Source of the DNA: Desulfobacterales bacterium
Lineage (GTDB): Bacteria; Desulfobacterota; Desulfobacteria; Desulfobacterales; C00003060
Direction of reading: 5' to 3'
Assembly: GCA_030616475.1 (NCBI GenBank)
Contig: JAUWXF010000001.1
Span: 6,845-70,844 of the forward strand
DNA length: 64,000 nucleotides
The translations under genes and the position numbers were made by a program. The notes under the pieces were generated by a model that searched no databases, was not told where the DNA came from, and worked only from the letters and a program-made list of their open reading frames with translations. Numbering within the stretch: the first letter of the stretch is position 1; every line of letters starts with the position of its first letter. Positions 1-64,000 of this stretch are shown here, in pieces.

Positions 1-1635
1 GTTGACGTAGCGCGGCTTTTTCCGGATTTTGACCTTGTAGTTGCCGACGAACCCCGATATCTCCACCACTTCGCTATAGGTATGCAGCTCGATATTTGGG
101 TTTTGCCCCACGGAGACCATCTTAGGGGTCCCGATGCAGGCAGCACAATCGAGGGTGGGAAAGGTCTTGTCAAACTGAAGCATATGGCCGCCAATGGTAG
201 GATCCCTTTCCACCAGATATGCCTTATGGCCGGAATCGGCTATGTCCAGCGCTGCCTGCATGCCCGCGATTCCGCCGCCCACAACCAGAACATCAGGATG
301 TACGCTCACCTCTCGGGGAGTAAAGGTTCGATGATATTTCACCCGGTGGATAGCCGCTGCGACCAATGTCTTTGCCTTCCTGGTAGCCTCGGCAGGATCC
401 TCGGTGACCCATGAAACCTGTTCGCGCACAGAGGCCATCTGTAGATGGTGAGGTTTGAGGCCTGCTCGTTGGCAGGCATCCTGAAAGATCTTTTCGTAAG
501 GTTTTGGGCTACAGGCAGCAACGACCACCCGATTCAGGCCAAGCTCTCTAATGTCCTTTTCAATCATCTCCACGCCAGGATCGTAACACATGAACTTATT
601 ATCCCTGGCCACCACCACATTCGGTTGCTTCCGGGCAAAGGCAATCACCTCCTCCACAGAGACCTTTTCCGGGATGTCAATCCCGCAATGACAGATATAG
701 AATCCTGTTTTGACGACCTCTCCAATTTCAGTCACAACGGGCCCAAGGATTTCTTTGGTGAGGGCTTCTCGTCTCTCCTTCAGGGCCCTCTCGACCCTTG
801 CCATGAACTCCTCCTCTGTGAATGGCTTGGGCAGATACTCGGCGACCCCTGTCTTCATGGCTTCGACCGCCGAGGGGATGCTTCCATATCCCGTGATGAC
901 GATAACCTCTGTTTCGGGTCTCTCACCCTTCAGCCGTTTGATCACCTCCATGCCATCCATATCTGGCAACCGGAGATCGGCTACCAATAAGTCAAAACTT
1001 TTGTGACTCAAGGTATCGATGGCGCTCTGTCCTGTCATGGCCAAATCCACGCCATAACCCTCTTCTCTGAGGACCATCCGAAGCCCCTGTGCTACACTCG
1101 ACTCATCATCCATAACGAGGACCTGGGGCCGACCGGCAGTATCATCCTCCATGGTTTCCTTTACTTGATCCATTTCCATCCCTGCATCCGCGGTCTCAAC
1201 AGGCTCAAGGATCTCTTTTGAGAGGGCTTCTCGTCTCTCCTTCATGGCCTTCTCGACCCTTGCCATGAACTCCTCCTCCGTGAAGGGCTTGGGCAGGTAG
1301 TCGGCGACCCCTGCCTTCATGGCTTCGACCGCGGAGGGGACGCTTGCATATCCCGTAATGACGATAACCCCGGTCTCGGGCCTCTCAGCCTTTATCCGTT
1401 TGATCACATCCATGCCGTCCATATCGGGCAACCGGAGATCGGCTACCAGGAGATCAAACTCTTTGTGACTCAAGGTATCGATGGCACTCTGTCCTGTCAT
1501 GGCCAAATCCACGCCATAACCCTGTTCCCGGAGGACCATCTGAAGTCCCTGTGCCACACTGGACTCATCATCCACCAGAAGGATTTGGGGCTGACCAGCG
1601 GCATCATCCCTAACGGCTTCACCTAACTGATTCAC
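1..1635 (-). CDS. REC-REC-HdrA-like fusion: two tandem receiver domains fused to the N-terminus of an HdrA/HdrL-type FAD/FeS oxidoreductase. The 3' part lies beyond the left window edge.
   Basis: Absent from the ORF track because there is no stop inside the window. My minus-strand translation is open from 1635 to 1. GTG at 1633-1635 is preceded by GGGGGA. Sequence reads ..ILLVDDESSVAQGL..DLRLPDMDGMDVIK..ITGYASV..LPKPF, then a second near-identical REC, then [43 protein letters not shown]. This is collinear with the N-terminus of the 12344..15757 product. Confidence 0.85.
   Translation of the reverse strand, partial: MNQLGEAVRDDAAGQPQILLVDDESSVAQGLQMVLREQGYGVDLAMTGQSAIDTLSHKEFDLLVADLRLPDMDGMDVIKRIKAERPETGVIVITGYASVPSAVEAMKAGVADYLPKPFTEEEFMARVEKAMKERREALSKEILEPVETADAGMEMDQVKETMEDDTAGRPQVLVMDDESSVAQGLRMVLREEGYGVDLAMTGQSAIDTLSHKSFDLLVADLRLPDMDGMEVIKRLKGERPETEVIVITGYGSIPSAVEAMKTGVAEYLPKPFTEEEFMARVERALKERREALTKEILGPVVTEIGEVVKTGFYICHCGIDIPEKVSVEEVIAFARKQPNVVVARDNKFMCYDPGVEMIEKDIRELGLNRVVVAACSPKPYEKIFQDACQRAGLKPHHLQMASVREQVSWVTEDPAEATRKAKTLVAAAIHRVKYHRTFTPREVSVHPDVLVVGGGIAGMQAALDIADSGHKAYLVERDPTIGGHMLQFDKTFPTLDCAACIGTPKMVSVGQNPNIELHTYSEVVEISGFVGNYKVKIRKKPRYVN
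745..1612 (-). repeat. Tandem duplication of the REC-coding segment (copies about 745..1150 and 1207..1612; period 462 nt = 154 codons)
   Basis: GAGGGCTTCTCGTCTCTCCTTCA starts at 760 and again at 1222. The two units stay alignable without gaps, with scattered substitutions (high identity by eye). Confidence 0.9.
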
Positions 1636-1714
1636 AGTGATTCCCCCTTTTTCAAAAAGATTGGGTTACATTTGAAAGACTTTCTCAACTGTTGAACTGT
1701 TGTGAAAGTATTAG

Positions 1715-1730
1715 AGCAAGTTTTGTTCCA
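1715..1730 (-). promoter_or_regulatory. Candidate sigma54 (-24/-12) promoter upstream of the REC-REC-HdrA gene
   Basis: The minus-strand reading is TGGAACAAAACTTGCT. GG and GC have the spacing of TGGCAC-N5-TTGCW. It lies about 80 nt upstream of GTG 1635 and downstream of an NtrC-type activator gene. Confidence 0.6.
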
Positions 1731-1906
1731 AATGAGTCGGTGCTAAGGATAGAAAAGCGGTCGGATGGTTTTATCAATTATATGAGGGAGTTAAGGCCAA
1801 CGAGGGAAAAGTTTACTAAAACCCCGAGGGGGCAAAGCGTATGAGACCTTATACGTCAAAAGGGAGTTAAAATATGAATCTGTGTATCATTTCAAGGGGT
1901 TGGGGC

Positions 1907-1930
1907 TGTATGGCCAAATATACACCTGGT
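1907..1930. promoter_or_regulatory. Candidate enhancer (UAS) for the NtrC-type activator
   Basis: Imperfect palindrome TGTATGGCCAAATATACA. AAATATACACCTGGT (1916..1930) recurs as AAATATACACCTTGGT at 19795..19810, upstream of the second sigma54 promoter. Confidence 0.4.
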
Positions 1931-1970
1931 GCCATGGTTTAGGGCTTACCAGCGACGTAACCGTTCACGT

Positions 1971-2080
1971 GGTGTTGGAGTGTTGGAGTACTGGAGTACT
2001 GGAGTGTTGGGAAAAGACATGAAATCCCGGAGGTTCTTATGCATTTGGTTTCCATTACTCCATTACTCCATCACTCCATT
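1971..2080. repeat. Stutter-hairpin element (GGAGTACTGG arm / CCATTACTCC arm)
   Basis: Left arm GGTGTTGGAGTGTTGGAGTACTGGAGTACTGGAGTGTTGG (1971..2010). Right arm CCATTACTCCATTACTCCATCACTCCATT (2052..2080) is its imperfect reverse complement. Confidence 0.8.
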
Positions 2081-2143
2081 GCCGCCAGGACTCACGGCAA
2101 TGCCAGACAACTAAGAATAACCAACTGTGACCTCAAGGCGCGC

Positions 2144-3586
2144 CTATTCGGTCTCTGCTTTGGTGGTTTTGGTCGGCAGGTGACGCTTTTTCATCAAGGC
2201 AGAAAAGTTGGGCCTCTGCATACCAACCCTCTGGGCTGCATGCGTGATGTTGCCATTGCAAGCCTTGAGGGCCTTGATAAGAAAGGCCTTTTCTATTTGC
2301 CCATAATGTTCTTCCAGGAGTTGCTTTTTAACGGCCTTGAGATCTTCCAGGGTCTCCGGGATTGAATCCCCCTTCAAGAATAGTTTCATTTGTGGCGGTT
2401 CCAACAGATCGAGGCTGTCTAGAATAACGCGATCAGCGCTGTCTAGAATAACGCGATCAGCCATGATCACCAGGCGTTCAATCACATTTTTGAGCTGACG
2501 CACGTTACCCGGCCATTCATGGTTCACCAGAATCTCCAGGGCATCGTGGGAGAATCCGTCGATCTTTTTTCCGGTCTTCCTGGAGAAATGTCTCAAAAAG
2601 TGGTAGGCGAGTTTAGGGATGTCTTTTTTTCTTTCCCGCAGCGGGGGGAGGAAAAGGGGAAATACGTTCAACCGGTAGAAGAGGTCTTCCCTGAAACTTC
2701 CCTCATCCACCATGGCCTTCAGATCCTTATTGGTGGCAGCAATGATCCTCGCATTAGTCTTTTTGAAATGACTTACACCTACAGGTTTGTACTCGTGTAC
2801 CTCCAGCACCCGTAGGAGCTTTCCCTGGATCTCCATGTTCAGGTTCGCCACATCGTCCAGAAAGAGGGTCCCGTCGTGAGCCACCTCAAAGATACCCGCT
2901 TTGTTTTGAATGGCCCCGGTGAAGGCCCCCTTGACGTGACCGAACAGTTCGCTTTCCAGGAGACCTGGAGATAGAGTGCTACAGTCCACAGCCACGAATT
3001 GCCTGGCAGCCCGCTCGCTGTGGACATGAATGGCCCTGGCGAATAGTTCCTTTCCGGTTCCACTGTCTCCATATATGAGCACCGTGCTGTCGGTAGGGGC
3101 AACCTTTCCAATCTGATCGAATATACTGAGGATCTTGGGGGTCTCTCCCACGATGTTGCTAAAGCCGAACCGATCAACGAGCTCTCTTCGGAGGAAAAGG
3201 TTTTCCTCCACCAGCCGTTTTTTCTCCATAGCCCTTTCCACGGCCAGCACGAGTTCATCGTCGGAGAAGGGCTTAGCGATGTAATCGACAGCCCCCGACT
3301 TCATGGCCTCTACCGCATTCTTGACAGTGGAATAACCGGTCATGACAATAACATACACGCCCCGTTTTTCCTTTCGGAGAGTCCGCAGGATCTCCATGCC
3401 GTCCAGATCAGGAAGCTTCATATCCAGCAGGATCAATTCGTATTCACCCTCCCTGATCGCTTCAAGACCGGCTCTGCCGTTCATTCGAAAGTCCACGACC
3501 GAATAGCCTCCCTCCGAAAGCGCCAGTCGGCATCCCTCGCACATGACTTGTTCATCGTCAATGATCAGAATTTTCACGGAATTCAT
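2144..3586 (-). CDS. Sigma54-dependent response regulator (NtrC family: REC + AAA+ + Fis-type HTH)
   Basis: 480-aa ORF with REC (ILIIDDE..LLDMKLPDLDG..KPF), Walker A GDSGTGKE, the GAFTGA loop (GHVKGAFTGA) and a C-terminal HTH ITHAAQRVGMQRPNF. Confidence 0.95.
   Translation of the reverse strand: MNSVKILIIDDEQVMCEGCRLALSEGGYSVVDFRMNGRAGLEAIREGEYELILLDMKLPDLDGMEILRTLRKEKRGVYVIVMTGYSTVKNAVEAMKSGAVDYIAKPFSDDELVLAVERAMEKKRLVEENLFLRRELVDRFGFSNIVGETPKILSIFDQIGKVAPTDSTVLIYGDSGTGKELFARAIHVHSERAARQFVAVDCSTLSPGLLESELFGHVKGAFTGAIQNKAGIFEVAHDGTLFLDDVANLNMEIQGKLLRVLEVHEYKPVGVSHFKKTNARIIAATNKDLKAMVDEGSFREDLFYRLNVFPLFLPPLRERKKDIPKLAYHFLRHFSRKTGKKIDGFSHDALEILVNHEWPGNVRQLKNVIERLVIMADRVILDSADRVILDSLDLLEPPQMKLFLKGDSIPETLEDLKAVKKQLLEEHYGQIEKAFLIKALKACNGNITHAAQRVGMQRPNFSALMKKRHLPTKTTKAETE
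2414..2461 (-). repeat. Perfect 24-nt tandem duplication inside the NtrC-type gene (duplicates ADRVILDS)
   Basis: GCTGTCTAGAATAACGCGATCAGC occurs at 2414..2437 and again at 2438..2461. The protein reads MADRVILDSADRVILDSLDLL. Confidence 0.95.
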
Positions 3587-3603
3587 TTTCGTGACCCTTT
3601 GAT

Positions 3604-4815
3604 TTACTGTCTGAGAGGGATGTCAACGGTAAAGCGGGTTCCATGCCCCGGTTCGCTCCGGACCTGGATATTCCCCTCGTGTTTCTGGACGATTGCATAA
3701 CTCACGGACAGCCCCAGGCCGGTCCCGTTCGTCTTGGTGGAGAAGAAGGGTTCAAAGATTGTGGGCATATCATCTTGTGCGATACCACATCCGGTGTCCT
3801 TAATCTCGATCCTCTGGCTGTCTTGGTCCGAACTCATACGGCTCCGGATGCTGATCACTCCATTTTCTTGAATCGCTTCCACGGCGTTGATCAAAAGGTT
3901 CACAAAAACCTGCTGCAACTGGTTGGGGTCAAGCAGAGTGTCCGGCATCTTGCTATATAAATCCTTCTCCACCTGTATGTGATGGAGGCGAAACTCGTTA
4001 TCCAAAACTCTCACAGCCTTGTTGATAATGTGATTGATGTTGGCCAAAACCACTACTGGCTCCCTATCCCTGGAGAATTCCAAAAGATCCTGGATAATGA
4101 CTTTACACCGTTGGGTCTCGCGAATGATGACGTCCAGGCCTTCTGCAAGTGGCCCCTCATCCGGGACTTTTTTGCGCATATTTGTGCTGAAAAGCAGGAT
4201 ACCACCCAGAGGGTTGTTGATCTCATGAGCAATCCCTGCCGCCATTCGGCACAGGGCTGAAAGCTTTTCAGTATGGGAGGATAGCTGTTGGTATTGGGCC
4301 CGCTGCTCTTCGATCAAGCGGGCCTTATCGATCGCGCAGGCACATTGCTCACCTACGGCCACTACGAAATCGAGTTCCTCGCTGGAAAACTCCCTTGGTT
4401 CCTCGAAACAGACTCGAATGATCCCGATGATATCATCTTTGAGGGTGAGGGGGACATCCAATACCATACGGATCCCTTCTTCCAATGCCTCATCAGGGTA
4501 CATAATACGAGGGTCTGCCAGAATATCATCTATGACAATGACCTTGTTTTCCCGGCATAAATCCGTGATGATTTTATGGCTGAAGACGGGTCCTTTGGCA
4601 AGGTATTTCTCGCTCAATCCATATGCAGCGAACAGTTCCAACTTGTCTGTTGCGAGGTTGAGGATCCGGAGGATGGCGCCTTTAGCGCCGAGGACTTTGG
4701 TGGACTTCCAGACCACCAGCTCCATTACTTCCGTCAAATCCGTGCTGGAATGCACCACTTTGCTGATATCCCGAAAGATAGCGTAATATGTCTTGAAATC
4801 CATCGAAGAGTTCAT
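3604..4815 (-). CDS. Sensor histidine kinase with an N-terminal GAF-like domain
   Basis: 403-aa ORF with H-box AAGIAHEINNPLGG and N/G boxes NLLINAVEA, DTGCGI, GTGLGLS. It ends 18 nt upstream of the NtrC-type gene on the same strand. Confidence 0.9.
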   Translation of the reverse strand: MNSSMDFKTYYAIFRDISKVVHSSTDLTEVMELVVWKSTKVLGAKGAILRILNLATDKLELFAAYGLSEKYLAKGPVFSHKIITDLCRENKVIVIDDILADPRIMYPDEALEEGIRMVLDVPLTLKDDIIGIIRVCFEEPREFSSEELDFVVAVGEQCACAIDKARLIEEQRAQYQQLSSHTEKLSALCRMAAGIAHEINNPLGGILLFSTNMRKKVPDEGPLAEGLDVIIRETQRCKVIIQDLLEFSRDREPVVVLANINHIINKAVRVLDNEFRLHHIQVEKDLYSKMPDTLLDPNQLQQVFVNLLINAVEAIQENGVISIRSRMSSDQDSQRIEIKDTGCGIAQDDMPTIFEPFFSTKTNGTGLGLSVSYAIVQKHEGNIQVRSEPGHGTRFTVDIPLRQ

Positions 4816-4833
4816 GACAAACCTCTTTCAAAA

Positions 4834-4909
4834 CCCTGGCCCAGACCCTGGCCCAGACCGGGTTTTTCTCTCTGTGGCATGCTCCAGCTTCTGTCGCGCC
4901 AGGGCGGGC
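4834..4909 (-). repeat. Family-1 element (GCCCGCCCTGGCGCGACAGAAGCTGGAGCATGCCACAGAGAGAAAAACCCGGTCTGGGCCAGGG), reverse orientation
   Basis: This is the reverse complement of the copies at 45449..45532, 46486..46550 and 53288..53408. Confidence 0.85.
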
Positions 4910-5102
4910 AGGTTTAGGGGGATTTTTATGTTTGCGCAATGCAACTTTGACGGAGCCCTGCCCTTTTTCGGTAGTAGAGTATAGGAAGAAACGGCCTTAT
5001 GTGTCAACGAAAATACAGCCGCCACCGGCAACTACGATCTCGCGCCTTGCATCTGGAGCTTTCTACTTTGCCGTCCATTTTTGGATCTTTTGCGAAGCCG
5101 TC

Positions 5103-5139
5103 AAAAAAGGGGTGCTGGAACACCAAGCACCCCTTTTCC
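5103..5139 (-). terminator. Rho-independent terminator downstream of hdrB-like
   Basis: The minus strand reads GGAAAAGGGGTGCTTGGTGTTCCAGCACCCCTTTTTT: a GC-rich stem followed by a T-run. It is paralogous to the terminator at 27025..27059. Confidence 0.75.
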
Positions 5140-5192
5140 TTTATTCGTGGCTGGCTGAAGCCCTGACCTGTTTGTTGGTACTCCTCTTCTTC

Positions 5193-5325
5193 TAGCTCGA
5201 TACCGTCCATTTCATACTGGGCATCTCGTTCTTCATGGGACTTCTTGATCTCGTCCTCACTCCAAGGTTCGATGATCAGGGCTTCTGATACCAGCTCCCA
5301 GATGTAGAAGGTTTCAAAGGTTTCA
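5193..5325 (-). pseudogene. Remnant of the C-terminal tail of a CCG-domain (HdrD-like) gene
   Basis: Translation FYIWELVSEALIIEPWSEDEIKKSHEERDAQYEMDGIELEEEE matches the last ~45 aa of the 27092..28438 product (FYLWEMVAEALIIEPWSEEEVKKAHEERDAQYERDGVEIEEEE). No upstream part is present. It lies directly after the hdrB-like TAG. Confidence 0.7.
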
Positions 5326-5327
5326 TG

Positions 5328-6203
5328 CTATTTCTCCGTCTTCAGTTTGGCCCGAAACGAGTCGGTGAAGGCAAGATTGAGGTTCAGTTTCAGCTCTTTC
5401 TCAGACAGACCAAGTGCAAGCCCCATGAGCTGAGGAAGATACAGGATAGAGATATCCAACGCCTCACCGCGCGTCTTCGAGACCTTGGCTTGATAACCTT
5501 CCAGGTTGATCTGGCACATGGGACATACTGTGACGATGCAGTCGGCCCCCCTGGCTGCCGCAAGGATGCCGGTCACACGCTCTATGGCAACATTTTTCTT
5601 GGTTGACATCAACGCCGCACCACAACACTTGGCCCCCACGGTCCAGGGATGGACTTCAGCACCCAGGGCCTCGATCAAAGGTTCCATGGATTGGGGTTGC
5701 TCCGGATCATCAAAGGAGCAGTAAGGGCGCAGGGCCTGACAGCCGTAGTAAGGGGCTACTCGCACACCCGAGAGCTTTCGCTTCACCCGGGCATCGATAT
5801 CCTCAGGATCAAAATCAGTGGCCACCACGTCCAGGAGATGGCGTGCCTTGATCCCGCCTTTGTAGCTCAAACCTTCTTCACTCAGAACCTCATTGATCTT
5901 ATTTAGGAGTTCCGGGTCCTGCTTGACGTGTTCTCCAACCCTTGCAAGATTTAAATAGCAGGCGCTGCACGGAATCAAGAAATCGGCCCCAACTTCCATC
6001 CGCTCTCCCAGGGCCAGATTGCGAGCAGCCAGGACGATGGCGAGCAGATAGCTGGTCGCCTCGGCAGCGCTGGCCCCACAGCACGTCCAGTCTTCTAACT
6101 CCACCAATTCTGAACCGAGCGCCTGCATCGCGGCCCGAGTCGACACGTTATATTCGAGGGCCGTGCCCTGCAGGGAACAGCCTGAATAGTAAATGTACTT
6201 CAT
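5328..6203 (-). CDS. HdrB-like subunit (two CCG domains)
   Basis: 291-aa ORF with DWTCCGAS and GAKCCGAA CCG motifs plus PCSACY and VCPMCQ. It overlaps the preceding hdrC-like stop by 4 nt. Confidence 0.9.
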   Translation of the reverse strand: MKYIYYSGCSLQGTALEYNVSTRAAMQALGSELVELEDWTCCGASAAEATSYLLAIVLAARNLALGERMEVGADFLIPCSACYLNLARVGEHVKQDPELLNKINEVLSEEGLSYKGGIKARHLLDVVATDFDPEDIDARVKRKLSGVRVAPYYGCQALRPYCSFDDPEQPQSMEPLIEALGAEVHPWTVGAKCCGAALMSTKKNVAIERVTGILAAARGADCIVTVCPMCQINLEGYQAKVSKTRGEALDISILYLPQLMGLALGLSEKELKLNLNLAFTDSFRAKLKTEK

Positions 6204-6778
6204 CGCTTCGCCTCCAGCTCCTCCACCTTGCGAAACATCGCATCAAGCCTCCCTTTTCCAAAGAACTTCGGCATCTCAAGGGAGACCTTGCCTTTGCCCA
6301 TGAGCTTCAGCCCCAGAGAAGCAAACTTGAAGGGGAGAAAAGGGTTTTTCATGGCGAGGAAATAGCGGTTCATGAACTCCATCTCCCTCACCCGGCCATA
6401 GCGCCGCACAGTATCCATGAAACTCTTATAGAATTGAATGCTGCTTTTGTACATCTCTATGCCTTCGGCTGCGGCTATCCTCTTAAGAGCACCAATGGTC
6501 TCCGTCAGAGGAAGGCCACGCGGACAGCGGAGCGTACAGAAATAGCACGCTGAGCAAAGGTAAAAGGTTTTGCTGTTGAAGATCTCGTCTTTCTGTCCTA
6601 GTTGGGCCAACCGCCACAACTGCCTGGGCGTATAGTCCATGGCAGAAGCATTGGGACAAGAGCCACTACAGGTACCGCACTGCATACAGGCCTGAATCTT
6701 TTCCTGGATAGATGCCATGGCATCCGATGCAGCCGATTCATAAGCCTGGCTGGTTAGATCTAGCTGCTGGGCGCTCAT
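6200..6778 (-). CDS. HdrC-like subunit (2x[4Fe-4S])
   Basis: 192-aa ORF with CMQCGTCSGSCP and CSACYFCTLRCP motifs, immediately upstream of hdrB-like. Confidence 0.9.
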   Translation of the reverse strand: MSAQQLDLTSQAYESAASDAMASIQEKIQACMQCGTCSGSCPNASAMDYTPRQLWRLAQLGQKDEIFNSKTFYLCSACYFCTLRCPRGLPLTETIGALKRIAAAEGIEMYKSSIQFYKSFMDTVRRYGRVREMEFMNRYFLAMKNPFLPFKFASLGLKLMGKGKVSLEMPKFFGKGRLDAMFRKVEELEAKR

Positions 6779-6812
6779 TGAGCATAGTCTCCTATCTTCT
6801 TCAAACTATATG

Positions 6813-7062
6813 GTAGTCTGGGCATCTTTCATTTTCGCCGTAAAGTAGTTTACACCTATTGACCAGTGTTCAGGTTTCAGTGTTCAGGTTTCAGGTCTTG
6901 CTTTTTCAGTTTCTGACACCTGGTGCCTGGTTTCAGGTTTCAGTGTTCAGCTCTTGCGTTTATTCACTCCTGACACCTGACACCTGATTCGATCTCGCAC
7001 ACGATCTCCGGCAAAAAGCGTAAACTACGAAATGAAGGATGCCGTAGTCTGGATGAATCCTC
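6813..7062. repeat. Nested long hairpin between the giant hdrA-like gene and hdrC-like
   Basis: Outer arms are 6813..6853 (GTAGTCTGGGCATCTTTCATTTTCG..TAGTTTAC) and 7030..7062 (GTAAACTACGAAATGAAGGATGCCGTAGTCTGG). The inner part is a TCAGGTGTCAGG / CCTGACACCTGA stutter hairpin (6866..6988). Confidence 0.8.
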
Positions 7063-7066
7063 TCAT

Positions 7067-10000
7067 CTAAAAAGCCCCTTCCAGGGCGTCATCAATGACC
7101 TCAAACATCTGCTGGTCCCGATACCCCAGAAGCACCGAGGCGCTGTTGGGACACACTGCCGCACAAGAACCGCACCCCTGGCACATAAGCGTGTCCACCA
7201 GGATCTTCTCCTGCTCCTCATCATGCCATCTGGCCCCATAGGGACAGGCAGCAATGCACTGTTCGCACAGGGAGCAAAGACTGTGACGCACTTCGGCCAC
7301 GATGCCGCCTGCGGCCACCTGTTCGCTGCTCAGGATCCTGAGGGCACGCTGGGCGGCCGCCTCGGCCATGGCAATGGACTCTTTTATGGAACGGGGCGAA
7401 TGTGCCATGCCGCACGTAAAGATCCCTTCCTTCAGGAAATCCACCGGACGCCATTTAGATTCGGCTTCCTGGAAAAAGCCGTCCTCGTCCACCTCAACCC
7501 CGAATATCTCTGCGAGCTTTTTGTGGTCGCCCGGGATGACTCCAGTGCTGGGCACAAGTGCGAGCTTTTTCTGGTCGCCAGCAACGATCCCTGTGCTGAG
7601 CACAAGCAGGTCTGGCCGCAGCACAATTTCCCGGCCAAGGATTGGATCAATGGCGGAAATGCGTGGGCGGCCATTTTCAACCGTTACCTGGGGCTTTTCG
7701 CTCACTTCGTACTGTATAAAGAGCACCCCGGCCTGACGGGCCCTGGTATAATAAGCCTCCATGAACCCATAGGCCATGATGTCTCTGTAAAAGATGTAAA
7801 CCTGGATCTCAGGGTTTTGTTCCTTGAGGTAGAGGGCATTTTTCAGGGCCGAGGCACAGCAGATCCGGCTACAGTAATTGCGTGGTTCTTCCCTGGAGTC
7901 CACGCACTGGATCATTGCCACCACACCAAGGCCGGCAGGGGCCAGGGTTCCATCTGCAAGCTTCTGCTCAAATTCGTGCTGGGTGACGATCGCCTCGCTT
8001 TGTCCATAAGAGTAAGATTCGGTCTTGGCTTCATGAGCGCCGGTAGCCAGCACCGCCACGCCGTGCTCCAGGGTTTCGCCTGCCCCCTCCGCCTTCTCAA
8101 TGGTCGTGATAAAACGGCCGACTCGCCCCTCGGAGTGGATCACCCGCGCCTTCTTATAAACATGGATCTGCGGATGCTTTTCCACCCCGGAGATTGTCTT
8201 CTCCAGAAGCTCCTGGGGTGAATCCCCTTCAAGAGTCCGATGCAACAAGCGGACATTGCCTCCCAATTCATCTGCCTGTTCCACCAGGCCCACCTCAAAG
8301 CCGTGGTCGGCAATGGCAAGGGCTGCGGTCATCCCCGCAATACCGCCTCCCACAACCAGCGCCTTCTGGATGACCGGAGTAGTGGGTACTGGCAATGGGT
8401 CCTTGCCCTTCAGCTTGCCAACGCCCATGGCTATCGTGGCACGAATATCCCGACCTGCCTGCTCCTTATCCGCATCGTGGCCGGGAAATACCGCGGTTCG
8501 GATGTCCACCACATCCATGAGCGCCGGGTGAAGCCCAACCGCCCCACCCAATTCCTGAAGTTTTTTCGTATACACGTAGGGCATACAAGCGCCAATCAGA
8601 ACTCGATTCGCCTTGGTGTCCTGCAATTTCTCTTGAAGTTCATTCCAGCCCTCCTGGGTACAGACGCGCTCGATGCGCTGAACTGGACCCACGGAGTTAA
8701 GATCTGTGAGGCTTGCTTCCAGTGCTTCTATATTGACTACTTCTGTTAGGGCATCTCCGCAGGTACAAAGCGCTACAAAGACCTGCGGCGGTTCCCGTGA
8801 AACATCGCGAAACTCTGGTTGCCCCGGAGGCACCTCCGCCAGGCTGCCCCCCTTGGCATGAATCAGGCTGGATGCTGTTAGGGCGGCTGAACTTGCCTGG
8901 ATAACCGACTCGGAGATATCCTTTAGGCCGGAGAAGGACCCCCCAACAAGGATTCCTTCCTGGGCGGTGCGGCTTAAGGAAAAGCTTTCGGGGTGGCAGA
9001 AACCCCATGGATTCAGATCAAGTCCGGCGATTTCCGCCAAGGTCTCGGTCCCTTTAGAGGGCCTCTGGCCCGCTGCAAGTACCACCAGGTCGAAAACCTC
9101 TTCATGTAGCTCGCCGGCCACATCCGCATACCGAATTGCCAGGTCGCCATCCGTGCCTGCGTCTACAACCGAATGGACCCGGCATCTTTGAAAGCGGACC
9201 CCTTGTTCCTTTTCAGCCTGATCCCTGTAACGCTGGAAGTTCTTCCCAAAGGTGCGCATGTCCATATAAAAGATGGTCGTTTCCGCTTCACCCCCGCTAC
9301 GCTCCTTTGCCAGCAACGCTTCTTTGATAGCGAACATGCAGCAGGCAGAGGAGCAGAAGTCGGCATTGTGCTGCGGATCGCGTGACCCTACACACTGGAG
9401 CCAGGCCACCCTGCGGACCTCTTTGCCGTCGCTTGGCCGCAAGAGCCTTCCCTGATTTGGCCCGCTGCCGCTGACCCCCCGCTCGAACTCAACACTGGTA
9501 ACAACATTGGGAAGCACACCGTATCCGTAAGTGTTCGTGCCCGTGGCCGGGTCAAAGGAGGCAAACCCCGCAGCAAGAACCACTGCCCCAACTTCAATTT
9601 GCCGCTCTCCGGCGCGCTCAATTTTCTGGTGAAGTTCAACCACCAACGGAACCAGGGTATCCGGGTCAAAAGGCTTCATCAAGTACTCAAGGGCGCCGAT
9701 CTTCATCGCTTCCACGGCCGTCTCCACCGTGGCATAGGCGGTCATCATTACGACCGGGAGATCAGGGCGCATCTCTTTGGTCCGTTTTAGGACCTCCACA
9801 CCATCAATGCCCGGCATCTTGATGTCCAGCAGCACCAGATTGAAGGCCTCTTCCCGCAGCTTGTCCAGGGTTTCAGTTCCCGATTCGGCAGTATCCACCC
9901 GGAAGCCCTCATCCTCCAACCACTCTTTGAGTGAATCACGAACAACCAGTTCATCGTCCACGACCAGAATACGAAATGCCCGGCGCACCTCCACACCGAA

Positions 10001-10543
10001 GTCAATGGCATTGGTGGGACAGACCTTTTCACATTCTCCGCACAGGGTGCAAGAGGCCATGTCCACCACATAAGTGTTTGGAATATTATGGGGTACCGGC
10101 AGGTAAATCGCCTTTCTCCTGGTCAGACCGGCATTAAACTCATCAGGGGCCTCCGCCGGACAGACCCGGGAACACTCCCCGCAGCCGATACAACGCTCGG
10201 GATCCACCATGGTCGGTTTCTGACGCAGGGTGACCAGGAATTTTCCCGGCTCTCCTTCCATTGCCGACAGTTCTGTTGAAAGTAAGATATCAATGTTCTC
10301 GTGAAAGAGGCCCTTACGGAGACAATATTGTGAGGATCTATCGCGCTCCACCAGGGGAAGCATCCTGCACATTCCGCAGTGGTCGCTTGGAAACTGGTAA
10401 TCGAGTTGCATCAGGGTACCGCCCAGATTCGGGGCCTTGTCGATGAGTGTTACATGGTAGCCCACTTCTGCCAGGTCAAGAGCTGAACGGATGCCGCTGA
10501 TTCCGGCTCCCACCACCAAAGCTGAGCCAATCTTTTTCTTCAT
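7067..10543 (-). CDS. Giant double HdrA-like flavoprotein (QmoA-like + QmoB-like halves) with an internal receiver (REC) domain
   Basis: 1158-aa ORF. The N-terminal half has GAGISG, DHCGMC and two CxxCxxCxxxCP motifs. A complete REC (ILVVDDE..LLDIKMPGIDG..MTAY..KPF, about nt 9614..9976) is inserted. The C-terminal half has [19 protein letters not shown] and two terminal 4Fe-4S motifs. Confidence 0.9.
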   Translation of the reverse strand: MKKKIGSALVVGAGISGIRSALDLAEVGYHVTLIDKAPNLGGTLMQLDYQFPSDHCGMCRMLPLVERDRSSQYCLRKGLFHENIDILLSTELSAMEGEPGKFLVTLRQKPTMVDPERCIGCGECSRVCPAEAPDEFNAGLTRRKAIYLPVPHNIPNTYVVDMASCTLCGECEKVCPTNAIDFGVEVRRAFRILVVDDELVVRDSLKEWLEDEGFRVDTAESGTETLDKLREEAFNLVLLDIKMPGIDGVEVLKRTKEMRPDLPVVMMTAYATVETAVEAMKIGALEYLMKPFDPDTLVPLVVELHQKIERAGERQIEVGAVVLAAGFASFDPATGTNTYGYGVLPNVVTSVEFERGVSGSGPNQGRLLRPSDGKEVRRVAWLQCVGSRDPQHNADFCSSACCMFAIKEALLAKERSGGEAETTIFYMDMRTFGKNFQRYRDQAEKEQGVRFQRCRVHSVVDAGTDGDLAIRYADVAGELHEEVFDLVVLAAGQRPSKGTETLAEIAGLDLNPWGFCHPESFSLSRTAQEGILVGGSFSGLKDISESVIQASSAALTASSLIHAKGGSLAEVPPGQPEFRDVSREPPQVFVALCTCGDALTEVVNIEALEASLTDLNSVGPVQRIERVCTQEGWNELQEKLQDTKANRVLIGACMPYVYTKKLQELGGAVGLHPALMDVVDIRTAVFPGHDADKEQAGRDIRATIAMGVGKLKGKDPLPVPTTPVIQKALVVGGGIAGMTAALAIADHGFEVGLVEQADELGGNVRLLHRTLEGDSPQELLEKTISGVEKHPQIHVYKKARVIHSEGRVGRFITTIEKAEGAGETLEHGVAVLATGAHEAKTESYSYGQSEAIVTQHEFEQKLADGTLAPAGLGVVAMIQCVDSREEPRNYCSRICCASALKNALYLKEQNPEIQVYIFYRDIMAYGFMEAYYTRARQAGVLFIQYEVSEKPQVTVENGRPRISAIDPILGREIVLRPDLLVLSTGIVAGDQKKLALVPSTGVIPGDHKKLAEIFGVEVDEDGFFQEAESKWRPVDFLKEGIFTCGMAHSPRSIKESIAMAEAAAQRALRILSSEQVAAGGIVAEVRHSLCSLCEQCIAACPYGARWHDEEQEKILVDTLMCQGCGSCAAVCPNSASVLLGYRDQQMFEVIDDALEGAF
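7511..7606 (-). repeat. Imperfect 48-nt tandem duplication inside the giant hdrA-like gene
   Basis: TGCGAGCTTTTTGTGGTCGCCCGGGATGACTCCAGTGCTGGGCACAAG (7511..7558) compares with TGCGAGCTTTTTCTGGTCGCCAGCAACGATCCCTGTGCTGAGCACAAG (7559..7606). The protein reads STGIVAGDQKKLALVPSTGVIPGDHKKLAEIF. Confidence 0.85.
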
Positions 10544-10566
10544 AGCTGAAAAACCCCACTTTCACT

Positions 10567-11712
10567 CTATTCCTTGCCGCCAGTGAGCTCTAGAAACTCT
10601 CCTTCGCGAAAGATGGAAAGGGGCGGATCGTCCTCCACACTGCGCCCAGGCTCGTATTCAAAGGCTTTTTGGGTGTGACTCGAAACGGTTCGGAAAAGCT
10701 GCATCACGGGAATATTGTTGGGACACGCATTGGAGCACTGGCCGCAGCCGATACAGGCCGTGCTCATGTGGGCCAAACGGGTAATATGGAAAAAGACCGT
10801 GTCAGTAGGCATCTTGATGATACCTTTCCGCTTGGCCCAACGCAGATACTGCGTGGGTTCGTGGTCGAACACATCGGTGACAAAGACACACTCCTTGCAG
10901 TAGCAAACGGGGCAGGCCACCCGGCAGTTGAAACAGTTAACGCAGTTGGCCAGATAGCTCGTGAGCTTCTCAATGTTTGAAGTGGCCTCAGTGGTTTCCG
11001 CAAACATCTTGTCACGGTACTCGACGCGCTGGGCTACCAGGCTGTCGATTGCCTTTTTGCGGCCGTCCGGCTCCTTGGCCTCCGGCAGTTTCAGCTTTTC
11101 CAGCAGGGCCTCACCCTGGGGTGTGTTGGCCTTGACAAGCATTTGCTGATTGATGTCCACGCCCACCAGACCGATGAGCACATCAGCATTTTCCGGAACT
11201 GGATACTCGCAGGCCTTGCATGCCGGGGAGAGATCAAAATCCTCGACGGCCGTGCTTTTTCCTGCCAGGACATTCTGGCAAAACCGGAGTGTGGCCTCGG
11301 CGCCGTCATCCCCGACAAAACGGCGATAATCGACATTGGTGTAAGCTCCCAGGCAGTCTATACCCACCAGTACGACTTCCTCCATGCGCCCCTGTTTGAG
11401 CTTCACCAGTTCAATGAAGGCCCGAATCTCGCAGGGCCTGAGAACGACAGCCACACTCCCTCCCAGTGGTTTCCCGGTGAGTCTGGAAACTACCTTGGCT
11501 GCGTTCATTGGAAAGACAGGCGCCAGGGGATCAGTGCCGTTCAGCTTTTCCGGGTCGGTCACCAGGGTAGGCATGACCACGTCTTTCATTGGAAGATGCT
11601 GTGGCACCAGGATGGCGCTTATCTCTTCTTGTTCAAGAAGTGTCTTGAAAAACCCTTGCAACGAGTTGAGCGGGTTCTGCTCTTTCACCTCAATCTTCGC
11701 TATCTTCGCCAT
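10567..11712 (-). CDS. FeS protein with a C-terminal 2x[4Fe-4S] domain; the N-terminal part resembles FrhB/FdhB-type subunits (assignment tentative)
   Basis: 381-aa ORF with CVNCFNCRVACPVCYC and CIGCGQCSNACP motifs, lying between mvhD and the giant hdrA-like gene. The family call is from memory only. Confidence 0.75.
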   Translation of the reverse strand: MAKIAKIEVKEQNPLNSLQGFFKTLLEQEEISAILVPQHLPMKDVVMPTLVTDPEKLNGTDPLAPVFPMNAAKVVSRLTGKPLGGSVAVVLRPCEIRAFIELVKLKQGRMEEVVLVGIDCLGAYTNVDYRRFVGDDGAEATLRFCQNVLAGKSTAVEDFDLSPACKACEYPVPENADVLIGLVGVDINQQMLVKANTPQGEALLEKLKLPEAKEPDGRKKAIDSLVAQRVEYRDKMFAETTEATSNIEKLTSYLANCVNCFNCRVACPVCYCKECVFVTDVFDHEPTQYLRWAKRKGIIKMPTDTVFFHITRLAHMSTACIGCGQCSNACPNNIPVMQLFRTVSSHTQKAFEYEPGRSVEDDPPLSIFREGEFLELTGGKE

Positions 11713-11732
11713 TTTTTCTCTCCGTCCATGTC

Positions 11733-12155
11733 CTATAATACCATCTGATTCCTCACTTCATTTGGGCCCAGGGCCTTGAGCTCGGGCACCATCTCTGTAA
11801 TGGTTTCGGCAAATTGAATACCATCACTGGCACCGATCCAGGTAAGCTTCACCCGCTGTTCGTCAAAGCCGAACCTGGGCAGGAGCTCTTTCAGCAACTT
11901 GACGCGCCTGCGGGCCTTGAGGTTACCGTTCATGTAATGGCAGTCGCCTATGTGACATCCGCTGATAAGTACGGCGTCTGCGCCTTCCAGCAGGGCCTTG
12001 ATGACGTACTTGGGATCGACCATCCCGGTGCACATTACCCGGATCAATCGCACGTTGGGGGGATAGGACAACCTGGAGGTCCCTGCCAGGTCAGCCGCCG
12101 TATACGTGCACCAGTTGCACACAAAAGCAATGATGGTTGGTTGGTAGTCTTCCAT
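11733..12155 (-). CDS. mvhD: MvhD-like [2Fe-2S] protein (all-Cys version)
   Basis: 140-aa ORF with the motifs IIAFVCNWCTYTAADLAG, RVMCTG and ISGCHIGDCHY. Confidence 0.9.
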   Translation of the reverse strand: MEDYQPTIIAFVCNWCTYTAADLAGTSRLSYPPNVRLIRVMCTGMVDPKYVIKALLEGADAVLISGCHIGDCHYMNGNLKARRRVKLLKELLPRFGFDEQRVKLTWIGASDGIQFAETITEMVPELKALGPNEVRNQMVL

Positions 12156-12179
12156 GCTCTCCCTCCCGAGATAATTTTC

Positions 12180-12210
12180 CGTTGCGCAAATTCTACAAGC
12201 TATTTAGGCC
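12180..12210 (-). promoter_or_regulatory. Motif A copy (degenerate) upstream of mvhD
   Basis: CGTTGCGCAAATTCTACAAGCTATTTAGG aligns with the copies at 15766, 16838, 31082 and 63238. Confidence 0.35.
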
Positions 12211-12246
12211 ACAGGTTTCTTGTGCTTTCTTCTCCCGCCTCACACC

Positions 12247-12346
12247 TGGAATAATGGAATGTTGGAATATTGGAATATTGGAAACAAAAGCCGCAATCAG
12301 TTGTTCCCGATGCTACATTCCGCATTCCGCATTCCGCATTCCATTA
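12247..12346. repeat. Stutter-hairpin element (GGAATATTGG arm / CATTCCG arm) at the 3' end of the hdrL-like gene
   Basis: The arms are TGGAATAATGGAATGTTGGAATATTGGAATATTGGAAAC and CATTCCGCATTCCGCATTCCGCATTCCATTA. In the minus (mRNA) sense the mismatches become G-U pairs. Confidence 0.8.
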
Positions 12347-15300
12347 TATACCCACCGCACTGAGCGCATCCATGATGCCGTCGAGCTCTGCAAAGATTTG
12401 CTTCTCTTTGAAATGTCTGACCTGCGCAGCGCCGCTCGGGCAGAATCCGGCACAGCTCCCGCATCCCTTACAAAGGGCTTCGTTTACTACCGAGACTCCT
12501 CTTCGTGCATCAAACTCAATGGCGGTGTAAGGACACAGCCCGATGCAGGTCTGGCAGCCAGCGCATATATTCGGGTCTATCCAGGAAATGGTAGACGGAA
12601 TCTCCACACGTCCCAGCGTAGCCATGGCAAGGGCCTTGGCGGCTGCCCCGGATGCCTGGGCAACCGCGTCCGGAATATCTTTGGGTCCCTGGCAGGCGCC
12701 GGCCAAAAATACTCCGTCCGTAGCAGTATTCAGCGGTCCCAGCTTGGGGTGTTCCTCCAGGAAAAACCCATCTGCTCCCTGGCTGACCCCAAAAATCCTG
12801 CCTACATCAAGAGCATCCTTGCGGGCCTGCATGGCAACGCACAGGACCGCCATATCCACAGGCACTCTTAAACGCTTGCCCAGAAGGGTGTCTTCGCTGA
12901 TCATGATGAGCTTGTCTTCCTCTTCCGGTGTGATGGCCTGGTCGGTGATCTCGGCCACTTTGCCTCTGATGAAGGTGGTACCTTCTTCCTGACACCTCAG
13001 GTAAAACTCCTCGTAGCCTTTGCCAAAGCAGCGCATGTCAATGTAAAAATCATAGACTGGTGTTTCGTGTCCGACCTTTTCCTTGATCAGGTGGGTGTAC
13101 TTGATTGCATACATGCAGCAGACCCGTGAGCAGTATTCGTGGTAGTGCACATCCCGGCTGCCGATGCAGTGGACAATGGCCACGCTCTCCGGGGGCTTCG
13201 TAAGTTCTCCATTTTCGTCTCTGATAAGGATCTTGCCGCCGGTGGGCCCTGTGGCATTGCTGAGGCGCTCGAACTCGAGGCTGGTATAGACATTGGGATA
13301 GGTGCCGTAGCCAAACTGTTTCATGGGGGTGGGATCCAGGATGTCGTATCCGGTCGTCAGGATGATGCTGCCAACCTTGACCTCCATCTCTTCTTCCTTC
13401 ATGGTGTGGTCAACTGCCTTTGCCTCGCAGGCCTGCACGCACTCCATACATTCGCAGCAGATGCCGCAGTTGAGGCAGCGGTTTGCCTCCCGTTGTGCAT
13501 CTTCTTCTGAAAAGCCAAGCTCCACCTCGTCAAAGGAAGACGCCGCTTCCTTGGCGTCCCGATGCTGCGCCTTTGCCCGGGCTTCTGTGGCAAGGCCCTC
13601 AGGGATTTCTTTCCAATCCTGGCCCGGGGGTTCCTGGGCTGCCAACTCCTCGGCATAGAGGTCAAGATCCTCGCCATTGACGTAGCGGTGAATAGCCTCG
13701 ACCGCCTTGTGACCGTCTGCCACTGCCTCGATCACCGTTGCCGGGCCGGTGACCGCATCGCCCGCAGCAAACACATGGGGAATGGACGTCTGCATGGTGT
13801 GGCGGTTCACCACCAGAGTGCTCCGGCCGGTAACCTCCAAAGCGGCGCCATCTATGGCCCAGCCTACGTCTGTCTGCTGGCCAATGGCGGGAATGACCCC
13901 ATCGCAGTCGATCACAAACTCGGAGCCCTCCACAGGCACTGGTCGCCGCCTGCCGCTCTCATCAGGTGGTCCGAGTTCGGTGCGCACGCACTCGATGCCA
14001 GTGGCCTTTCCATCCGCACCAAGGATGCGCACAGGCGCGGTCAGGTAATGAATCTTGACACCTTCGGCCAGGGCGCCCTCGATCTCTTCGGCGAAAGCGG
14101 GCATCTCTTTTCGGCTGCGTCGATAGACCATACTCACCTCCTCACAGCCAAGCCGCTTGGCAACCCGGGCAGCATCAACGGCCACATTTCCGCCGCCAAT
14201 GATTACCGCGCGCCTGCCGGGCCGCTCCCGGCTACCCAAATTCACCTCCCTGAGAAAATCGACTGCATTCACCACACCCTCGAACTCATCCTCACCAGGG
14301 ACATTCGATTTCGTCCCGAGGTGCGCGCCAATCGCGAGGAAAACTGCGTTGAAGCCCTGCTTTTTGAGATCATCCAGCGTGAAGTCCGTACCTAAACGTT
14401 TGCCGGTTTCAGTCTCGATTCCCAGTCGGAGAATGTAATTTATCTCCCGGTCCAATACCTCCGGGGGCAGCCGGTAATCCGGGATACCCACCCGGAGCAT
14501 ACCGCCCAGCACCGGAAGCGCTTCAAAGATTGTCACCTGGTAGCCCTTAAGACGGAGATAGTAGGCCACAGTCAGCCCGGCCGGACCCGAACCAACCACA
14601 GCCACCTTTTCTGTGCGGTCCTCGATTTCCGGCAAAGGGAGATCATCAAGATTCACCTGGTCAGAGGCAAAACGCTTCAAATCCCTGATGGCAATCGCTT
14701 CATCCACATCCATCCTTCGGCATTTAGATTCGCACGGATGCGGGCAGACCCGTCCCAGGACCCCGGGCAAAGGGAGGCGCTCCATGATCAACTGGATAGC
14801 CTCCTTGTATTTGCCCTGGCCAATGAGCTGCACATAGCCCTGAATATTGATGCCTGCCGGACAGGTGGTCACGCAGGGGGCCCGGTCTTTCTTATCAACA
14901 CAGAAGGTGATCGGCACTGCCTGCGGAAAGGATCTGTAGATGGCCTTTCTCATCGCCAGACCCTCATCCCATTTGCTGGGCATTTCAACAGGACAGACCT
15001 TGGCGCATTCACCGCAGCCCGTGCAGACACCTTCTGTTACATACCGGGGCTTCCTGCGAATCTTCACAGTGAAGTTGCCAATATATCCCGATACCTCCTT
15101 AACCTCGCTATACGAGAGCAGCTCGACATTCGGATCCTGTGCCACAGAAACCATCTTTGGCGTTCCGATACAGGCAGCGCAGTCAAGTGTGGGAAAGGTC
15201 TTATCGAACTGGAGCATATGCCCGCCGATGGTGGTTTCTCTTTCCACCAGGTATACCTTATGGCCAGAGGCGCCTATGTCGAGCGATGCCTGCATGCCAG

Positions 15301-15757
15301 CAATGCCGCCACCAACCACCATGATATCAGGATGGACACCCACCTCACGGGTGGCAAGACGCTCATGATAGTTGACCCGGTTGATGGCCGCTGCCACCAA
15401 TGTTTTTGCCTTCCTGGTCGCCTCGTCTTCATCCAGGGTTACCCAGGAAACCTGTTCGCGCACAGAAGCCATCTGGAAAAGGTAAGGGTTGAGCCCGGCC
15501 CGCTGACAGGCGCCCTGAAAGGTCTTTTCATGGAGTCTTGGCGAACAGGAGGCCACCACGACCCTGTCCAGGCCAAATTCCCTGATGTCGCTTTCAATCA
15601 TCTCCTGCCCTGGATCTGAACACATGAACTTGTAGTCTCGGGCCACCACCACATTCCTCAGAGCCCTGGCAAATTCCGCCACCTCTTCCACGCGGACCCT
15701 ATAGGCAATGTTGATGCCGCAATGGCAGATATAAAATCCGATTTTCGTAGCCATCAT
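12344..15757 (-). CDS. Large HdrA-like flavoprotein with an inserted NfnB/GltD-like NAD(P)H module (HdrL-type architecture)
   Basis: 1137-aa ORF. It reads [36 protein letters not shown]. The insertion carries CPHPCESKC, VVGSGPAGL, GGGNVAVD and DESGRRRP. The HdrA C-terminal part follows (CIGSRD and two terminal 4Fe-4S motifs). Confidence 0.9.
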   Translation of the reverse strand: MMATKIGFYICHCGINIAYRVRVEEVAEFARALRNVVVARDYKFMCSDPGQEMIESDIREFGLDRVVVASCSPRLHEKTFQGACQRAGLNPYLFQMASVREQVSWVTLDEDEATRKAKTLVAAAINRVNYHERLATREVGVHPDIMVVGGGIAGMQASLDIGASGHKVYLVERETTIGGHMLQFDKTFPTLDCAACIGTPKMVSVAQDPNVELLSYSEVKEVSGYIGNFTVKIRRKPRYVTEGVCTGCGECAKVCPVEMPSKWDEGLAMRKAIYRSFPQAVPITFCVDKKDRAPCVTTCPAGINIQGYVQLIGQGKYKEAIQLIMERLPLPGVLGRVCPHPCESKCRRMDVDEAIAIRDLKRFASDQVNLDDLPLPEIEDRTEKVAVVGSGPAGLTVAYYLRLKGYQVTIFEALPVLGGMLRVGIPDYRLPPEVLDREINYILRLGIETETGKRLGTDFTLDDLKKQGFNAVFLAIGAHLGTKSNVPGEDEFEGVVNAVDFLREVNLGSRERPGRRAVIIGGGNVAVDAARVAKRLGCEEVSMVYRRSRKEMPAFAEEIEGALAEGVKIHYLTAPVRILGADGKATGIECVRTELGPPDESGRRRPVPVEGSEFVIDCDGVIPAIGQQTDVGWAIDGAALEVTGRSTLVVNRHTMQTSIPHVFAAGDAVTGPATVIEAVADGHKAVEAIHRYVNGEDLDLYAEELAAQEPPGQDWKEIPEGLATEARAKAQHRDAKEAASSFDEVELGFSEEDAQREANRCLNCGICCECMECVQACEAKAVDHTMKEEEMEVKVGSIILTTGYDILDPTPMKQFGYGTYPNVYTSLEFERLSNATGPTGGKILIRDENGELTKPPESVAIVHCIGSRDVHYHEYCSRVCCMYAIKYTHLIKEKVGHETPVYDFYIDMRCFGKGYEEFYLRCQEEGTTFIRGKVAEITDQAITPEEEDKLIMISEDTLLGKRLRVPVDMAVLCVAMQARKDALDVGRIFGVSQGADGFFLEEHPKLGPLNTATDGVFLAGACQGPKDIPDAVAQASGAAAKALAMATLGRVEIPSTISWIDPNICAGCQTCIGLCPYTAIEFDARRGVSVVNEALCKGCGSCAGFCPSGAAQVRHFKEKQIFAELDGIMDALSAVGI

Positions 15758-15765
15758 TCAACCTC

Positions 15766-15801
15766 ACGTTTCGGAATTTCTACAACCGATTGAGATCATA
15801 G
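15766..15801 (-). promoter_or_regulatory. Motif A copy, 9 nt upstream of the hdrL-like start
   Basis: ACGTTTCGGAATTTCTACAACCGATTGAGATCATAG. The core GTTGTAGAAATTCCGAAAC (minus sense) is a 19-bp imperfect palindrome, GTT-N3-GAA-N-TTC-N3-AAC. Confidence 0.45.
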
Positions 15802-15821
15802 TTTTTCTCTGGTATCTATTT

Positions 15822-15882
15822 ATGCCATCGCCACGCACAGTACACAGCTTTTATGCCAATATTCATGGCAATGGCGGGCAGG
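15822..15882. repeat. Family-6 hairpin (GCCATCGCC ... GGCAATGGCGGGCAGG)
   Basis: Related to CCTGCCCGCCATTGCC...GGCGATGGCAGGCGGG at 45868..45933 and to 56302..56367. Confidence 0.6.
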
Positions 15883-16062
15883 TAAAACCATCACTCTCTC
15901 CGAGGCGTAGGCTCTCCGAGCCGGAGGCCGGTACTCCAATTGGGCCGAAGCCCCTAAGTTCAATTACCACCACCAGAGGTAGTGGGTTGTATTGTTAATC
16001 CTTAAATCCGCCTGAGGCGGACTGGTCTAAGTGAGCTAAAGTGCCTAAAGTCCCTAAAATGC

Positions 16063-16368
16063 CTAAAGTTTAAGTGTTAACCTGCAACAGCAGACAAGGT
16101 TACTTGAATAGAATTGCCAGGTTGTATGATCTAATTGCGGTTCAGGCAGGGACTGGCCCGGACGGATATTTAGCATCTTCTGATAATGCAAGAAATTCTT
16201 CTTGGCTATGGCCGAGAGTATGACTGGAATGTGCTTCAATTGACCGTCGCTTTTGAGTTGCCGGCACATCTCAATGCCGCCGCCTTTTTTGGCAACATCA
16301 CGTCCGGAATGATGATGGGCAATGTCGAATATCCACCTGAATATGCGACATTTTTTGCCTTTGAACAA
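16063..16368 (-). pseudogene. Possible receiver-domain remnant
   Basis: GGGIEMCRQLKSDGQLKHIPVILSAIAKK resembles the central part of REC domains. The N-terminal acidic pocket and the C-terminal KPF are missing, and the ORF is isolated among repeats. Confidence 0.3.
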
Positions 16369-16474
16369 TGTGAGTATGAAGTGGCTTTCTTATACTAGTC
16401 TGGCTAAAATGTCAACAAAAAAAAAGAATTCCCCTCCCCTAGGGGCAATGCTGTTGAATTAAGGAGTTGGCTGG

Positions 16475-16523
16475 AAAAAATCAACCCCTCCTCAAAATCT
16501 GTCTTAGCCTTAAGACCAAAATC
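16475..16523 (-). repeat. Roughly 45-nt repeat shared with 22945..22989 (remnant of an epimerase/dehydratase 3' end)
   Basis: ATCAACCCCTCCTCAAAATCTGTCTTAGCCTTAAGACC occurs here and, with 2 substitutions, at 22950..22987. The minus-sense translation is GLKAKTDFEEGLI. Confidence 0.7.
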
Positions 16524-16714
16524 TTTCTTTGCTTTCTCAGTTTCCGGCCTCGGGCCCGTCAGGCCTACGCCCTCTCCGAGCTGTAGGCTTTCCGAGCCGG
16601 AGGCCTACGCCTGGTTTATTGTTGTCAAGAGTTTATTTGTTTATGAGTGTATTCTCCTGCGGAGAGGGAGGCGGTGCTAACGGAGGGAGCCAGTAGGGTG
16701 ACCGGGTATTAGTT

Positions 16715-16802
16715 CTGGTCATTTGGTCATTCGGTATTCGAATTTGTTTGCGGCGTGCGCCTTGAGAAGAGTACGGATTTCGGGTTTCGATACTCGGATT
16801 TT
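16715..16802. repeat. Partial copy of the ~220-bp element (40725..40941, 61989..62206)
   Basis: It shares TGGTCATTTGGTCATT and TTTGCGGCGTGCGCCTTGAGAAGAGTACGGATTTCGG with those elements (reverse-complement match to TTCTCAAGGCGTGAGCCGCAAA). Confidence 0.6.
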
Positions 16803-16837
16803 GCCTGAATATGACTTTTCGTTCAGGCACTAATTGG

Positions 16838-16873
16838 ACGTTTCGGAAATTCTACAACTTATTGAAGTTAAAG
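16838..16873 (-). promoter_or_regulatory. Motif A copy (orphan, no convincing downstream gene)
   Basis: ACGTTTCGGAAATTCTACAACTTATTGAAGTTAAAG. Confidence 0.35.
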
Positions 16874-16905
16874 ATATTTATTCGTGCTATTGCAAGTTCG
16901 ATCAG

Positions 16906-17071
16906 GGACACGAAGTGAAGCTTGCGCTCATAATGGAATGATGGAATATTGGAATTATGTAAAAGAAAAAAAGACTGAAATCCTCTTAAACCCAACATGA
17001 GCGCAAGCTTCACTTCGTGTCCAACATGAGCGCAAGCTTCACTTCGTGTCCAATATTCCAGTATTCCAATT
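16906..17071. repeat. Composite element: a 26-nt perfect inverted repeat with a tandemly duplicated right arm, interleaved with GGAATGATGG/CCAATATTCC arms
   Basis: GGACACGAAGTGAAGCTTGCGCTCAT (16906..16931) has its exact reverse complement at 16997..17022 and again at 17026..17051 (29-nt period). AATGGAATGATGGAATATTGGAATT (16932..16956) faces CAATATTCCAGTATTCCAATT (17051..17071). Confidence 0.85.
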
Positions 17072-17150
17072 GTGAGCGAAGCGAACTAACTTGGGTTATC
17101 AGCCGGGGGTAATGGGGGCCATCCTTGTACAGTTGTTCCATAAGGATTCT

Positions 17151-18215
17151 CTACTCGGCTTTGGTATCGTTGTGCCTTTTGTTGATCGGCAGTCTGATTG
17201 TGAAAGTCGTCCCCTGGCCTAATTTGCTCTTCACATCTATGGTTCCACCATGCTGTTCAATGATGCCAAGAGTTATGGCCAATCCCAGACCGGTTCCACC
17301 TTTTTGGGTCGTAAAAAAAGGCTCGAAGATTTTATCTGTTTCATCTTTAGCAATACCTTTCCCCGTGTCGCTCATTGCAATCTCGATTACTTCATCCACG
17401 GGAAAGAATCTGGTGGTAACGATGATCCTTCCACCTGGATCGGTTGCCTCTATAGCGTTTAGGGCAAGGTTAATAAGACACTGTAGAATCTGATTTTTAT
17501 TCACACTAATGATCGGAATATCCTCAGACAAGTCATGCGTTAGGGCGATGTCTTTAAATTCTGCCTTTTTTTGGGTCAGGTGCATACTTGCAATAACAAT
17601 ATCATTGATATGATGTTCCTCTCTATCCGATTCTGTTTGACGAGCGAAATCGAGTAGACTGGTTACTATCTTGCGACAACGAAGCGTTTCACTGCTAATT
17701 GTTTCCAATTCTTGGAAATTTGGATCATCCGGGTCGATATCCTCTTGCATCAACATTGCTGTGGTTAAGATGGTGGTCAAAGGGTTATTTATTTCATGAG
17801 CAACTCCTGCGGCTATGCGACCGACGGCCTCCATTTTCTGAACTTGCCGGAGTTGGGCTTCGAGTCGCTTTATGTCGGTCATGTCGCGGATGAATCCCTG
17901 CTTTCCGATAATACTTCCGTGATTAGCCCGCCGCAGGGTCGCAGTGAGCAAGCAGTCCATCTGCGTTCCATCTTTCCTGCGAAACTTCACCTCAAAGTCT
18001 CTCACAGATCCTTTCTCTTCTATCTCCTGCTCAAACCGGTACCTGTCATCAGGATTCATACATATCTCTTCGATGTCCAGACGCATCATCTCTTCTCTTA
18101 TATAGCCAAAGAGGTCGAGGGAAGACTGGTTGACGTCAATTGCAACGTTAAGTATCTTATCTTGTACCATCTTTTTGCCATAAAGAGATTCGAGAATTGC
18201 AACGTTATTTTGCAA
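17151..18215 (-). CDS. Sensor histidine kinase (PAS + HisKA + HATPase)
   Basis: 354-aa ORF with H-box AAGVAHEINNPLTT and the boxes NLALNAIEA, DTGKGI, GTGLGLA. Confidence 0.9.
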   Translation of the reverse strand: MQNNVAILESLYGKKMVQDKILNVAIDVNQSSLDLFGYIREEMMRLDIEEICMNPDDRYRFEQEIEEKGSVRDFEVKFRRKDGTQMDCLLTATLRRANHGSIIGKQGFIRDMTDIKRLEAQLRQVQKMEAVGRIAAGVAHEINNPLTTILTTAMLMQEDIDPDDPNFQELETISSETLRCRKIVTSLLDFARQTESDREEHHINDIVIASMHLTQKKAEFKDIALTHDLSEDIPIISVNKNQILQCLINLALNAIEATDPGGRIIVTTRFFPVDEVIEIAMSDTGKGIAKDETDKIFEPFFTTQKGGTGLGLAITLGIIEQHGGTIDVKSKLGQGTTFTIRLPINKRHNDTKAE

Positions 18216-18224
18216 TCTTTGTAA

Positions 18225-19547
18225 CTAGGCTGCACGGCGGAAAGCCTGTTCAGTTGCGTCGCGAATTTCATCCGGAGTAAATGGTTTGCGTACGTAATCG
18301 ATAGCCCCCGATCTACCGGTTTCCACAGCCGACTCTATGCTGGCATATCCGGTAATAATAATGACCGAGGTGTCTGGATCCTTATCACGAATAGCCTCCA
18401 TAAGCTCCAAACCTCTTACCTCCGGAATTCTCAAGTCTAACAGAACAACGTTGTAGGCTGTTTCTTCAATTTTTTGAAGAGCCTCGTTCTTGGTGACGGC
18501 CTGATCTACATGGTAACCCGTCTTGGAAAGTATTTTCCTGATATTGTTACTGATAGCAACTTCGTCGTCGATAACCAATACGTCTTTGTAGGCAGGTTCT
18601 GGCATAACTTCAGGGTAGATTGGTATGGGCTCAGGCTCTTTTTCCATCAGTCGAGCAACGTCTTTCTTTAGTTCCTCATAAGACTTCAGCTCGTCATAAG
18701 GGATAAAAGAGATGCCATCACGGTGCAAGTTCTGAACATATTCAGGTCCGGTTATCGAGACCACCTCTGCGTAATTAAAGGGATGATCTATGCCGATTAG
18801 TCTTTTTGCATCAAACGCTTTTTCTATCCTAGCAGCCTTTTTCTTTCTTGCCTTTTTCTCGGGACATTCCGCGGTCTTAGCCCCTGCCTTACATGTATGC
18901 ATTAACTTTTTGTATATTTTGCACACCTTCCCTCCCACTTCACAGAAATTCTCCAGAGTTTCTGGTGCTGGCATTTCAACAACCGGCATATCCGAAGGGC
19001 CAAGCATCCTGGCATATTCTTCACCGGTATATTTCGCCACCTCATCTCTGTCAAAAGGCATATCAACATCTATGATATCAACACCTTCTCTTTCTTTTTC
19101 TTCTTTTTCCGCAGCAGAGACTTCAACTGTAATATCAATAGCCTCTCTCTCTTTTTCCGCAGTAGAGGCTTCAACCAATTCCCCTGCCAGGGCCCGTTCC
19201 ACCTTAGATCTTAACTCATCCGGGGTGAATGGCTTGGGGATGTAGTCCACGGCTCCCAACCGCATTGCTTTCAGTGCTGTATCGGTGGTTGCATAGGCTG
19301 TAATCATCATAACCTTGGTGAGTGGCCATTGGTCCTTAACAAGTTTCAAGAATTCAAGGCCATTCATTCCTGGCATGACGACATCGGAAATAAGAAGGGA
19401 ATACGCTTCCTTGGCCATTTTTTCCATGGCTTCTTCCGCACTTATGGCATAACTTACCTCATAATTACTTTTGGACAGGACCTTTTCCATGTTTTGACAG
19501 ATTAGCTTTTCATCATCGACTACCATAATCTTGGCTGTTGTTTCCAT
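18225..19547 (-). CDS. Dual-receiver protein (REC - ~200-aa unknown middle region - REC), with no recognisable output domain
   Basis: 440-aa ORF. REC1 is IMVVDDE..LLISDVVMPGMNG..ITAY..KPF and REC2 is VLVIDDE..VLLDLRIPEVRG..ITGY..KPF. The middle holds an internal repeat (DMPFDRDEVAKYTGEEYARML / DHPFNYAEVVSITGPEYVQNL) and a Cys cluster CEVGGKVCKIYKKLMHTCKAGAKTAEC. Confidence 0.85.
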   Translation of the reverse strand: METTAKIMVVDDEKLICQNMEKVLSKSNYEVSYAISAEEAMEKMAKEAYSLLISDVVMPGMNGLEFLKLVKDQWPLTKVMMITAYATTDTALKAMRLGAVDYIPKPFTPDELRSKVERALAGELVEASTAEKEREAIDITVEVSAAEKEEKEREGVDIIDVDMPFDRDEVAKYTGEEYARMLGPSDMPVVEMPAPETLENFCEVGGKVCKIYKKLMHTCKAGAKTAECPEKKARKKKAARIEKAFDAKRLIGIDHPFNYAEVVSITGPEYVQNLHRDGISFIPYDELKSYEELKKDVARLMEKEPEPIPIYPEVMPEPAYKDVLVIDDEVAISNNIRKILSKTGYHVDQAVTKNEALQKIEETAYNVVLLDLRIPEVRGLELMEAIRDKDPDTSVIIITGYASIESAVETGRSGAIDYVRKPFTPDEIRDATEQAFRRAA

Positions 19548-19693
19548 TTTTTCCTCCTTTTATTTTGATGAATTGTTAATTACTTTGGCTCCGCTTCGTC
19601 CGACTTAGGCGGAGTTGAGTGGTTGAGTCGTCGAGTAGTTGAGTGGTATTGCATCTAGCCATCAGGACCTGTTTGTGTTTGTCAACAGAACAT

Positions 19694-19709
19694 AGCAGGT
19701 TGCGTGCCA
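19694..19709 (-). promoter_or_regulatory. Candidate sigma54 (-24/-12) promoter upstream of the dual-REC gene
   Basis: The minus-strand reading is TGGCACGCAACCTGCT: a perfect TGGCACG -24 box with TGC at the -12 spacing. It lies about 150 nt upstream of ATG 19547 and downstream of the second NtrC-type gene. Confidence 0.65.
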
Positions 19710-19783
19710 AAAGAATTCAAATTAGGTAACTATCAGATATCTCTGAGGAAAGTTTCATGCGTAGGATTAACGCAAAAGATGAA

Positions 19784-19810
19784 GTGTATAAGAAAAATAT
19801 ACACCTTGGT
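19784..19810. promoter_or_regulatory. Candidate enhancer (UAS): GTGTATA-N7-TATACAC palindrome
   Basis: GTGTATAAGAAAAATATACAC spans 19784..19804. Further GTATAC-type half-sites lie at 19808..19816, 19892..19899 and 19908..19919. AAATATACACCTTGGT is shared with 1916..1930. Confidence 0.45.
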
Positions 19811-19923
19811 ATACGGAAGGATATTAACGGAGTGACTTTAAGTAGGCGAGATTAGAGGTTGATTATTGATATAAAGCTGAAAATTCAACGGGTGTATACA
19901 AAAAAAATACAGGGTATAAGTTT

Positions 19924-21369
19924 TTACCGAGAAGAGCCCAGGCTCCTGTTTTTGCTTAATCTACGATCAAGCGGGAGACTAATGCCATGTTTTTTCATAA
20001 GATTCTGAAAGTTGGTTCTCTGGAGTCCCACTTTTTTTGCTGCACGGGTAACGGTCCAGTTGCTTTGCATCAGGGCATTCAGAACGAAGTTCTTTTCAAC
20101 CGTGCTAACCGCCTTCTGTCTGATCTCCTTCTTGATTCTCTTGAGTTCTTCATTGGTTGAAGGAATGCGGTCAATCAATTGCTCGATATCATTTAGAAAG
20201 GGGAGCTCCTTTGGGCTGATTTGCTCTTTTTCGCAAAGAATGATCGCTCTTTCAGTCACATTTCTCAATTGCCTTACGTTTCCGGGCCAGTCATATTGTC
20301 TTAATCTATTCACTGCGTCGTTGTCAAAACCTGCGATATTCTTTCCCAAACTGCGGGTGAACTGCCTCATGAAATGATATGCGATGGGCAAGATATCCAT
20401 TTTTCTTTCCCTTAATGGAGGCATAATTATGGGGTATACGAATATTCGATAATAGAAGTCTTCTCTGAAAGAACCCCCGGATACCATTTTCTTAAGATCC
20501 TGATTGGTGGCAAGTATCAGGCGATTGTCCGCCTTCTGTGGGGATGTGCTACCCAGAGGTAAAAACTCGCGGTCCTCTAAGAAGCGAAGAAGTTTGGCCT
20601 GGACTTCTAACGACATATTACTTATCTCATCCAAAAAAACGGTGCCTCCATCCGCCAACTTGAAAATACCGGGTTTGTCTTTATGAGCCCCGGTAAATGC
20701 TCCTTTGGTATGACCAAATAGCTCACTCTCCAAAAGGTTGCTTGATAAAGTCCCGCAGTCAACGGCAAAAAAGACCTCGTCTTTCCTTCTGCTATTGGCA
20801 TGTATTGCCCGTGCGATCAATTCTTTTCCTGTTCCGCTCTCACCACAGATAAGAACCGTAGAATGTGTTGGTGCCACTTTTTTCACCATATCGATAACTT
20901 TTCTTATCTTAGGACTCTCTCCTATGAGTTGGTGAGAAAATGATTTTAAATCTCCTTTTTGTTGCCTCAGTTTTTGGTCTTGGAGTCGGACTTCTCTTTC
21001 AGTCACGGCTTGACGGACAATAGCGCGAAGCTCATCTGGCGTAAACGGTTTTGGAAGGTAGTCAAAGGCCCCCATTTTCATTACCTCGACGGCAGAAGAA
21101 ACGCTGGCGTAGCCAGTAATCACAATAACTATCGTGTCAGGATGGCCCTCTTTCACCCGACGAAGTACTTCCATGCCGCCAAGGCTACTCATTTTCAAGT
21201 CAGTTATTATTACATCAAACCCTTTCTCCTCCACTATTTTCAGGGCATCATATCCGTTCAGAGCATATTCAACTTCACATTCCATTTGTGACAATATCTT
21301 TACGCAATTCTGGCAGATAGGGAGTTCATCATCTATGACCAGGATACGAGGTGTAGAATCAATGTACAT
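19924..21369 (-). CDS. Sigma54-dependent response regulator (NtrC family)
   Basis: 481-aa ORF with REC (ILVIDDE..VIITDLKMSSLGG..KPF), GESGTGKE, GHTKGAFTGA and the HTH VTRAAKKVGLQRTNF. Confidence 0.95.
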   Translation of the reverse strand: MYIDSTPRILVIDDELPICQNCVKILSQMECEVEYALNGYDALKIVEEKGFDVIITDLKMSSLGGMEVLRRVKEGHPDTIVIVITGYASVSSAVEVMKMGAFDYLPKPFTPDELRAIVRQAVTEREVRLQDQKLRQQKGDLKSFSHQLIGESPKIRKVIDMVKKVAPTHSTVLICGESGTGKELIARAIHANSRRKDEVFFAVDCGTLSSNLLESELFGHTKGAFTGAHKDKPGIFKLADGGTVFLDEISNMSLEVQAKLLRFLEDREFLPLGSTSPQKADNRLILATNQDLKKMVSGGSFREDFYYRIFVYPIIMPPLRERKMDILPIAYHFMRQFTRSLGKNIAGFDNDAVNRLRQYDWPGNVRQLRNVTERAIILCEKEQISPKELPFLNDIEQLIDRIPSTNEELKRIKKEIRQKAVSTVEKNFVLNALMQSNWTVTRAAKKVGLQRTNFQNLMKKHGISLPLDRRLSKNRSLGSSR

Positions 21370-22798
21370 CTATATCTCCCAGGTCGAGAGGCAGTCTGAT
21401 TGTGAAAGTCGTCCCCTGGCCTAATTTGCTCTGCACATCTATGGTTCCACCATGCTGTTCAATGATGCCATGAGTTATGGCCAATCCCAGACCGGTTCCA
21501 TTTTTCGTGGTTGTAAAAAAGGGATCAAAGATTTTATCCATATCTTCATATGGAATACCCCTCCCTGAGTCGCTGACCGTAATTTCGAACGTTTCAGTTT
21601 CCGGAACAAATTTCACAGAAAGGGTGACTTTTCCTCCGGGATCAGTCGCTTCTATTGCATTAAGTGCCAGGTTGATCAGAGCCTGTTCGATCTTATCTTT
21701 ATCTATATTAATGAGCGGCAGATCCTCCGAAAGGCTCTCCTCTATAGCCACATTATTGAACGCCGCCTGTTTTCTGGTCAGTACAATACATTCCATGACA
21801 AGATCGCTGAGGTTATGTGCTGTCTTAGACGGTTTCATCTGGCGAGCAAAATCGAGAAGGCTGGTAACGATTTTGGAACAGCGCAGGGTTTCGTCGGTAA
21901 TAGTTTGCAATTCCTGGTATCTTGGATCACCATGGTCGGTATCCTCCTGCATCAACATGACGCTGGTCAAGATTGTGGTCATCGGATTATTGATTTCATG
22001 GGCTACGCCGGCTGCCAACCGACCAATGGAAGCCAATTTCTCTTGCTGCATCATGACCTTCTGAATATTGACATCCTTTGTGATGTTCCTTGATATTCCT
22101 ACCACCCCGATCACCTCACCGTTTTCAAAGAGAGGATAGCAGGAAACTGCATAAAAAAGCTCTCTATTATCCTTGTCTAAGTGAATATGGGTTGTCTGGG
22201 AAGGCTTCTGGCTTTTGAGGGCTTCGGGCAGTGGACAGGGTTGTCTTTCGCCGGAGCATGGTGCGTTACGATGGTGTGAAACTTCGTAGCAGTATCGACC
22301 AATGGCCTCCTCCCGTTCAAGGCCCACTTTCTTCAACAGGGTCTCATTGACATCCAGAATTCGGTAATCAGGCGCGATAACCATAACGTCTTCGTTAATG
22401 GCCACATTCATTATCACATCGTACCTTGCTCTTGTCTCTCTAAGCTCCTGTTGTGTTAAATTCTGGTCGTCGTAAACAACAGAAATCTCTCTTAAAAGTA
22501 GTGCAATCCGGTGGTCGACGGCCCGAACCGTTTTTTTCTTTTTATCACAGATATCATTGTAGATATCCTGATTGCCCGTCAATTCCATTATAAGATCAAT
22601 ATCGTCTCTATCAAAAAGATCATTATAATCGTTTGTGACGAACAGACCTTTTTTTCTTGCCTTGACCAGACCGGCAGCGTTGTCTCTTTTGTCGGCCACG
22701 GCCACTACTTTGGGAAATATCTCTTGAAAAGAGTGTCTTTCAATCAAATCCAACAGGTTACGACACCGAGTACCTCCACCTACGACAGCAATGTTCAT
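21359..22798 (-). CDS. Sensor histidine kinase with an N-terminal Rossmann-like domain and a Cys/His-rich PAS domain
   Basis: 479-aa ORF. The N-terminus is MNIAVVGGGTRCRNLL..VVAVAD. The PAS region has CYEVSHHRNAPCSGERQPCPLP. The H-box is AAGVAHEINNPMTT. It overlaps the NtrC-type start by 11 nt. Confidence 0.9.
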   Translation of the reverse strand: MNIAVVGGGTRCRNLLDLIERHSFQEIFPKVVAVADKRDNAAGLVKARKKGLFVTNDYNDLFDRDDIDLIMELTGNQDIYNDICDKKKKTVRAVDHRIALLLREISVVYDDQNLTQQELRETRARYDVIMNVAINEDVMVIAPDYRILDVNETLLKKVGLEREEAIGRYCYEVSHHRNAPCSGERQPCPLPEALKSQKPSQTTHIHLDKDNRELFYAVSCYPLFENGEVIGVVGISRNITKDVNIQKVMMQQEKLASIGRLAAGVAHEINNPMTTILTSVMLMQEDTDHGDPRYQELQTITDETLRCSKIVTSLLDFARQMKPSKTAHNLSDLVMECIVLTRKQAAFNNVAIEESLSEDLPLINIDKDKIEQALINLALNAIEATDPGGKVTLSVKFVPETETFEITVSDSGRGIPYEDMDKIFDPFFTTTKNGTGLGLAITHGIIEQHGGTIDVQSKLGQGTTFTIRLPLDLGDIDVH

Positions 22799-22876
22799 GG
22801 TAAATCTCCTATTTCAAAAGGTTGGTGAATTTTCCTTAATTTCTGCCCCTTATGGAAACCAACGATTGATTCAATA

Positions 22877-22987
22877 TTAGCTAGCCCGACAAATAAAATC
22901 AACTTTTGAATCCTTAACTTTTTCCTTATACCATTTTTCTATTGTTTTTATCAACCCCTCCTCAAAATCTGTCTCAGCCTTAAAACC
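22877..22987 (-). pseudogene. 3'-terminal remnant of an NAD-dependent epimerase/dehydratase gene
   Basis: The minus-sense translation GFKAETDFEEGLIKTIEKWYKEKVKDSKVDFICRAS* resembles the C-terminal signature of this family (..feeGl..Ti.WY..). In-frame stops lie immediately upstream. Confidence 0.5.
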
Positions 22988-23035
22988 ACTATTTTTTGAC
23001 CAGATTCACAGGATTCACAGGATTTTTCGTAATAG

Positions 23036-23224
23036 TTCAGTCTGGCCGACTATTGGGATCAGACCCAGGAAGTTGAATTCGAAGTCAGGGCCAAACGTAG
23101 ACGGCGTGTAACCCTTGCTCCGGAAGTCTACGCACGAATTGAGGCTCAGGCCCGTGCACGTGGTATTTTGCCAGAAACATTGGTCAACTTGTGGCTAGTT
23201 GAACGGCTGCAGGAGATACGGTAG
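23036..23224 (+). pseudogene. 5'-truncated BrnA/CopG-like antitoxin fragment
   Basis: An open frame without ATG reads ..LADYWDQTQEVEFEVRAKRRRRVTLAPEVYARIEAQARARGILPETLVNLWLVERLQEIR*. This resembles the C-terminal ribbon-helix-helix part of such antitoxins. No toxin partner is present. Confidence 0.45.
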
Positions 23225-23261
23225 GACTTGTCCAGCTTGACCTCAATAGCTCCTTCATGCT

Positions 23262-23486
23262 TCAGGCCTTCTCGAGCAAGGGTTCCATTTCCGGATGACT
23301 CGACCTGTCCACCTTTATTCTTCCTTCCTTGATATATTTTATCATCAGGTCAAGACCGTGTACACGCCGTATTTGTTGAAGAAGTTTCATATCGCAGCTT
23401 CCGAAGCACCTTTGTTTGCAGAAACCGGAAAGAAGATGACAGAGCGTGCTAGAGATATGGGGCCAAATCCGTTGAGGGACGGTCAT
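23262..23486 (-). pseudogene. Possible remnant of a CCG-domain gene
   Basis: MIKYIKEGRIKVDRSS resembles VLKEYLETGRIKVDKSK of the 27092..28438 product. The rest of the ORF has no recognisable motif. Confidence 0.25.
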
Positions 23487-23710
23487 TGGTCATTAGTCAG
23501 ACTTAAGAAGGGTATTAACTCCGGAAGATCCAGCTTAGGTAGTTCAGATATAAGCTTTACTATTCTGCGGAGTTCAGGCATAAGCCTTTTAATTGGAACC
23601 TGTAGACCTAAAATCTTTTTCTTGAGGCCTGTAGAAACATGATGCAATCCTTGGCAAGGTACAACCAATGGCCAGTGACTAATGATCAATGACCAGTGAC
23701 CAATGACTAA
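23481..23710. repeat. Stutter-hairpin element (GGTCATTGGTCATT arm / CAATGACCAGTGACCAATGAC arm)
   Basis: GGTCATTGGTCATTAGTCAG (23481..23500) faces CCAATGGCCAGTGACTAATGATCAATGACCAGTGACCAATGACTAA (23665..23710). Confidence 0.7.
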
Positions 23711-23726
23711 ACCGGGGGTAGCATAA

Positions 23727-23945
23727 ATGATTGTAGCCAAGAGAAAACCCTTTAATGAGATCAAAGAATCGATTTCCGGTGCGAATAAGATTCTTGTTCT
23801 CGGATGTGGCACCTGTGTGGCAGTGTGTCTGGCCGGAGGTGAAAAGGAGGTGGCCATTCTGGCCTCGCAGTTGAGGATGGCCCTCCAGTTGGAAGGTCAG
23901 AATGCGCACGTTGACGAACTCACCATTGGATGGAAAAATGCGTGA
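23727..23945 (+). pseudogene. Truncated MetV-like (methylene-THF reductase C-terminal-domain-like) gene fragment
   Basis: MIVAKRKPFNEIKESISGANKILVLGCGTCVAVCLAGGEKEVAILASQLRMAL.. resembles the N-terminus of MetV-type proteins (from memory). The frame stops after 72 aa, where such proteins continue. Confidence 0.4.
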
Positions 23946-23999
23946 AGATCGCAGGCGATCTTCTCAAGGAGATAAAGTCCGCCAAGTTGGTTTTCACGA

Positions 24000-24280
24000 T
24001 AGCGTCTTGAACCGCCATGTGAAGCTGATACCCGACATGGTGGTGGTTGAGGAGGCCTTCCGCCCTCATCCAGATGCCGCACGTGTGTCGCGAGTGCTGC
24101 GGATCGACACCGATTCTGAAGGTTTTTTTTCAGCAGGATAATGTTCACTATCTTCCGATCCGTACCAACCGGGAAGGGATCTTTGTGATTGGTTCGGCAA
24201 TGCAACCGCGCAATCTGATGCACGGGTGGACGGATAAGGAGCTGGGACCCAATCGCATAAAAAAACAGGCTGCTGCCTAA
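24000..24280 (+). pseudogene. Frameshifted remnants of an HdrA C-terminal region
   Basis: Two different frames give RIDTDSEGFFSAG and IRTNREGIFVIGSAMQPRNL. Compare the intact paralogues: G..DGFFLEEH and TATDGVFLAGACQGPKDI. Confidence 0.45.
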
Positions 24281-24347
24281 CCACCTTCATGAATCTCTTG
24301 GTTAATCAGGCGGCGAAGGGGCTCATCAAGGACGGGACGTAAACGTT

Positions 24348-26003
24348 ATGTTTTACACAATCACCCTATATGCTTCCCTGGCCATTTTCGGTATTGGTTT
24401 GGTCTACAAGATATCGGCCTGGTTCCGATACAAGATCGGCCGAGATGCCAGAAATATTTCGGTCTCAACCAGGATTTCTGCAGCCATAAAGGGGATTCTA
24501 TCGACTCTTTTCAGTGCAAAGATCGGTATACTGCTTAAGGTCTTTATCCTGGATGTACTCCTTCAGACATGGTTATTGAGGAAGGACTTTGTCCGGTGAT
24601 TGGCCCACATATGTATCTTCGGCGGTTTTATGTTGCTCCTTTTGATGCATGCGCTGGAGAAGTACATTACCTCGGTTCTATTTGCAGAGTATTATTCGAC
24701 CCTGAACCCTTTTATGTTCTTAAGAGACCTCTTTGGCGCCATGGTGATCGTGGGGTTAGCCCTTGTCCTTTATCGAAGATTTTTTTCTAAGAAAGCCCGT
24801 CCCACAACGAGTGGTATGGATTACTACGCCATCATCATCCTGGCTGCCATTATGATCCTTGGTGTTCTGTTGGAGGCAACCAAAATAGTATCGCATTCCA
24901 GGTATGAGGAGATGGTGGAAGAATACGCCATGTTGGAAGAAGAAGAGGCGATGTCTCTTGAGGCCTACTGGGTCGAAAAATTCAGTGTGATTTCCCCTGA
25001 CGTAAAAGGGCCTTTTGATAAGGATACCCTGGAAGAGGGTAAGGGATTGCACGAAATGAGCTGTGCCGACTGCCACTCCCGTCCCCAATGGGCATTCATG
25101 GGCTATGCCGTAGCCAAGGTAATTCAGCCTGTATACTTTGCCCATACTTTCATGTGGTATCTACATTTCTTAGCCTGCTTCATTGGCCTGGCCTATCTTC
25201 CTTTCAGCAAATTTTTCCACATCTTTGCCACCCCTGTGACCCTCCTTCTCAATGCTGTGATGGAGCGAGGAAAATCAGATCCGGCCAATATGGCCACCAA
25301 GCAGGCTATTGAACTGGACGCCTGCATCCGCTGTGGCGACTGCACGACGCGGTGTTCTGTTGCCGTGGCTTTTAAACAAATTCCCAATCCGAACATCCTT
25401 CCGTCTGAGAAAATGGCTGCATTAAGGGCCCTGGTCTCTGGCAAGAAACTGAGTGAAAAAGAACTTCGGACTATTCAGGAAGGGAGCCATATCTGCACAG
25501 ATTGTCATCGTTGCACGGATGTCTGTATGGTAGGCATCAACCTGGAGGACCTGTGGTTCAGCATGAGAGATAATCTGGCTCAACTGGGGTATCCGAAACC
25601 CGAGGCTTGGGCCAGAGAGGCCATGCGTGCTGATTACGGTTTGACAAAGATGAAGGACAAGACTTTATCCCTTACACCTGCTGACAGAGGATTCTTAGGG
25701 GAATTAACCGGCTCGGCACAGGCCAGTACCTTCTCTGTCTGCTTTGGGTGTGAGAATTGCACCAATGTGTGCCCTGTGGTAGGCAACTATGAGAACCCGC
25801 AGGAGGTCGTGGGTTTAATGCCGCATCAGATCATGCACACCCTTGCGTTGGGCTGCAGAGATCTCGCTTTAGGCTCCAGTATGCTGTGGGACTGTGTGAC
25901 CTGCTACACATGTCAGGAGTACTGTCCCCAGGGGGTATGTATAACCGATGTGCTTTATGAGCTGAAGAACCTGGCATTTCGTCAGTTGAAGAAGGTGGCC
26001 TAA
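24348..26003 (+). CDS. Membrane NarI/HdrE-like domain fused to an HdrC-like FeS domain with four Cys-cluster motifs. The frame is interrupted by an in-frame TGA at 24597..24599.
   Basis: Track ORFs 24348..24599 and 24600..26003 share one frame. Hydrophobic helices with conserved His are present (LAHICIFGG, MHALEKY, HFLACF). Cluster motifs are CIRCGDCTTRC, CTDCHRCTDVC, CFGCENCTNVCP and CVTCYTCQEYCP. Confidence 0.7.
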
Positions 26004-26023
26004 CTTGTTAGGCACTTTTTATC

Positions 26024-26869
26024 ATGAAATATGCACTATTTCTGGGCTGTACCATTCCTGCCCGCCTGAAAGCGTATGAGTCTTCTTCAAGGGCTGTCTT
26101 AGGGAAGCTGGATGTCACCCTGGTGGATATCGACGAATTCAAGTGTTGTGGATATCCATTGAGAAACATCGACTTCAAGGCCTTTGTGCTCTCTTCAGCC
26201 AGGAATTTGGCCCTGGCTAAAAAGGAAGGCTTAGAGGTTATGACGCTGTGCAAGTGTGGCTACGGGACCTTGAAGAAGGCAGCGCATCTCATGAAGGAGA
26301 ATACTTCCTTACGAGAAGAGATCAATGCGATCTTGGCCGAGGAGGGCTTGCAATATGAGGCAGGGATTGACATCATGCATCTTCTCACGGTGCTTTATAA
26401 GGAGGTGGGGCTTGAGGCCATAAAGGAAAAGATAACGAGGCCTTATGAAAACCTCAAGGTTGCCACCCACTACGGTTGCCATGCCTTGCGCCCAAGTCAA
26501 GTCACCCAATTTGATGATCCTGTAGCCCCGACCCTCTTTGATGAACTTGTCAACATCACCGGTGCCAAGAGTATAGAGTGGTCCACCAAGCTCGAATGTT
26601 GCGGGGGCCCGTTGCTCGGGCTAAATGACGAGCTTTCTTTTGTTTTCAGAGACAAAAAGCTGTTAGATGCCAAAAAAGCGGGGGCTGACTATCTAACCAC
26701 CGGATGCCCATTTTGTCAGATTCAGTTCGACACGGTCCAAAACCACCACATCCCCTCCATTCTCTATTCCCAACTCCTGGGGCTTTGTCTGGGGTTGGAC
26801 AAACAGGCTCTTGGGCTCGACAGCAAGCGTACAGACATAGCAAAGATAGAGAATTTTTTGGCGCCGTAG
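26024..26869 (+). CDS. HdrB-like subunit (two CCG domains)
   Basis: 281-aa ORF with FKCCGYP and LECCGGP CCG motifs plus GCPFCQ. It starts 20 nt after the preceding gene. Confidence 0.9.
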   Translation: MKYALFLGCTIPARLKAYESSSRAVLGKLDVTLVDIDEFKCCGYPLRNIDFKAFVLSSARNLALAKKEGLEVMTLCKCGYGTLKKAAHLMKENTSLREEINAILAEEGLQYEAGIDIMHLLTVLYKEVGLEAIKEKITRPYENLKVATHYGCHALRPSQVTQFDDPVAPTLFDELVNITGAKSIEWSTKLECCGGPLLGLNDELSFVFRDKKLLDAKKAGADYLTTGCPFCQIQFDTVQNHHIPSILYSQLLGLCLGLDKQALGLDSKRTDIAKIENFLAP

Positions 26870-27024
26870 AGACGCCTGCCTGCCCCACACAATAAGCCGA
26901 TACACTGGTGAAGAGTTGTCCAAGGTCGGCACATGTCATCTGTCGCATAAAACACCCTTTCACGATTGGCACCCAGTGCCGTTGGCGGGCGGTGCGAAGC
27001 GATGAACGAACCTTCGGGCAAACG

Positions 27025-27059
27025 AAAAAGGGATGCTCGAAAACCAAGCATCCCTTTTC
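27025..27059. terminator. Bidirectional hairpin terminator between convergent genes
   Basis: AAAAAGGGATGCTCGAAAACCAAGCATCCCTTTT: a GGGATGCT/AGCATCCC stem flanked by A- and T-runs. Confidence 0.7.
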
Positions 27060-27091
27060 GTCTGTTCAGAGTTAGCTGAAAGTCCGGCTTG

Positions 27092-28438
27092 CTATTCTTC
27101 CTCTTCTATCTCAACACCGTCCCTTTCATACTGGGCATCTCGTTCTTCATGGGCCTTCTTGACCTCTTCCTCGCTCCACGGTTCGATGATCAGGGCCTCT
27201 GCCACCATCTCCCAGAGATAGAAGACCCTGGCGGTAACATTGAACTCCTTGCTGAGGGCCTTCATGATCTGGTCCCGGCAGTTGTGGCAGGGGGCGCAGA
27301 GCAGTTCGGCGCCTGTCGCGTTGATCTGGTCAGCCTTCCACTTGCCGTAGTCGAGCCGCTCCTTTGTATAAGGCATGGCCCAGGCCCCGCCGCCTGCACC
27401 GCAGCAAATGCCGTTTAGCCCGTGGGGTTCCATCTCAACTATATCTTCGTCATTGAACAAATGCTTGATTATGTACCGATACTCTTCCATGTAGTGCTGG
27501 CCAAAAGACATTTGTGACTTTCTAAAATAATTGCACGGCTCGTGCAGGGTTACCTTCTTGCCGGCAAACTTTGACTTATCTACCTTGATCCTGCCTGTTT
27601 CAAGGTATTCTTTTAAGACGTCATAAATACTTACACATCTGAATTCTTCAAAGGCCTCTGGAAACCATTTCGTGAAACCCAACCGGGTCGCAAAGTATGC
27701 ATGGCCTCATTCCGGATATAGGAGCGTCTTGGCACCTACCTTTCTGGCATTCTCAATCACGCGACCGACCTGCTCTTTCATGGCCTCATCATCACCGGAA
27801 AAAAGGCCCCAGTTGACCCCCTCCCAATTCTGCTTGGGCACCGTCCAGCTCTCTTTGGCCGCATAAAAGATCCGCCACCAGAACATCATGTCGTACGGCT
27901 CGCCCATGGGCTCCTTGGAGTTGATGGTGACAATAATGTTTGCCCCTTCCTTATCGACAGGGCAATAAAATCCCGGGTAGGGAGGATATTCCTCAGCGTC
28001 TTCTTCTTCCAGCTCAACAGTTCCTTCTTCCATCTCCTTGCTCAGATCGGCAAGCAAAAAGAGATAATCGAACTCGGGAATCCCAAGGTTGTTCCCCCTT
28101 TCCAGGTTCATGACAACCCCTTTGTGGATGACACCGGGGACCTTGTCGCGCTCACGATGCGTGCGCGCATTTCTCAAAAGTGACAACAGTTGAACCCCCT
28201 GGGGGCACGCATACTGGCACCGGCCGCACAGGGTGCAGATCCAGGGCCACCGGGAGTCGATCAGCTCCTGTTCCAGGCCCAGAAGCACGGCACGGACCGC
28301 CTTTCTCGGGTCCCAGCCGTCCACGCCCGTGACCGCGCAGCCGCTGGCACAGGTGCCGCACGTAAAGCATACGTCTGCCCACTCGGGCTGTACTGCCAGC
28401 TTGTTCTTTGGTCGTTTGGTCAGGTCTAAAGCTTCCAT
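27092..28438 (-). CDS. HdrD-like FeS/CCG-domain protein with an in-frame TGA (predicted selenocysteine) at 27707..27709
   Basis: Track ORFs 27707..28438 and 27092..27682 share one frame and are joined through ..LLYPE-TGA-GHAYFATRLGFTKW. The N-terminus has CFTCGTCASGC and CTLCGRCQYACP. The C-terminus has GICCGAGGG and CAPCHNC. The hairpin ACCCGGUUGGGU (27677..27688) lies 18 nt 3' of the UGA. Confidence 0.8.
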
Positions 28439-28488
28439 ACAAATCCTCCTAGGTCATCAAGGTTTCGTGGAAAAAATCGCATATACAT

Positions 28489-29376
28489 TTATACATTCTG
28501 GGCCAGCACAACACCGGGCTTGTCGGTTTCGACTATCTCTCCAGGCTTGCCCAGGAAGCTGGCATAATCGACTTCAACGCCTAACCGCTTTGCTGCTCCT
28601 TCGATGATGGGCGGAAGCTGGGGCTGGGTCAAGAGCACAAGGAGGTCAAAGGTTTCGGTCTTTTCACTGCCGTCTGCCTCATACTTGAGTTCAATGTCTT
28701 TGTTTTCGCCCACCTCGGCAGCATCAACCACCGTGCCATTGATGAACGTTATGCCGGAAACCTTGTCCAGGTCGCTGCCTGCACTCGTTTTAAAGGCGTC
28801 CATATTCGGGGATACAAAACTGATTTCGACTCCGTCTATTCTCTTCTGGGCAATGACGGCCTCATTGATCCCAAGGATAAGGGCGGCATCCCGGACCTTA
28901 TCATCAACCGATCCAAAGGTCTGTACAAACCCAATTTTTTTCGGAATCTCACCGTCCTGGGGGCGGAGGATGAACCCGTTGCTCGCCCCTGTGTCGGCCA
29001 GCATCCGCTCCACCTGTAGATCGGTGACCACGTTCATATGTCTGTTGCCATAGCTGCCGGCTATGGGCCTGATCTTTCGCTGCATCCCGGAACTAAGGAT
29101 AACTTCGTCCACTTCGAGGTCAAGATCTTCGTCCTGCATCTCAAAGTTGATCGCCTCAGGCTTGCACTCGGCCCAGCACAGGGCGCATCCGAGACATCGC
29201 CGGCAGGAAAAGCACCGCTTGGCCTCGGCAACGGCCACCTCTTCAGGGAACCCGGTTTCAACTTCCTTAAAGTTTCCCTGACGTTCTTCAACCTCAATCT
29301 CCGGCATCTCTGCCCGCTCGGCCGGAATATCCTGGAAGTCTATGATGTAGCGTCCCTTTTTCTCGTAGATATACAT
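28489..29376 (-). CDS. HdrA C-terminal-half-like protein (second part of a split HdrL-type enzyme)
   Basis: 295-aa ORF. FPEEVAVAEAKRCFSCRRCLGCALCWAEC aligns with FSEEDAQREANRCLNCGICCECMECVQAC of 12344..15757. It starts 1 nt after the stop of 29378..31048. Confidence 0.8.
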   Translation of the reverse strand: MYIYEKKGRYIIDFQDIPAERAEMPEIEVEERQGNFKEVETGFPEEVAVAEAKRCFSCRRCLGCALCWAECKPEAINFEMQDEDLDLEVDEVILSSGMQRKIRPIAGSYGNRHMNVVTDLQVERMLADTGASNGFILRPQDGEIPKKIGFVQTFGSVDDKVRDAALILGINEAVIAQKRIDGVEISFVSPNMDAFKTSAGSDLDKVSGITFINGTVVDAAEVGENKDIELKYEADGSEKTETFDLLVLLTQPQLPPIIEGAAKRLGVEVDYASFLGKPGEIVETDKPGVVLAQNV

Positions 29377-29377
29377 T

Positions 29378-31048
29378 CTACTTCTTCCCTCTCAGATATT
29401 TGTGAATCGATTCCGCTGCGGTTTTGCCACCTGCACAGGCCCGGACAGCAATATTTGCACCTGTGGCAGCATCGCCTGATGCAAACACCCCTTCCACATT
29501 GGTCTCAAAGGTCTTGGGGTTCACCTCAAAATTGAACTTTCTGCCGATCTTAAACCCGTGCTTTTCTTCAACCACACTGGTGTCCGTGACCTGGCCAATG
29601 GCGGCAAAGACGGTATCAGCGTCCATGACAAATTCCGAACCCTCAATCGGCACAGGTCTTCGCCTGCCGCTGGCGTCAGGTTCGCCAAGCTCCATTTTCA
29701 AACATTGCATCCCCACGGCCTTGCCATCCTTGACGACAACTTCCTGGGGGGCTACCAGAAAGTGAAACTTGATCCCCTCGTGCTCTGCCGCGTCTACTTC
29801 CCACGGGCTTGCCGGCATCTCCTTACGGGTTCGACGGTACAGCAGATTGACCTCGTCAAAGCCTACACGGAGACCAGTCCTTGCAACGTCCATGGCCACA
29901 TTGCCGCCGCCAACCACGATCGCTATACCCTTGTTGGGGACCTCATTGCCGAGGCCCGCGTCCCTCAAGAACTTAACACCCTCAAAGACGCCCTCGGCAT
30001 CCTCGTTCTTGACCCGCATGCTCATGCCCATATGGGCGCCAATGGCAACGAGAACCGCGTCATAGTCCTTTCGGATATCATCAAAGCTGATGTCCTTTCC
30101 AATCCGGACACCGCACTTGATCTCCACCCCGTGTTTTTCGACAAATTCAACATCCTTGGCCAGAATCGCCTTGGGAAGCCTGTATTCGGGAATCCCCACC
30201 AGAAACATCCCGCCGGGTTTGGGGAGGGCCTCAAAAACCGTTATGTTATTCTGATATCCGAGCAGTGCCAGGTGATAGGCACAGGTCAACCCGCTGGGGC
30301 CCCCTCCGATAATCGCGATCTTTTCAGGATAGGTCTCATCAGAAACGGTGATCGTGGGCTCAATGTCATTATAAACCTCGTGGTCGGCCACAAAACGCTT
30401 CAAGAAACAGATGCTGATCGGCTCATCCTTGTACCCGCGGTTGCACTCGAACTCGCACGGATGGGGGCACACACGCCCTATACTCAAGGGAAAGGGGAGC
30501 TTCTTTCGGATGGCGGCCAGAGACTCGGCATACTTCCCGTCTGCAATGTAGCCAACATATGTGCGAATATCTAAATTGATCGGACAGGTCCGCTGGCAAA
30601 CAGGCATATCCTCCTTGAACACATTGTAGTTGCCCGAACCTTTGTTGAAAAAATCAACAGCAGTGCGCCATTCAAGGGCCTCATTGTAGTCATCATACAT
30701 GTGGATCGGGCATACCTTGATACACTCCCCACAGTCATCACATTTCTCACGGTCAACCCGGGGTGTTCGACGGTGGATCTTGACCTTGTATTTGCCGTTT
30801 TCCCCGACCAGCGATCGCAGCTCAGCGCTATCTATGACCTGTATTGCCTTGTTTTCTTTTACTGCTGCCAAATCAGGCGCCGTGAAGAAATCACCATCAT
30901 TTATTATCCTGTCCTGCGAAATCCTTTCCCCGCCAATGCTGGGAAAGTCTTCCACCATAAAAACCTTATTGCCGGCATCGGCCTGGGCCAACGCCGCCCT
31001 AACGCCTGCAATACCGCCACCAATGATCAATACATTTTTCTCAGCCAC
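29378..31048 (-). CDS. HdrA-N-terminal-like + NfnB/GltD-like NAD(P)H:FAD module (first part of a split HdrL-type enzyme); GTG start
   Basis: 556-aa ORF with IIGGGIAGVRAAL, CDDCGECIKVCP, CPHPCEFEC, IIGGGPSGL, GGGNVAMD and DASGRRRP. Confidence 0.85.
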   Translation of the reverse strand: MAEKNVLIIGGGIAGVRAALAQADAGNKVFMVEDFPSIGGERISQDRIINDGDFFTAPDLAAVKENKAIQVIDSAELRSLVGENGKYKVKIHRRTPRVDREKCDDCGECIKVCPIHMYDDYNEALEWRTAVDFFNKGSGNYNVFKEDMPVCQRTCPINLDIRTYVGYIADGKYAESLAAIRKKLPFPLSIGRVCPHPCEFECNRGYKDEPISICFLKRFVADHEVYNDIEPTITVSDETYPEKIAIIGGGPSGLTCAYHLALLGYQNNITVFEALPKPGGMFLVGIPEYRLPKAILAKDVEFVEKHGVEIKCGVRIGKDISFDDIRKDYDAVLVAIGAHMGMSMRVKNEDAEGVFEGVKFLRDAGLGNEVPNKGIAIVVGGGNVAMDVARTGLRVGFDEVNLLYRRTRKEMPASPWEVDAAEHEGIKFHFLVAPQEVVVKDGKAVGMQCLKMELGEPDASGRRRPVPIEGSEFVMDADTVFAAIGQVTDTSVVEEKHGFKIGRKFNFEVNPKTFETNVEGVFASGDAATGANIAVRACAGGKTAAESIHKYLRGKK

Positions 31049-31081
31049 TTTTTATCCCTCTTGTTCAACATAGTTTAATGT

Positions 31082-31114
31082 CTCGTAAATTCTACGGCCT
31101 ATTGAAATCATAAC
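31082..31114 (-). promoter_or_regulatory. Motif A copy (degenerate) upstream of 29378..31048
   Basis: CTCGTAAATTCTACGGCCTATTGAAATCATAAC. Confidence 0.3.
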
Positions 31115-31188
31115 TCATCGTTCGCTTAATAAATTCGTACTTAGTACTTAGATTAATTCTTATATGGACCTAAATCTTTATCCCGTTT

Positions 31189-31402
31189 TGGTTTCAGGTT
31201 TCAGGGCACATGTAGGTTTCAGGTGTCAGTGTTCAGGTGTCAGGAAAGTAAAACGGCAGTGCTGAAACCTGATTGTCCCTGACACCTTTATATGTCCTGA
31301 CACCTGACACCTGACACCTCAATCCTCGGGTACGGGCCAGCCTTGAGGGAGGGGTTCATCATTGTCACTGCGTTCTCCCCTGAAACCCGAAACCTGAAAC
31401 CA
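31189..31402. repeat. Stutter-hairpin element of the TCAGGTGTCAGG / CCTGACACCTGA family
   Basis: GGTTTCAGGTTTCAGGG..GGTTTCAGGTGTCAGTGTTCAGGTGTCAGG faces CCTGACACCTGACACCTGACACC and CCTGAAACCCGAAACCTGAAACC. The same family occurs at 6866..6988 and 37533..37604. Confidence 0.8.
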
Positions 31403-31497
31403 GAGGAATATATATATCTTTTTATAGATTCTCAAAATTAACAAAAGTCTATCCCTATTAAGCGAATGATAAGATTCCATTAATCCATTAATTCCAA

Positions 31498-32280
31498 TTA
31501 GGGCGAAGCCCCTAACTTGTATAAAGGTGTATGATCCTTTACACTCTCCATCTCCACAAAGCCACGCCGCTTCAAACCGAGTATGTATTTCAAGGTCTCC
31601 GGAGGAGGAATTTCAAGCTCCTTCGCCAACTGCTTGACTGAGGCCGATTTGTTCTGCAAGGCTGCCAGAATGGAATGGGTGGCCATCTCGTCAATAACAA
31701 TGCCGCTTAAGGTGCGGTTTATCTCGTGCTCGGTAAAAACCTCATGATACTTGTTGCCTGTATCAACGAAGACAGGCTTTTTCCCAACGACCCACCGCAA
31801 TTTGGGCCCTGCAAGGGCCGTTTTGGCAATTTCAAGGTTCTCCTTGAGCTTTGGCAAGGGGACCTTGTCAGCCTCGCCTCCTAGTGGGCCGAGTTCTCTT
31901 ATCTCTGTGGAAAAATCGGTGACATGTTTCACAAAAAGCTCACTCTCCGCAGAAGAGAGGTTGCGAAATGACAACCGTCCCGGATTCATCCCTGCATAAG
32001 CGAGCATTTCCCCGGTCATGTTTATCTTGTGCCTGGCATTAAAATTCCCGCTCACATAATGACATTCGCCAAAAAGACAGCCGAGCACCAACAACCCATC
32101 AAGACCGTGAATAAAGGCATCAGCCATAATGACAGGGTCCATCCTGCCCGTGCACATAAGACGAATGACCCTGATATCCGTTGTGTATTGCATCCTGGAC
32201 ACGCCAGCGAGGTCACCTGCCGAGTAACCTCACCACGTGCAGCAAAAGGTCAATATCTTAGGGGTAAAATCCTCTGCCAT
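31498..32280 (-). CDS. MvhD-like domain (in-frame TGA, predicted Sec, at 32230..32232) fused to a C-terminal winged-helix-like domain
   Basis: ATG at 32278-32280 lies 8 nt after AGGAGG. My translation is [36 protein letters not shown].., continuing in frame into track ORF 31498..32202. The C-terminus ASVKQLAKELEIPPPETLKYILGLKRRGFVEM looks like a wHTH. Confidence 0.75.
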
Positions 32281-32296
32281 CAGGGATCCCTCCTTT

Positions 32297-32321
32297 TATA
32301 AAATCGCTCCGCGATTTTATA
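32297..32321. repeat. Family-5 mini-hairpin (TATAAAATCGC-TCC-GCGATTTTATA) directly 3' of the 32324 stop
   Basis: A perfect 11-bp stem. The same module occurs at 35785..35809, 46631..46655 and 53107..53129. Confidence 0.8.
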
Positions 32322-32323
32322 TG

Positions 32324-34000
32324 TTAAGCTGCCAGAAAACCGTGTATCTGGGCTTGTATTTGTTCGTCCGTAAACGAATTAATACCAAGGGCATGTCGGA
32401 AACAGGTCGCTGCACACACACCGCATCCCTTACATGCCACGGTAATAATGTTAGCCTTACGCCCTTCGTCAGTCTCCTCTATCTCCAGCGCACCGTAAGG
32501 ACAGAGCGCTACGCAGAGGCCACATCCGCGGCAGGCATCCCTGTCTACAAAAGTGGAGATAATCGGTTCGATCTTGATCTCGCCCTGTGCTAACGGAATA
32601 GAGGCACGGGATGCCGCTCCCAGGGCCTGCAAAATGCTTTCACGAACATCCTTGGGATAGTGGGCGCTGCCACAAAGGAAAATACCGTCTGTCGCACAAT
32701 CAAGCGGCCTTAGCTTCACGTGGGCCTCAAGGAAAAACTTGTTTTCATCCAGGGTAACCCTGAAGAGATTGGCAATCTTGACCGCGTCTTCACTGGCTAT
32801 CAGCGGCGTTGAGAGGACGACCATGTCCTGGGGTAGTTCAAGCTCTTTGCCCATAAGGTGATGGAAAACAGTCACCTTATCCTCTTCCACCACCGGCGGC
32901 CTTTCAGGATCATACTTGACAAACCGGACGCCAAGCTGTTTTGCCTTACGCAGCTCCTCTTCGTTCTCAACCCCGTACGCCATGATATCTCGATAGAGGA
33001 TATAAACCTTTGCGGCCGGATTCATCTGCTTGATCAGAATGGCATTCTTGATAGCTACCGCGCAGCATATACGAGAGCAATATTGTCTCTCCGCGCTTCT
33101 CGCCCCAACGCACTGGATCATCACCACATTGTTCCCATCGATCTTGCCGATCTTTAGTTTTTCCTCCAATTCCCACTGGGTAATAACCTTCTGGCCGTCA
33201 TATTGATACATACCTTCCGGCACAAGGTTGCCGGCCCCAGTGGCGATAATAACCACACCCAGCCTGACGTCTTTGGTGGTCCCGTTGGCGCTAAAGGTTA
33301 CATCAAACTTGCCGATAAATCCCTCCACCTTATCAATGGCGGCACCGGTATAAACATCGATATTGGGGTGGTCTTCAGCCTCTTTGATCTTCTTGCTTAT
33401 GACCTCAGAGGCATCCACATCCATTGGGGCCAGCCTGTTCAAAGATCTAAGCATGCCTCCCAGTTCTTTTTCCTTTTCCAGCAGTATCACCGGGAAACCC
33501 CGATTAGCCAGAGACGTGGCGGCTGTCAGACCGGCGATGCCGCCGCCAATAACAAGTGCCCTGACCTCCACCTCCGATGTAATGATCTCCTGAGGTTCAA
33601 GAAGTGCGGCCTTGGCTACACCCATGCGGATAAGATCCCTGGCCTTGGCCATAGCCGGTTCTCTTTCGTTCATGTGGACCCATGAGCATTGGTCTCTGAT
33701 ATTGACCATCTCAAACAGGTATGGGTTGAGCTCCGCCTCTGCACAGATTGACCGGAAAAGGGGCTCGTGGGTACGGGGTGAACAAGAGGCTACCACAACC
33801 CGATTAAGATTCTGCTCCTTGATCCCCTTCTTGATTTCATCGAGACCGACGTCTGAACAGGTATAAAGATTCCATTGGGTAAACACGACATTGGGCAAAG
33901 CAGAGGCATATTCATCCAGTGCCTCTACATCCAGATAGCCTGCGATATTGCTGCCGCACTTACAAACAAATACGCCTATTCTCAATTCTTCTTTTTCCAA
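32324..34000 (-). CDS. QmoB/HdrA-like flavoprotein (N-terminal HdrA-type Cys domain, FAD domain, C-terminal 2x[4Fe-4S])
   Basis: 558-aa ORF with [43 protein letters not shown] and CKGCGVCAATC. Confidence 0.9.
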   Translation of the reverse strand: MEKEELRIGVFVCKCGSNIAGYLDVEALDEYASALPNVVFTQWNLYTCSDVGLDEIKKGIKEQNLNRVVVASCSPRTHEPLFRSICAEAELNPYLFEMVNIRDQCSWVHMNEREPAMAKARDLIRMGVAKAALLEPQEIITSEVEVRALVIGGGIAGLTAATSLANRGFPVILLEKEKELGGMLRSLNRLAPMDVDASEVISKKIKEAEDHPNIDVYTGAAIDKVEGFIGKFDVTFSANGTTKDVRLGVVIIATGAGNLVPEGMYQYDGQKVITQWELEEKLKIGKIDGNNVVMIQCVGARSAERQYCSRICCAVAIKNAILIKQMNPAAKVYILYRDIMAYGVENEEELRKAKQLGVRFVKYDPERPPVVEEDKVTVFHHLMGKELELPQDMVVLSTPLIASEDAVKIANLFRVTLDENKFFLEAHVKLRPLDCATDGIFLCGSAHYPKDVRESILQALGAASRASIPLAQGEIKIEPIISTFVDRDACRGCGLCVALCPYGALEIEETDEGRKANIITVACKGCGVCAATCFRHALGINSFTDEQIQAQIHGFLAA

Positions 34001-34020
34001 TTTGATTCTCCGTGTGTTAG

Positions 34021-34132
34021 TTATTCGTTATTGGTTATTGGTTATTTGATTGTCGATTGTTGATTGTCGACTTTCGATTTGTTTTATTCAATCGTCAATC
34101 GTCAATCGTCAATCCAAAAATCATCAATCCAA
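34021..34132. repeat. Stutter-hairpin element (GATTGTCGATTG arm / CAATCGTCAATC arm)
   Basis: TTGGTTATTTGATTGTCGATTGTTGATTGTCGAC faces CAATCGTCAATCGTCAATCGTCAATCC. The same family occurs at 50900..50997, 59407..59618 and 62934..63008. Confidence 0.8.
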
Positions 34133-34174
34133 AGGTTCACGGTCTCATTCCGCATTCCGCACTCCGCATTCGAT

Positions 34175-35695
34175 TTAGGCTTTTCCCGCAACCGCCTCGG
34201 CGGCCCGGGAAGCAGCACTGCTGGCCTGGGCCACCGACTCTGGTATATCCATCGGCCCCTGGGCGCACCCGCACACAAAGATGCCGGGCACGGTAGTATC
34301 CAAAGGATTGAGCGGATCTGTCTTAAAAAACCTGTTATGGTCTAACTCCACGCCGACCATCTCAGCTATTTTTTCTATCCCCTTTGGAGCTTCACACGCC
34401 ACAGCCAGGATGGCCAGGTCAACTGTTAAGCTCTTTGGGGTCTGAGAGGTGGTCTCTTCATACCAGATAATGGGGTTTTCGTTTTCATCCTGGGTAATTT
34501 CAGCCACACGCCCACGAACGTAATTAAGACCGGTCTTTTCTGCCCCCCGTACCTTGTATTCTTCAAAACCCTTGCCAACCGTGCGCAGGTCCATGTTGAA
34601 GATATATGCATCGGTTCTGGCTTCATGGTCCTTGGCAATCATCGCCTCTTTAATGGAATGCATACAGCAATAACTTGAGCAGTACTTATTAAAGCGAAAG
34701 TCCCGGGAACCCACACACTGGATAAAGGCCAGCCTGGTGGCAACGTCAAACTTCTCCGCCTTGGCCTTCAGGGCCTCCAGTTTCTTGGTCGCCTCCTGTA
34801 CGCTCTCATACTGCTTTGCCCATTTTGCAAACTCATCCCCGTCCGATATGTTCCCTGCCGTGAATTCCTTATAGAAATCAGCAGATGACTTCTTGTGTTT
34901 CTTTTCGTATTTACCGAGGGTCTTTGTTGCCTTCTTCAGCTTCTTCTCCCCGCTGTGGATAAGCTCGTGATCTCTTAGATCCGAGAGCCTTTCCACGTGG
35001 CCTTCCGTGGGGCCGCTGGCGCTCAGCAGGCGTTCAAATTCGAGGGCATTGATCACATTTGTAATCCGCCCATAGCCGTATTCCGGCAACTTCGCGGCAT
35101 CAAAAAGGTCATACCCGACCGCCAAAACGATAGCGCCCACCTTTAACTCAAGGATTTTATCCTCCTGCTTGTAATCTATGGCTTTGGCCTGGCATATCTT
35201 TTCACAGACACCGCACTTTTTCCCCTTTTGAAAGGTCCGACAATGAACGGCATCTATACAGAAGGTAGAAGGGATACCCTGAGTATAGTACTTGTAGATC
35301 GCCTTTCGCTTCCCCAGCCCCATGTTAAATTCATCTGGTACCGTGGTTGGACATTTTTCGGCACATGCGCCGCACCCCGTACACAAATCTTCGTCAACGT
35401 AGCGGGCCTTTTTCCTCACGGTAACTGCAAAATCACCATTGCTGCCCGTTACTTTTTCCACAACGCTGTATGCCAAGAGATTGATCTTAGGATGCCGACC
35501 GACATCCTGTAACTTTGGCCCGATAATTCACATAGCACAGTCATTTGTGGGAAAGGTCTTGTCCAACTGGGCCATCTTGCCGCCGATGCAAGGGAGCTTT
35601 TCGACCATATGGACCTGAAGGCCCATATCCGCCAGATCAAGCGATGCCTGCATACCGGCTATCCCCCCGCCAATGACCAATATATCTTTGCTCAC
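34175..35695 (-). CDS. QmoA/HdrA-like flavoprotein with an in-frame TGA (predicted Sec) at 35528..35530
   Basis: GTG at 35693-35695 lies 9 nt after GGAGG. My translation is [48 protein letters not shown].., continuing in frame into track ORF 34175..35476. The hairpin AGGAUGUCGGUCGGCAUCCU (35489..35508) lies 19 nt 3' of the UGA. Confidence 0.85.
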
Positions 35696-35737
35696 GACAA
35701 CCTGCCTCCTTACCCGGTTTCCTGATACTTGCTCAAC

Positions 35738-35762
35738 AACTTGATAGTATAGGAATTTCCTT
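35738..35762 (-). promoter_or_regulatory. Motif B (AACTTGATAGTATAGGAATTTCCTT) in the leader of the Sec-hdrA/qmoA-like gene
   Basis: The same 25-mer with one substitution occurs at 45143..45167, upstream of the 41845..45126 gene. Confidence 0.4.
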
Positions 35763-35768
35763 TTTCAA

Positions 35769-35809
35769 GCGGCGTAGCCGCGTTATATAAAATCGCGTAG
35801 CGATTTTAT
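35769..35809. repeat. Family-5 double mini-hairpin (GCGGC-GTA-GCCGC + ATAAAATCGC-GTA-GCGATTTTAT) overlapping the 35806 stop
   Basis: GCGGCGTAGCCGCGTTATATAAAATCGCGTAGCGATTTTAT. Copies occur at 46615..46655 and, inverted, at 53107..53147. Confidence 0.8.
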
Positions 35810-36936
35810 CCACCGTTCATGGCAGAAACGACCATTTCAGTGAGATCTTTAATCTTGATATCAATACCCTCTATAAAACTTGCAGCACAACTAAAATGAA
35901 TATTACACTTGGGACAGGCAGTAATCAAAGTGTCCGCCCCGGTTGCCATCGACTCTTTCAATCTGTTGCCTTGAATCTCCTTTGAGCAGGTAGAACAGTT
36001 CATCCATCCGGTAGTCCCGCAGCAAACAGAATTTTCGCCGTTCCTTTCCATCTCCACAAAGGAGGCCGCAACCCCGTTAATGATGTCGCGCGGGCTCTCA
36101 TATATACCTGCCAGCCGCCCCAGCCGGCACGGATCCTGGTACGTCACCACGCCATTCGATTTTTCTAATGTTAATTCCCCGGCCTTTAACCTTTCCGCCA
36201 GAAAATCGTAGAAGTGAATAACCTCAAAATCGAGATCTCCGAAATACTTTGTATAGTAATTCTTGAAGATATAATATCCTTCAGGGCAATGGAAGATGAC
36301 CTTCTTACTCCCCGCCTCTTTGATTACTTCAATATTGGCCGCAGCCAACTTCTTGAAGGTTTCAACCTCGCCATTCCAGAGCATATCATGTCCGCAGCAT
36401 TTTTCGTCGTTGCTAACCACCGGCTCAATGCCCAATTTATTCAAAATCTTGATGACATTTCGTCCGATATCTAATGGCTGCGAAGGAAAATTTGCAAAAA
36501 TGACATTGAAATAGGGTAAGCAGCCCACAAAATAGAAATACTCCCCCTTGTCTGCAATACTGCCTGCCTCTTTTGCCCAGGTAATCCTGTCCTGCTTGAT
36601 TCCGGATGACTGTATCTCCATAATCGATTGGAACATACCACTGTGTGCAGGGCTGCCCTTATTGCCAAGCCTCAGTGCCTCCTCTCTGATCCCCCTGGCA
36701 AATTCCAGGTAGTCGATGTTAGCCGGGCACCTGTGGGTACACCGTGCACAGGTCAGACAGGACCATACATCGGGATCCGTCAGGAAATCTTCGGCCTTGC
36801 CCATAAGAGCCTTTTCAACCATCAGGCGGGGCGAGAATCCGGGTGAATACCGCGCCACCGGGCAGCTACCTGTACAAACGCCGCAGTCCAAACAGTAGTA
36901 AGCCTTGGTTTCATCTACTAATGCTTCAATGTTCAT
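35806..36936 (-). CDS. HdrD-like protein (HdrC-type 2x[4Fe-4S] + two CCG domains)
   Basis: 376-aa ORF with CLDCGVCTGSCP, CLTCARCTHRCP, EKCCGHD, SVCCGTTG and CPKCN. Confidence 0.9.
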   Translation of the reverse strand: MNIEALVDETKAYYCLDCGVCTGSCPVARYSPGFSPRLMVEKALMGKAEDFLTDPDVWSCLTCARCTHRCPANIDYLEFARGIREEALRLGNKGSPAHSGMFQSIMEIQSSGIKQDRITWAKEAGSIADKGEYFYFVGCLPYFNVIFANFPSQPLDIGRNVIKILNKLGIEPVVSNDEKCCGHDMLWNGEVETFKKLAAANIEVIKEAGSKKVIFHCPEGYYIFKNYYTKYFGDLDFEVIHFYDFLAERLKAGELTLEKSNGVVTYQDPCRLGRLAGIYESPRDIINGVAASFVEMERNGENSVCCGTTGWMNCSTCSKEIQGNRLKESMATGADTLITACPKCNIHFSCAASFIEGIDIKIKDLTEMVVSAMNGG

Positions 36937-37018
36937 TCTTTAGCCCCCATTGGTATTCTCTGGGCAATCGATTCATCTCATCCACCCAATACTCCATCAC
37001 TCCATTACTCCAATTCAA

Positions 37019-37438
37019 CTAAGCGGCTAGCCGCAGCGAAGACATCCCCAGATCCTTGATCTTCTGGGTAAAAGAGGTGACGACTTCGGCAAAACGGCCC
37101 CCTTCGGCAGACGAAACCCACTCCAGGGCCAGGCGCTCATTGTCGATGCCCAGCAGGGCCAGCAATTGACGCGTCATCTCAATCATCAGTGTTGCTTTCT
37201 TGTTACCTTCCAGGTAACGACAGTCGCCGATGTGTCAGCCACTCACCAGTACCCCATCGGCGCCCAGTTGAAACGCCTTCAGAATGAAATTAGGGTCGAC
37301 CCGGCCAGAGCACATCAGCCGGATCACTCGAATGTTGGGGGGATATTGCATGCGGCTGACTCCAGCCAGATCTGCCGCGCCATAGGCGCACCAGTTGCAG
37401 CAAAAAGCAATAATTGTTGGCTCGTACTCTGCACTCAT
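37019..37438 (-). CDS. mvhD: MvhD-like protein with an in-frame TGA (predicted Sec) at 37235..37237
   Basis: Track ORF 37235..37438 ends ..GVLVSG. My continuation is [74 protein letters not shown], with the stop at 37019. The hairpin GUUACCUGGAAGGUAAC (37202..37218) lies 16 nt 3' of the UGA. Confidence 0.85.
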
Positions 37439-37532
37439 GATCTCTCTTCCTTCATATTGACCGAGTGTAAATCACGGCTGTTGGCAATGAGAAAATCCGT
37501 GTCCGTCTGCTGCGTATTTAGTTTTGGGGAAA

Positions 37533-37604
37533 AGGTGTCAGGCTTCGGGTTTCAGGTGTCAGGATTGAGAAACTTAAAGAGCTGAAACCTGAACACTGAC
37601 ACTT
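37533..37604. repeat. Stutter-hairpin element of the TCAGGTGTCAGG family
   Basis: GGTGTCAGGCTTCGGGTTTCAGGTGTCAGG faces CTGAAACCTGAACACTGACAC. Confidence 0.75.
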
Positions 37605-37630
37605 GGCCATTGAACTCAATAACCAACAAT

Positions 37631-37668
37631 CTTGATTTACACCCATATTCTTGATTTACACCCATATT
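37631..37668. repeat. Perfect 19-nt tandem direct repeat (CTTGATTTACACCCATATT x2) just 3' of the 37672 stop
   Basis: Copies lie at 37631..37649 and 37650..37668. An inverted partial copy GTGTAAATCA lies at 37465..37474. Confidence 0.9.
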
Positions 37669-37671
37669 AAT

Positions 37672-40600
37672 CTACCCGCCGAGGCCGGCCTCGACCATGG
37701 CAAGCACTTGGCTGTCCATAAAATGACGAAGGCCTGCGGCCCCGGTAGGACAGGCCACCGAGCAAGCACCGCAGCCCTTGCACAACGCCCCCTCAACATA
37801 GGCTGCTCTCCTGCCCTCTTCGCGTTCCGCAACAGCAATGGCACCAAAAGGGCAGGCATCTTCACACTTGCCGCAACCGCGGCACAAAATCTCATTTACG
37901 TGGGATATAACGCCTTCGATCGTGAGTTCATCCTTGGAGAGTACTACCGACGCCCTCGAAGCTGTTGCTTTGGCTTGCGCGATGCTTTCATCAATCGGCT
38001 TCGGGTAATGGGCCATGCCAGCCAGGAAAATCCCTTCTGTAGCGGACTCTACCGGCCTGAGTTTGGCATGGGCCTCCATGAAGAACCCTTCCTCGTTGAG
38101 GGCCAGCTTATACATCTGGGCCAGGGGTGTGTTATCTCTGGGTACAATGGCACACGCGAGGACCACCAGGCCAGGTTTAATCTCAATATCCCGACCGAGT
38201 ATAGGATCTTTGACCGCCACTGAGATCCCGTCTCCGTTTTTCTTAACATCAGGTTTTTGCTCCAGATCGTACCTGATAAAAATGACACCGCGGCTTCTCG
38301 CCTCTCTATATAGCTCCTCTCGCTGGCCATAGGTGCGAATGTCCCGGTAAAGGATATAGATATCCATTTCCGGGTTCATTTCCTTTAGTTCCAAAGCTGA
38401 ATGGATTGTATGGGTGCAGCAGAGCTTGGAGCAGTAAGGCCTTTCCGGTTCCCGTGATCCCACACACTGGATAAATACGGCGGTTTTGGCCTTTGTTATC
38501 CGTTCTTCTTTACTGGCAACGGCCGAATCGAGGTCCAGGTGGGTCAAGACCCTGTCATCTTCGCCATAAAGGTATTCACTCGGCTTGTATTCCTCGGCAC
38601 CGACCGCCACGATCACAGCCCCATGTTTCAGGGTAACATCTGTGCCGTTCTGTGAGACGGTGGTTTCAAAGTTTCCAACAAATCCGGTGGCCTCTTTGAT
38701 ATTCGATCCTTTGTACACATCAATCAAGGGATGATCCTCCACCTGGCGCACCATCTCTTCAACGCCATCTGCAATCTTCTCTCCCCTCCACGTGCTGACG
38801 AGCTTAAGGGCGTTTCCACCCAGTTCATTTGCTTGCTCCACAAGATATGTGTGGAAGCCCTGATCGGCGAGACCAAGAGCCGCTGCCATACCGGAGACAC
38901 CGCCTCCTACCACAAGGGCCTTGTGGTCCACCGAGATGGTAGGCTGTGGTAATGACTGTATCAATCGAGCCCTGGCAACCGCCATGCGCACCAGATCCTT
39001 TGCCTTCTCGGTAGCCTTCTCCCCTTCCTTGAAGTGGACCCAGGAGCACTGATTGCGAATATTGGCCATTTCGAACAGATACTGGTTCAGACCTGCATCC
39101 TTCAGGGTCTCCTGAAACATGGGCTCATGGGTCCTGGGTGAGCAGGAAGCCACCACCACCCGGTTCAACCCCTCCTGTTTGATCACCTCTGTTATCTTCT
39201 CCTGAGTATCCTGCGAACAGGTGAAGAGGTTATGCTCAGCGTAGACCACCGCGGGGAGTGTTCGGACGTATTCGGTCACCGCGGGCACGTCCACGATTCC
39301 CCCGATGTTGATACCACAGTTGCACACGAAGACTCCGACCCGTGGTTCTTCAGAGGATACGTCTTTCTCTTCAGGATAGCTCTTTTCCTTAACCAGCGTG
39401 CCCCGGGCATCCGACAGAATTTCTTCTGCCCCGCAGGCAGCACCACTCGCTTCCATAACCGAATAGGGAATATCCTTGGGTTCCAGGAAGGTTCCGCAGA
39501 CGTAAACCCCCTTTCTGGATGTCTCTACAGGAGTAAATGTTGCTGTCTCAACAAAATGGTCCTTGTCCAGGTCGATATCGAGACGTTTGGCCAGCTCCTT
39601 GAGCTCTTTGGGAGTTTCAAGTCCTACGGAAAGTATCACCATATCGAATTTCTCGACCTGGATGTTACCGCTTTCATCCGCATACCGAAGGATCAGGTCA
39701 TTGGTATCAGGGTCCTCTTCAATGGAATGGATCCGGGAGCGAACGTACCTGACCCCCACCTCTTCCCTGGCACGGTTATAATATTTCTCGAAGTCCTTAC
39801 CATAGGTCCTCATGTCCATGAAAAAGATAGCCGTGTCGAGTGGATGCTCGGAATGTTCCTTGGCAATAACCGCCTCTTTAGTGGCATACATACAACAGAC
39901 CGATGAACAATAGGGATTGTCACATTGGTTCATATCCCTGGAACCGATGCACTGGAGCCAGGCAATCTTTTCAGGTTCCTTCAGGTCCGAGGGCCGGTGG
40001 ACGTGCCCCAGATAGGGGCCTGTGGCGCTCAAAATGCGCTCAAATTCCATACTGGTAACCACATTAGGAAATTCGGCATACTTGTAAACATCCAGGTTGC
40101 CCGGATTGAATACATCATTGCCCAGGGCCAGGATTACTGCTCCTGCTTCCAGCTCCGTCCTTCTCGGTTCATCATCATAGCGAATTGCTTCAGCCAGACA
40201 GACCTTTTCACATAGCCCGCAGCCGATGCACAGGTCCCTATCAATGGTATAGGCCAGGGGTACGGCTTGAGCGTACTTGATGTAAATGGCGGCCCTGAAA
40301 TCAAAACCGCGGTTGAATTCATTCCCGGCGGTCACAGGGCAGGCCTGGGCGCACACCCCACAGCCGGTACATCTAGCAGGATCAATGTGCCGGGGAACAT
40401 TCTTTAGTGTTGCCTTGAAATGTCCGGGTTCGCCTTCAAGGGATTCAACCTGGGTGTTCGTAATGATATTGATGTTAAGATGCCGGCCGACCTCGACCAG
40501 TTTGGGCGAGATAAGTCACATGGTGCAATCATTTGTTGGAAAGGTCTTATCCAACTGTGCCATTAATCCGCCGATGGTCGGCGATCGATCAACCAGATGC

Positions 40601-40695
40601 ACGTAATAACCTGAGTCTGCCAGATCGAGGGAAGCCTGCATCCCTGCGATCCCGCCCCCGATGACAATCACGCTACCTATCTTCTCATTTGTCAT
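37672..40695 (-). CDS. Double HdrA-like flavoprotein (QmoA-like + QmoB-like fusion, 1007 aa) with an in-frame TGA (predicted Sec) at 40516..40518
   Basis: ATG at 40693-40695. A codon-by-codon check gave [52 protein letters not shown].., in frame with track ORF 37672..40356. The hairpin GAGGUCGGCCGGCAUCUU (40477..40494) lies 21 nt 3' of the UGA. Confidence 0.9.
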
Positions 40696-40724
40696 GACAA
40701 TCCCTCAATATCGCTTTTTAAAAC

Positions 40725-40941
40725 AAATCCGAAATCCGTATATCGTACTGTTCTCAAGGCGTGAGCCGCAAATCCGAAACAAATCCGACACGAAGTGAAG
40801 CCTGCGCTCAATTCAAATGTCTAAATGTTCAAAACTCTATTTACGCTGAGTGCTCTCCTTGAGCTATTCGGGTTTGTTTTGAATTTTGTATTTTGGTCAT
40901 TTGATATTGTTTCGAATTTCGTGCTTCGAATTTCGAATTTT
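40725..40941. repeat. Roughly 220-bp composite repeat element, copy 1
   Basis: AAATCCGAAATCCGTATATCGTACTGTTCTCAAGGCGTGAGCCGCAAATCCGAAACAAATCCGACACGAAGTGAAGCCTGCGCTCAATTCAAAT ... TTTTGGTCATTTGATATTGTTTCGAATTTCGTGCTTCGAATTTCG. It is largely alignable with 61989..62206, and its ends are imperfect inverted repeats. Confidence 0.85.
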
Positions 40942-41013
40942 CCCTGTTGTTTCTGTGAAATTTAATTTCTGAGAATCTTTAGCATATTGGAACGTTATTT
41001 TGGAGTCCTCATA

Positions 41014-41775
41014 CTATGCTGCCAGAGCGACGAACTTTGGGGTAGTCTCGTCATACCCCTTTATCTCCGCCTGGCCGGAATTCTTCAAATGACTCAACCA
41101 GAAAGAAACCCTTGGCTTCGGCAATCCGATCCTTCCGGAAATCTCCCGCACTAACTGGGGACTTTCCTTGATTGCCTCCAAGACCAGGGCCTTTTCATAC
41201 TCCTCTTCAATGGCCTGGTGAAGGAGTCTTGTGTACTCTTCCTCGTTCAGTTTTTCATGATAGACGTTCTCACGCTCGGTGAGCTGCCTGCTCATTCCCA
41301 TCAGCCATCGGATGCGAGGCGAGGTCAGGGTTTGTTCAACAGCAGCCAGCGGAAGCTTAAATTGGTCCAGATCAAAAGGCCCCAATTCCCGAGTCAAGTC
41401 ACTAAATTGCGTCACATAATCTGCGAACAACTGCCCTTCAGCCGAACTGACCCAACGAAGCTGCATCCGATTTCGTCCAATGCCGGAGAGATCGAGCAGA
41501 TATTCCACCACATGCATCCTTTTAGAAGCATAGACATTACCATCCAGGTAATGACAGTCTCCAAGGTGTCATCCGGACACAAAGACGCTATCAAACCCGC
41601 TCTTTAAACCGTTCACTATATAAAGGGGATCAACCCTGCCGGAACACATCACCCGAATTACACGGATCGCAGGGGGATATTGGAGGCGGGATACACCCGC
41701 TAAATCTGCACCTGCATAGGCGCACCAGTTGCACAAAAATGCGAGGATTTTCGGTTCAAATGGTTCACTCATCAC
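41014..41775 (-). CDS. MvhD-like domain (in-frame TGA, predicted Sec, at 41569..41571) fused to a C-terminal winged-helix-like domain
   Basis: Track ORFs 41569..41775 and 41014..41517 share one frame: ..SVFVSG-TGA-HLGDCHYLDGNVYASKRMHVVEYLL... The hairpin CAUUACCUGGAUGGUAAUG (41535..41553) lies 15 nt 3' of the UGA. The C-terminus SPQLVREISGRIGLPKPRVSFWLSHLKNSGQAEI looks like a wHTH. Confidence 0.85.
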
Positions 41776-41844
41776 TTCTCTCCTGCTGTACCCGTTAGGA
41801 GTTTCATTTACTCCAACACTCCATTACTCCAATACTCCATCGCA

Positions 41845-44800
41845 TTACCCCCTTGCACCGCCTGCCTGAATCGCTGCAAATATCTGCCGATCGCGGAAAT
41901 GCTGCATATCAATAGCCTTTTGCGGGCAAGCCGCGGCACAGCTCCCACAACCCTTACATACTGCTGAGATATTTTCGGCTCTATACCCTTTCCCGGGTAT
42001 CTTCTCAAGGCGTATAGCGCCAAAAGGACACGATGTCTCACACAAGCCGCATCCAATACAGAGATCCTGGTCAACGACCGATACAATAGGTTCTATTTCC
42101 ACATATTTTTGCGCCAGGATGGTAGCAGCTCGAGCTGCTGCCGCCTCAGCCTGGGCGATGCTTTCCTCAATCGGTTTGGGGTAATGGGCCATGCCGCACA
42201 CAAAAATACCATCCGTGGCAAAGTCCACAGGCCGGAGCTTCATGTGAGCCTCGAGGAAGAAATTGTCCTGGCTGATGGACACCTTGAAGATCTGGGCCAA
42301 TTCCTCAATCCCACGGGTATAGATGGCTGTGGCCAGGGTGATAAAGTCCGGCTTGAGGGTGATGGGCCGCTGGAGCACGTGATCCATTACCGTAACCTCC
42401 AGGGTGCCTCCCTCGGTTTCCCTGACGACCGGTTTATTCTCCAGGTCATAGCGAATAAAAATCACACCGAGGGCCCGGGCTTCTTTGTACAGATCTTCAC
42501 GTTCCCCGTAGGTTCGCATGTCCCGGTAGAGGATGTAGACATCTATGTCCGGGTTGCGTTTCTTTAGCTCCACCGCCTTCTGAACCGAGAAGGTGCAGCA
42601 AATCTTGCTGCAGTGAGGGCGCTCCGGTTCCCGGGAGCCGACACATTGAATGAAGACTGCACTGCCGGCGTTTTTGACCTGATCACTCTCCCATGCCTTG
42701 TCAAGCTCGTGCCACCGGAAGACCCGGTCATTCTTGCCGTAAAGGTACTCATCCGGCTTGATAGAATGGGCGCCGGTTGCCAGCACTGTTACGCCGTGCT
42801 CCACCTCGCGAACGTCCCCTCCACCATTCAGAGTGATGGCTGTCTTGAAGTTGCCGATGAAACCGGAAGCCTCCTTGACCTTAGCGTTGAGGTGCACCTC
42901 GATATTGTCGTGCCCGGTTACGTCATCTACGAGCTTGCTCACAAACTCCGGGACACCTTCGCCCTTCCACGTTTTCTTTAGCTTCAGGGCATGGCCACCC
43001 AGGTGTTCCTTCTCCTCGACAATGTGCACCTTGAATCCTTGCTGGGCCAGATTGAGGCCGCACACCATCCCGGCCACACCACCGCCCACCACCAAAGCCG
43101 CCGGGGTAACCGGCGCCGAGGGCACGGGCAGGGGCTCGATGAGTGAAGCCCGGGAAACTGCCATCCGCACCAGGTCCTTGGCCTTTTCAGTGGCAGCATC
43201 AGGATCACTCGAATGCACCCAGGAGCACTGGTCGCGGATATTGGCCTGCTCGAAAAGGTACTTGTTCAGGCTGCTGTTGCGCAAGGTTTCCTGGAAGAGC
43301 GGCTCATGGGTGCGCGGCGAGCAGGCGGATACTACCACCCGGTTGAGGTTCTGCTCCTTGATTACTTCAACCAATTGCTCAAGGGCATCCTGGGAACAGG
43401 AGAAGAGGTTCTCCTGAACATAGGTCACGTTCGGAAGCGTTTTGGCGTATTCGGCCACTTCAGGAACCCGCACCACACCGCCTATGTTCACCCCGCAATT
43501 GCAAACAAAAACACCGATACGGGCTGGCTCAGCACTGATATCCCGCTCCTCGGGGAAAGTCTTTTCCTTTACCAGGGTGTGACGCGCCCCGGCAAGCCTG
43601 CTCCCTGCCGCACCCGCGGCAGCCGAGGCCTCCATCACCGAATAAGGAATATCTTTGGGGCCCTGCAAGGCTCCGCAGGCATAGATCCCGGGAACAGACG
43701 TATTCACAGGGGCAAAGCTGGCGGTGCGGGCAAATCTGTAATGATCCAGATCGATTCCCAGCTTCTCTGCCAGCTCTGCTGCACCAGGAGGGGACTCAAG
43801 CCCGACAGAGAGCACCACCATGTCAAACTCTTCTGTTTCGGCCCTGCCGTCTTCCGTAGCGTAGCGAATCTTCAGGTTATCTGAACCGGCCACAGGGTCA
43901 ATAGTGTGCACCCGGCAGCGTATGAAACGGACACCACTTTCTTTTGCCCGGTTGTAATACTGATCGAATTCCTTCCCATAAGTGCGCATGTCCATGAAAA
44001 AGATGGCCGTCTCCAGCCCGTCTTTGGCATGCTCCCTGGCAATGACCGCCTCCTTGATTGCGTACATGCAACAGACACCTGAACAGTAAGCATTGTCACA
44101 GCGGTTGATGTCTCGGGAGCCCACGCACTGGAGCCAGGCAATCTTTCTGGGGGCATGGGACGCTGCCTCTTTCTCTTTTAGCGCGGCGAGCTTGCCGTCC
44201 GAGGCGGCAAACTTTTCAGCCAGCGAGGCCCAGCTTTTATAATCCTCGTCCTCGGCTCCCGCTTTGAACTGCTCGACTACCTCGGCAGTGGGCTTGCCGT
44301 GCTTTTTTTCCAGTTGTTTCAACTGGCGGTCCAGTTTTTTCAGCCCTTTCTCCGCCTTAACAATCTCTTCCCGGAGGGCCAGGTCAGAAGGTCTCTCCAC
44401 GTGACCGGCAGTAGGACCGCCTGCACTCAAGAGTCGTTCAAACTCCATGGAGGTGATCACATTGGGTTGACTGGCATAAGCGTAAGCCTCAAACTGGCGG
44501 GGATCGAAGGTCTTAAAGCCGGTGGCCAGGATAACGGAACCGACTTCCAGGTTCAGAAGCTGCTCTTTTTGCTCGAAGTCAATCGCATCGGAGGGACAGA
44601 GCTTGGCACAGACCTCGCACTTTTTTCCGTCGCCCAAAAGGCGGCACTTCTCAGCGTCGATAGCATAGCCCGACGGAATCGCCTGGGGATAGAGCTTGTA
44701 AATTGCCTTGCGCTTGGCAAGGCCTTCATTGAATTTGTCCACCACCACCTTCGGGCACTTTTCCGCACAAGTGCCACAGGCGGTGCATTTGTCCAGATCG

Positions 44801-45126
44801 ACGTACCGGGGTTTCTCCCGAACCGTTACCTGGAAATGGCCTTCTTCACCGGTGACGCTTTCCAGCTCCGCAGAGGTAATCAGATTGATATTGAGATGCC
44901 GGCCGACCTCGACCAGCTTGGGGGAGATGATTCACATGGCGCATTCGTTGGTGGGGAAGGTCTTATCAAGCTGTGCCATGCCCCCACCGATAGCGGAGTT
45001 TTTTTCCAGAAGATGAACATAATAGCCTGAATTGGCCAGATCCAGGGAAGCCTGCATCCCGGCTATGCCACCGCCCACGACTAAAACCGACCCGACGGCC
45101 CCTTTGCCAGGTTCTTTGTTTTTCAT
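41845..45126 (-). CDS. Double HdrA-like flavoprotein (QmoA-like + QmoB-like fusion, 1093 aa) with an in-frame TGA (predicted Sec) at 44932..44934
   Basis: Track ORFs 44932..45126 (..[11 protein letters not shown]) and 41845..44748 share one frame. The bridging translation is [65 protein letters not shown]. The hairpin GAGGUCGGCCGGCAUCUC (44893..44910) lies 21 nt 3' of the UGA. Confidence 0.9.
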
Positions 45127-45142
45127 GTTTTCTCCTGCCTCG

Positions 45143-45167
45143 AACTTGATAGTATGGGAATTTCCTT
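45143..45167 (-). promoter_or_regulatory. Motif B (AACTTGATAGTATGGGAATTTCCTT) in the leader of the 41845..45126 gene
   Basis: Matches 35738..35762 with one substitution. Confidence 0.4.
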
Positions 45168-45448
45168 CCGTTATTCCAATTACCGGAAAGCCACTAAATT
45201 CGCGCCTCGGCAGCGCGTCCCCACCTAAAATTCCTGTGCTTCAAACCTTGACCCCCATAGCATTCAGGCTGATCGTTGTCAAGCAAAAAAAAGGCAAAGA
45301 TCTGGCGTAGCCTCTCCAGGCCTGAGACCAGCCGCGACGGTCGCGGCAAGCCCGCCCTGCCTGCCCTGGACTCCGGCTCGTAGAGGCACGAGCCTACGCC
45401 TCGGAGAGCGCGATAGCCTTAGCATTGATGTCCGTCCCCATCATCCCG

Positions 45449-45532
45449 GCCCGCCCTGCCCGCCCTGGCGCGACAGAAGCTGGAGCATGCCACAGAGAGA
45501 AAAACCCGGTCTGGGCCAGGGTCTGGGCTAGG
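45449..45532 (+). repeat. Family-1 element
   Basis: GCCCGCCCTGCCCGCCCTGGCGCGACAGAAGCTGGAGCATGCCACAGAGAGAAAAACCCGGTCTGGGCCAGGGTCTGGGCTAGG. Confidence 0.85.
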
Positions 45533-45867
45533 GGCGCTACCTCCTTAAATTAATCTACTAAGCCTATAATGCCGGTCTGGGCCAGGGAATGCCGCTCCGA
45601 CATAACACCTGTTGATAGGATGAAAATAGACCTACTTTTTCCTTGACACCTCCCTTGATATTTGCTAATGCCTTGCGCAATTTTTTGCTATCTGGAGGCC
45701 GTGAACGCCGACAATAGTTCTTGGTGTCGTTAGGCGCTTAAGAGTAAAGTTCGTGTTCTTACTGGCAGAAAATTATAAAAAACAATCACGCCTTTTCTCA
45801 AGGCGAAAAGCCGCAAAGCACGAAATAGAACAACTTTCAGACTTTCGTGTCTTCGTCCTTTCGTGCT

Positions 45868-45933
45868 CCTGCCCGCCATTGCCACGTATGCTAGCATTGA
45901 AGCTGTATGCCGTGCCAGGCGATGGCAGGCGGG
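45868..45933. repeat. Family-6 hairpin
   Basis: CCTGCCCGCCATTGCCACG...GCCAGGCGATGGCAGGCGGG. Confidence 0.7.
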
Positions 45934-46094
45934 TTCGTGAAAAATTTATTTTTCTTGTTCCGGCTTGTCCGGGTTAGGTTTCTGAAAACCCAACATGATA
46001 ATGAAATTGCTGGCATGTCACAGGAGTAATAGTATTAGAATCTTTAAGCGGTCAGCCAAGCGAACAAAGAGAGAAAGGAACGTGAGGTAATAAG

Positions 46095-46460
46095 ATGACA
46101 TCAAAGGGAGAACAAGCGTTCGCATTTGCCCTTGCGGCGATATTACTCGTCGTAGGCGTTGTATGCTATGCCGCCTTTCCGCAAGAAGAACCTGAAGAAC
46201 CTGTAAGACTCATGTTCAAGAGCACTGCTGGAAAGATCTTGTTTGATCACAAAACCCATACTGCCGACGCAGGGTATGGCATTGCGTGCGATGATTGCCA
46301 TCACGAAGAGCAGGAAGGTTCCAGCTCGTGTAGTGGTGAGGACTGCCATGGCCCGGACAGCGACCCAAAAAGGGGCGATGCCCTGCACACCAATTGCAAA
46401 GGCTGCCACGAAGAGAGCGGGGCAGGTCCGGTCGAATGTGCGACATGTCATGTTATGTAG
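46095..46460 (+). CDS. Small membrane-anchored tetraheme cytochrome c (c3-type)
   Basis: 121-aa ORF with an N-terminal hydrophobic helix AFAFALAAILLVVGVVCYAAF. Heme motifs are CDDCH, CSGEDCH (Cx4CH), CKGCH and CATCH, with extra His residues (FDHKTH). Confidence 0.85.
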   Translation: MTSKGEQAFAFALAAILLVVGVVCYAAFPQEEPEEPVRLMFKSTAGKILFDHKTHTADAGYGIACDDCHHEEQEGSSSCSGEDCHGPDSDPKRGDALHTNCKGCHEESGAGPVECATCHVM

Positions 46461-46485
46461 CGGGCACCTGGGATAATGGAATGTT

Positions 46486-46550
46486 GGCCCGCCCTGGCGC
46501 GACATGAGAATAATAAGCGGTGCCATGTAAAAACCCGGTCTGGGCCAGGG
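46486..46550 (+). repeat. Family-1 element (variant loop)
   Basis: GGCCCGCCCTGGCGCGACATGAGAATAATAAGCGGTGCCATGTAAAAACCCGGTCTGGGCCAGGG. Confidence 0.8.
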
Positions 46551-46614
46551 AATACTGGGCACGAAGTGAAGCTGCGCGCTATATTGGGTTAAGAGGAACT
46601 TTCTTAATTTTCGA

Positions 46615-46655
46615 GCGGCGAAGCCGCGTTACATAAAATCGCGAAGCGATTTTAT
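46615..46655. repeat. Family-5 double mini-hairpin upstream of rnfC
   Basis: GCGGCGAAGCCGCGTTACATAAAATCGCGAAGCGATTTTAT, with both loops reading GAA. Confidence 0.8.
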
Positions 46656-46668
46656 AAAGGGTTAAGCT

Positions 46669-47934
46669 ATGATAAAGAGATCTTTTTTAGGTTTGGCCAA
46701 GCCGAGGTTACAGTACAATCTGGTTCCAGATCCGATCCAGGAGCTTCCAATTCCAGGCACTGTTACATTGTTGTTGAAAGAGCCGCAAAACGGAGGGGGT
46801 GCAACCGCTCTCAAAGTTGGCGATGCTGTCAAGACGGCCCAGAGACTCGCCGCATCACCGGACAGTGCCGAATATGTCATTTCATCGGTGACGGGAACCG
46901 TATCGGCCATGGCCCCTTATATTGATGCCTATGGCCAGAAATACACTGCCATCACCATCCAGGCCAGCGGCCAGGACGACTGGGATGATGAGTTCAAAAA
47001 GGAACAGACCATTGATACGGCCCTGAAGTTTTTTGAATACGCCCCCGGAAGCCCTTCTTTCAAGCCGTTTGCCGATCCCGAAAAGAGCATACGGACCATC
47101 GTCGTAAATGGGATGGATCAGGATTTACTCCTTACAGCCAATCAATATGCTGTCCAGAATGAGGCCGCTGAGATCAAGAGCGGTGTTCAAGCCTTAAGAA
47201 AGATGACAGGCGTGGACCGGATTGTTATCACAGTGCCAGACATCTTAGTTCAGCAAGCCAATACCACAGGTGCAGAAGTTAAGACTGTCAGCGCCACCTA
47301 TCCTGACGGCCTCCCTCATATGATCATGAAAGAGGTGGTCGGCCAGGTGGTCCCAGGTGGTAACACCCCGGAGGACCAGGGTGTTTCCTTTATAAGCGCT
47401 GAAGCCGCGGCGGCATTAGGGGCTGCTTTTGAGACCGGCCAGCTTCGCGTTACTAAGGTCGTGACCGTGGTGGGAAAAGACGGCAAGACTACCAATGTTA
47501 GGACCCGAATCGGCACGCCCTTGAGGGATGTCCTTCAAGCTTGTAATGTCTCGCTGAACGATCGGGATCGTCTCATCCTGGGGGGGGCAATGAGAGGCGC
47601 CGCCACCTATTCCGTAGACCTGCCAATAGAACCCCGCACAGACGGCATCGTGGTTCAGGATGAGGCCGATAGCGCCCAGACCACGAATTATCCGTGCATC
47701 AACTGTGGTGAATGTATCAGGATCTGTCCGGTTAAGATCCCGGTGAACATGCTCGTCAGGTTCCTGGAGGCTCGCCTTTATGAAGACGCGGCGGCCATGT
47801 ACGATCTGGAATGCTGTATCGAGTGCGGGTTATGCTCGTATGTCTGTATATCCAGAATTCCTATTTTCCAATATATTATGCTCGGAAAGTATGAACTTGG
47901 CCTGATCAAGACAGCGGAGGCAGCATCAGCCTGA
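46669..47934 (+). CDS. rnfC: RnfC-like subunit with a degenerate nucleotide/FMN-binding region
   Basis: 421-aa ORF, first in the C-D-G-E-A-B order, with C-terminal CINCGECIRICP and CIECGLCSYVC. The region where RnfC normally has G-G-A-G-F-P-T and N-G-A-E-C-E-P-Y reads APGSPSFKPF and NGMDQDLL (about nt 47041..47142). Confidence 0.8.
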   Translation: MIKRSFLGLAKPRLQYNLVPDPIQELPIPGTVTLLLKEPQNGGGATALKVGDAVKTAQRLAASPDSAEYVISSVTGTVSAMAPYIDAYGQKYTAITIQASGQDDWDDEFKKEQTIDTALKFFEYAPGSPSFKPFADPEKSIRTIVVNGMDQDLLLTANQYAVQNEAAEIKSGVQALRKMTGVDRIVITVPDILVQQANTTGAEVKTVSATYPDGLPHMIMKEVVGQVVPGGNTPEDQGVSFISAEAAAALGAAFETGQLRVTKVVTVVGKDGKTTNVRTRIGTPLRDVLQACNVSLNDRDRLILGGAMRGAATYSVDLPIEPRTDGIVVQDEADSAQTTNYPCINCGECIRICPVKIPVNMLVRFLEARLYEDAAAMYDLECCIECGLCSYVCISRIPIFQYIMLGKYELGLIKTAEAASA

Positions 47935-47953
47935 TCGAAACTCTGGAGGCACT

Positions 47954-48922
47954 ATGAATAATGAAAAGAAACTTGTTGTTGCTCACGCCCCTTATTGGCA
48001 TGACGGCAGCAAGATATCGACAAAGAATTACAATATCATAATTGCCGCACTTCCGGCCGTGTTGATGGGCATTAGCCAGTACGGAGCACCGGCTCTCGCG
48101 GTGATTGCCTTTGCCATGGCCTGTGCCATGATCTGGGAAGTCATCATGAATCTTGTCCTGAGAAGGCCTATTCCCATTGGCGACGGCAGCGCTGCGGTGA
48201 CCGGGCTGCTCCTGGGGATGCTTATGCCTGCCACTGCGCCCTGGTGGGTAATTGCCCTGGGAACCTTTATTGCCATTATCGTGGGCAAACAGATATTCGG
48301 CGGAATCGGGTTTAATCCATTGAATCCTCCCCTACTCGCCCTGGCTATGCTCGTCATCTCGTTCAAGGGTGTCTTTGATTTTAACGTAGCCCTTCGCCAT
48401 TATGATCTGGGTTTTGTCATGACTTATCCCCTGGCCGATCTAAAGTACTTTGGCACAGAGGCCATTGCAAAGTTTAGCCTGGGCGATCTCATTATGGGCA
48501 GACAGGCAGGGGCCGTTGGATCCACATTCGGCCTGGGACTCATTGTAGGGGGCCTCTACCTTATGTTAAGAGGATATACGCGATGGGAGATCTCCCTTTC
48601 TTTCCTGGCAGGCGTGTTTATTACCGCCCTCCTGTTTAACCTCTCCGATCCCGCAAAATACGCCGGGCCGTTTTTCCACCTGTTTACGGGTTATACATTG
48701 ATCGCGGCCTTTTTCCTGGTGCCCGAGGACTCTTCATCTCCGGCTAACTTTATCCCCATGCTCATCTTTGGGGCGTTGGCCGGCCTGGGGACCGTACTTA
48801 TAAGAAATGTCGGGGTTTATGTGGATGGTATTCCTTTTTCCATCCTCCTCATGAATCTTGCTAATCCGCTTTTTGACAGAATTAGACCCAAAGCGATTGG
48901 AAAGGTGGTAGAAAATGCGTGA
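47954..48922 (+). CDS. rnfD: RnfD-like integral membrane subunit
   Basis: 322-aa polytopic hydrophobic ORF between rnfC and rnfG. Confidence 0.85.
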   Translation: MNNEKKLVVAHAPYWHDGSKISTKNYNIIIAALPAVLMGISQYGAPALAVIAFAMACAMIWEVIMNLVLRRPIPIGDGSAAVTGLLLGMLMPATAPWWVIALGTFIAIIVGKQIFGGIGFNPLNPPLLALAMLVISFKGVFDFNVALRHYDLGFVMTYPLADLKYFGTEAIAKFSLGDLIMGRQAGAVGSTFGLGLIVGGLYLMLRGYTRWEISLSFLAGVFITALLFNLSDPAKYAGPFFHLFTGYTLIAAFFLVPEDSSSPANFIPMLIFGALAGLGTVLIRNVGVYVDGIPFSILLMNLANPLFDRIRPKAIGKVVENA

Positions 48923-49508
48923 TGTCATCAGGATGATTGTGGTTCTGGCCACTCTGGCGGCCGTTTCCGGATTCGTGCTGTGGGGTGTTAAAACAGGCAC
49001 TGCGGCAAAAATCGAATACCAGCAGCTAAAGTTTGTAAAAGGCCCTGCCATAATAGAGATCTTGCAAGGATGCACCAACGACCCGATCGTTGATCGTTTC
49101 AAGATCAAAGACGGTGAAATAGAGAGGAGCTTTTATGTCGGGGTATTCGATGGCAAGGCGAATGCCGTAGCCTATGAGACCTTTGGCAAAGGCTTTGGCG
49201 GAGACATTGGCGTCATGGTGGGTGTCAACCTTGAGACGGATGAATTATTGGGTATGGGTGTCACCACCCACGCTGAGACCCCGGGCCTCGGTTCCAGGGC
49301 AAAAGATGATCCGTCTTTCAGGGCGCAGTTCAAGGGTTTGTCCATCACTGAGCCTATGAAGGTTAAACCGGACGGGGGGCAGATAGATGCAGTATCAGGC
49401 GCTACGATAACATCAAGGGGTGTGTGCCAGGGTGTTACGGACAGCGCAGAATTGTATAGCAGACTGAAGCCGCAAATCATAGAGCAAGCCAGGACCTTTG
49501 CTCAATAG
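48915..49508 (+). CDS. rnfG: RnfG-like FMN-binding subunit
   Basis: 197-aa ORF with an N-terminal anchor and the SGATITS flavinylation-type motif. It overlaps the rnfD stop by 8 nt. Confidence 0.85.
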   Translation: MRDVIRMIVVLATLAAVSGFVLWGVKTGTAAKIEYQQLKFVKGPAIIEILQGCTNDPIVDRFKIKDGEIERSFYVGVFDGKANAVAYETFGKGFGGDIGVMVGVNLETDELLGMGVTTHAETPGLGSRAKDDPSFRAQFKGLSITEPMKVKPDGGQIDAVSGATITSRGVCQGVTDSAELYSRLKPQIIEQARTFAQ

Positions 49509-49652
49509 TGTCCATCCAGAAATGGTAAGTTTTGTCACAAGACAAGGCCGCACAAAGGTTTCTACCGCAGTCGTAGCAACGCTACGTCGAGGATAGAAAC
49601 CTGCGGAGAACGCAGTATTGGGGCAAAAGATGCCGTTTCTGGATAGACACTA
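49506..49652 (+). other. Highly structured intercistronic element between rnfG and rnfE
   Basis: A 20-nt outer stem pairs UAGUGUCCAUCCAGAAAUGG (49506..49525) with CCGUUUCUGGAUAGACACUA (49633..49652): 18 Watson-Crick pairs, 1 G-U and 1 mismatch. It encloses small hairpins TTGTC-ACAA-GACAA, CGTAGC-AAC-GCTACG and CTGCG-GAGAA-CGCAG. Confidence 0.7.
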
Positions 49653-49668
49653 AATAGGGAGAAGAGTA

Positions 49669-50307
49669 ATGGCCAAAACAGTTGTTCAAGAATTTACCAA
49701 GGGGTTATGGGAGGAGGTCCCGCCTTTCAGACTTGTCCTCGGGCTGTGTCCGGTGTTGGCGGTGACCAAAACGGTGGCAAATGGCATCGGCATGGGGATT
49801 GCGACCACCTTTGTTCTTGTGTGTTCGAATATCCTGGTCTCTGTGCTTCGTAAGATCATACCAAGCCAGGTGAGGGTGCCCATTTTCATCATCATCATCG
49901 CGACCTTTGTGGTGGTCGTGGAACTCGTGATGCAGGCAGTAGCCTATGAGCTTTTTCTGCTGCTTGGGATCTTTATCCCCTTAATTGTGGTGAACTGTAT
50001 TATCCTTGGCCGGGCCGAGGCCTTTGCCTCCAAGAATGGCGTGTTACCATCAGCAGCAGACGGGCTCGGTATGGGCATCGGATTTACGATTTCCCTCGGT
50101 GTGCTGTCCGCTATTCGTGAGGCCTTCGGTAGTGGTACCTTCTCCATTCCATTCCCAGAGCAACTCGCTCCACTATTCGGGATAGATCCAGTCATTCAAC
50201 TGTTCGGGCCGTCCTTTCAGCCCTTTACGTTCATGGTTGAGGCCCCTGGCGCCTTTGTCTGCCTGGGCCTAATGCTCGCTGTGATGAATCTGTTTGGAAA
50301 AAAGTAA
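49669..50307 (+). CDS. rnfE: RnfE-like membrane subunit
   Basis: 212-aa hydrophobic ORF in the conserved position before rnfA. Confidence 0.85.
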   Translation: MAKTVVQEFTKGLWEEVPPFRLVLGLCPVLAVTKTVANGIGMGIATTFVLVCSNILVSVLRKIIPSQVRVPIFIIIIATFVVVVELVMQAVAYELFLLLGIFIPLIVVNCIILGRAEAFASKNGVLPSAADGLGMGIGFTISLGVLSAIREAFGSGTFSIPFPEQLAPLFGIDPVIQLFGPSFQPFTFMVEAPGAFVCLGLMLAVMNLFGKK

Positions 50308-50322
50308 TTAAGGAGTAGTCAG

Positions 50323-50898
50323 ATGGGAGATTATATTTTACTTGCCGTAGGCGCCATCCTGGTCAACAACATCTTGCTGATTCAGTACCTGGGTAACTGC
50401 CCCTTTCTGGGCACATCCAAGAAGATGGAGACCGCTACGGGGATGGCCATGGCCGTGGTCTTTGTCCTTGCCCTGGCAGGTATTATCACGTGGATCTTCG
50501 AGGCAGTCTTCCTGAAGCCGTTGGGCCTTGAGTATATCAGGACGATCGTATTCATCGTGGTGATCGCGTCGCTGGTGCAGTTCGTGGAAACCTTCATGAA
50601 GAAGAGCATCCCGGCACTTTATGCGGGCCTGGGTATCTTTCTCCCCCTCATTACTACCAACTGTGCGGTCATGGGTGTGTGCCTGATCAATATCAAGGAA
50701 GAGTATAACTTCCTGGAGATGCTTGTCTCCGCTATAGCCTACCCGGCTGGTTTTGGCCTTGCCCTGATTCTGTTTGCCGGGGTACGCGAGAGAATCATCA
50801 TAGGACGGGTGCCCGGGCCGTTGCAGGATGTTTCGATTGCCCTGGTTACGGCTGGATTTATGTCCCTTTCGTTTCTTGGGTTTAAAGGGATGATTTAG
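50323..50898 (+). CDS. rnfA: RnfA-like membrane subunit
   Basis: 191-aa hydrophobic ORF, paralogous in pattern to rnfE. Confidence 0.85.
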   Translation: MGDYILLAVGAILVNNILLIQYLGNCPFLGTSKKMETATGMAMAVVFVLALAGIITWIFEAVFLKPLGLEYIRTIVFIVVIASLVQFVETFMKKSIPALYAGLGIFLPLITTNCAVMGVCLINIKEEYNFLEMLVSAIAYPAGFGLALILFAGVRERIIIGRVPGPLQDVSIALVTAGFMSLSFLGFKGMI

Positions 50899-50899
50899 T

Positions 50900-50997
50900 G
50901 GATTGAATATTGACGATTGATGATTGACGATTGACAATTGAATATTTGAGGATCGAGGCTTGTTTTTACAATCTTCAATCGAAAATCGTCAATTGAT
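50900..50997. repeat. Stutter-hairpin element (GATTGACGATTG family) between rnfA and rnfB
   Basis: GGATTGAATATTGACGATTGATGATTGACGATTGACAATTGAAT faces CAATCTTCAATCGAAAATCGTCAATTGATTGG. Confidence 0.75.
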
Positions 50998-51019
50998 TGG
51001 TCCGGTTTAGGAGGAAGAA

Positions 51020-53110
51020 ATGTTAGAAGCCTTACTTCTCATGATGGGTTTAGGAGGTGTCGCCGGAACATTGCTGGGGGTTGCCTCCAGGATATTTTAT
51101 GTGTGGGAGGATCCCCGCATTGCGGAGGTAGAAAACTGTTTGGCCGGTGCTAACTGCGGTGGGTGCGGCTTTACTGGATGCGCTGCCTGCGCAAAGGCTA
51201 TTGTGGAGGGTAGAGCGGATGTGGGTGCCTGTCTCGTAGCGGGCGCGGATGGTGCAGCAAAGGTGGCTGCCGTTCTGGGTTTGGAGGCCGGCGCAGCCGA
51301 GCCGCTCACGTCACAAAACACCTGTACGGGCGGATTTAGGGCGCCTGAGAAATTCTCTTATATGGGCGTTAACGATTGCCGGGCTGCCTACCTGCTTTAT
51401 GCAGGGGCCAAGGATTGCGATGTGGGTTGCCTCGGGTTTGGGAGTTGTGTGAAGGCATGCCTGTTTGACGCCCTTAAGATTGGGCCTGATGGTTATCCTG
51501 TGGTTGACGCGGAAAAATGCGTGGGTTGCGGCGCCTGCGAAAAGGCATGCCCCAAGGGGATCATGCAGGTGCGCAAACCTTCTGATCGAATTCTCCATGT
51601 GAATCTTGTTACCGATCGTCTGGCCCCATGCCGTCAGACCTGCCCTGCTGAGATCAACATTCCCAAATATATCCACCATATTAGGAATAAGGAATACGAC
51701 AAGGCCTATCTGACCATTATGGAGCGCAATCCAATGCCCCTGTCTACGGGCCGGGTCTGTCCTCATCCGTGCGAAGATGCCTGTCGCAGGGCGTTGGCCG
51801 ATGATCCGGTTTCCATCAACCAACTGAAACGGTTCTGCTCAGACTGGGTCTACGATGAAGGGGCACAGGTGAAGATCCCTGTGGCACCTGATACGGGATA
51901 CAAGGTAGCCATTGTGGGTGGAGGGCCGAGTGGTCTTACGGCTGCCTATTTCTTGCGGCGCCTCGGCCACAAGGTAAAGATCTTTGAGTGGTTGCCCAAG
52001 TTAGGGGGGATGATCTACTACGGTATTCCCGAATACCGCCTGCCTAAAGAGATCCTTTACAAAGACATTAATCGGATTCTTGATCTCGGTATTGAGGTCA
52101 AGACCGACGTAAAATTCGGTGTGGACTTTGATCTTGAATCCCTTGTGGGAGGCGGTTTTGATGCCGTCCTCATGTCGATCGGGGCCATGAATCATGCCTC
52201 TGCCAGGATACCTGACGAAGACAAGGTCAAGGGAGTGGTCCCGGCCACAGACTTTCTTAGAAAACAGGGTTTGGGAGATCCGTATCGGGTCGGAAAAAAG
52301 GTTGGGATCATCGGCGGCGGGAATGTCGCTATGGATTGCTTGAGGTCCAGCGTTCGCCTGGGCGCTGAGAAGGTCTACTGCCTCTATCGGCGGACAATCA
52401 AGGAGATGCCTGCCAATGTGGTGGAGATAGAGGCGTGTGAGCACGAGGGGATCGAGTTTATTACTTTGTGTACCCCAACCAAGTTCACAACGGATGATGA
52501 GGGAAACCTCACAGGTATTGAATACCTGAAAAATGAGTTAGGAGAACCGGATGCGAGCGGCAGGCGCAAGCCCGTACCCATCGAAGGCTCTGAGACCGTG
52601 ATCCCCCTTGATAACTTTATCCTGGCAATAGGTCAGACCACCGATTCAGCCTTTGCGGATAAAGAAGGGACCGCAGTATCGAGGCTTGAAACCAAGAGGG
52701 GCTCGATTCTGAATGATCCGGATACTCATCAGACAGCCATCCCTTACGTGTTTACCAGCGGGGACTCCGCAGGACCTCCCGGGCTTTTGGTTGCGGCCAT
52801 TGGGGCCGGTAGGCGAGCTGCCAGGGGAATCCATAAGTATCTCATGGGAGAGGATATGGCATTTCCTCCGGCAAGGCTTCGGGTGGACTCAAGGCGCATG
52901 AAAGGTCACATACCCGGTACGATCTTCGATAGCATCGAGGGCATCAAGAAAAAAGGCCGCATTGCCCAGCCCGAGCTGGAGCCAGGCTCTTACGAAAGGC
53001 AGCATACTTATGCCGAGGTGGACCTGACGGTTACCGAGGAGGAGGCCCTGAAAGAGGCCAACCGTTGCATGCGGTGCTGTCTTACGTGTTATAACAAAGA
53101 CGCTAGATAA
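51020..53110 (+). CDS. rnfB: RnfB-like FeS subunit fused to an NfnB/GltD-like NAD(P)H:FAD module
   Basis: 696-aa ORF. It has an N-terminal anchor, CGGCGFTGC and CVGCGACEKACP (RnfB-type). The fused module has CPHPCEDAC, IVGGGPSGL, GGGNVAMD, DASGRRKP and a C-terminal EANRCMRCC. Confidence 0.85.
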   Translation: MLEALLLMMGLGGVAGTLLGVASRIFYVWEDPRIAEVENCLAGANCGGCGFTGCAACAKAIVEGRADVGACLVAGADGAAKVAAVLGLEAGAAEPLTSQNTCTGGFRAPEKFSYMGVNDCRAAYLLYAGAKDCDVGCLGFGSCVKACLFDALKIGPDGYPVVDAEKCVGCGACEKACPKGIMQVRKPSDRILHVNLVTDRLAPCRQTCPAEINIPKYIHHIRNKEYDKAYLTIMERNPMPLSTGRVCPHPCEDACRRALADDPVSINQLKRFCSDWVYDEGAQVKIPVAPDTGYKVAIVGGGPSGLTAAYFLRRLGHKVKIFEWLPKLGGMIYYGIPEYRLPKEILYKDINRILDLGIEVKTDVKFGVDFDLESLVGGGFDAVLMSIGAMNHASARIPDEDKVKGVVPATDFLRKQGLGDPYRVGKKVGIIGGGNVAMDCLRSSVRLGAEKVYCLYRRTIKEMPANVVEIEACEHEGIEFITLCTPTKFTTDDEGNLTGIEYLKNELGEPDASGRRKPVPIEGSETVIPLDNFILAIGQTTDSAFADKEGTAVSRLETKRGSILNDPDTHQTAIPYVFTSGDSAGPPGLLVAAIGAGRRAARGIHKYLMGEDMAFPPARLRVDSRRMKGHIPGTIFDSIEGIKKKGRIAQPELEPGSYERQHTYAEVDLTVTEEEALKEANRCMRCCLTCYNKDAR

Positions 53111-53147
53111 AATCGCTCCGCGATTTTATATAACGCGGCTACGCCGC
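53107..53147. repeat. Family-5 double mini-hairpin (inverted orientation) overlapping the rnfB stop
   Basis: ATAAAATCGCTCCGCGATTTTATATAACGCGGCTACGCCGC. Confidence 0.8.
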
Positions 53148-53171
53148 TCAAAAGTGGAAATTGCTTAGACG

Positions 53172-53217
53172 AAAAAAAAGTCCGTCTGCCTTAATTGGAC
53201 AGGCGGACTTTTTTTTG
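53172..53217 (+). terminator. Rho-independent (bidirectional) terminator after rnfB
   Basis: AAAAAAAAGTCCGTCTGCCTTAATTGGACAGGCGGACTTTTTTTT: a 9-10-bp stem flanked by an A-run and a T-run. Confidence 0.85.
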
Positions 53218-53287
53218 ACTTTACATGGTATAATCATATATAAAGAATTAGGTTAGTTCAGCCCATGTTGTCATTTCGAACGAATGT

Positions 53288-53408
53288 GCCCGCCCTGGCG
53301 CGACAGAAGCCGGAGAATGCCCAGCAGAGAAAAACCCGGTCTGGGCCAGGGAAGCTGGAGCATGCCACAGAGAGAAAAACCCGGTCTGGGCCAGGGTCTG
53401 GGCCAGGG
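53288..53408 (+). repeat. Family-1 element with an internally duplicated core (1.5 copies)
   Basis: GCCCGCCCTGGCGCGACAGAAGCCGGAGAATGCCCAGCAGAGAAAAACCCGGTCTGGGCCAGGG is followed by AAGCTGGAGCATGCCACAGAGAGAAAAACCCGGTCTGGGCCAGGGTCTGGGCCAGGG. Confidence 0.85.
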
Positions 53409-53563
53409 AGAAATCTTGATCGGAAAGTGACAGAAAAAGCAATGGGTGCTGAACTATTACGAATATAGGTTCACGAATTATTTCAATTGATCCAGAGAGG
53501 AGGTGGTACCAACCAGGTTTACTGGTAGTAGCCATATAACAACCCTATGAAAGGAGGTTCAAT

Positions 53564-54538
53564 GTGAACAGGTTACTCGGAGAAATATCGCGCAGGGACT
53601 TCATGAAGTACTGTGCAACCACTGCGGCCGTTTTGGGTCTTTCAGAGCTTGAGTTCGCAACCAGGGTTTCAGAAGTCCTGGCTGCCGCCCCCGCAAAGCC
53701 TCCTGTAATCTGGCTTGAAGGCCAGGATTGCGCCGGGTGCTCGATTTCATTTGCAGGCTCCCTTAACCCGCCCTTTGCTTCCATGATCCTGGACAGGGTA
53801 TCGGTCAGATATCACGAGACCATCATGGCGGCTTCAGGGCATGTGGCAGAGGCGGCATATCACGAAGCCGTTGAAGCAGGCGGCTTTGTATTGGGTGTGG
53901 AAGGATCGATCCCCACGGCCGATGACCGCTTTTGCATGGTAGGGGGTCGCCCCTTCAGGGAAATGGTAGAGGAGGCCGGGGCAAAGGCGGCCGCTATTAT
54001 TGCGGTTGGTGCGTGTGCCGCATACGGTGGCATCCCGGCAGCCGGCCCAACCGGTGCTGTCGGGGTCAGCAAGATCATTAAGGACAAACCGGTCATCAAT
54101 CTTCCCACCTGTCCGGTCCATTGCGATCACCTGATAGGTACCATCCTGTACTATCTAACCACCGGATCAGTTCCACCCCTTGACAAGTTGGGCCGTCCAA
54201 AGATGTATTTTGGGGAGCTTATCCATGACAACTGCAGGCGGCGATCCTATTTTGACAATGAGCAGTTCCTGACAGACTGGAACGATCCTGCCCAGAAGAA
54301 CTGGTGTCTATATGAAAAGGGCTGTAAAGGGCCTGACACCTATGCGGACTGCCCTGTGCGCAGGTGGAACGACGGGCTGAATTTTTGCATCGACTGCGGG
54401 GCCGGGTGCATGGGGTGTGCTGAGCCGGGATTTTATGCTGAGATGAGTCCTCTGTACACGGCAGAGAGCGAGCGGTCACTGAACATTATGGCTCGAAAAG
54501 CGGCCGGGTTGATTCCGCCGCTGAAAGAAAAGGTATGA
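53564..54538 (+). CDS. Periplasmic [NiFe] hydrogenase small subunit (Tat signal; GTG start)
   Basis: 324-aa ORF. The twin-arginine motif is SRRDFMKYCATTAAVLGL. EGQDCAGCSISF and further Cys ligands are present. The GTG lies 7 nt after AAGGAGG. No C-terminal membrane anchor is evident. Confidence 0.9.
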   Translation: MNRLLGEISRRDFMKYCATTAAVLGLSELEFATRVSEVLAAAPAKPPVIWLEGQDCAGCSISFAGSLNPPFASMILDRVSVRYHETIMAASGHVAEAAYHEAVEAGGFVLGVEGSIPTADDRFCMVGGRPFREMVEEAGAKAAAIIAVGACAAYGGIPAAGPTGAVGVSKIIKDKPVINLPTCPVHCDHLIGTILYYLTTGSVPPLDKLGRPKMYFGELIHDNCRRRSYFDNEQFLTDWNDPAQKNWCLYEKGCKGPDTYADCPVRRWNDGLNFCIDCGAGCMGCAEPGFYAEMSPLYTAESERSLNIMARKAAGLIPPLKEKV

Positions 54539-54554
54539 AAGGAGGTGGTAAAAG

Positions 54555-56117
54555 ATGGGAAAGAAAATAGTTGTTGATCCGGTAACAAGGATTGAGGGAC
54601 ACCTCAAGATAACAGTTGAAGTCGAAAACGGTAAGGTCAAAGATGCCTGGAGCAGCGGCACCATGGCGCGCGGCATTGAGGCCCTTCTTCAGGGGAAAGA
54701 CCCGAGAGATGCCCCTTTTGTAACCAGCCGCTTATGCGGTGTATGCTACAGTGTTCACCAACTTACGGGGTGCTATGCGCTGGATGAAGCCTTTGGGGCC
54801 AGGGTGCCCTGGGGCGGTACGCTCCTGAGGAATCTGGCCATGGGTGCCCAGTATATCTATGACCATGTTCTCCATTTTTACCACCTCAGCGCCCTTGACT
54901 ATATCGATATCATGGCCGTAGCCGCGTATAAGGGCAAGGACAAGGCCCTGATCGCGGTAAAGGACAAGATAGTCGGCCTGGTCAAGGCAAAGGACACCTT
55001 CCCCCTCACACCCCGGTATAAACCGGACGAATTCTGTGTGACGGACCCGGAAATGGTGATTTCAGCAGTCAAGCACTATATAGACGCCCTTTCCGTGCAT
55101 GCCAAGGCCCGGAATATGGGCGCCATCTTTGGAGGCAGGCAGCCGCACTACCAGAGTATTGTGGTGGGTGGTTTTACACAGTTGCCCGACGTCAACCAGG
55201 TGGCTATGTTCCGCGCTATGCTTGATGAGCAGGCTAAGTTTGTCAACGATGTTTATATCCCGGACGTACTTGCCTTCGGGATGGGCCCGCTCTTCCCCCT
55301 GGCCAAGGCAGGCTTGGGCGGGGGCCATTACAACTATCTCTCTTATGGAGCGTTTGCCTTGGATAAGGCGGGTAAAGAGCAGGTTTTTCCGCCAGGGGTT
55401 ATCGTGGGCTTGAACCCTGCCAACATCAAGGTTGATCGATTTGATCCCAACAAGGTCACCGAATCGGTAAAATATGGCTGGTATAAGAAAGATAAACCCC
55501 GGCATCCGTACAAGGGGAAGCAGGTATTTGATCTTGACAAGAAGGACGCCTATTCTTTTGTCAAGGCCCCTCGCTATAAGGGCAAGCCCATGGAGGTTGG
55601 GCCGCTGGCACGGATGCTAATAGCCAAGAATCCGGATGTCCTGGGATTGGTAGCAAAGGGTGTAAAACCGGGTGTGGTCGCGCGTCATGCGGCCCGCGCC
55701 ATTGAGACCAAACTGGTCGTGGATGCTTGCTACAAGTGGTTGGATGAACTCCTTTCGGAAATGACCAAGCCGGGATTCAAGATCCACGATACAGCGCACT
55801 GGGAGCCTCCGAATACTGGTATGGGTGCCGGATTCTATGAGGCACCGCGCGGTGCACTGGGTCACTGGGTTAAGATCAAGGACAAAAAAACCGCCAACTA
55901 TCAAATGGTAGTCCCTTCGACCTGGAACGCATCACCCAGGTGTGAGAAAAAGCTGAGGGGGCCATATGAAGAAGCCTTGATAGGCGCGCCGGTACCAGAC
56001 CCGGACAATCCGATCAATGTGGTGCGCATAGTCCGTTCCTTTGATCCCTGTCTGGCGTGTGCCATCCACCTAATCGATCCAAAGACTAACGAAATCAAGA
56101 AATTCCTTGTAGAATGA
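54555..56117 (+). CDS. [NiFe] hydrogenase large subunit
   Basis: 520-aa ORF with N-terminal RLCGVCYSVH and C-terminal DPCLACAIH Ni-binding motifs (Cys, not Sec). Confidence 0.95.
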   Translation: MGKKIVVDPVTRIEGHLKITVEVENGKVKDAWSSGTMARGIEALLQGKDPRDAPFVTSRLCGVCYSVHQLTGCYALDEAFGARVPWGGTLLRNLAMGAQYIYDHVLHFYHLSALDYIDIMAVAAYKGKDKALIAVKDKIVGLVKAKDTFPLTPRYKPDEFCVTDPEMVISAVKHYIDALSVHAKARNMGAIFGGRQPHYQSIVVGGFTQLPDVNQVAMFRAMLDEQAKFVNDVYIPDVLAFGMGPLFPLAKAGLGGGHYNYLSYGAFALDKAGKEQVFPPGVIVGLNPANIKVDRFDPNKVTESVKYGWYKKDKPRHPYKGKQVFDLDKKDAYSFVKAPRYKGKPMEVGPLARMLIAKNPDVLGLVAKGVKPGVVARHAARAIETKLVVDACYKWLDELLSEMTKPGFKIHDTAHWEPPNTGMGAGFYEAPRGALGHWVKIKDKKTANYQMVVPSTWNASPRCEKKLRGPYEEALIGAPVPDPDNPINVVRIVRSFDPCLACAIHLIDPKTNEIKKFLVE

Positions 56118-56284
56118 TCGGTATTGACCAATTTGATACCTCTGAACGAGTTAACACCTCCTCCCAAACCCTCCTTGAAGGGGAGGGCAGGGTGGGGGTG
56201 AAAAAAGCAAATCCCTATGCAATCGACTTGGGCGGGGGCAGCAATGTCCCCCCAAAAAACTCAACGTGTGGTTACTTGGAAAAT

Positions 56285-56391
56285 TCCCCCTAACCCCCCT
56301 TCCCGCCTGCCAACGCCACGTAGGGCATGCAGCTTACATGCAAGCGTACCTGGCAATGGCGGGCAGGTCCAAAAGGGGGGAGGGGGGGATT
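56285..56391. repeat. Long hairpin (C-rich arm / family-6 core / G-rich arm) between the hydrogenase large subunit and the protease gene
   Basis: TCCCCCTAACCCCCCTTCCCGCCTGCC ... GGCGGGCAGGTCCAAAAGGGGGGAGGGGGGGAT. Confidence 0.7.
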
Positions 56392-56411
56392 TTAATGGTG
56401 TTGCTACGATT

Positions 56412-56891
56412 ATGAATGTACCAACCGCACAGGTCGAAAAAATTGTCGTCTTAGGGGTAGGCAACCTGCTATTGTCTGACGAAGGCGTAGGTGTGCATGT
56501 GGCCAATAAGATGATGGAGATGAACCTGCCTGCCGGCGTAGAGGTAGTGGAGGGGGGAACCGATGGTTTTGGGCTCATGAATGTTGTAACAGGAGCAGAA
56601 CGGGTTATAGTCGTTGATGCGGTAAAGGCCGGGGGGGCCCCTGGTTCGATCTACCGGTTTGACATCAAGGATGCGCCTTCATATCCTGATGCTTATAAGA
56701 CCTCGGTTCACCAGATTGGGATTCTGGAGGTAGTTCACCTCTCAGAACTCATCGGCCAGACCCCTGAAACCACGATCATCGGGGTTGAACCCAAATCCCT
56801 GGACATGGGCATGGAACTCTCACCCGAGGTGCAGGCCAAGCTTCCAAGGATTATCGAACTGGTCCTGGACGAGGTCAAGCGCCCTGCGTGA
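56412..56891 (+). CDS. Hydrogenase maturation endopeptidase (HyaD/HybD-type)
   Basis: The track ORF starts at 56217, but 56217..56411 is repeat DNA. The in-frame ATG at 56412 gives MNVPTAQVEKIVVLGVGNLLLSDEGVGVHV.., typical of this protease family. Confidence 0.8.
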   Translation: MNVPTAQVEKIVVLGVGNLLLSDEGVGVHVANKMMEMNLPAGVEVVEGGTDGFGLMNVVTGAERVIVVDAVKAGGAPGSIYRFDIKDAPSYPDAYKTSVHQIGILEVVHLSELIGQTPETTIIGVEPKSLDMGMELSPEVQAKLPRIIELVLDEVKRPA

Positions 56892-56955
56892 AACTTCGCT
56901 GGAGCAGCGGAGCATACGAACAGTCAGCGTAGAACTAGAGCATAAGAAAACAAGA

Positions 56956-57978
56956 TTAACAAATGCGCGGAAGCTGTTCTCCTGTAAGCATGTCCACGAT
57001 CCGGCTTCCTCCGATACGCGTTTTCATAAAGACCTTGCCGGGCGAATCGGCAACGACCTCCCCTATGATGCAGGCGTCTTTTCCGTATTTGCTCGCTTTA
57101 ATCGTCTCCAATACCTTTTCCGCATGATTTGGTCCCACAAAGGCAAGGAGTTTTCCCTCATTGCCGATATAAAGGGGATCAAATCCCAGAAGTTCACATA
57201 TTCCTGAAACTTCTTCTCGGATGGGCAAGGCTTCCTCGTAGATCTTTATTCCCACCTTTGACTGGGCGGCAATCTCGTTCAGCGAGGTTCCCACACCCCC
57301 GCGGGTCGGATCCCTCAGGGCATGAATTTGGTCGCTTGCACCGATCATTTTGCGTACCATGTGGTTTAAGGGGGCAGTATCGCTTCGTATCGGGGATTCA
57401 AAGGTCATCCCTTCCCTTTGGGTCAACACGGTAATGCCGTGATCGGCAATAGTTCCACTGATGATAACCATGTCTCCAGGACGGGCGTTATGCGCGGAAA
57501 TATTTATCCCCTCTGGGATGAGCCCGATCCCGGAGGTGTTGATAAATATCTTGTCTGCTGCCCCGTTCGGCACCACCTTGGTATCGCCGGTGACAATCAG
57601 AACATCGGCCTTTATTGCCGCTTCCTTCATCGCTCTGAGTATCTTTTTCAAGTCAGCTAAAGAAAAGCCTTCTTCGATGATCAACCCTACGCTCAGATAA
57701 AGGGGGGTTGCCCCGCACATGGCAAGATCGTTTACCGTGCCGTTGACGGCAAGGTGTCCGATGTTTCCACCCGGAAAAAAAATCGGATCAACCACATAGG
57801 TGTCGGTCGAAAAGGCGAGCCGCTTTCCTTCAATATCAAGGACGGCGCTGTCATTGAGTTCCGCAAGGATCGGGTTGTCGAACTCGGGGACCAAAAGATC
57901 GGCTATCAGGCTATGAGATGCCTTTCCTCCACTCCCGTGATCCAGAAGAATCTTATCCGTGCTCATGGGTAAATCCAT
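56956..57978 (-). CDS. hypE: Hydrogenase maturation protein HypE
   Basis: 340-aa ORF with ..DHGSGGK.. and the C-terminal PRIC motif, next to hypA/hypD. Confidence 0.9.
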   Translation of the reverse strand: MDLPMSTDKILLDHGSGGKASHSLIADLLVPEFDNPILAELNDSAVLDIEGKRLAFSTDTYVVDPIFFPGGNIGHLAVNGTVNDLAMCGATPLYLSVGLIIEEGFSLADLKKILRAMKEAAIKADVLIVTGDTKVVPNGAADKIFINTSGIGLIPEGINISAHNARPGDMVIISGTIADHGITVLTQREGMTFESPIRSDTAPLNHMVRKMIGASDQIHALRDPTRGGVGTSLNEIAAQSKVGIKIYEEALPIREEVSGICELLGFDPLYIGNEGKLLAFVGPNHAEKVLETIKASKYGKDACIIGEVVADSPGKVFMKTRIGGSRIVDMLTGEQLPRIC

Positions 57979-57986
57979 ACTATTCC

Positions 57987-58328
57987 TTACTCAGCCTCGA
58001 TATGGGTTATTTGAAGCTCTTTTCCCGAGATGATTTCACTGGCAATCCCCCCACATTCGGGACAGAGAAAAAAGAAGCTATCCACTTCAAAGTCTGTGTT
58101 GCAATTATGACATCGTCCCCTGGCAGGTACAACCTCTATGTCAAGTCCGGCCCCTTCAGCTACAGTCCTCTCTGAGATCACCTGAAAAGAAAAGGTCAGG
58201 GCCTCAGGAACAATGGCGGAAAGGGTCCCTATCCGGACACACACTCGGGTAACCCGGGAGACCCCGTGTTTTTTGCTTTCATCTTCGACGATCTTGAGCA
58301 GGCTTTGGGCAATGGAAAGTTCATGCAT
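57987..58328 (-). CDS. hypA: Hydrogenase nickel-insertion protein HypA
   Basis: The internal start MHELSIAQSLL.. gives 113 aa with CHNC..CPEC zinc motifs. The longer track ORF (to 58532) would overlap hypD. Confidence 0.85.
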   Translation of the reverse strand: MHELSIAQSLLKIVEDESKKHGVSRVTRVCVRIGTLSAIVPEALTFSFQVISERTVAEGAGLDIEVVPARGRCHNCNTDFEVDSFFFLCPECGGIASEIISGKELQITHIEAE

Positions 58329-59403
58329 GGTACTTATAATACGCAGCGCACGTTCCCTCGGTTGAAACCATACAGGGGCCCACGGGACAGCTCGGTGTGC
58401 AGGCCGTTTTGTACAGAGGACACTCCGGCGGGGTCTTGAGCCCCATGAGTATCTCACCACAGGCACACCCTTTTGGTTCTCTTGAATCAGGGACTGAAAG
58501 ATCAAACCTTTTTTCTGCGTCGAAGCGATCAAATTCCCTTCGGATCTTGAGTCCGCTTTGCGGGATCATCCCGATTCCGCGCCAGGCAGCATCAATCGGC
58601 TCAAAGACCTGATACATGATTTGTGTGGCCTTTTCGTTCCCTTCAAAAGTCACTGCCCGGCGGTATGCGTTTTCCAGTTTCGCATCTTCCACCTCGATCT
58701 GTCTTACCAGCATATAGATGGCCTGCAACATATCCGCCGGTTGAAACCCTGAGACAACGCAAGAGGTACGGTACGTTTCAACCACCGGAAGGTAGGCCCT
58801 GGTCCCGATAATCACGGAAACGTGGCCCGGACAGATAAAGCCGTCAATTTTCACGTCATCTGCTGCCACGAGGGCGGCCAGTGCCGGGGGGACCAGCTTG
58901 TGAGCGGAAAGTACGGAAAAGTTTTTTAATTTCCGCTTTTCTGCTTCCACTATTGAGGCGGCAATTGTAGGGGCAGTAGTTTCGAATCCCACGCCAAGGA
59001 AGGCCACCTCTTTTTGAGGATTTTTCTGAGCAATATCAAGGGCGTCAAATGCCGAGTAGACGATGCGAATCTCCTTCCCCTCGGCCCGTTCTTTTTGCAA
59101 TGAAGAATGGGTGCCGGGGACCCTCATAAGGTCCCCAAATGTGGCCACTATGACATCTTTTATTCCGGTCAGTTTGATAAAGGTATCGACCTCTTGCTGA
59201 GAGGTTACGCATACAGGACAGCCCGGTCCTGAAAGGAGCGTAATAGTTTCTGGCAGCAGTGCCCGGATGCCGCTCCGAAAGATGGCCATGGTGTGTGTCC
59301 CGCATACCTCCATCAATCTGACTTTTCTCCGGCTTGTTGCCTTGATCTTGTCTACTATTCTGCGGGAGAGTCCTGGGTCCCGGTATTCGTTTATATACTT
59401 CAT
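58321..59403 (-). CDS. hypD: Hydrogenase maturation protein HypD
   Basis: 360-aa ORF: MKYINEYRDP.., CGTHT, GPGCPVCV, FETT, PGHVS. Confidence 0.9.
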   Translation of the reverse strand: MKYINEYRDPGLSRRIVDKIKATSRRKVRLMEVCGTHTMAIFRSGIRALLPETITLLSGPGCPVCVTSQQEVDTFIKLTGIKDVIVATFGDLMRVPGTHSSLQKERAEGKEIRIVYSAFDALDIAQKNPQKEVAFLGVGFETTAPTIAASIVEAEKRKLKNFSVLSAHKLVPPALAALVAADDVKIDGFICPGHVSVIIGTRAYLPVVETYRTSCVVSGFQPADMLQAIYMLVRQIEVEDAKLENAYRRAVTFEGNEKATQIMYQVFEPIDAAWRGIGMIPQSGLKIRREFDRFDAEKRFDLSVPDSREPKGCACGEILMGLKTPPECPLYKTACTPSCPVGPCMVSTEGTCAAYYKYHA

Positions 59404-59406
59404 ATT

Positions 59407-59618
59407 CGATTGTTGATTGTTGATTGTTGATTGTTGATTGTCGATCGTTTTTTCCTCTGTGCCGTCTTCCTTGTTGTAATGAAAATTGATGATAGCTCAT
59501 GCGCTTCATTGAAGAGAGGAAGAACCCTTTTTCTTTCCATCAATTCTTCATCCATAATCCAGACAATCACCAATCACCAATCACCAATCATCAATCGTCA
59601 ATCACCAATCATCAATCC
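59407..59618. repeat. Stutter-hairpin element between hypF and hypD (GATTGTTGATTG x5 arm / CAATCACCAATC arm)
   Basis: CGATTGTTGATTGTTGATTGTTGATTGTTGATTGTCGATCG (59407..59447) faces CAATCACCAATCACCAATCACCAATCATCAATCGTCAATCACCAATCATCAATCC (59564..59618). The right arm runs into the hypF stop codon. Confidence 0.8.
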
Positions 59619-61921
59619 AAAGATTTGGCAATAGCGGCCGCCACAGCCGCCTGTCCCAAAGAGATCCCTCCGTCGTTGCACGGAACAACACAATGGGTGA
59701 AGACCTGAAAATGTTTTTCTTCCAGGGCCTTTTTCAGGCCGGCTAATAAGATCGCGTTTTGAAAGACCCCGCCGCTTAAGACCACATGATCCAGATCGGT
59801 CTCTTGACGCAGAACTGTGCAAAGGTCGGAAAACAATCGGATCAGGGTCATGTGAAATTTGCTGCTGATATCAGACACCTCAAGGCCATTTTCCATATCC
59901 CTTACCACACCGCGTACAATCGGGCCAACCAGCACCTGGTACGACTCTTTTCCCAGTTCCCATTCATAGTCATAAGATTCCTCTGTCTCTTCGCGTATTG
60001 CCATCTCCAGTTCCATGGCGGCCTGTCCTTCGTAAGCCACCTTCTTTCTGATACCGAGTATCGCAGCGATTCCGTCAAAAAGACGGCCGAGGCTGGAGGT
60101 TTGAGGAGCGTTGACCTTTTTGGAGATCATGTGCATGATAATTTTGATCTTTTCTTTCTCAAGACCCTGAAAGAGAGGAAGCTTCAGGCCGAGGAACCCT
60201 TCTCCAAAGGCATCGTAAAGGTAACTGATGGCCATTCGCCACGGCTCTCTAATTGCTGCTGCGCCACCCGGCATTGGGAGATACGCAAGATGGGCCGCAC
60301 GCGTAAATTGATGTGCTTCAGCGATCAGCACCTCTCCTCCCCAGATGCGACCGTCTGTTCCATAGCCTGTTCCATCAAAAGAAAGTCCCAGGACCGGCCC
60401 GTCCAACCTATTTTCCACCATACAGCTTACGATGTGTGCATGGTGATGTTGCACGGCGATATTTTTTATGCCTTTTTGTTCTTCTGCGTAGCGGGTGCTG
60501 AGATAATCAGGGTGAAGGTCGCAGGCCACGATCTGGGGATCAATGTCAAGAATTCGTTTCATATGTCGTACCGTCATCTCAAAAAACCGATATGTCTCAA
60601 GGTTTTCCAGATCCCCTATGTGCTGGCTGAGAAAGGCATTCTTTCCCTTGGTGAGGCAGACCGTATTTTTCAGTTCCGCGCCGCACGCAAGTATCTGCGG
60701 ACCCTTTTCTTTAAGGAAAATAGGGATCGGGATGTAGCCTCTTGATCGGCGAATAAATCGGGTTGCTCGGCCCACCCTCCTGACGATGGAATCGTCGCTG
60801 CGCAGATAGATGTCCCGGTTGTGGACCAGGAAATAATCGGCAATGGCGCCAAGGCGTTCAAATGCCTCCTCATTATCAATAGCGATCGGTTCCTCTCTTA
60901 TGTTTCCGCTGGTCATGACCAGTGCTGTGAAATCATAGCTCAAAAGGAGATAATGAAGCGGGGTATATGGAAGCATGACCCCGAAGTTTATATTGTGCGG
61001 CGAGATTTCATGGGAAAGCGGATTCGAATTCCTTTTTTTTACCAGCACGATTGGACGCTGTGGCGAGGTTAGAAGAACCTCTTCGTCCGGTTCGATGTAG
61101 GCATATCCACGGACCCGGTCAATGTCGTAAGACATCAGGGCGAGCGGTTTTTCTTCCCGGTGTTTCCTTTGCCTTAGACGGACGACCGCATCACTATTTT
61201 CGGCATCCACGGCCAGGTGGAATCCACCCAAACCTTTTATTGCAACAATATGGCCTTTTTTCAGAAGCTCTGCTGTCCTTTTGATGGGGTCTCGGGATAG
61301 AACATGAGTGCGACCGTTGTCATAAAGGGCGACGTTTGGGCCACAGACCGCACAGGCGTTCGGTTGGGTATGAAACCTGCGATCTGCCGGATCATCATAT
61401 TCTTTCTGGCATGGCTGACACATTGTGAAACGTTTCATGGAGGTGTTTGGCCGGTCGTAGGGGATATCGTCTATGATGGTATAGCGAGGGCCGCAGTTGG
61501 TACAGTTGATGAAAGGATATTGATAACGGCGGTCTGTTGGATCAAACAGCTCCCGAAGACAATCATCGCATATAGCCGTATCCGGTGAAATCAGTGCCCA
61601 TCGAGAAGATTGGCGTTTACTCGGCTCTATGGTAAATTCCGTATAGTTCCTGGCCGGTTCATAAGAAGTTGAAACTTCGGTAATGTGGGCAAGAGGCGGG
61701 CTCTTTTCGGCAAGATCCCGGATAAAGGCCTGAAGCTTTTCTTCGCTACCCTCAATATGGATGGTTACTCCGGAAGAGGTATTGGAAACCTCTCCTTTAA
61801 GCCCGTATTGGTGTGCCAGTTGATAGACAAAAGGGCGAAACCCAACCCCCTGCACGATACCATTTACCGCCAGTCTTCGTCCAACTATAGGTTCTTCCGG
61901 GGTGACACGGTATTTCATCAT
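59612..61921 (-). CDS. hypF: Carbamoyltransferase HypF
   Basis: 769-aa ORF with an acylphosphatase-like N-terminus, zinc-finger motifs (CDDCLREL..CTNCGPRY, CQPCQKEY..CAVCGP) and a YrdC/Kae1-like remainder. Confidence 0.95.
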   Translation of the reverse strand: MMKYRVTPEEPIVGRRLAVNGIVQGVGFRPFVYQLAHQYGLKGEVSNTSSGVTIHIEGSEEKLQAFIRDLAEKSPPLAHITEVSTSYEPARNYTEFTIEPSKRQSSRWALISPDTAICDDCLRELFDPTDRRYQYPFINCTNCGPRYTIIDDIPYDRPNTSMKRFTMCQPCQKEYDDPADRRFHTQPNACAVCGPNVALYDNGRTHVLSRDPIKRTAELLKKGHIVAIKGLGGFHLAVDAENSDAVVRLRQRKHREEKPLALMSYDIDRVRGYAYIEPDEEVLLTSPQRPIVLVKKRNSNPLSHEISPHNINFGVMLPYTPLHYLLLSYDFTALVMTSGNIREEPIAIDNEEAFERLGAIADYFLVHNRDIYLRSDDSIVRRVGRATRFIRRSRGYIPIPIFLKEKGPQILACGAELKNTVCLTKGKNAFLSQHIGDLENLETYRFFEMTVRHMKRILDIDPQIVACDLHPDYLSTRYAEEQKGIKNIAVQHHHAHIVSCMVENRLDGPVLGLSFDGTGYGTDGRIWGGEVLIAEAHQFTRAAHLAYLPMPGGAAAIREPWRMAISYLYDAFGEGFLGLKLPLFQGLEKEKIKIIMHMISKKVNAPQTSSLGRLFDGIAAILGIRKKVAYEGQAAMELEMAIREETEESYDYEWELGKESYQVLVGPIVRGVVRDMENGLEVSDISSKFHMTLIRLFSDLCTVLRQETDLDHVVLSGGVFQNAILLAGLKKALEEKHFQVFTHCVVPCNDGGISLGQAAVAAAIAKSLD

Positions 61922-61988
61922 TTGTAACGGTTCCCTATGCTATGATATGTACTACAATCTTTCTAAGTTTGTGGAACCGCTGTCTTAA

Positions 61989-62206
61989 ACCCGAAATCCG
62001 AATATCGTACTGTTCTCAAGGCGTGAGCCGCAAATGCGAAACAAATCCGACACGAAGTGATGCCTGCGCTCAATTCAAATTTCAAATTTTCAAAACGTTT
62101 ACTCTGTGTGCTATAGTTTTCGTGATTTGTATTTGTTTAATGTCTTGGGTTTGATATTTTGGTCATTTGATATTGTTTCGAATTTCGTGCTTCGAATTTC
62201 GTATTT
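61989..62206. repeat. Roughly 220-bp composite repeat element, copy 2
   Basis: Aligns with 40725..40941: CCGAAATCCGAATATCGTACTGTTCTCAAGGCGTGAGCCGCAAATGCGAAACAAATCCGACACGAAGTGATGCCTGCGCTCAATTCAAAT ... TTTTGGTCATTTGATATTGTTTCGAATTTCGTGCTTCGAATTTCG. Confidence 0.85.
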
Positions 62207-62271
62207 TCATGGTTGCGTCATTGTGGCTCACAAATAACTCTCTCGGACATCACAGATTAGCGATCCATGTC

Positions 62272-62919
62272 TCATGTCTTAATATGGTCTGAAACCCATT
62301 GGAACCAGTTATGAAGTCCCTCTTTTGTCTGGCAGGAGATTTCAAAGATCGCAATGTTGGGGTTGATCTTTAAGACCGTCTCGCGAATCTTGTTCATATC
62401 ACAATTCACATAGGGCAGAAGATCGATCTTGTTAATCAGGAGGACAGATGCCTCGTGAAACATCAGGGGATATTTTTCCGGTTTGTCATCCCCTTCGGCG
62501 ACGCTCAATATCATCACCTTGTAATTCTCACCCAGATCAAATTCTGCAGGGCAGACTAGGTTTCCCACATTTTCGATAAACAGGAGATCTGTTTCTTCAA
62601 TGTTGATAGCGGGAAGGGCAGCTTTTATCATGTTTGCGTCCAGGTGGCACGCACCGTCCGTATTGATCTGTACGGCGACGGCTCCTGCCCGGAGGATTCT
62701 TTCAGCGTCTGCCGAAGACTGGATGTCTCCTTCAATGACTCCAATACGGATTGTTTCCTTCAGATGTCCGATGGTATGTTCCAGCAATGCGGTCTTCCCG
62801 GCCCCAGGCGCACTCGTAAGGTTGAGGACCAGAAGGTTGTTTTTCCGAAACAACTCCCTGTGTTCGTTCGCAATACGATCGTTGACCTCAAGAATGTCGC
62901 GTACAACAGGTATTTTCAA
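62272..62919 (-). CDS. hypB: Hydrogenase nickel-incorporation GTPase HypB
   Basis: 215-aa ORF with P-loop SAPGAGKT, ENVGNLVCP and NKIDL motifs. Confidence 0.9.
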   Translation of the reverse strand: MKIPVVRDILEVNDRIANEHRELFRKNNLLVLNLTSAPGAGKTALLEHTIGHLKETIRIGVIEGDIQSSADAERILRAGAVAVQINTDGACHLDANMIKAALPAINIEETDLLFIENVGNLVCPAEFDLGENYKVMILSVAEGDDKPEKYPLMFHEASVLLINKIDLLPYVNCDMNKIRETVLKINPNIAIFEISCQTKEGLHNWFQWVSDHIKT

Positions 62920-62933
62920 AGTAAAACCCCCTT

Positions 62934-63008
62934 CAATTGACTATTGACTATTGACGATTGAAGATTGATTTCTGATTCCCTTTCGATTGTCACTTGTCAA
63001 TAGTCAAT
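62934..63008. repeat. Stutter-hairpin element (GATTGAC family) between hypC and hypB
   Basis: CAATTGACTATTGACTATTGACGATTGAAGATTGAT faces GATTGTCACTTGTCAATAGTCAATATTCAATT. Confidence 0.75.
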
Positions 63009-63015
63009 ATTCAAT

Positions 63016-63234
63016 TCATTGTGCTGCTGCCAATTCTCGAAGGAGCCTAAGAGATTCTTGCGCTTCTTCCGGATCTACCCTGTGTATGGCAAACCCTGCA
63101 TGAACAATGACGTAATCTCCCAGAACCACATCAGTAACGAGCATAAGAGAGGCAGAACGTGTTACACCGCCAACCTTGATTGTGGCCATATCACCATCGA
63201 TTTTCGTTACTTTTGCAGGTATGGCAAGACACAT
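63016..63234 (-). CDS. hypC: Hydrogenase assembly chaperone HypC
   Basis: 72-aa ORF starting MCLAIPAKV.., typical of HypC/HupF. Confidence 0.9.
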   Translation of the reverse strand: MCLAIPAKVTKIDGDMATIKVGGVTRSASLMLVTDVVLGDYVIVHAGFAIHRVDPEEAQESLRLLRELAAAQ

Positions 63235-63237
63235 TAG

Positions 63238-63273
63238 ACGTTTCGGAATTTCTACAACTTATTGAACTTATAG
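63238..63273 (-). promoter_or_regulatory. Motif A copy, 3 nt upstream of the hypC ATG
   Basis: ACGTTTCGGAATTTCTACAACTTATTGAACTTATAG. No Shine-Dalgarno sequence lies between the motif and the ATG. Confidence 0.45.
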
Positions 63274-63305
63274 CACATCATTAACCTGGCTGCAGTCTCA
63301 AGAAA

Positions 63306-63392
63306 GGAATGATGGAATGATGTAGAAGTCAAAAAGACCAAAACCCTCTTAAACCCATTATTCCATCATTCCATCATTCCATTATTCCAATT
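63306..63392. repeat. Stutter-hairpin element (GGAATGATGG arm / CCATCATTCC arm) with a conserved loop
   Basis: The loop AAAAAGACCAAAACCCTCTTAAACCCA resembles the loop AAAAAGACTGAAATCCTCTTAAACCCA of the 16932..17000 element. Confidence 0.8.
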
Positions 63393-63398
63393 GAGGAG

Positions 63399-63614
63399 CT
63401 AAGTTCCATCCGGCTTCTCTATGAGTAAACGCCAAATGAAAAGCTTTCCCAACACTTTTCTGAAAAGCCAAACACGGACAAGGCCTATGGACTTGAAAAA
63501 ACGTTTGATCGCATGAGAAGAAGCCATTGTTTCCGGACTCTGTTCGATAGTACCAGCGTATGCTTCATCTTTTATCTTGCTAATCCTGATTTGCTGGTCT
63601 TGTGCTTTCAACAA
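63399..63614 (-). pseudogene. Possible N-terminal fragment of a DDE transposase (IS1380/IS4-like)
   Basis: The 71-aa ORF ..ETMASSHAIKRFFKSIGLVRVWLFRKVLGKLFIWRLL.. resembles the N-terminal region of such transposases (from memory). No catalytic domain follows. Confidence 0.3.
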
Positions 63615-63814
63615 CTTTTTCCTTTCACCCAGTGGGTTAATAACTCTACATTACCTAACGGGATGATATTGCACATAATGCCACCAAAAACAAGCAAAAA
63701 TCGCTCAACTTAGGTTTCAGCTTCTTCAAAATCAACCAGCCCCTTGAGAAAAAGTAGCTTGCTGTTTAACAGAACTTCATATCAGAAAACAAAGGCTCCT
63801 CGATGAGCTTCACG

Positions 63815-64000
63815 CTACAATTCTTTGGAAAGCAATTCGTAAAAAGGAAGAAAGTACAGCATGGTTTTGCCGATTCTAACTGCTTTTCGAAAATCAAGAT
63901 TAACAATATATGCCTCAGAAGGATCATACTTTTCAATGAAACTACGCAAAGAACGCGTAATCTCTTGTTTTTTTAAAGATTTAAACTTTACTTCTATCGG
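63815..64000 (-). CDS. C-terminal end of an AAA-ATPase-associated DUF4143-like protein; the 5' part lies beyond the right window edge
   Basis: My minus-strand translation from the edge is PIEVKFKSLKKQEITRSLRSFIEKYDPSEAYIVNLDFRKAVRIGKTMLYFLPFYELLSKEL*, with the stop at 63815..63817. The pattern ..iEvK......f......vv......i.f.P.. is typical of that family. Confidence 0.5.
   Translation of the reverse strand, partial: PIEVKFKSLKKQEITRSLRSFIEKYDPSEAYIVNLDFRKAVRIGKTMLYFLPFYELLSKEL

Follow-up and report, generated by a model that had tools for sequence, protein, structure and literature searches.

Four MvhD genes, each preceded by an HdrA-type gene

MvhD is a small adaptor with a [2Fe-2S] cluster by which an electron-input enzyme is docked onto HdrA, the bifurcating flavoprotein. 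The window (the whole 64-kb stretch of DNA analysed here) is from a Desulfobacteria-type, sulfate-reducer-like genome and holds four MvhD copies, each with an hdrA-type or HdrL gene directly upstream on the same strand (Table 1). In a Pfam scan of the two long copies, PF02662 (FlpD/MvhD) covered MvhD3 (E 7e-42) and MvhD1 (E 1e-47) over profile positions 1-123/123, with 142.7 and 161.4 bits against a gathering cut-off of 22.3, and MvhD4 matched solved MvhD chains in a PDB sequence search (E 6e-48). Five conserved cysteine positions (13, 16, 42, 67 and 72, M. marburgensis numbering) are present in all four copies, with UGA substituting for position 16 in MvhD3 and for position 67 in MvhD1 and MvhD2. 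The initial annotation had placed selenocysteine (Sec) at the first cysteine of GCHxGDCHY in MvhD1 and MvhD2 and at the second cysteine of a CNWC-type motif in MvhD3, where GCLFGECHY was said to be kept, and had called MvhD4 an all-Cys copy; the translations agree on each of these points, GCLFGECHY retaining all its cysteines in MvhD3 and CNWC being kept in both MvhD1 and MvhD2.

The start codon of MvhD1 is likely the ATG at 41772. MvhD1 and MvhD3 are homologous over their full length (36% identity across 254 residues), the C-terminal extension included. The AF2 model of P0012, a Cys homologue 64% identical to MvhD3, has a pLDDT of 83.8 and shows the MvhD fold, then helices, then a winged helix-turn-helix (HTH) that Foldseek matches to HlyU/ArsR and Z-alpha domains, giving for MvhD3 a layout of MvhD domain, helical linker and winged HTH; HTH Pfam matches also occur among homologues.

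Each Sec-containing MvhD is adjoined by an HdrA with a CxxU motif (3/3), and all-Cys MvhD4 by an all-Cys HdrL; CxxU was likewise found in the HdrA of 8/8 related loci with the motif in range. The HdrBC-fusion protein encoded between MvhD2 and the split HdrA consists of a 4Fe-4S dicluster and two CCG domains. As to physiological partners, we infer that the GltD/NfnB-like protein likely serves as the electron-input partner of MvhD3.

Table 1. MvhD genes, their neighbours and the SECIS hairpins, in window coordinates.
Feature	Position	Strand	Details
HdrL-type HdrA/GltD fusion, upstream of MvhD4	12344-15757	minus	1137 aa; all-Cys FPTLDCAAC; Pfam
MvhD4	11733-12155	minus	140 aa; Cys at all positions; downstream of all-Cys HdrL
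GltD/NfnB-like NAD(P)H-FAD oxidoreductase, immediately downstream of MvhD3	29378-31048	minus	PF07992, PF14691
MvhD3	31498-32280	minus	260 aa; Sec17, FCCTW-UGA-GY; UGA 32230-32232
SECIS core hairpin for 32230 UGA	32195-32207	minus	CUGG-CGUGU-CCAG; RNAalifold consensus, 79 sequences
Split HdrA-like pair, upstream of MvhD3	32324-35695	minus	N-half 34175-35695 (Sec in FPTNDCAM-U, UGA 35528-35530); C-half 32324-34000
HdrBC-fusion/BamD-like, between MvhD2 and split HdrA	35806-36936	minus	PF02754, E 1.3e-25; PF13183
MvhD2	37019-37438	minus	139 aa, short; Sec68, SG-U-HIGDCRY; UGA 37235-37237
SECIS hairpin for 37235 UGA	37202-37218	minus	GUUACC-UGGAA-GGUAAC
HdrA-like flavoprotein, upstream of MvhD2	37672-40695	minus	Sec in FPTNDCTM-U, UGA 40516-40518
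MvhD1	41014-41775	minus	long; Sec in SG-U-HLGDCHY; UGA 41569-41571
SECIS hairpin for 41569 UGA	41535-41553	minus	CAUUACC-UGGAU-GGUAAUG
HdrA-like flavoprotein, upstream of MvhD1	41845-45126	minus	Sec in FPTNECAM-U, UGA 44932-44934; read-through translation, start-codon analysis

The in-frame UGAs are selenocysteine codons

The UGAs of MvhD1, MvhD2 and MvhD3 are selenocysteine codons, not stops. Conservation of the 32230 UGA in related genomes had been proposed as a check, and a genome scan found it in frame in 77 of 78 related species-level genomes, with TGC in the remaining one, rather than a genuine stop followed by a separate downstream start, the outcome against which the initial annotation had set its reading; on either side of the codon these genome loci conserve FCCTWUGY[SA]AAD[LF]AGVSR. 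The G-U-H site is TGA in 23 and Cys in 52 of 75 metagenome loci, counts that come from a single metagenome scan, as the loci of the genome scan extend too short a way to include the G-U-H paralogues. With 77/78 genomes and flanking protein conservation at the one site and 23/75 metagenome loci at the other, the recurrence of both UGAs is far beyond chance. Seven in-frame UGA sites lie in the window, and on their account the Sec machinery is assumed to be present in the genome; within the 64 kb neither selA, selB, selC, selD nor tRNA-Sec was found, nor a tRNA gene of any kind.

It is very improbable that translation truly stops at the 32230 UGA and that the gene is a 234-aa ORF starting from the GTG at 32202. 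Such an ORF with its GTG start (31498-32202) does exist, and gene callers give most database homologues of MvhD3 as N-terminally short proteins of ~215-240 aa that begin just past the UGA (MQY... or MAGVSR...); yet in 77 genomes the 16 codons 5' of the UGA stay in frame and conserved, and among them is the ligand cysteine of the CxxC motif, which the cluster needs in order to form, a strong Shine-Dalgarno sequence (AAGGAGG) precedes the ATG at 32280, full-length Cys homologues (P0012, P0013 and P0016) align through the site, and a Sec-specific hairpin lies 3' of the UGA. Nor is it credible, save at very long odds, that the UGAs are assembly errors, marks of pseudogenes or codons of an organism that reads UGA as Trp or Gly. 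Some JGI/ENA gene calls do give W or G at the homologous codon, and among close database homologues of MvhD2 the Sec68 residue is W, G or L in 11 and Cys in 108, the former being best explained by TGA having been translated with a different genetic code. Against a real reassignment or an error stand the recurrence of the codon in dozens of independent assemblies, the lack of further frame disruptions and the origin of the matches in Desulfobacterales and Syntrophobacterales, whose genetic code is the standard bacterial one; moreover, W-containing calls (P0121-P0123) also read through the terminal TGA into unrelated-looking sequence, which indicates that their genetic code was mis-assigned.

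A hairpin specific to UGA-bearing homologues follows each UGA

Downstream of each of the three UGAs, within the coding sequence, lies a hairpin that is seen in UGA-bearing and not in Cys-bearing homologues. Counted from the U of the UGA, the CTW-U hairpin of MvhD3 occupies nt 26-38; it has GU in its loop (NGUNU). RNAalifold detected no covariation in it, because the hairpin is invariant, and its support is the contrast in codon usage between Sec-type and Cys-type loci: the codons for AGVSR occur as only three strings in 62 Sec loci, whereas they vary widely in 64 Cys loci, and 4.84/5 pairs are formed in the former compared to 2.88/5 in the latter. The synonymous codons under the hairpin are frozen solely in Sec-type loci. 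A different hairpin, at 32211-32229 and abutting the UGA, had been given by the initial annotation as the SECIS of this site, though as its least convincing one; it can be folded in the window sequence and in those of a few relatives, not family-wide, and was rejected, the conserved hairpin being that at 32195-32207.

The hairpins of the G-U-H sites span +19 to +37 and have the loop UGGAN. The MvhD1-type hairpin is present in 23/23 UGA-type loci with 6.83/7 pairs formed, as opposed to 3.4/7 in the 52 Cys-type loci, while the helix of the MvhD2 hairpin is invariant except for a single compensatory change (G-C versus A-U elsewhere). The hairpins vary so little that classical covariation gives them minimal support, this one compensatory pair. 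Rfam gave no match in the window and has no SECIS family that fits.

Selenocysteine occupies a probable ligand and a non-ligand cysteine position

MvhD4 and MvhD3 align without gaps to 5odc_D, 7bkb_F, 8rvu_F and 9sw2_D, the window proteins being 47-52% identical to the methanogen MvhDs (5ODC, 7BKB, 8RVU and 9SW2) with the five cysteines matching one-to-one; unlike the window, the methanogens have MvhD with all Cys and in the short form only. An alignment to characterised MvhD had been suggested, and the residue mapping from the ungapped alignments to 5odc_D, 7bkb_F and 9sw2_D equates the G-U-H position with Cys67 and the CxxU position (Sec17 of MvhD3) with Cys16. Alignment and UGA conservation together confirm that Sec occupies two different conserved cysteine positions of MvhD.

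The initial annotation had gone further and proposed that both positions are [2Fe-2S] ligands, so that the locus would encode Se-ligated clusters in two coordination geometries, a reading that we regard as unlikely. Both positions are invariant Cys in all Cys-type homologues examined and both lie at the C-terminal edge of the central sheet, close to the cluster. A [2Fe-2S] cluster requires four ligands, yet five cysteine positions are conserved. By cryo-EM, Cys16 is an ‘additional’ conserved non-ligand cysteine between the cluster and the FAD of HdrA, and His68/Asp71 of MvhD contact the HdrA cysteine pair (PMC13580544); Sec19 of BamF has been equated with the Cys16-equivalent cysteine (bioRxiv 10.64898/2026.04.10.717634), and the authors' text on 5ODC, 9SW2 and the BCRII map already implies that residue 16/19 makes no Fe-S(e) bond. 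The proposal is therefore not supported for CxxU, and, as structural work does not count the second cysteine of CNWC among the ligands, the two geometries fall away. For G-U-H it stands by elimination: M. hungatei MvhD has only five cysteines in aligned residues 3-136 of 140, so that, once the Cys16 equivalent is set aside as a non-ligand, four are left to bind the cluster, among them the Cys67 equivalent, from which we infer Se-Fe ligation at position 67. The ligand assignment used here was taken from later papers that cite Wagner et al. 2017 (Science) and Costa et al. 2013. Instead of two geometries, the locus would thus encode one probable type of Se-ligated cluster, in two genes, while in the product of the third gene a free selenol would lie next to the cluster.

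Comparison with VhuD, BamF and other sulfate reducers

Archaeal VhuD, the Sec-containing delta subunit of the F420-non-reducing hydrogenase of Methanococcales and Methanopyrus (9SFI chain K), has PF02662 in common with the window MvhDs and also their role as a [2Fe-2S] adaptor to HdrA. It contains a CxxU motif and two Sec ~50 codons apart (PMC13188914, PMC4989117), and by this published motif and spacing residues 16 and 67 appear to be the two classical VhuD Sec sites. However, VhuD has both Sec in one polypeptide under one archaeal 3'-UTR SECIS, whereas the window has one Sec per paralogue, each with its own in-frame bacterial SECIS, and two of its three Sec paralogues bear a winged-HTH extension of ~120 aa. 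M. maripaludis VhuD (9sfi_K) was the sixth of six PDB sequence matches; the VhuD Sec residues are not discussed in the cryo-EM paper on this protein (PMC13518236), and a protein search that started from M. thermolithotrophicus MvhD yielded no U-containing VhuD, only the Cys isoforms (VhcD/MvhD).

BamF, from the class II benzoyl-CoA reductase of Geobacter metallireducens, is an MvhD homologue that exceeds the methanogen protein in length by more than 100 aa, contains a winged HTH and bears Sec19 at the non-ligand cysteine that adjoins the [2Fe-2S] cluster (bioRxiv 10.64898/2026.04.10.717634). MvhD3 resembles it in its length of 260 aa, in Sec17 within CxxU and in the C-terminal winged HTH of the P0012 model, the equivalence of Sec17 to Sec19 being drawn from the texts of two papers and that of Sec17 to Cys16 from alignment. 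The two differ in context: BamE is a fused double HdrA, whereas the HdrA next to MvhD3 is split, and MvhD3 is followed by the GltD-like NAD(P)H oxidoreductase. The neighbours of MvhD3 are the split HdrA, the HdrBC fusion, the GltD-like protein and a CCG protein rather than a bamBCDEFGHI cluster, and neither BamB/BamC (tungsten AOR-type) nor BamGHI (NuoEFG/HydBC-like) was found among the Pfam-scanned ORFs of the window. An identification of MvhD3 as BamF itself was rejected on this gene context, and we call it BamF-like only.

Excerpts of the reports on Desulfobacterium autotrophicum HRM2 and Desulfococcus multivorans describe many hdrA/hdrL-mvhD loci, with four genes for Sec-MvhD (mvhD1, 2, 3, 5) and with Sec-HdrA/HdrL beside all-Cys paralogues (PMC2702500, PMC5109826); these excerpts do not state which cysteine is replaced or how the replacement relates to cluster ligation. 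The window is like these deltaproteobacterial sulfate reducers in having Sec and all-Cys paralogues side by side.

Probable placement of selenium at the hand-off from [2Fe-2S] to FAD

The three adaptors add members to a selenoprotein family that is already known, and both Sec positions appear to be known as well, from VhuD and BamF. The Sec-containing MvhD/VhuD-type family has been known since the 1990s, and the locus is otherwise an expected instance of it. We interpret the window as encoding four HdrA/HdrL-MvhD bifurcation modules, three of them with selenoproteins, in which Sec67 of MvhD1 and MvhD2 is a cluster ligand, Sec16 of MvhD3 is not, and the partner HdrA carries CxxU (probability roughly 0.85). 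In the three Sec modules the UGA would be recoded by a bacterial SECIS hairpin that begins 19-26 nt past its U. Sec at the Cys67 ligand position of MvhD1 (long) and MvhD2 (short) would make one of the ligands of the [2Fe-2S] cluster a selenolate. MvhD3 (long, BamF-like) keeps the four ligand cysteines and carries Sec at the non-ligand Cys16 position, adjoining the cluster and facing the FAD of HdrA and its redox-active CxxC pair, where it would probably act as a selenol/selenenylsulfide relay. As each Sec-MvhD is paired with a CxxU HdrA, selenium would be placed at the [2Fe-2S]-to-FAD hand-off in every Sec module. More tentatively, and with a little less than even confidence, we suggest that the two Sec of VhuD are split among the bacterial MvhD paralogues, the selenolate-ligated cluster (Sec67) and the selenol relay (Sec16) representing two tunings of the hand-off, each with a CxxU partner HdrA.

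Selenium here falls at sites implicated in the hand-off, namely MvhD Cys16, HdrA Cys202/Cys205 and Cys67 beside the His68/Asp71 loop, which supports the view that the [2Fe-2S]-to-FAD interface carries out thiol/selenol chemistry. The locus makes natural single-Sec variants of each position available for comparison; if Sec67 binds iron, these would be tractable bacterial genes for a native Se-ligated Fe-S cluster, and if the interpretation is true, the distinct contribution of each Sec to flavin-based electron bifurcation becomes testable. Standard gene callers cut this subfamily at the UGA, with loss of the ligand-bearing N-terminus, and others give Trp or Gly at the codon, so that the annotation of MvhD adaptors in metagenome-assembled genomes is systematically wrong.

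UGA codons at two positions in MvhD-type adaptor proteins

Translation of the four genes for MvhD-type [2Fe-2S] adaptors (MvhD1 to MvhD4) agreed with the initial annotation, which had placed selenocysteine (Sec) at the first Cys of the GCHxGDCHY motif in MvhD1 and MvhD2 (the G-U-H type) and at the second Cys of CNWC in MvhD3, with GCLFGECHY intact (the CTW-U or Sec16 type), and had described MvhD4 as all-Cys. Both long copies, MvhD1 and MvhD3, covered the PF02662 profile end to end in a Pfam scan, and MvhD4 and MvhD3 gave ungapped alignments with four MvhD chains of known structure (5odc_D, 7bkb_F, 8rvu_F and 9sw2_D). The long copies are homologous throughout, including an extension of ~120 residues (36% identity). 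An AlphaFold model (mean pLDDT 83.8) of P0012, a natural Cys homologue sharing 64% identity with MvhD3, showed an MvhD fold that continues through a helical linker into a winged HTH; in Foldseek searches it matched MvhD chains (TM 0.82-0.87, target-normalised) as well as ArsR/HlyU and Z-alpha winged helices. This architecture is akin to that of BamF, the homologue from class II benzoyl-CoA reductase, which has been described as a long, winged-HTH-bearing MvhD, although BamF lies in a benzoyl-CoA reductase gene context and MvhD3 in a different one.

Features of the selenoprotein modules and their surroundings (window coordinates)
Feature	Position	Strand	Remarks
MvhD3	31498-32280	minus	260 aa; MAEDFTPKILTFCCTW-UGA-GYSAGDLAGVSR...; GCLFGECHY retained; UGA 32230-32232
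MvhD2	37019-37438	minus	139 aa; CNWC retained; SG-UGA-HIGDCRY; UGA 37235-37237
MvhD1	41014-41775	minus	CNWC retained; SG-UGA-HLGDCHY; UGA 41569-41571; ATG at 41772 probable start
MvhD4	11733-12155	minus	Cys at every position
SECIS hairpin, 32230 UGA (MvhD3)	32195-32207	minus	consensus structure
SECIS hairpin, 37235 UGA (MvhD2)	37202-37218	minus	G-U-H type hairpin
SECIS hairpin, 41569 UGA (MvhD1)	41535-41553	minus	G-U-H type hairpin
HdrA-like Sec sites, FPTN[DE]C[AT]M-U-[IL]I	44932-44934, 40516-40518, 35528-35530	minus	in-frame UGA, three genes
Split HdrA 5' of MvhD3	32324-35695	minus	ORFs of 506 aa and 558 aa, ~170 nt apart
HdrD/GlpC-like (4Fe-4S dicluster + CCG domain)	27092-28438	minus	split by in-frame UGA 27707-27709, …LLYPE-U-GHAYFATRLGF…
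All-Cys module	10567-15757	minus	HdrL-type HdrA/GltD fusion (FPTLDCAAC), then MvhD4; FrhB/FdhB-like protein
HdrA-like flavoprotein	7067-10543	minus	1158 aa; PF00072 at residues 192-298, E 1e-32
Rnf complex genes	46669-50898	plus	
GltD-like oxidoreductase	51020-53110	plus	after Rnf genes
[NiFe] hydrogenase small and large subunits	53564-56117	plus	C-terminal DPCLAC, all-Cys
HypE, HypF	56956-57978, 59612-61921	minus	

Sec codon or stop

In public databases, nearly all MvhD3 homologues found by protein search are called as proteins of ~215-240 aa that start just past the UGA (MQY... or MAGVSR...), as they would if this codon were a genuine stop; three full-length homologues carry FCCNWCSY with Cys. 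A genome scan, taking one genome per species, recovered 80 related loci from MAGs of Desulfobacterales, Syntrophobacterales and Desulfatiglandaceae, the best match (JAQYWL01, Desulfobacteria Co_bin7) being 96% identical. The UGA proved conserved: 77 of the 78 loci bearing the motif have an in-frame TGA and one has TGC, with FCCTWUGY[SA]AAD[LF]AGVSR kept on both sides. The first Cys of CxxC, needed by the cluster, is encoded within 16 codons 5' of the UGA, and the ATG at 32280 is preceded by a strong Shine-Dalgarno sequence (AAGGAGG). In-frame conservation, the upstream ligand Cys and the Shine-Dalgarno sequence thus rule out a stop at 32230.

Eleven of the closest database homologues of MvhD2 show W, G or L at the Sec residue, and 108 other homologues show Cys; in several of the eleven, translation also runs on past the terminal TGA stop, giving extra sequence. 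Such substitutions and read-through are what gene calling under code 4 or 25 would yield, and metagenome pipelines appear to assign one of these codes to short contigs. A metagenome scan found an in-frame TGA at the G-U-H position of 23 loci and Cys at 52. Judged from sequence, the G-U-H UGA is a Sec codon, and both the N-terminal truncation of MvhD3 homologues and the miscoding of MvhD2 homologues are systematic annotation artefacts. The public calls with W, G or L in place of Sec are those of the homologues P0121-P0127, P0130, P0152, P0162, P0175 and P0198.

Conserved hairpins downstream of the UGA codons

In all 23 UGA-type loci, as well as in MvhD1 and MvhD2, C-AUUACC-UGGAN-GGUAAU-G makes up a hairpin that spans +19 to +37, counted from the U of the UGA. 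Pairing averaged 6.83/7 in UGA-type loci compared to 3.4/7 in the 52 Cys-type loci, and the codons, fixed as CAT TAC CTG GAN GGT AAT in the former, varied in the latter; the sole compensatory change (A-U replaced by G-C) is in MvhD2 of the window. In the CTW-U type, 79 sequences gave a consensus hairpin CUGG-N5-CCAG at +26 to +38. Here 62 distinct Sec-type sequences encode the AGVSR peptide with only three codon strings (4.84/5 pairs), whereas 64 Cys-type sequences do so with widely varied strings (2.88/5 pairs). Rfam held no SECIS model matching the window hairpins. The hairpin initially assigned as the SECIS, at 32211-32229, can fold in the window and in a few relatives, without family-wide conservation. 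A 9-bp hairpin at 32209-32231 (minus strand; GAGGUUACU-CGGCA-GGUGACCUC, ~-16 kcal/mol), which takes in the GA of the UGA, also forms in the closest relative and a few Syntrophobacterales loci, not across the family; it may possibly serve as a lower SECIS stem.

Position of the Sec residues relative to the cluster

Residue equivalences were taken from the gap-free alignment to M. marburgensis MvhD (9sw2_D), in which U17 of the window corresponds to Cys16 and U68/U69 to Cys67. M. hungatei MvhD, cluster-bearing in 7BKB, has only five cysteines over aligned residues 3-136 of 140, so that, once the Cys16 equivalent is discounted, the four remaining, including the Cys67 equivalent, must be ligands. 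Of the two Se-ligated geometries initially proposed, published text and alignment logic argue by elimination for that of the G-U-H Sec, which would be a [2Fe-2S] ligand; the CTW-U Sec, at the Cys16 position, is on the same grounds a cluster-adjacent non-ligand. We infer Sec insertion in the window MvhDs and Se-Fe bonding at the Cys67 position. His68 and Asp71, flanking Cys67, come near the ligand held by the HdrA cysteine pair (PMC13580544). Sec19 of BamF replaces a cysteine near the MvhD cluster, and a selenenylsulfide intermediate has been suggested (bioRxiv 10.64898/2026.04.10.717634). The ligand Cys is always followed by Thr in the Sec16 subfamily (CTWU), as opposed to Asn in Cys-type MvhD (CNWC), and is preceded by an additional Cys in 76/78 loci (from L001-L080 of the genome scan); lying four residues from Sec, it could pair with Sec in a selenenylsulfide.

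FrhD/MvhD/VhuD (PF02662) has long been recognised as a selenoprotein family, listed with a CxxU motif and two Sec (2026 review, PMC13188914). In VhuD, Sec occupies two distinct positions separated by 50 codons (Mariotti et al., PMC4989117), a spacing that would fit residues 16 and 67. Two papers describe four Sec-MvhD genes adjoining Sec and Cys HdrA/HdrL paralogues in D. autotrophicum (PMC2702500) and one Sec-MvhD gene in D. multivorans (PMC5109826). Given these precedents, the window MvhDs belong to an already known family. Modestly new are the bacterial single-Sec paralogues that apparently take one or other of the two VhuD positions, and the recognition of the CTW-U type as a long subfamily, widespread and tightly conserved, whose members are nearly always truncated by gene callers.

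HdrA partners and module context

An HdrA-type gene, for the flavin-based bifurcating partner, precedes each of the four MvhD genes, and all three HdrA partners of Sec-MvhDs carry the known CxxU Sec site, with candidate hairpins 3' of each UGA (GCUGGUCGAGGUCGGCCGGC and similar). The CxxU pair corresponds to HdrA Cys202/Cys205 and to M. maripaludis HdrA Sec197 (PMC13518236), and was present in HdrA of 8/8 related loci with the motif inside the fetched flank. That the MvhD-HdrA hand-off interface holds all selenium of these modules is also modestly new. Besides the split HdrA (the other two HdrA genes of the region are single ORFs of ~1000-1090 aa), the MvhD3 module includes an HdrBC fusion and a GltD-like oxidoreductase, together with a CCG protein whose gene has an in-frame UGA too. 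The HdrD/GlpC-like protein is probably the 'Fe-S oxidoreductase (GlpC)-like' selenoprotein known in the literature from operons with hdrA and frhD. Since the all-Cys module is of a different type, it probably does not serve the Sec modules as a selenium-free backup. Neither tungsten AOR-type nor BamGHI-type genes were found among the window ORFs scanned against Pfam. The HdrA-like flavoprotein at 7067-10543 has a response-regulator receiver domain inserted between its ferredoxin and FAD domains; it is unusual for a subunit of electron bifurcation to have a signalling domain fused into it in this way.

Follow-up and report, generated by a model that had tools for sequence, protein, structure and literature searches.

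What does an Rnf complex do when its NADH-binding subunit has a rebuilt active site and another of its subunits has gained an NAD(P)H module of its own? The question is raised by a seven-gene cluster at positions 46095–53110 (plus strand) of the window, the 64,000-nucleotide stretch of Desulfobacterales DNA analyzed here. The gene order is cyt-rnfCDGEAB, all six Rnf subunits are encoded, and rnfD, rnfG, rnfE and rnfA, which come after rnfC, give strong family matches (Pfam, TIGRFAM/NCBIfam profiles). The cluster is a genuine variant of the Rnf membrane redox pump. We compared it with the solved Rnf complexes of A. woodii (9eri), C. tetanomorphum (7zc6) and A. vinelandii (8ahx), and surveyed relatives at 80 GTDB genome loci. 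All four parts that a sequence-only reading had described (cytochrome, RnfC, the other rnf genes and an RnfB fusion) are present where it placed them (Table 1).

Table 1. Features of the cyt-rnfCDGEAB cluster, in window coordinates.
Feature	Position (nt)	Strand	Basis or remark
Tetraheme class III (c3-type) cytochrome c, 121 aa	46095..46460	+	PF02085
Cytochrome heme motifs	46287-46301, 46329-46349, 46395-46409, 46437-46451	+	CxxCH/Cx4CH
CCTGGCCCAGACCGGGTTTTT repeat copy	46529..46549	-	within 208-bp gap, cytochrome gene to rnfC
RnfC-like subunit, 421 aa	46669..47934	+	alignment with 8ahx_C, 7zc6_C, 9eri_C
RnfC APGSPSFKPF, residues 125-134	47041-47070	+	replaces FMN/NADH loop
RnfC NGMDQDLL, residues 147-154	47107-47130	+	replaces ECEPY motif
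RnfC [4Fe-4S] motif 1, C343-C353	47695-47730	+	intact
RnfC [4Fe-4S] motif 2, C383-C393	47815-47847	+	intact
RnfD, 322 aa	47954..48922	+	PF03116, E 4e-86
RnfD Tyr158	48425-48427	+	at canonical covalent-FMN Thr position of RnfD/NqrB
RnfG, 197 aa, periplasmic FMN subunit, N-terminal anchor	48915..49508	+	NF045876, PF04205
RnfG flavinylation motif S161-G-A-T164, intact	T164 49404-49406	+	8ahx_G alignment
RnfE, 212 aa	49669..50307	+	TIGR01948, 246 bits (cut-off 213)
RnfA, 191 aa	50323..50898	+	TIGR01943, 238 bits (cut-off 229)
RnfB fusion, 696 aa	51020-53110	+	one unbroken ORF
RnfB part, residues 1-195	51020..51604	+	Pfam; 9eri_B and 7zc6_B alignments
GltD/NfnB(NfnL)-type module, residues 196-696	51605..53110	+	PDB matches, motifs
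C-terminal C683-x2-C686-C687-x2-C690 of RnfB fusion	53066-53089	+	C683, C686, C690 in 40/40 sequences

Because the six subunits stand in the order cyt-rnfCDGEAB, the features match the literature one by one and the nearest genome loci belong to the Desulfobacteria/Desulfobacterales, we assign the cluster, which comes from an uncultured member of the Desulfobacteria, to the cytochrome-linked Rnf variant called ‘Rnf2’ or Desulfobacula toluolica Tol2-type. This type was recognized as separate in Desulfobacteraceae by Wöhlbrand et al. (2016, Proteomics, pmid 26792001), whose work we cite through Dörries et al. (2016, BMC Genomics, PMC5109826). According to the Rnf passages of the latter paper and of a 2025 Sci Adv article with its supplement (PMC11887813), ‘Tol2-type’ or ‘Rnf2’ clusters include a small cytochrome c3 gene and encode an RnfB of ~700 aa with an NAD-binding (pyridine-nucleotide oxidoreductase) domain, and the NADH/FMN and soluble-ligand-binding domains of their RnfC are called ‘absent’. 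The corresponding passages of PMC11887813 report Rnf2, detected by proteomics, as part of the core genome and constitutively abundant in six Desulfobacteraceae strains. The window shares every noted feature and the lineage, differs in nothing essential and is another member. The combination of a cytochrome with an RnfB-NfnB fusion, which the sequence-only reading had believed to be undescribed, has been in print for marine sulfate reducers since 2016. Beyond that description, we report an invariable cytochrome, a Thr-to-Tyr change in RnfD, an added RnfB module of the NfnABC/Stn kind, and an RnfC site that is rebuilt and conserved within a retained fold. The Rnf2 papers differ from our results on two of these points: they call the RnfC domains ‘absent’, whereas here the binding motifs alone are rebuilt, and their Rnf passages call the other subunits ‘very similar’ without mention of the RnfD change.

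The cytochrome that opens the cluster matches the class III profile PF02085 (E 9e-10; 39.2 bits, cut-off 22.9) and carries four heme motifs (CDDCH at residue 65, CSGEDCH at 79, CKGCH at 101 and CATCH at 115). Its eight histidines, four within these motifs and four further, are compatible with bis-His ligation of four hemes, and residues 8–26 form an N-terminal hydrophobic (transmembrane) helix (mean Kyte-Doolittle 2.63), so the cluster does begin, as had been proposed, with a gene for a membrane-anchored c3-type tetraheme cytochrome. A homologous gene lies directly upstream of rnfC at all 73 related loci that could be evaluated, with the helix and a ‘YAAFP..P.R.MFK’ segment conserved, and also in two distant clades with RnfC identity of ~33%. 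We rejected TmcA as an identity for this protein, which scores 54 bits against the equivalog NF045722 (cut-off 114).

The RnfC-like subunit aligns with the three solved RnfCs (8ahx_C, 7zc6_C, 9eri_C) at E-values of 3e-39 to 1e-36 (HMMER), and these alignments bear out the claim that it lacks the FMN/NADH motifs and keeps its FeS motifs. The canonical ‘GIVG(L/M)GGA(I/T)FP’ is replaced by ‘YAPGSPSFKPF’ and ‘NG(S/A)ECEPYLT’ by ‘NGMDQDLLLT’; neither the GxGGAxFP loop nor the ECEPY motif, which all three references share, is present in the aligned window protein. In the phosphate-binding loop, two of three glycines are swapped, two prolines are added and four adjacent residues are deleted. Both cysteine motifs, CINCGECIRICP and C(C)IECGLCSYVC, are intact. 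The protein falls below the TIGR01945 rnfC cut-off (208.5 bits vs 245.95), and a Pfam search did not detect the SLBB domain (PF10531) that canonical RnfCs possess. Among homologues down to 53% identity, P126, G127, G148 and D152 are invariant, D150 is nearly so (at least 90% of sequences) and the eight FeS cysteines are almost invariant; D150 and D152 are two acidic residues at the position of the canonical E-x-E. The replacement extends to all 80 relatives and most 50%-identity representatives, down to ~30% identity. An AF2 model (pLDDT 85.2, pTM 0.88) reaches TM scores of 0.76–0.79 to RnfC and ~0.65 to NqrA in Foldseek. The description of this site as degenerate holds insofar as the canonical motifs are gone, but it is not decaying, since the replacement motifs are conserved. 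As judged from these alignments and the predicted fold, which is kept, the rebuilt site is under selection, and it may accommodate some ligand.

RnfE and RnfA carry their [2Fe-2S] cysteines within conserved motifs (RnfE Cys27 and Cys110 in LGxCP and VNCIIL; RnfA Cys26 and Cys114 in LGxCPFLG and TTNCAV), all of which align with those of A. woodii (9eri_E, 180.5 bits; 9eri_A, 206.6 bits). RnfG belongs to the NCBIfam subfamily NF045876 RnfG_DVU2794 (250.7 bits, cut-off 205), with a PF04205 match as well; its ‘AVSGATITS’ aligns with ‘FAGATITP’ of 8ahx_G, and SGAT is retained at nearly all related loci. In RnfD, ‘FVMTYPLADLK’ aligns with ‘TTATPLALLK’ of A. woodii and ‘TTATPLAILK’ of C. tetanomorphum, which places tyrosine at the covalent FMN site (T156 in A. 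woodii; PMC11889175). Of 79 sequences, the window's own and those of relatives, 75 have tyrosine here, and the riboflavin-ligand positions are retained as Asn and Glu.

The first 195 residues of RnfB comprise a membrane helix (2–26), the PF04060 FeS domain (41–72) and a 2x[4Fe-4S] ferredoxin domain (~133–181), and align with residues 1–192 of 9eri_B (166.5 bits) and 8–194 of 7zc6_B (151.4 bits); the FeS cysteines of this part are invariant in 40/40 fused RnfBs. Residues ~197–690 align end to end with NfnB (4ylf_B, 46–462 of 468) and NfnL (5jca_L, 49–473 of 474). They include a two-cluster Fer4_20 domain (C204, C208, C247, C251, C255, K270) and both Rossmann motifs, GGGPSG for FAD (300–305) and GGGNVAMD for NAD(P)H (432–439), followed by YRR (456–458). 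The alignment and the two motifs confirm that RnfB has acquired a complete FeS-FAD-NAD(P)H module. Its best PDB matches are the NfnA proteins of C. saccharolyticus (9bov_A, 375 bits) and T. sibiricus (9n5u_A, 362), followed by StnC (8oh5_C, 326) and NfnB/NfnL (4ylf_B, 296; 5jca_L, 294 bits). Moreover, C208, C247, C251 and K270, invariant in the family, align with the NfnA cluster-A7 ligands C108/C147/C151/K170 (PMC11829005). By sequence, the module is most similar to the NADPH-entry domain of NfnABC/Stn enzymes. Fused RnfBs of 681–712 aa make up more than 100 protein clusters (55–96% identity, ~100% coverage), and complete ones occur at 39 of the 80 GTDB loci, including the complete Desulfonema magnum chromosome, with a conserved junction sequence.

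Across relatives, the altered RnfC is always accompanied by the cytochrome and the altered RnfD, but the type of RnfB varies. Seven related loci combine the same altered RnfC and cytochrome with an ordinary RnfB of 266–270 aa, and several have no rnfB within 5–10 kb. We therefore reject a strict link between altered RnfC and fused RnfB, which the sequence-only reading had implied.

On balance we lean slightly toward a function in which RnfB, served by ferredoxin or NAD(P)H, and periplasmic cytochrome c exchange electrons by way of RnfA/E and RnfG, in an NQR-like manner. By sequence, the membrane core is intact, with four RnfA/E cysteines for an intramembrane [2Fe-2S] cluster and the RnfG flavinylation threonine. 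Cytoplasmic entry or exit would lie at RnfB, where the FeS domain next to the membrane and a single ferredoxin-like domain are retained; the architecture of the added module is that of the plain, non-bifurcating NADPH entry wire of NfnABC/Stn, and homology suggests NADPH as its substrate. On the periplasmic side, RnfG-FMN would exchange electrons with the dedicated membrane-anchored cytochrome, a partnership we favor because the gene is found upstream of rnfC throughout the evaluable loci and in the two distant clades, and because M. acetivorans offers a precedent. From the cytochrome, electrons would join the periplasmic cytochrome c3/Qrc/menaquinone network; exit to the cytochrome and then Qrc has been proposed for Rnf2 (PMC11887813). 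Given the lost RnfC motifs and the RnfD tyrosine, the canonical exit arm (RnfD-FMN, RnfD-riboflavin, RnfC-FeS, RnfC-FMN, NAD+) would have lost cofactors and would no longer reduce NAD+, and RnfC would be kept as an NqrA-like structural subunit with two predicted FeS clusters. Overall, the complex would catalyze a reversible exchange of electrons between ferredoxin or NAD(P)H and cytochrome c and couple it to the translocation of Na+ or H+. Pyridine nucleotides would feed in on the RnfB/NqrF side and RnfC, like NqrA, would be poor in cofactors, an NQR-like solution that would have been reached independently. Relocation of the pyridine-nucleotide site from RnfC to RnfB and electron exchange with periplasmic cytochrome c, both suggested earlier, are consistent with all our findings, and we infer both.

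Known systems share parts of this arrangement. Canonical Rnf (9eri, 7zc6, 8ahx) has the same six subunits, RnfA/E cysteines, RnfG flavinylation site, membrane-proximal FeS domain of RnfB and [4Fe-4S] motifs of RnfC; unlike it, the window has replaced RnfC FMN/NADH motifs, the RnfD tyrosine, a cytochrome c gene in the cluster, and an RnfB with an added FAD/NAD(P)H module where the canonical subunit has further ferredoxin domains. In M. acetivorans, a cytochrome c gene lies beside rnfCDGEAB and is transcribed together with it, RnfC has two FeS motifs, NAD(P) is not used and RnfG is the proposed electron donor to the cytochrome (PMC4023990, PMC12174285). Compared by description, that system differs in being archaeal, in an RnfB that lacks GltD and in its cytochrome, MmcA, a larger and different multiheme protein that reduces methanophenazine; the scores of the window proteins on the rnf*_Methano equivalogs fall far short of the cut-offs. 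The dhcA-rnfCDGEABF clusters of Desulfovibrio (D. alaskensis, D. vulgaris) likewise start with a cytochrome gene, of the c3 family, and have the same gene order (PMC4841214), and the window RnfG falls in the subfamily built on DVU2794. They differ in a decaheme cytochrome (D. alaskensis), a small RnfB and an apbE-like rnfF after rnfB, and the passages of PMC11887813 on their RnfB and RnfC domains liken them to those of A. woodii, a comparison made here from the literature description. In Na+-NQR (NqrABCDEF), an FAD/FeS module likewise oxidizes pyridine nucleotide and feeds the intramembrane [2Fe-2S] side, and NqrA, the RnfC homologue, has lost its NAD/FMN function. The window, however, has no NqrF, its module is of GltD type and fused to RnfB, and its RnfC keeps FeS motifs that are missing from NqrA; the covalent-FMN threonine is still present in NqrB, and the acceptor is quinone rather than the cytochrome c proposed here. 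The NfnL-like module of NfnABC/StnABC (9bov, 9n5u, 8oh5) aligns at the 3Cys+Lys ligands of its cluster, at the motifs for FAD and NADPH and at the C-terminal RCxxC, but its fusion partner there is an Fdh/NuoG-like domain, in a bifurcating enzyme that is soluble, and not a membrane-anchored RnfB.

The same evidence could be read otherwise. It is possible, though unlikely, that the complex is an ion-coupled ferredoxin:NAD(P)+ oxidoreductase that uses the full U-shaped path with its substrate sites exchanged: NAD(P)H would react at RnfB-GltD, ferredoxin or another FeS protein would dock at the two RnfC clusters, and the cytochrome would be a side exit. Such a path would preserve the large potential span between ferredoxin and NADP for ion pumping, and it accords with the nearly invariant RnfC cysteines, the conserved Asn/Glu in RnfD and the fully retained fold of the RnfC model. 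It is difficult to square with the loss from RnfD of the covalent-FMN threonine, the link between RnfG-FMN and riboflavin in complexes of known structure, with the ferredoxin-type domain still present in RnfB, with an invariably present cytochrome, and with small-RnfB clades that share the RnfC and RnfD changes and the cytochrome and have no pyridine-nucleotide site. We consider it improbable that RnfC binds FMN and NAD(P)H through its rebuilt motifs and that the complex is a standard ferredoxin:NAD+ Rnf to which two accessories have been added. The remade loop, the missing ECEPY and SLBB, the sub-threshold TIGR01945 score and the second complete NAD(P)H site in the RnfB of most members all argue against it; a Complex1_51K match does remain (41.9 bits, cut-off 31.2), but it is weak, and that to the second, cofactor-free domain of NqrA is about as good (34.6 bits). 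Conserved rather than drifting motifs, the two acidic positions and the RnfC-like predicted fold would suit this explanation.

More doubtful still is a bifurcating Rnf, in which an NfnB-like FAD would split NADPH electrons between a low-potential branch to ferredoxin, via the RnfB clusters, and a high-potential one that follows the membrane path to cytochrome c. In its favor, the module is a homologue of NfnB/NfnL, the subunit whose FAD is the bifurcation site of NfnSL, and the conserved C-terminal cysteine motif could bind an additional cluster or supply its missing ligands. Its nearest relatives, however, are the NfnL-like domains of NfnABC/Stn, where FAD ends a single wire, stated to be incompatible with bifurcation (PMC11829005); the conserved ligands likewise indicate a single FeS path from FAD, and the cluster encodes no NfnA/NfnS-like [2Fe-2S]/FAD partner. 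That RnfB is a mis-join or frameshift and RnfC a decaying gene is refuted by the survey of homologues, and nothing was found in its favor: the 696-codon frame is unbroken, the full-length homologues include a gene on a closed chromosome, the junction is conserved, RnfC is strongly conserved in the family and 98% identical to a metagenome protein, and the Rnf passages of PMC5109826 and PMC11887813 report proteomic detection of Rnf2.

Some observations count against the proposed route from RnfB to the cytochrome. A purely vestigial RnfC arm would not be expected to conserve FeS cysteines or the RnfD riboflavin Asn and Glu, and the rebuilt site is under selection, with acidic D150/D152 at the E-x-E position. 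NADPH, at ~-320 mV, lies near c3-type heme potentials, so the force for pumping from NAD(P)H to cytochrome may be small, unless the hemes or a downstream quinone pull the reaction. D. alaskensis that had lost its Rnf-linked cytochrome was no less fit on H2, formate or ethanol (PMC4841214).

The gap between the cytochrome gene and rnfC holds one of five exact copies in the window (0 expected) of CCTGGCCCAGACCGGGTTTTT, a short repeated intergenic element. This copy has a terminator-like hairpin score on the minus strand and is probably without function for the cluster.

All six Rnf subunits (C, D, G, E, A and B) are encoded in a single cluster at 46669-53110 by Pfam and NCBIfam assignment. With the cytochrome gene ahead of rnfC they form seven closely packed genes on the plus strand, each with a plausible ribosome-binding site before it.

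Features of the rnf cluster and its surroundings in the window
Feature	Positions	Strand	Basis or remark
HdrA-like with response-regulator receiver domain	7067-10543	-	
HdrA-like with PRK12771 GltD-type NAD(P)H module	12344-15757	-	
HdrA-like with PRK12771 GltD-type NAD(P)H module	29378-31048	-	
HdrC/CCG-domain protein	35806-36936	-	
Cytochrome, 121 aa	46095-46460	+	Pfam/NCBIfam
rnfC	46669-47934	+	Pfam/NCBIfam
rnfD	47954-48922	+	Pfam/NCBIfam
rnfG	48915-49508	+	Pfam/NCBIfam
rnfE	49669-50307	+	Pfam/NCBIfam
rnfA	50323-50898	+	Pfam/NCBIfam
rnfB, 696 codons	51020-53110	+	Pfam/NCBIfam
Tat-exported (RRDFMK) [NiFe] hydrogenase small and large subunits, then maturation protease	53564-61921		directly downstream of rnfB
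CCTGGCCCAGACCGGGTTTTT copy	4847-4867	+	
CCTGGCCCAGACCGGGTTTTT copies	45500-45520, 46529-46549, 53330-53350, 53375-53395	-	

In Desulfobacula toluolica Tol2 the same architecture has already been described (Wöhlbrand et al. 2016, Proteomics, pmid 26792001; PMC5109826). According to PMC5109826, the rnf2 cluster encodes a 15-kDa acidic cytochrome and RnfC would require a partner other than NAD+/NADH. A 2025 study (PMC11887813) gave the complex the name Rnf2 and core-genome status in the Desulfobacteraceae, found it abundant and constitutive in six strains and, in its supplement, described all three features together and proposed electron delivery to the cytochrome and onward to Qrc. The window matches each of these features: an RnfB of 696 aa (~700 aa in Rnf2) with a pyridine-nucleotide oxidoreductase/NAD-binding domain, an RnfC without recognizable NADH/FMN and soluble-ligand-binding domains, and a small cytochrome c3 gene within the cluster. 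The cluster is an instance of this published system and is of low novelty. The sequence-only reading described RnfC, the RnfB fusion and the cytochrome accurately, as alignments, motifs and Pfam agree, but it was mistaken in taking the combination to be new, because both papers (PMC11887813 and PMC5109826) already report it. Our alignments add a family-wide change in RnfD and a fixed association with the cytochrome. We found no enzymology or structure of Rnf2 in the literature, and sulfate reducers go unmentioned in a 2025 review of RNF and NQR (PMC12174285).

The membrane subunits are ordinary. RnfA and RnfE score 207 and 181 bits against their A. woodii counterparts, and the cysteines of the intramembrane [2Fe-2S] cluster (RnfA C26/C114, RnfE C27/C110) align with those of A. 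woodii. RnfG scores 250.7 bits (cut-off 205) with an NCBIfam subfamily built on Desulfovibrio vulgaris DVU2794; its covalent-FMN motif, S161-G-A-T164, is intact in alignment with 8ahx_G, the A. vinelandii subunit, and is retained in relatives. The cytochrome lies above the PF02085 (class III cytochrome c) cut-off and carries four heme motifs (CDDCH, CSGEDCH, CKGCH and CATCH) and four further histidines, giving the eight needed for bis-His ligation in a class III cytochrome c3. Its score with the TmcA (type II cytochrome c3) equivalog NF045722, 54 bits, is below the cut-off of 114. The protein begins with a hydrophobic helix, and since this transmembrane helix and the juxtamembrane segment are conserved across relatives, a membrane anchor is favored over a cleaved signal peptide.

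From end to end, RnfC aligns with all three RnfCs of solved structure (E 3e-39 to 1e-36). In this alignment, the canonical loop GIVG(L/M)GGAxFP is replaced by YAPGSPSFKPF, with a four-residue deletion adjoining, and NG(S/A)ECEPYLT by NGMDQDLLLT; both [4Fe-4S] cysteine motifs are complete, as the sequence-only reading had it. The protein scores 208.5 bits with TIGR01945, under the cut-off of 245.95, its Complex1_51K match is weak and partial (41.9 bits), and we detected in it no SLBB domain (PF10531), which canonical RnfCs carry. P126, G127, G148 and D152 are invariant, and D150 nearly so, among homologs down to 53% identity. Scanning GTDB (one genome per species) with the RnfC alignment as query yielded at least 592 relatives; in the best 80 loci, which we retained, the pattern xPGxxx / GxDxD(L/I/P) occurs without exception (80/80). 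More distantly, most of the 150 best-matching 50%-identity representatives in a library of 1.8 billion proteins have non-canonical motifs, and the canonical GxGGAxFP/ECEPY appears only at ~30% identity to the query. An AlphaFold2 model (pLDDT 85, pTM 0.88) superposes on the solved RnfCs with TM 0.76-0.79, and on NqrA with ~0.65; given the match to the solved RnfCs, the RnfC domains are there but altered, not 'absent' as the Rnf2 papers say. The RnfC site is rebuilt and not decaying. A paper on RnfC of ANME concerns a different N-terminal feature and has no bearing on the rebuilt site.

RnfD is altered as well. In A. woodii, T156 is the threonine that binds FMN covalently (PMC11889175), and opposite it the window RnfD has Tyr158 (nt 48425-48427; FVMTYPLADLK vs TTATPLALLK). 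Of the 79 sequences compared (the window and its relatives), 75 have Tyr in this column, two have Ser and one has Phe; no Ser/Thr is conserved at the neighboring position. Tyr also occurs in this column in two distant clades. The riboflavin-ligand positions are retained as Asn and Glu. The change is apparently not mentioned in PMC11887813, whose supplement calls the remaining Rnf2 subunits 'very similar', or in PMC5109826.

Residues 1-195 of RnfB align with RnfB of A. woodii and C. tetanomorphum, and residues ~197-690 match GltD/NfnB-type proteins throughout (4ylf_B 46-462 of 468), including both dinucleotide motifs; GGGPSG, GGGNVAMD and YRR are present, and PF07992, PF14691 and PF04060 all fall in the single 696-aa ORF. 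A protein search recovered homologs of this fused form in more than 100 clusters (55-96% identity, ~100% coverage, 681-712 residues) from Desulfobacterales, Syntrophales and related metagenome-assembled genomes. Among the best 80 of the at least 592 GTDB relatives, 39 fused RnfBs are complete and share a conserved RnfB-GltD junction sequence; the closed Desulfonema magnum chromosome carries one of the 39. This survey rules out an assembly artifact or pseudogene, and the fusion is genuine.

The best matches to the added module are NfnL-like domains, those of NfnA from Bfu-type NfnABC enzymes (9bov_A, 375 bits; 9n5u_A, 362) and StnC (8oh5_C, 326), with NfnB/NfnL of classical Nfn ranking lower (~295 bits). 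The NfnA domain of C. saccharolyticus binds NADPH, its FAD ends a single FeS wire, and its first cluster is ligated by C108, C147, C151 and K170 (PMC11829005), with which C208, C247, C251 and K270 of the window RnfB align, all invariant. All 40 fused RnfBs (40/40) have a C-terminal CxxC(C)xxC motif that lies opposite RCxxC of NfnA/StnC and may supply ligands to the second cluster. In sequence, then, the module resembles an NADPH entry wire. The predicted structure of the 696-aa protein has a mean pLDDT of 75 and is least secure at the FeS sites, all of which lie in low-confidence surroundings.

Among the relatives, the fusion varies and the cytochrome does not. The closest genome match to the window RnfC (91% identity) is in a Desulfobacteria MAG, which makes the source an uncultured representative of this class, and the cultured Desulfonema magnum (locus L067) has the same cluster with an RnfC 48% identical. 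In the best 80 of the at least 592 loci, RnfB is fused and downstream of rnfA in 32 (in four of which the C-terminal half diverges), fused but encoded upstream of the cytochrome in seven, an ordinary protein of 266-270 aa in seven and interrupted by a contig end in six. In the remaining 28 it is absent from the retrieved stretch, mostly on short contigs; four of these had at least 7 kb downstream and ~10 kb upstream to search. The seven ordinary RnfBs, which are polyferredoxins, form a clade that includes Candidatus Desulfaltia (loci L021, L024, L026, L036, L037, L052 and L060), in which the altered RnfC and RnfD and the cytochrome are kept and the small RnfB is encoded upstream. These seven loci, and another clade with rnfB non-adjacent, rule out a strict coupling of altered RnfC to RnfB fusion; in a third clade the fused rnfB precedes the cytochrome gene. 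By contrast with the variable fusion, a homologous cytochrome gene stands directly upstream of rnfC in every locus with the region present (73/73, best 80 of at least 592), with four to eight heme motifs. What constantly accompanies the altered RnfC and RnfD is the cytochrome and not the RnfB fusion. Two distant clusters (RnfC ~33% identical) likewise combine the cytochrome gene, a non-canonical RnfC, the RnfD Tyr and a fused RnfB.

The four divergent fusions (L045, L054, L073 and L075; 687-736 aa) have C-terminal halves 32-37% identical to that of the window and changed dinucleotide motifs (GGGAEG; GGGKxAL; YRR missing), and their module may be another version of the added one, either diverged or degenerating. 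In the two distant clusters (L081/L082 14030-17230; L083/L084 10082-12994), NuoE/NuoF-like genes and a molybdopterin formate-dehydrogenase/NuoG-like gene directly follow the fused rnfB, which hints at a functional link of this Rnf type to an NAD(P)-dependent formate dehydrogenase or a Bfu-type enzyme. In one of these two, immediately upstream of rnfC in L082 (7542-7976), the cytochrome is a 144-aa ORF that has four CxxCH motifs and a transmembrane helix. The source gene caller missed it in favor of an overlapping ORF of 65 aa, and surveys may under-annotate small cluster cytochromes.

The cluster departs from canonical Rnf at the RnfD covalent-FMN Thr and at the RnfC FMN/NADH site (loop, ECEPY and SLBB). 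Unlike Na+-NQR it has no NqrF, its RnfC keeps eight FeS cysteines where NqrA is cofactor-free, and its proteins score far under the Na+-NQR equivalog cut-offs. It also falls under every rnfA-G_Methano cut-off of the Methanosarcina-type Rnf-MmcA system (e.g., rnfC_Methano, 144 vs 650). No Desulfovibrio or Methanosarcina names occur among the cluster members of 20 distant RnfC representatives, nor among 43 matches to a profile search with distant non-canonical RnfCs.

The part of the Rnf path that leads from RnfB by way of the RnfA/E [2Fe-2S] cluster to RnfG-FMN is intact. The other part, which leads from RnfD-FMN by way of riboflavin and the clusters of RnfC to RnfC-FMN and NAD+, has lost two flavin-attachment or flavin-binding signatures. 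In M. acetivorans, an NAD-independent Rnf passes electrons from RnfG to its cytochrome (PMC4023990; PMC12174285). Given this precedent, the intact RnfB-RnfG half, the constant cytochrome and the NAD(P)H module of RnfB, the best-supported reading is that the complex would couple ion translocation to a reversible ferredoxin/NAD(P)H:cytochrome c oxidoreduction. Electrons from ferredoxin or NAD(P)H would enter at RnfB, cross the RnfA/E [2Fe-2S] cluster to RnfG-FMN and be handed by RnfG to periplasmic cytochrome c, an outline that would repeat the rewiring that gave Na+-NQR. We observe only the sequence features, and infer from them the substrates, the direction, the ion that is coupled and the cofactors that are bound. 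More tentatively, and short of calling it probable, we suggest that the whole cytochrome-linked clade lacks both the RnfD covalent FMN and the RnfC FMN and is an ion pump of the ferredoxin/NAD(P)H:cytochrome c kind in place of a ferredoxin:NAD+ oxidoreductase, with electrons turning at RnfG and RnfC serving as an FeS-bearing counterpart of NqrA. If so, Rnf would have been rewired in an NQR-like way a second time and independently, in a clade that takes in the Rnf2 that marine Desulfobacteraceae make constitutively and in abundance.

The strongest objection to the cytochrome-oxidoreductase model comes from RnfC, where the FeS cysteines are near-invariant and the new motif is conserved, which suggests that RnfC is still redox-related. 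The conserved new motif would also suit a divergent FMN/NADH site that is still functional, an unlikely rival that has to accommodate the replaced loop and ECEPY motif. The ferredoxin and NAD(P)H sites might instead have been exchanged, as a pyridine-nucleotide module on RnfB would allow; in the clusters of the Desulfaltia-containing clade, none of the encoded subunits has a pyridine-nucleotide site. Flavin-based bifurcation is the remaining rival and an unlikely one: in the NfnL-like domains closest to the module the FAD ends a single FeS wire, and within or adjoining the cluster there is no gene for an NfnA/NfnS-like partner with [2Fe-2S] and FAD.

Much of the organic carbon oxidized in marine sediments is oxidized by Desulfobacteraceae. 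Their Rnf2 is an environmentally important complex whose mechanism remains of interest beyond the published description: models still depict it as a ferredoxin:NAD+ pump, and the rebuilt RnfC and RnfD arm, the RnfB NAD(P)H module and the constant cytochrome point elsewhere. Should it translocate ions while passing electrons from NAD(P)H or ferredoxin on to cytochrome c in the periplasm, it would be the missing link from cytoplasmic carbon oxidation to the cytochrome/Qrc/menaquinone route of sulfate reduction, and as a cytochrome-reducing ion pump it would change energy-yield estimates for its carriers. The RnfD change and the fixed cytochrome association yield simple, direct experimental predictions.

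Upstream of the cluster, on the opposite strand, at least seven HdrA-like ORFs (7067-45126, minus strand) occur at unusual density. Two of them have GltD-type modules that share 45% identity with the RnfB one, so that the same NAD(P)H module is found on three different FeS proteins within 64 kb. Another HdrA-like gene (41845-45126, minus strand, 1093 codons) contains a single in-frame TGA, at codon 65; because this is the position of a conserved HdrA Cys, the gene probably encodes a selenoprotein with TGA as the selenocysteine codon, although no Rfam SECIS model matches it. Downstream of the cluster, hypE, hypD and hypF follow the hydrogenase maturation protease on the opposite strand (53564-61921), and the periplasmic [NiFe] hydrogenase could be an electron donor to the cytochrome pool beside Rnf.

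Rfam and tRNA scans of the window were both empty, and a promoter/terminator scan gave consensus-level matches only, the recurrent hairpin being the repeated CCTGGCCCAGACCGGGTTTTT element. This 21-mer has five exact copies in the window, against 0 expected by chance, and every copy forms a small GC hairpin with a run of T behind it, which gives it the look of a REP-like intergenic element. The gap from the cytochrome gene to rnfC contains one copy, and two more come after rnfB; the element accounts for gaps around the rnf cluster that are unusually long beside those of relatives.
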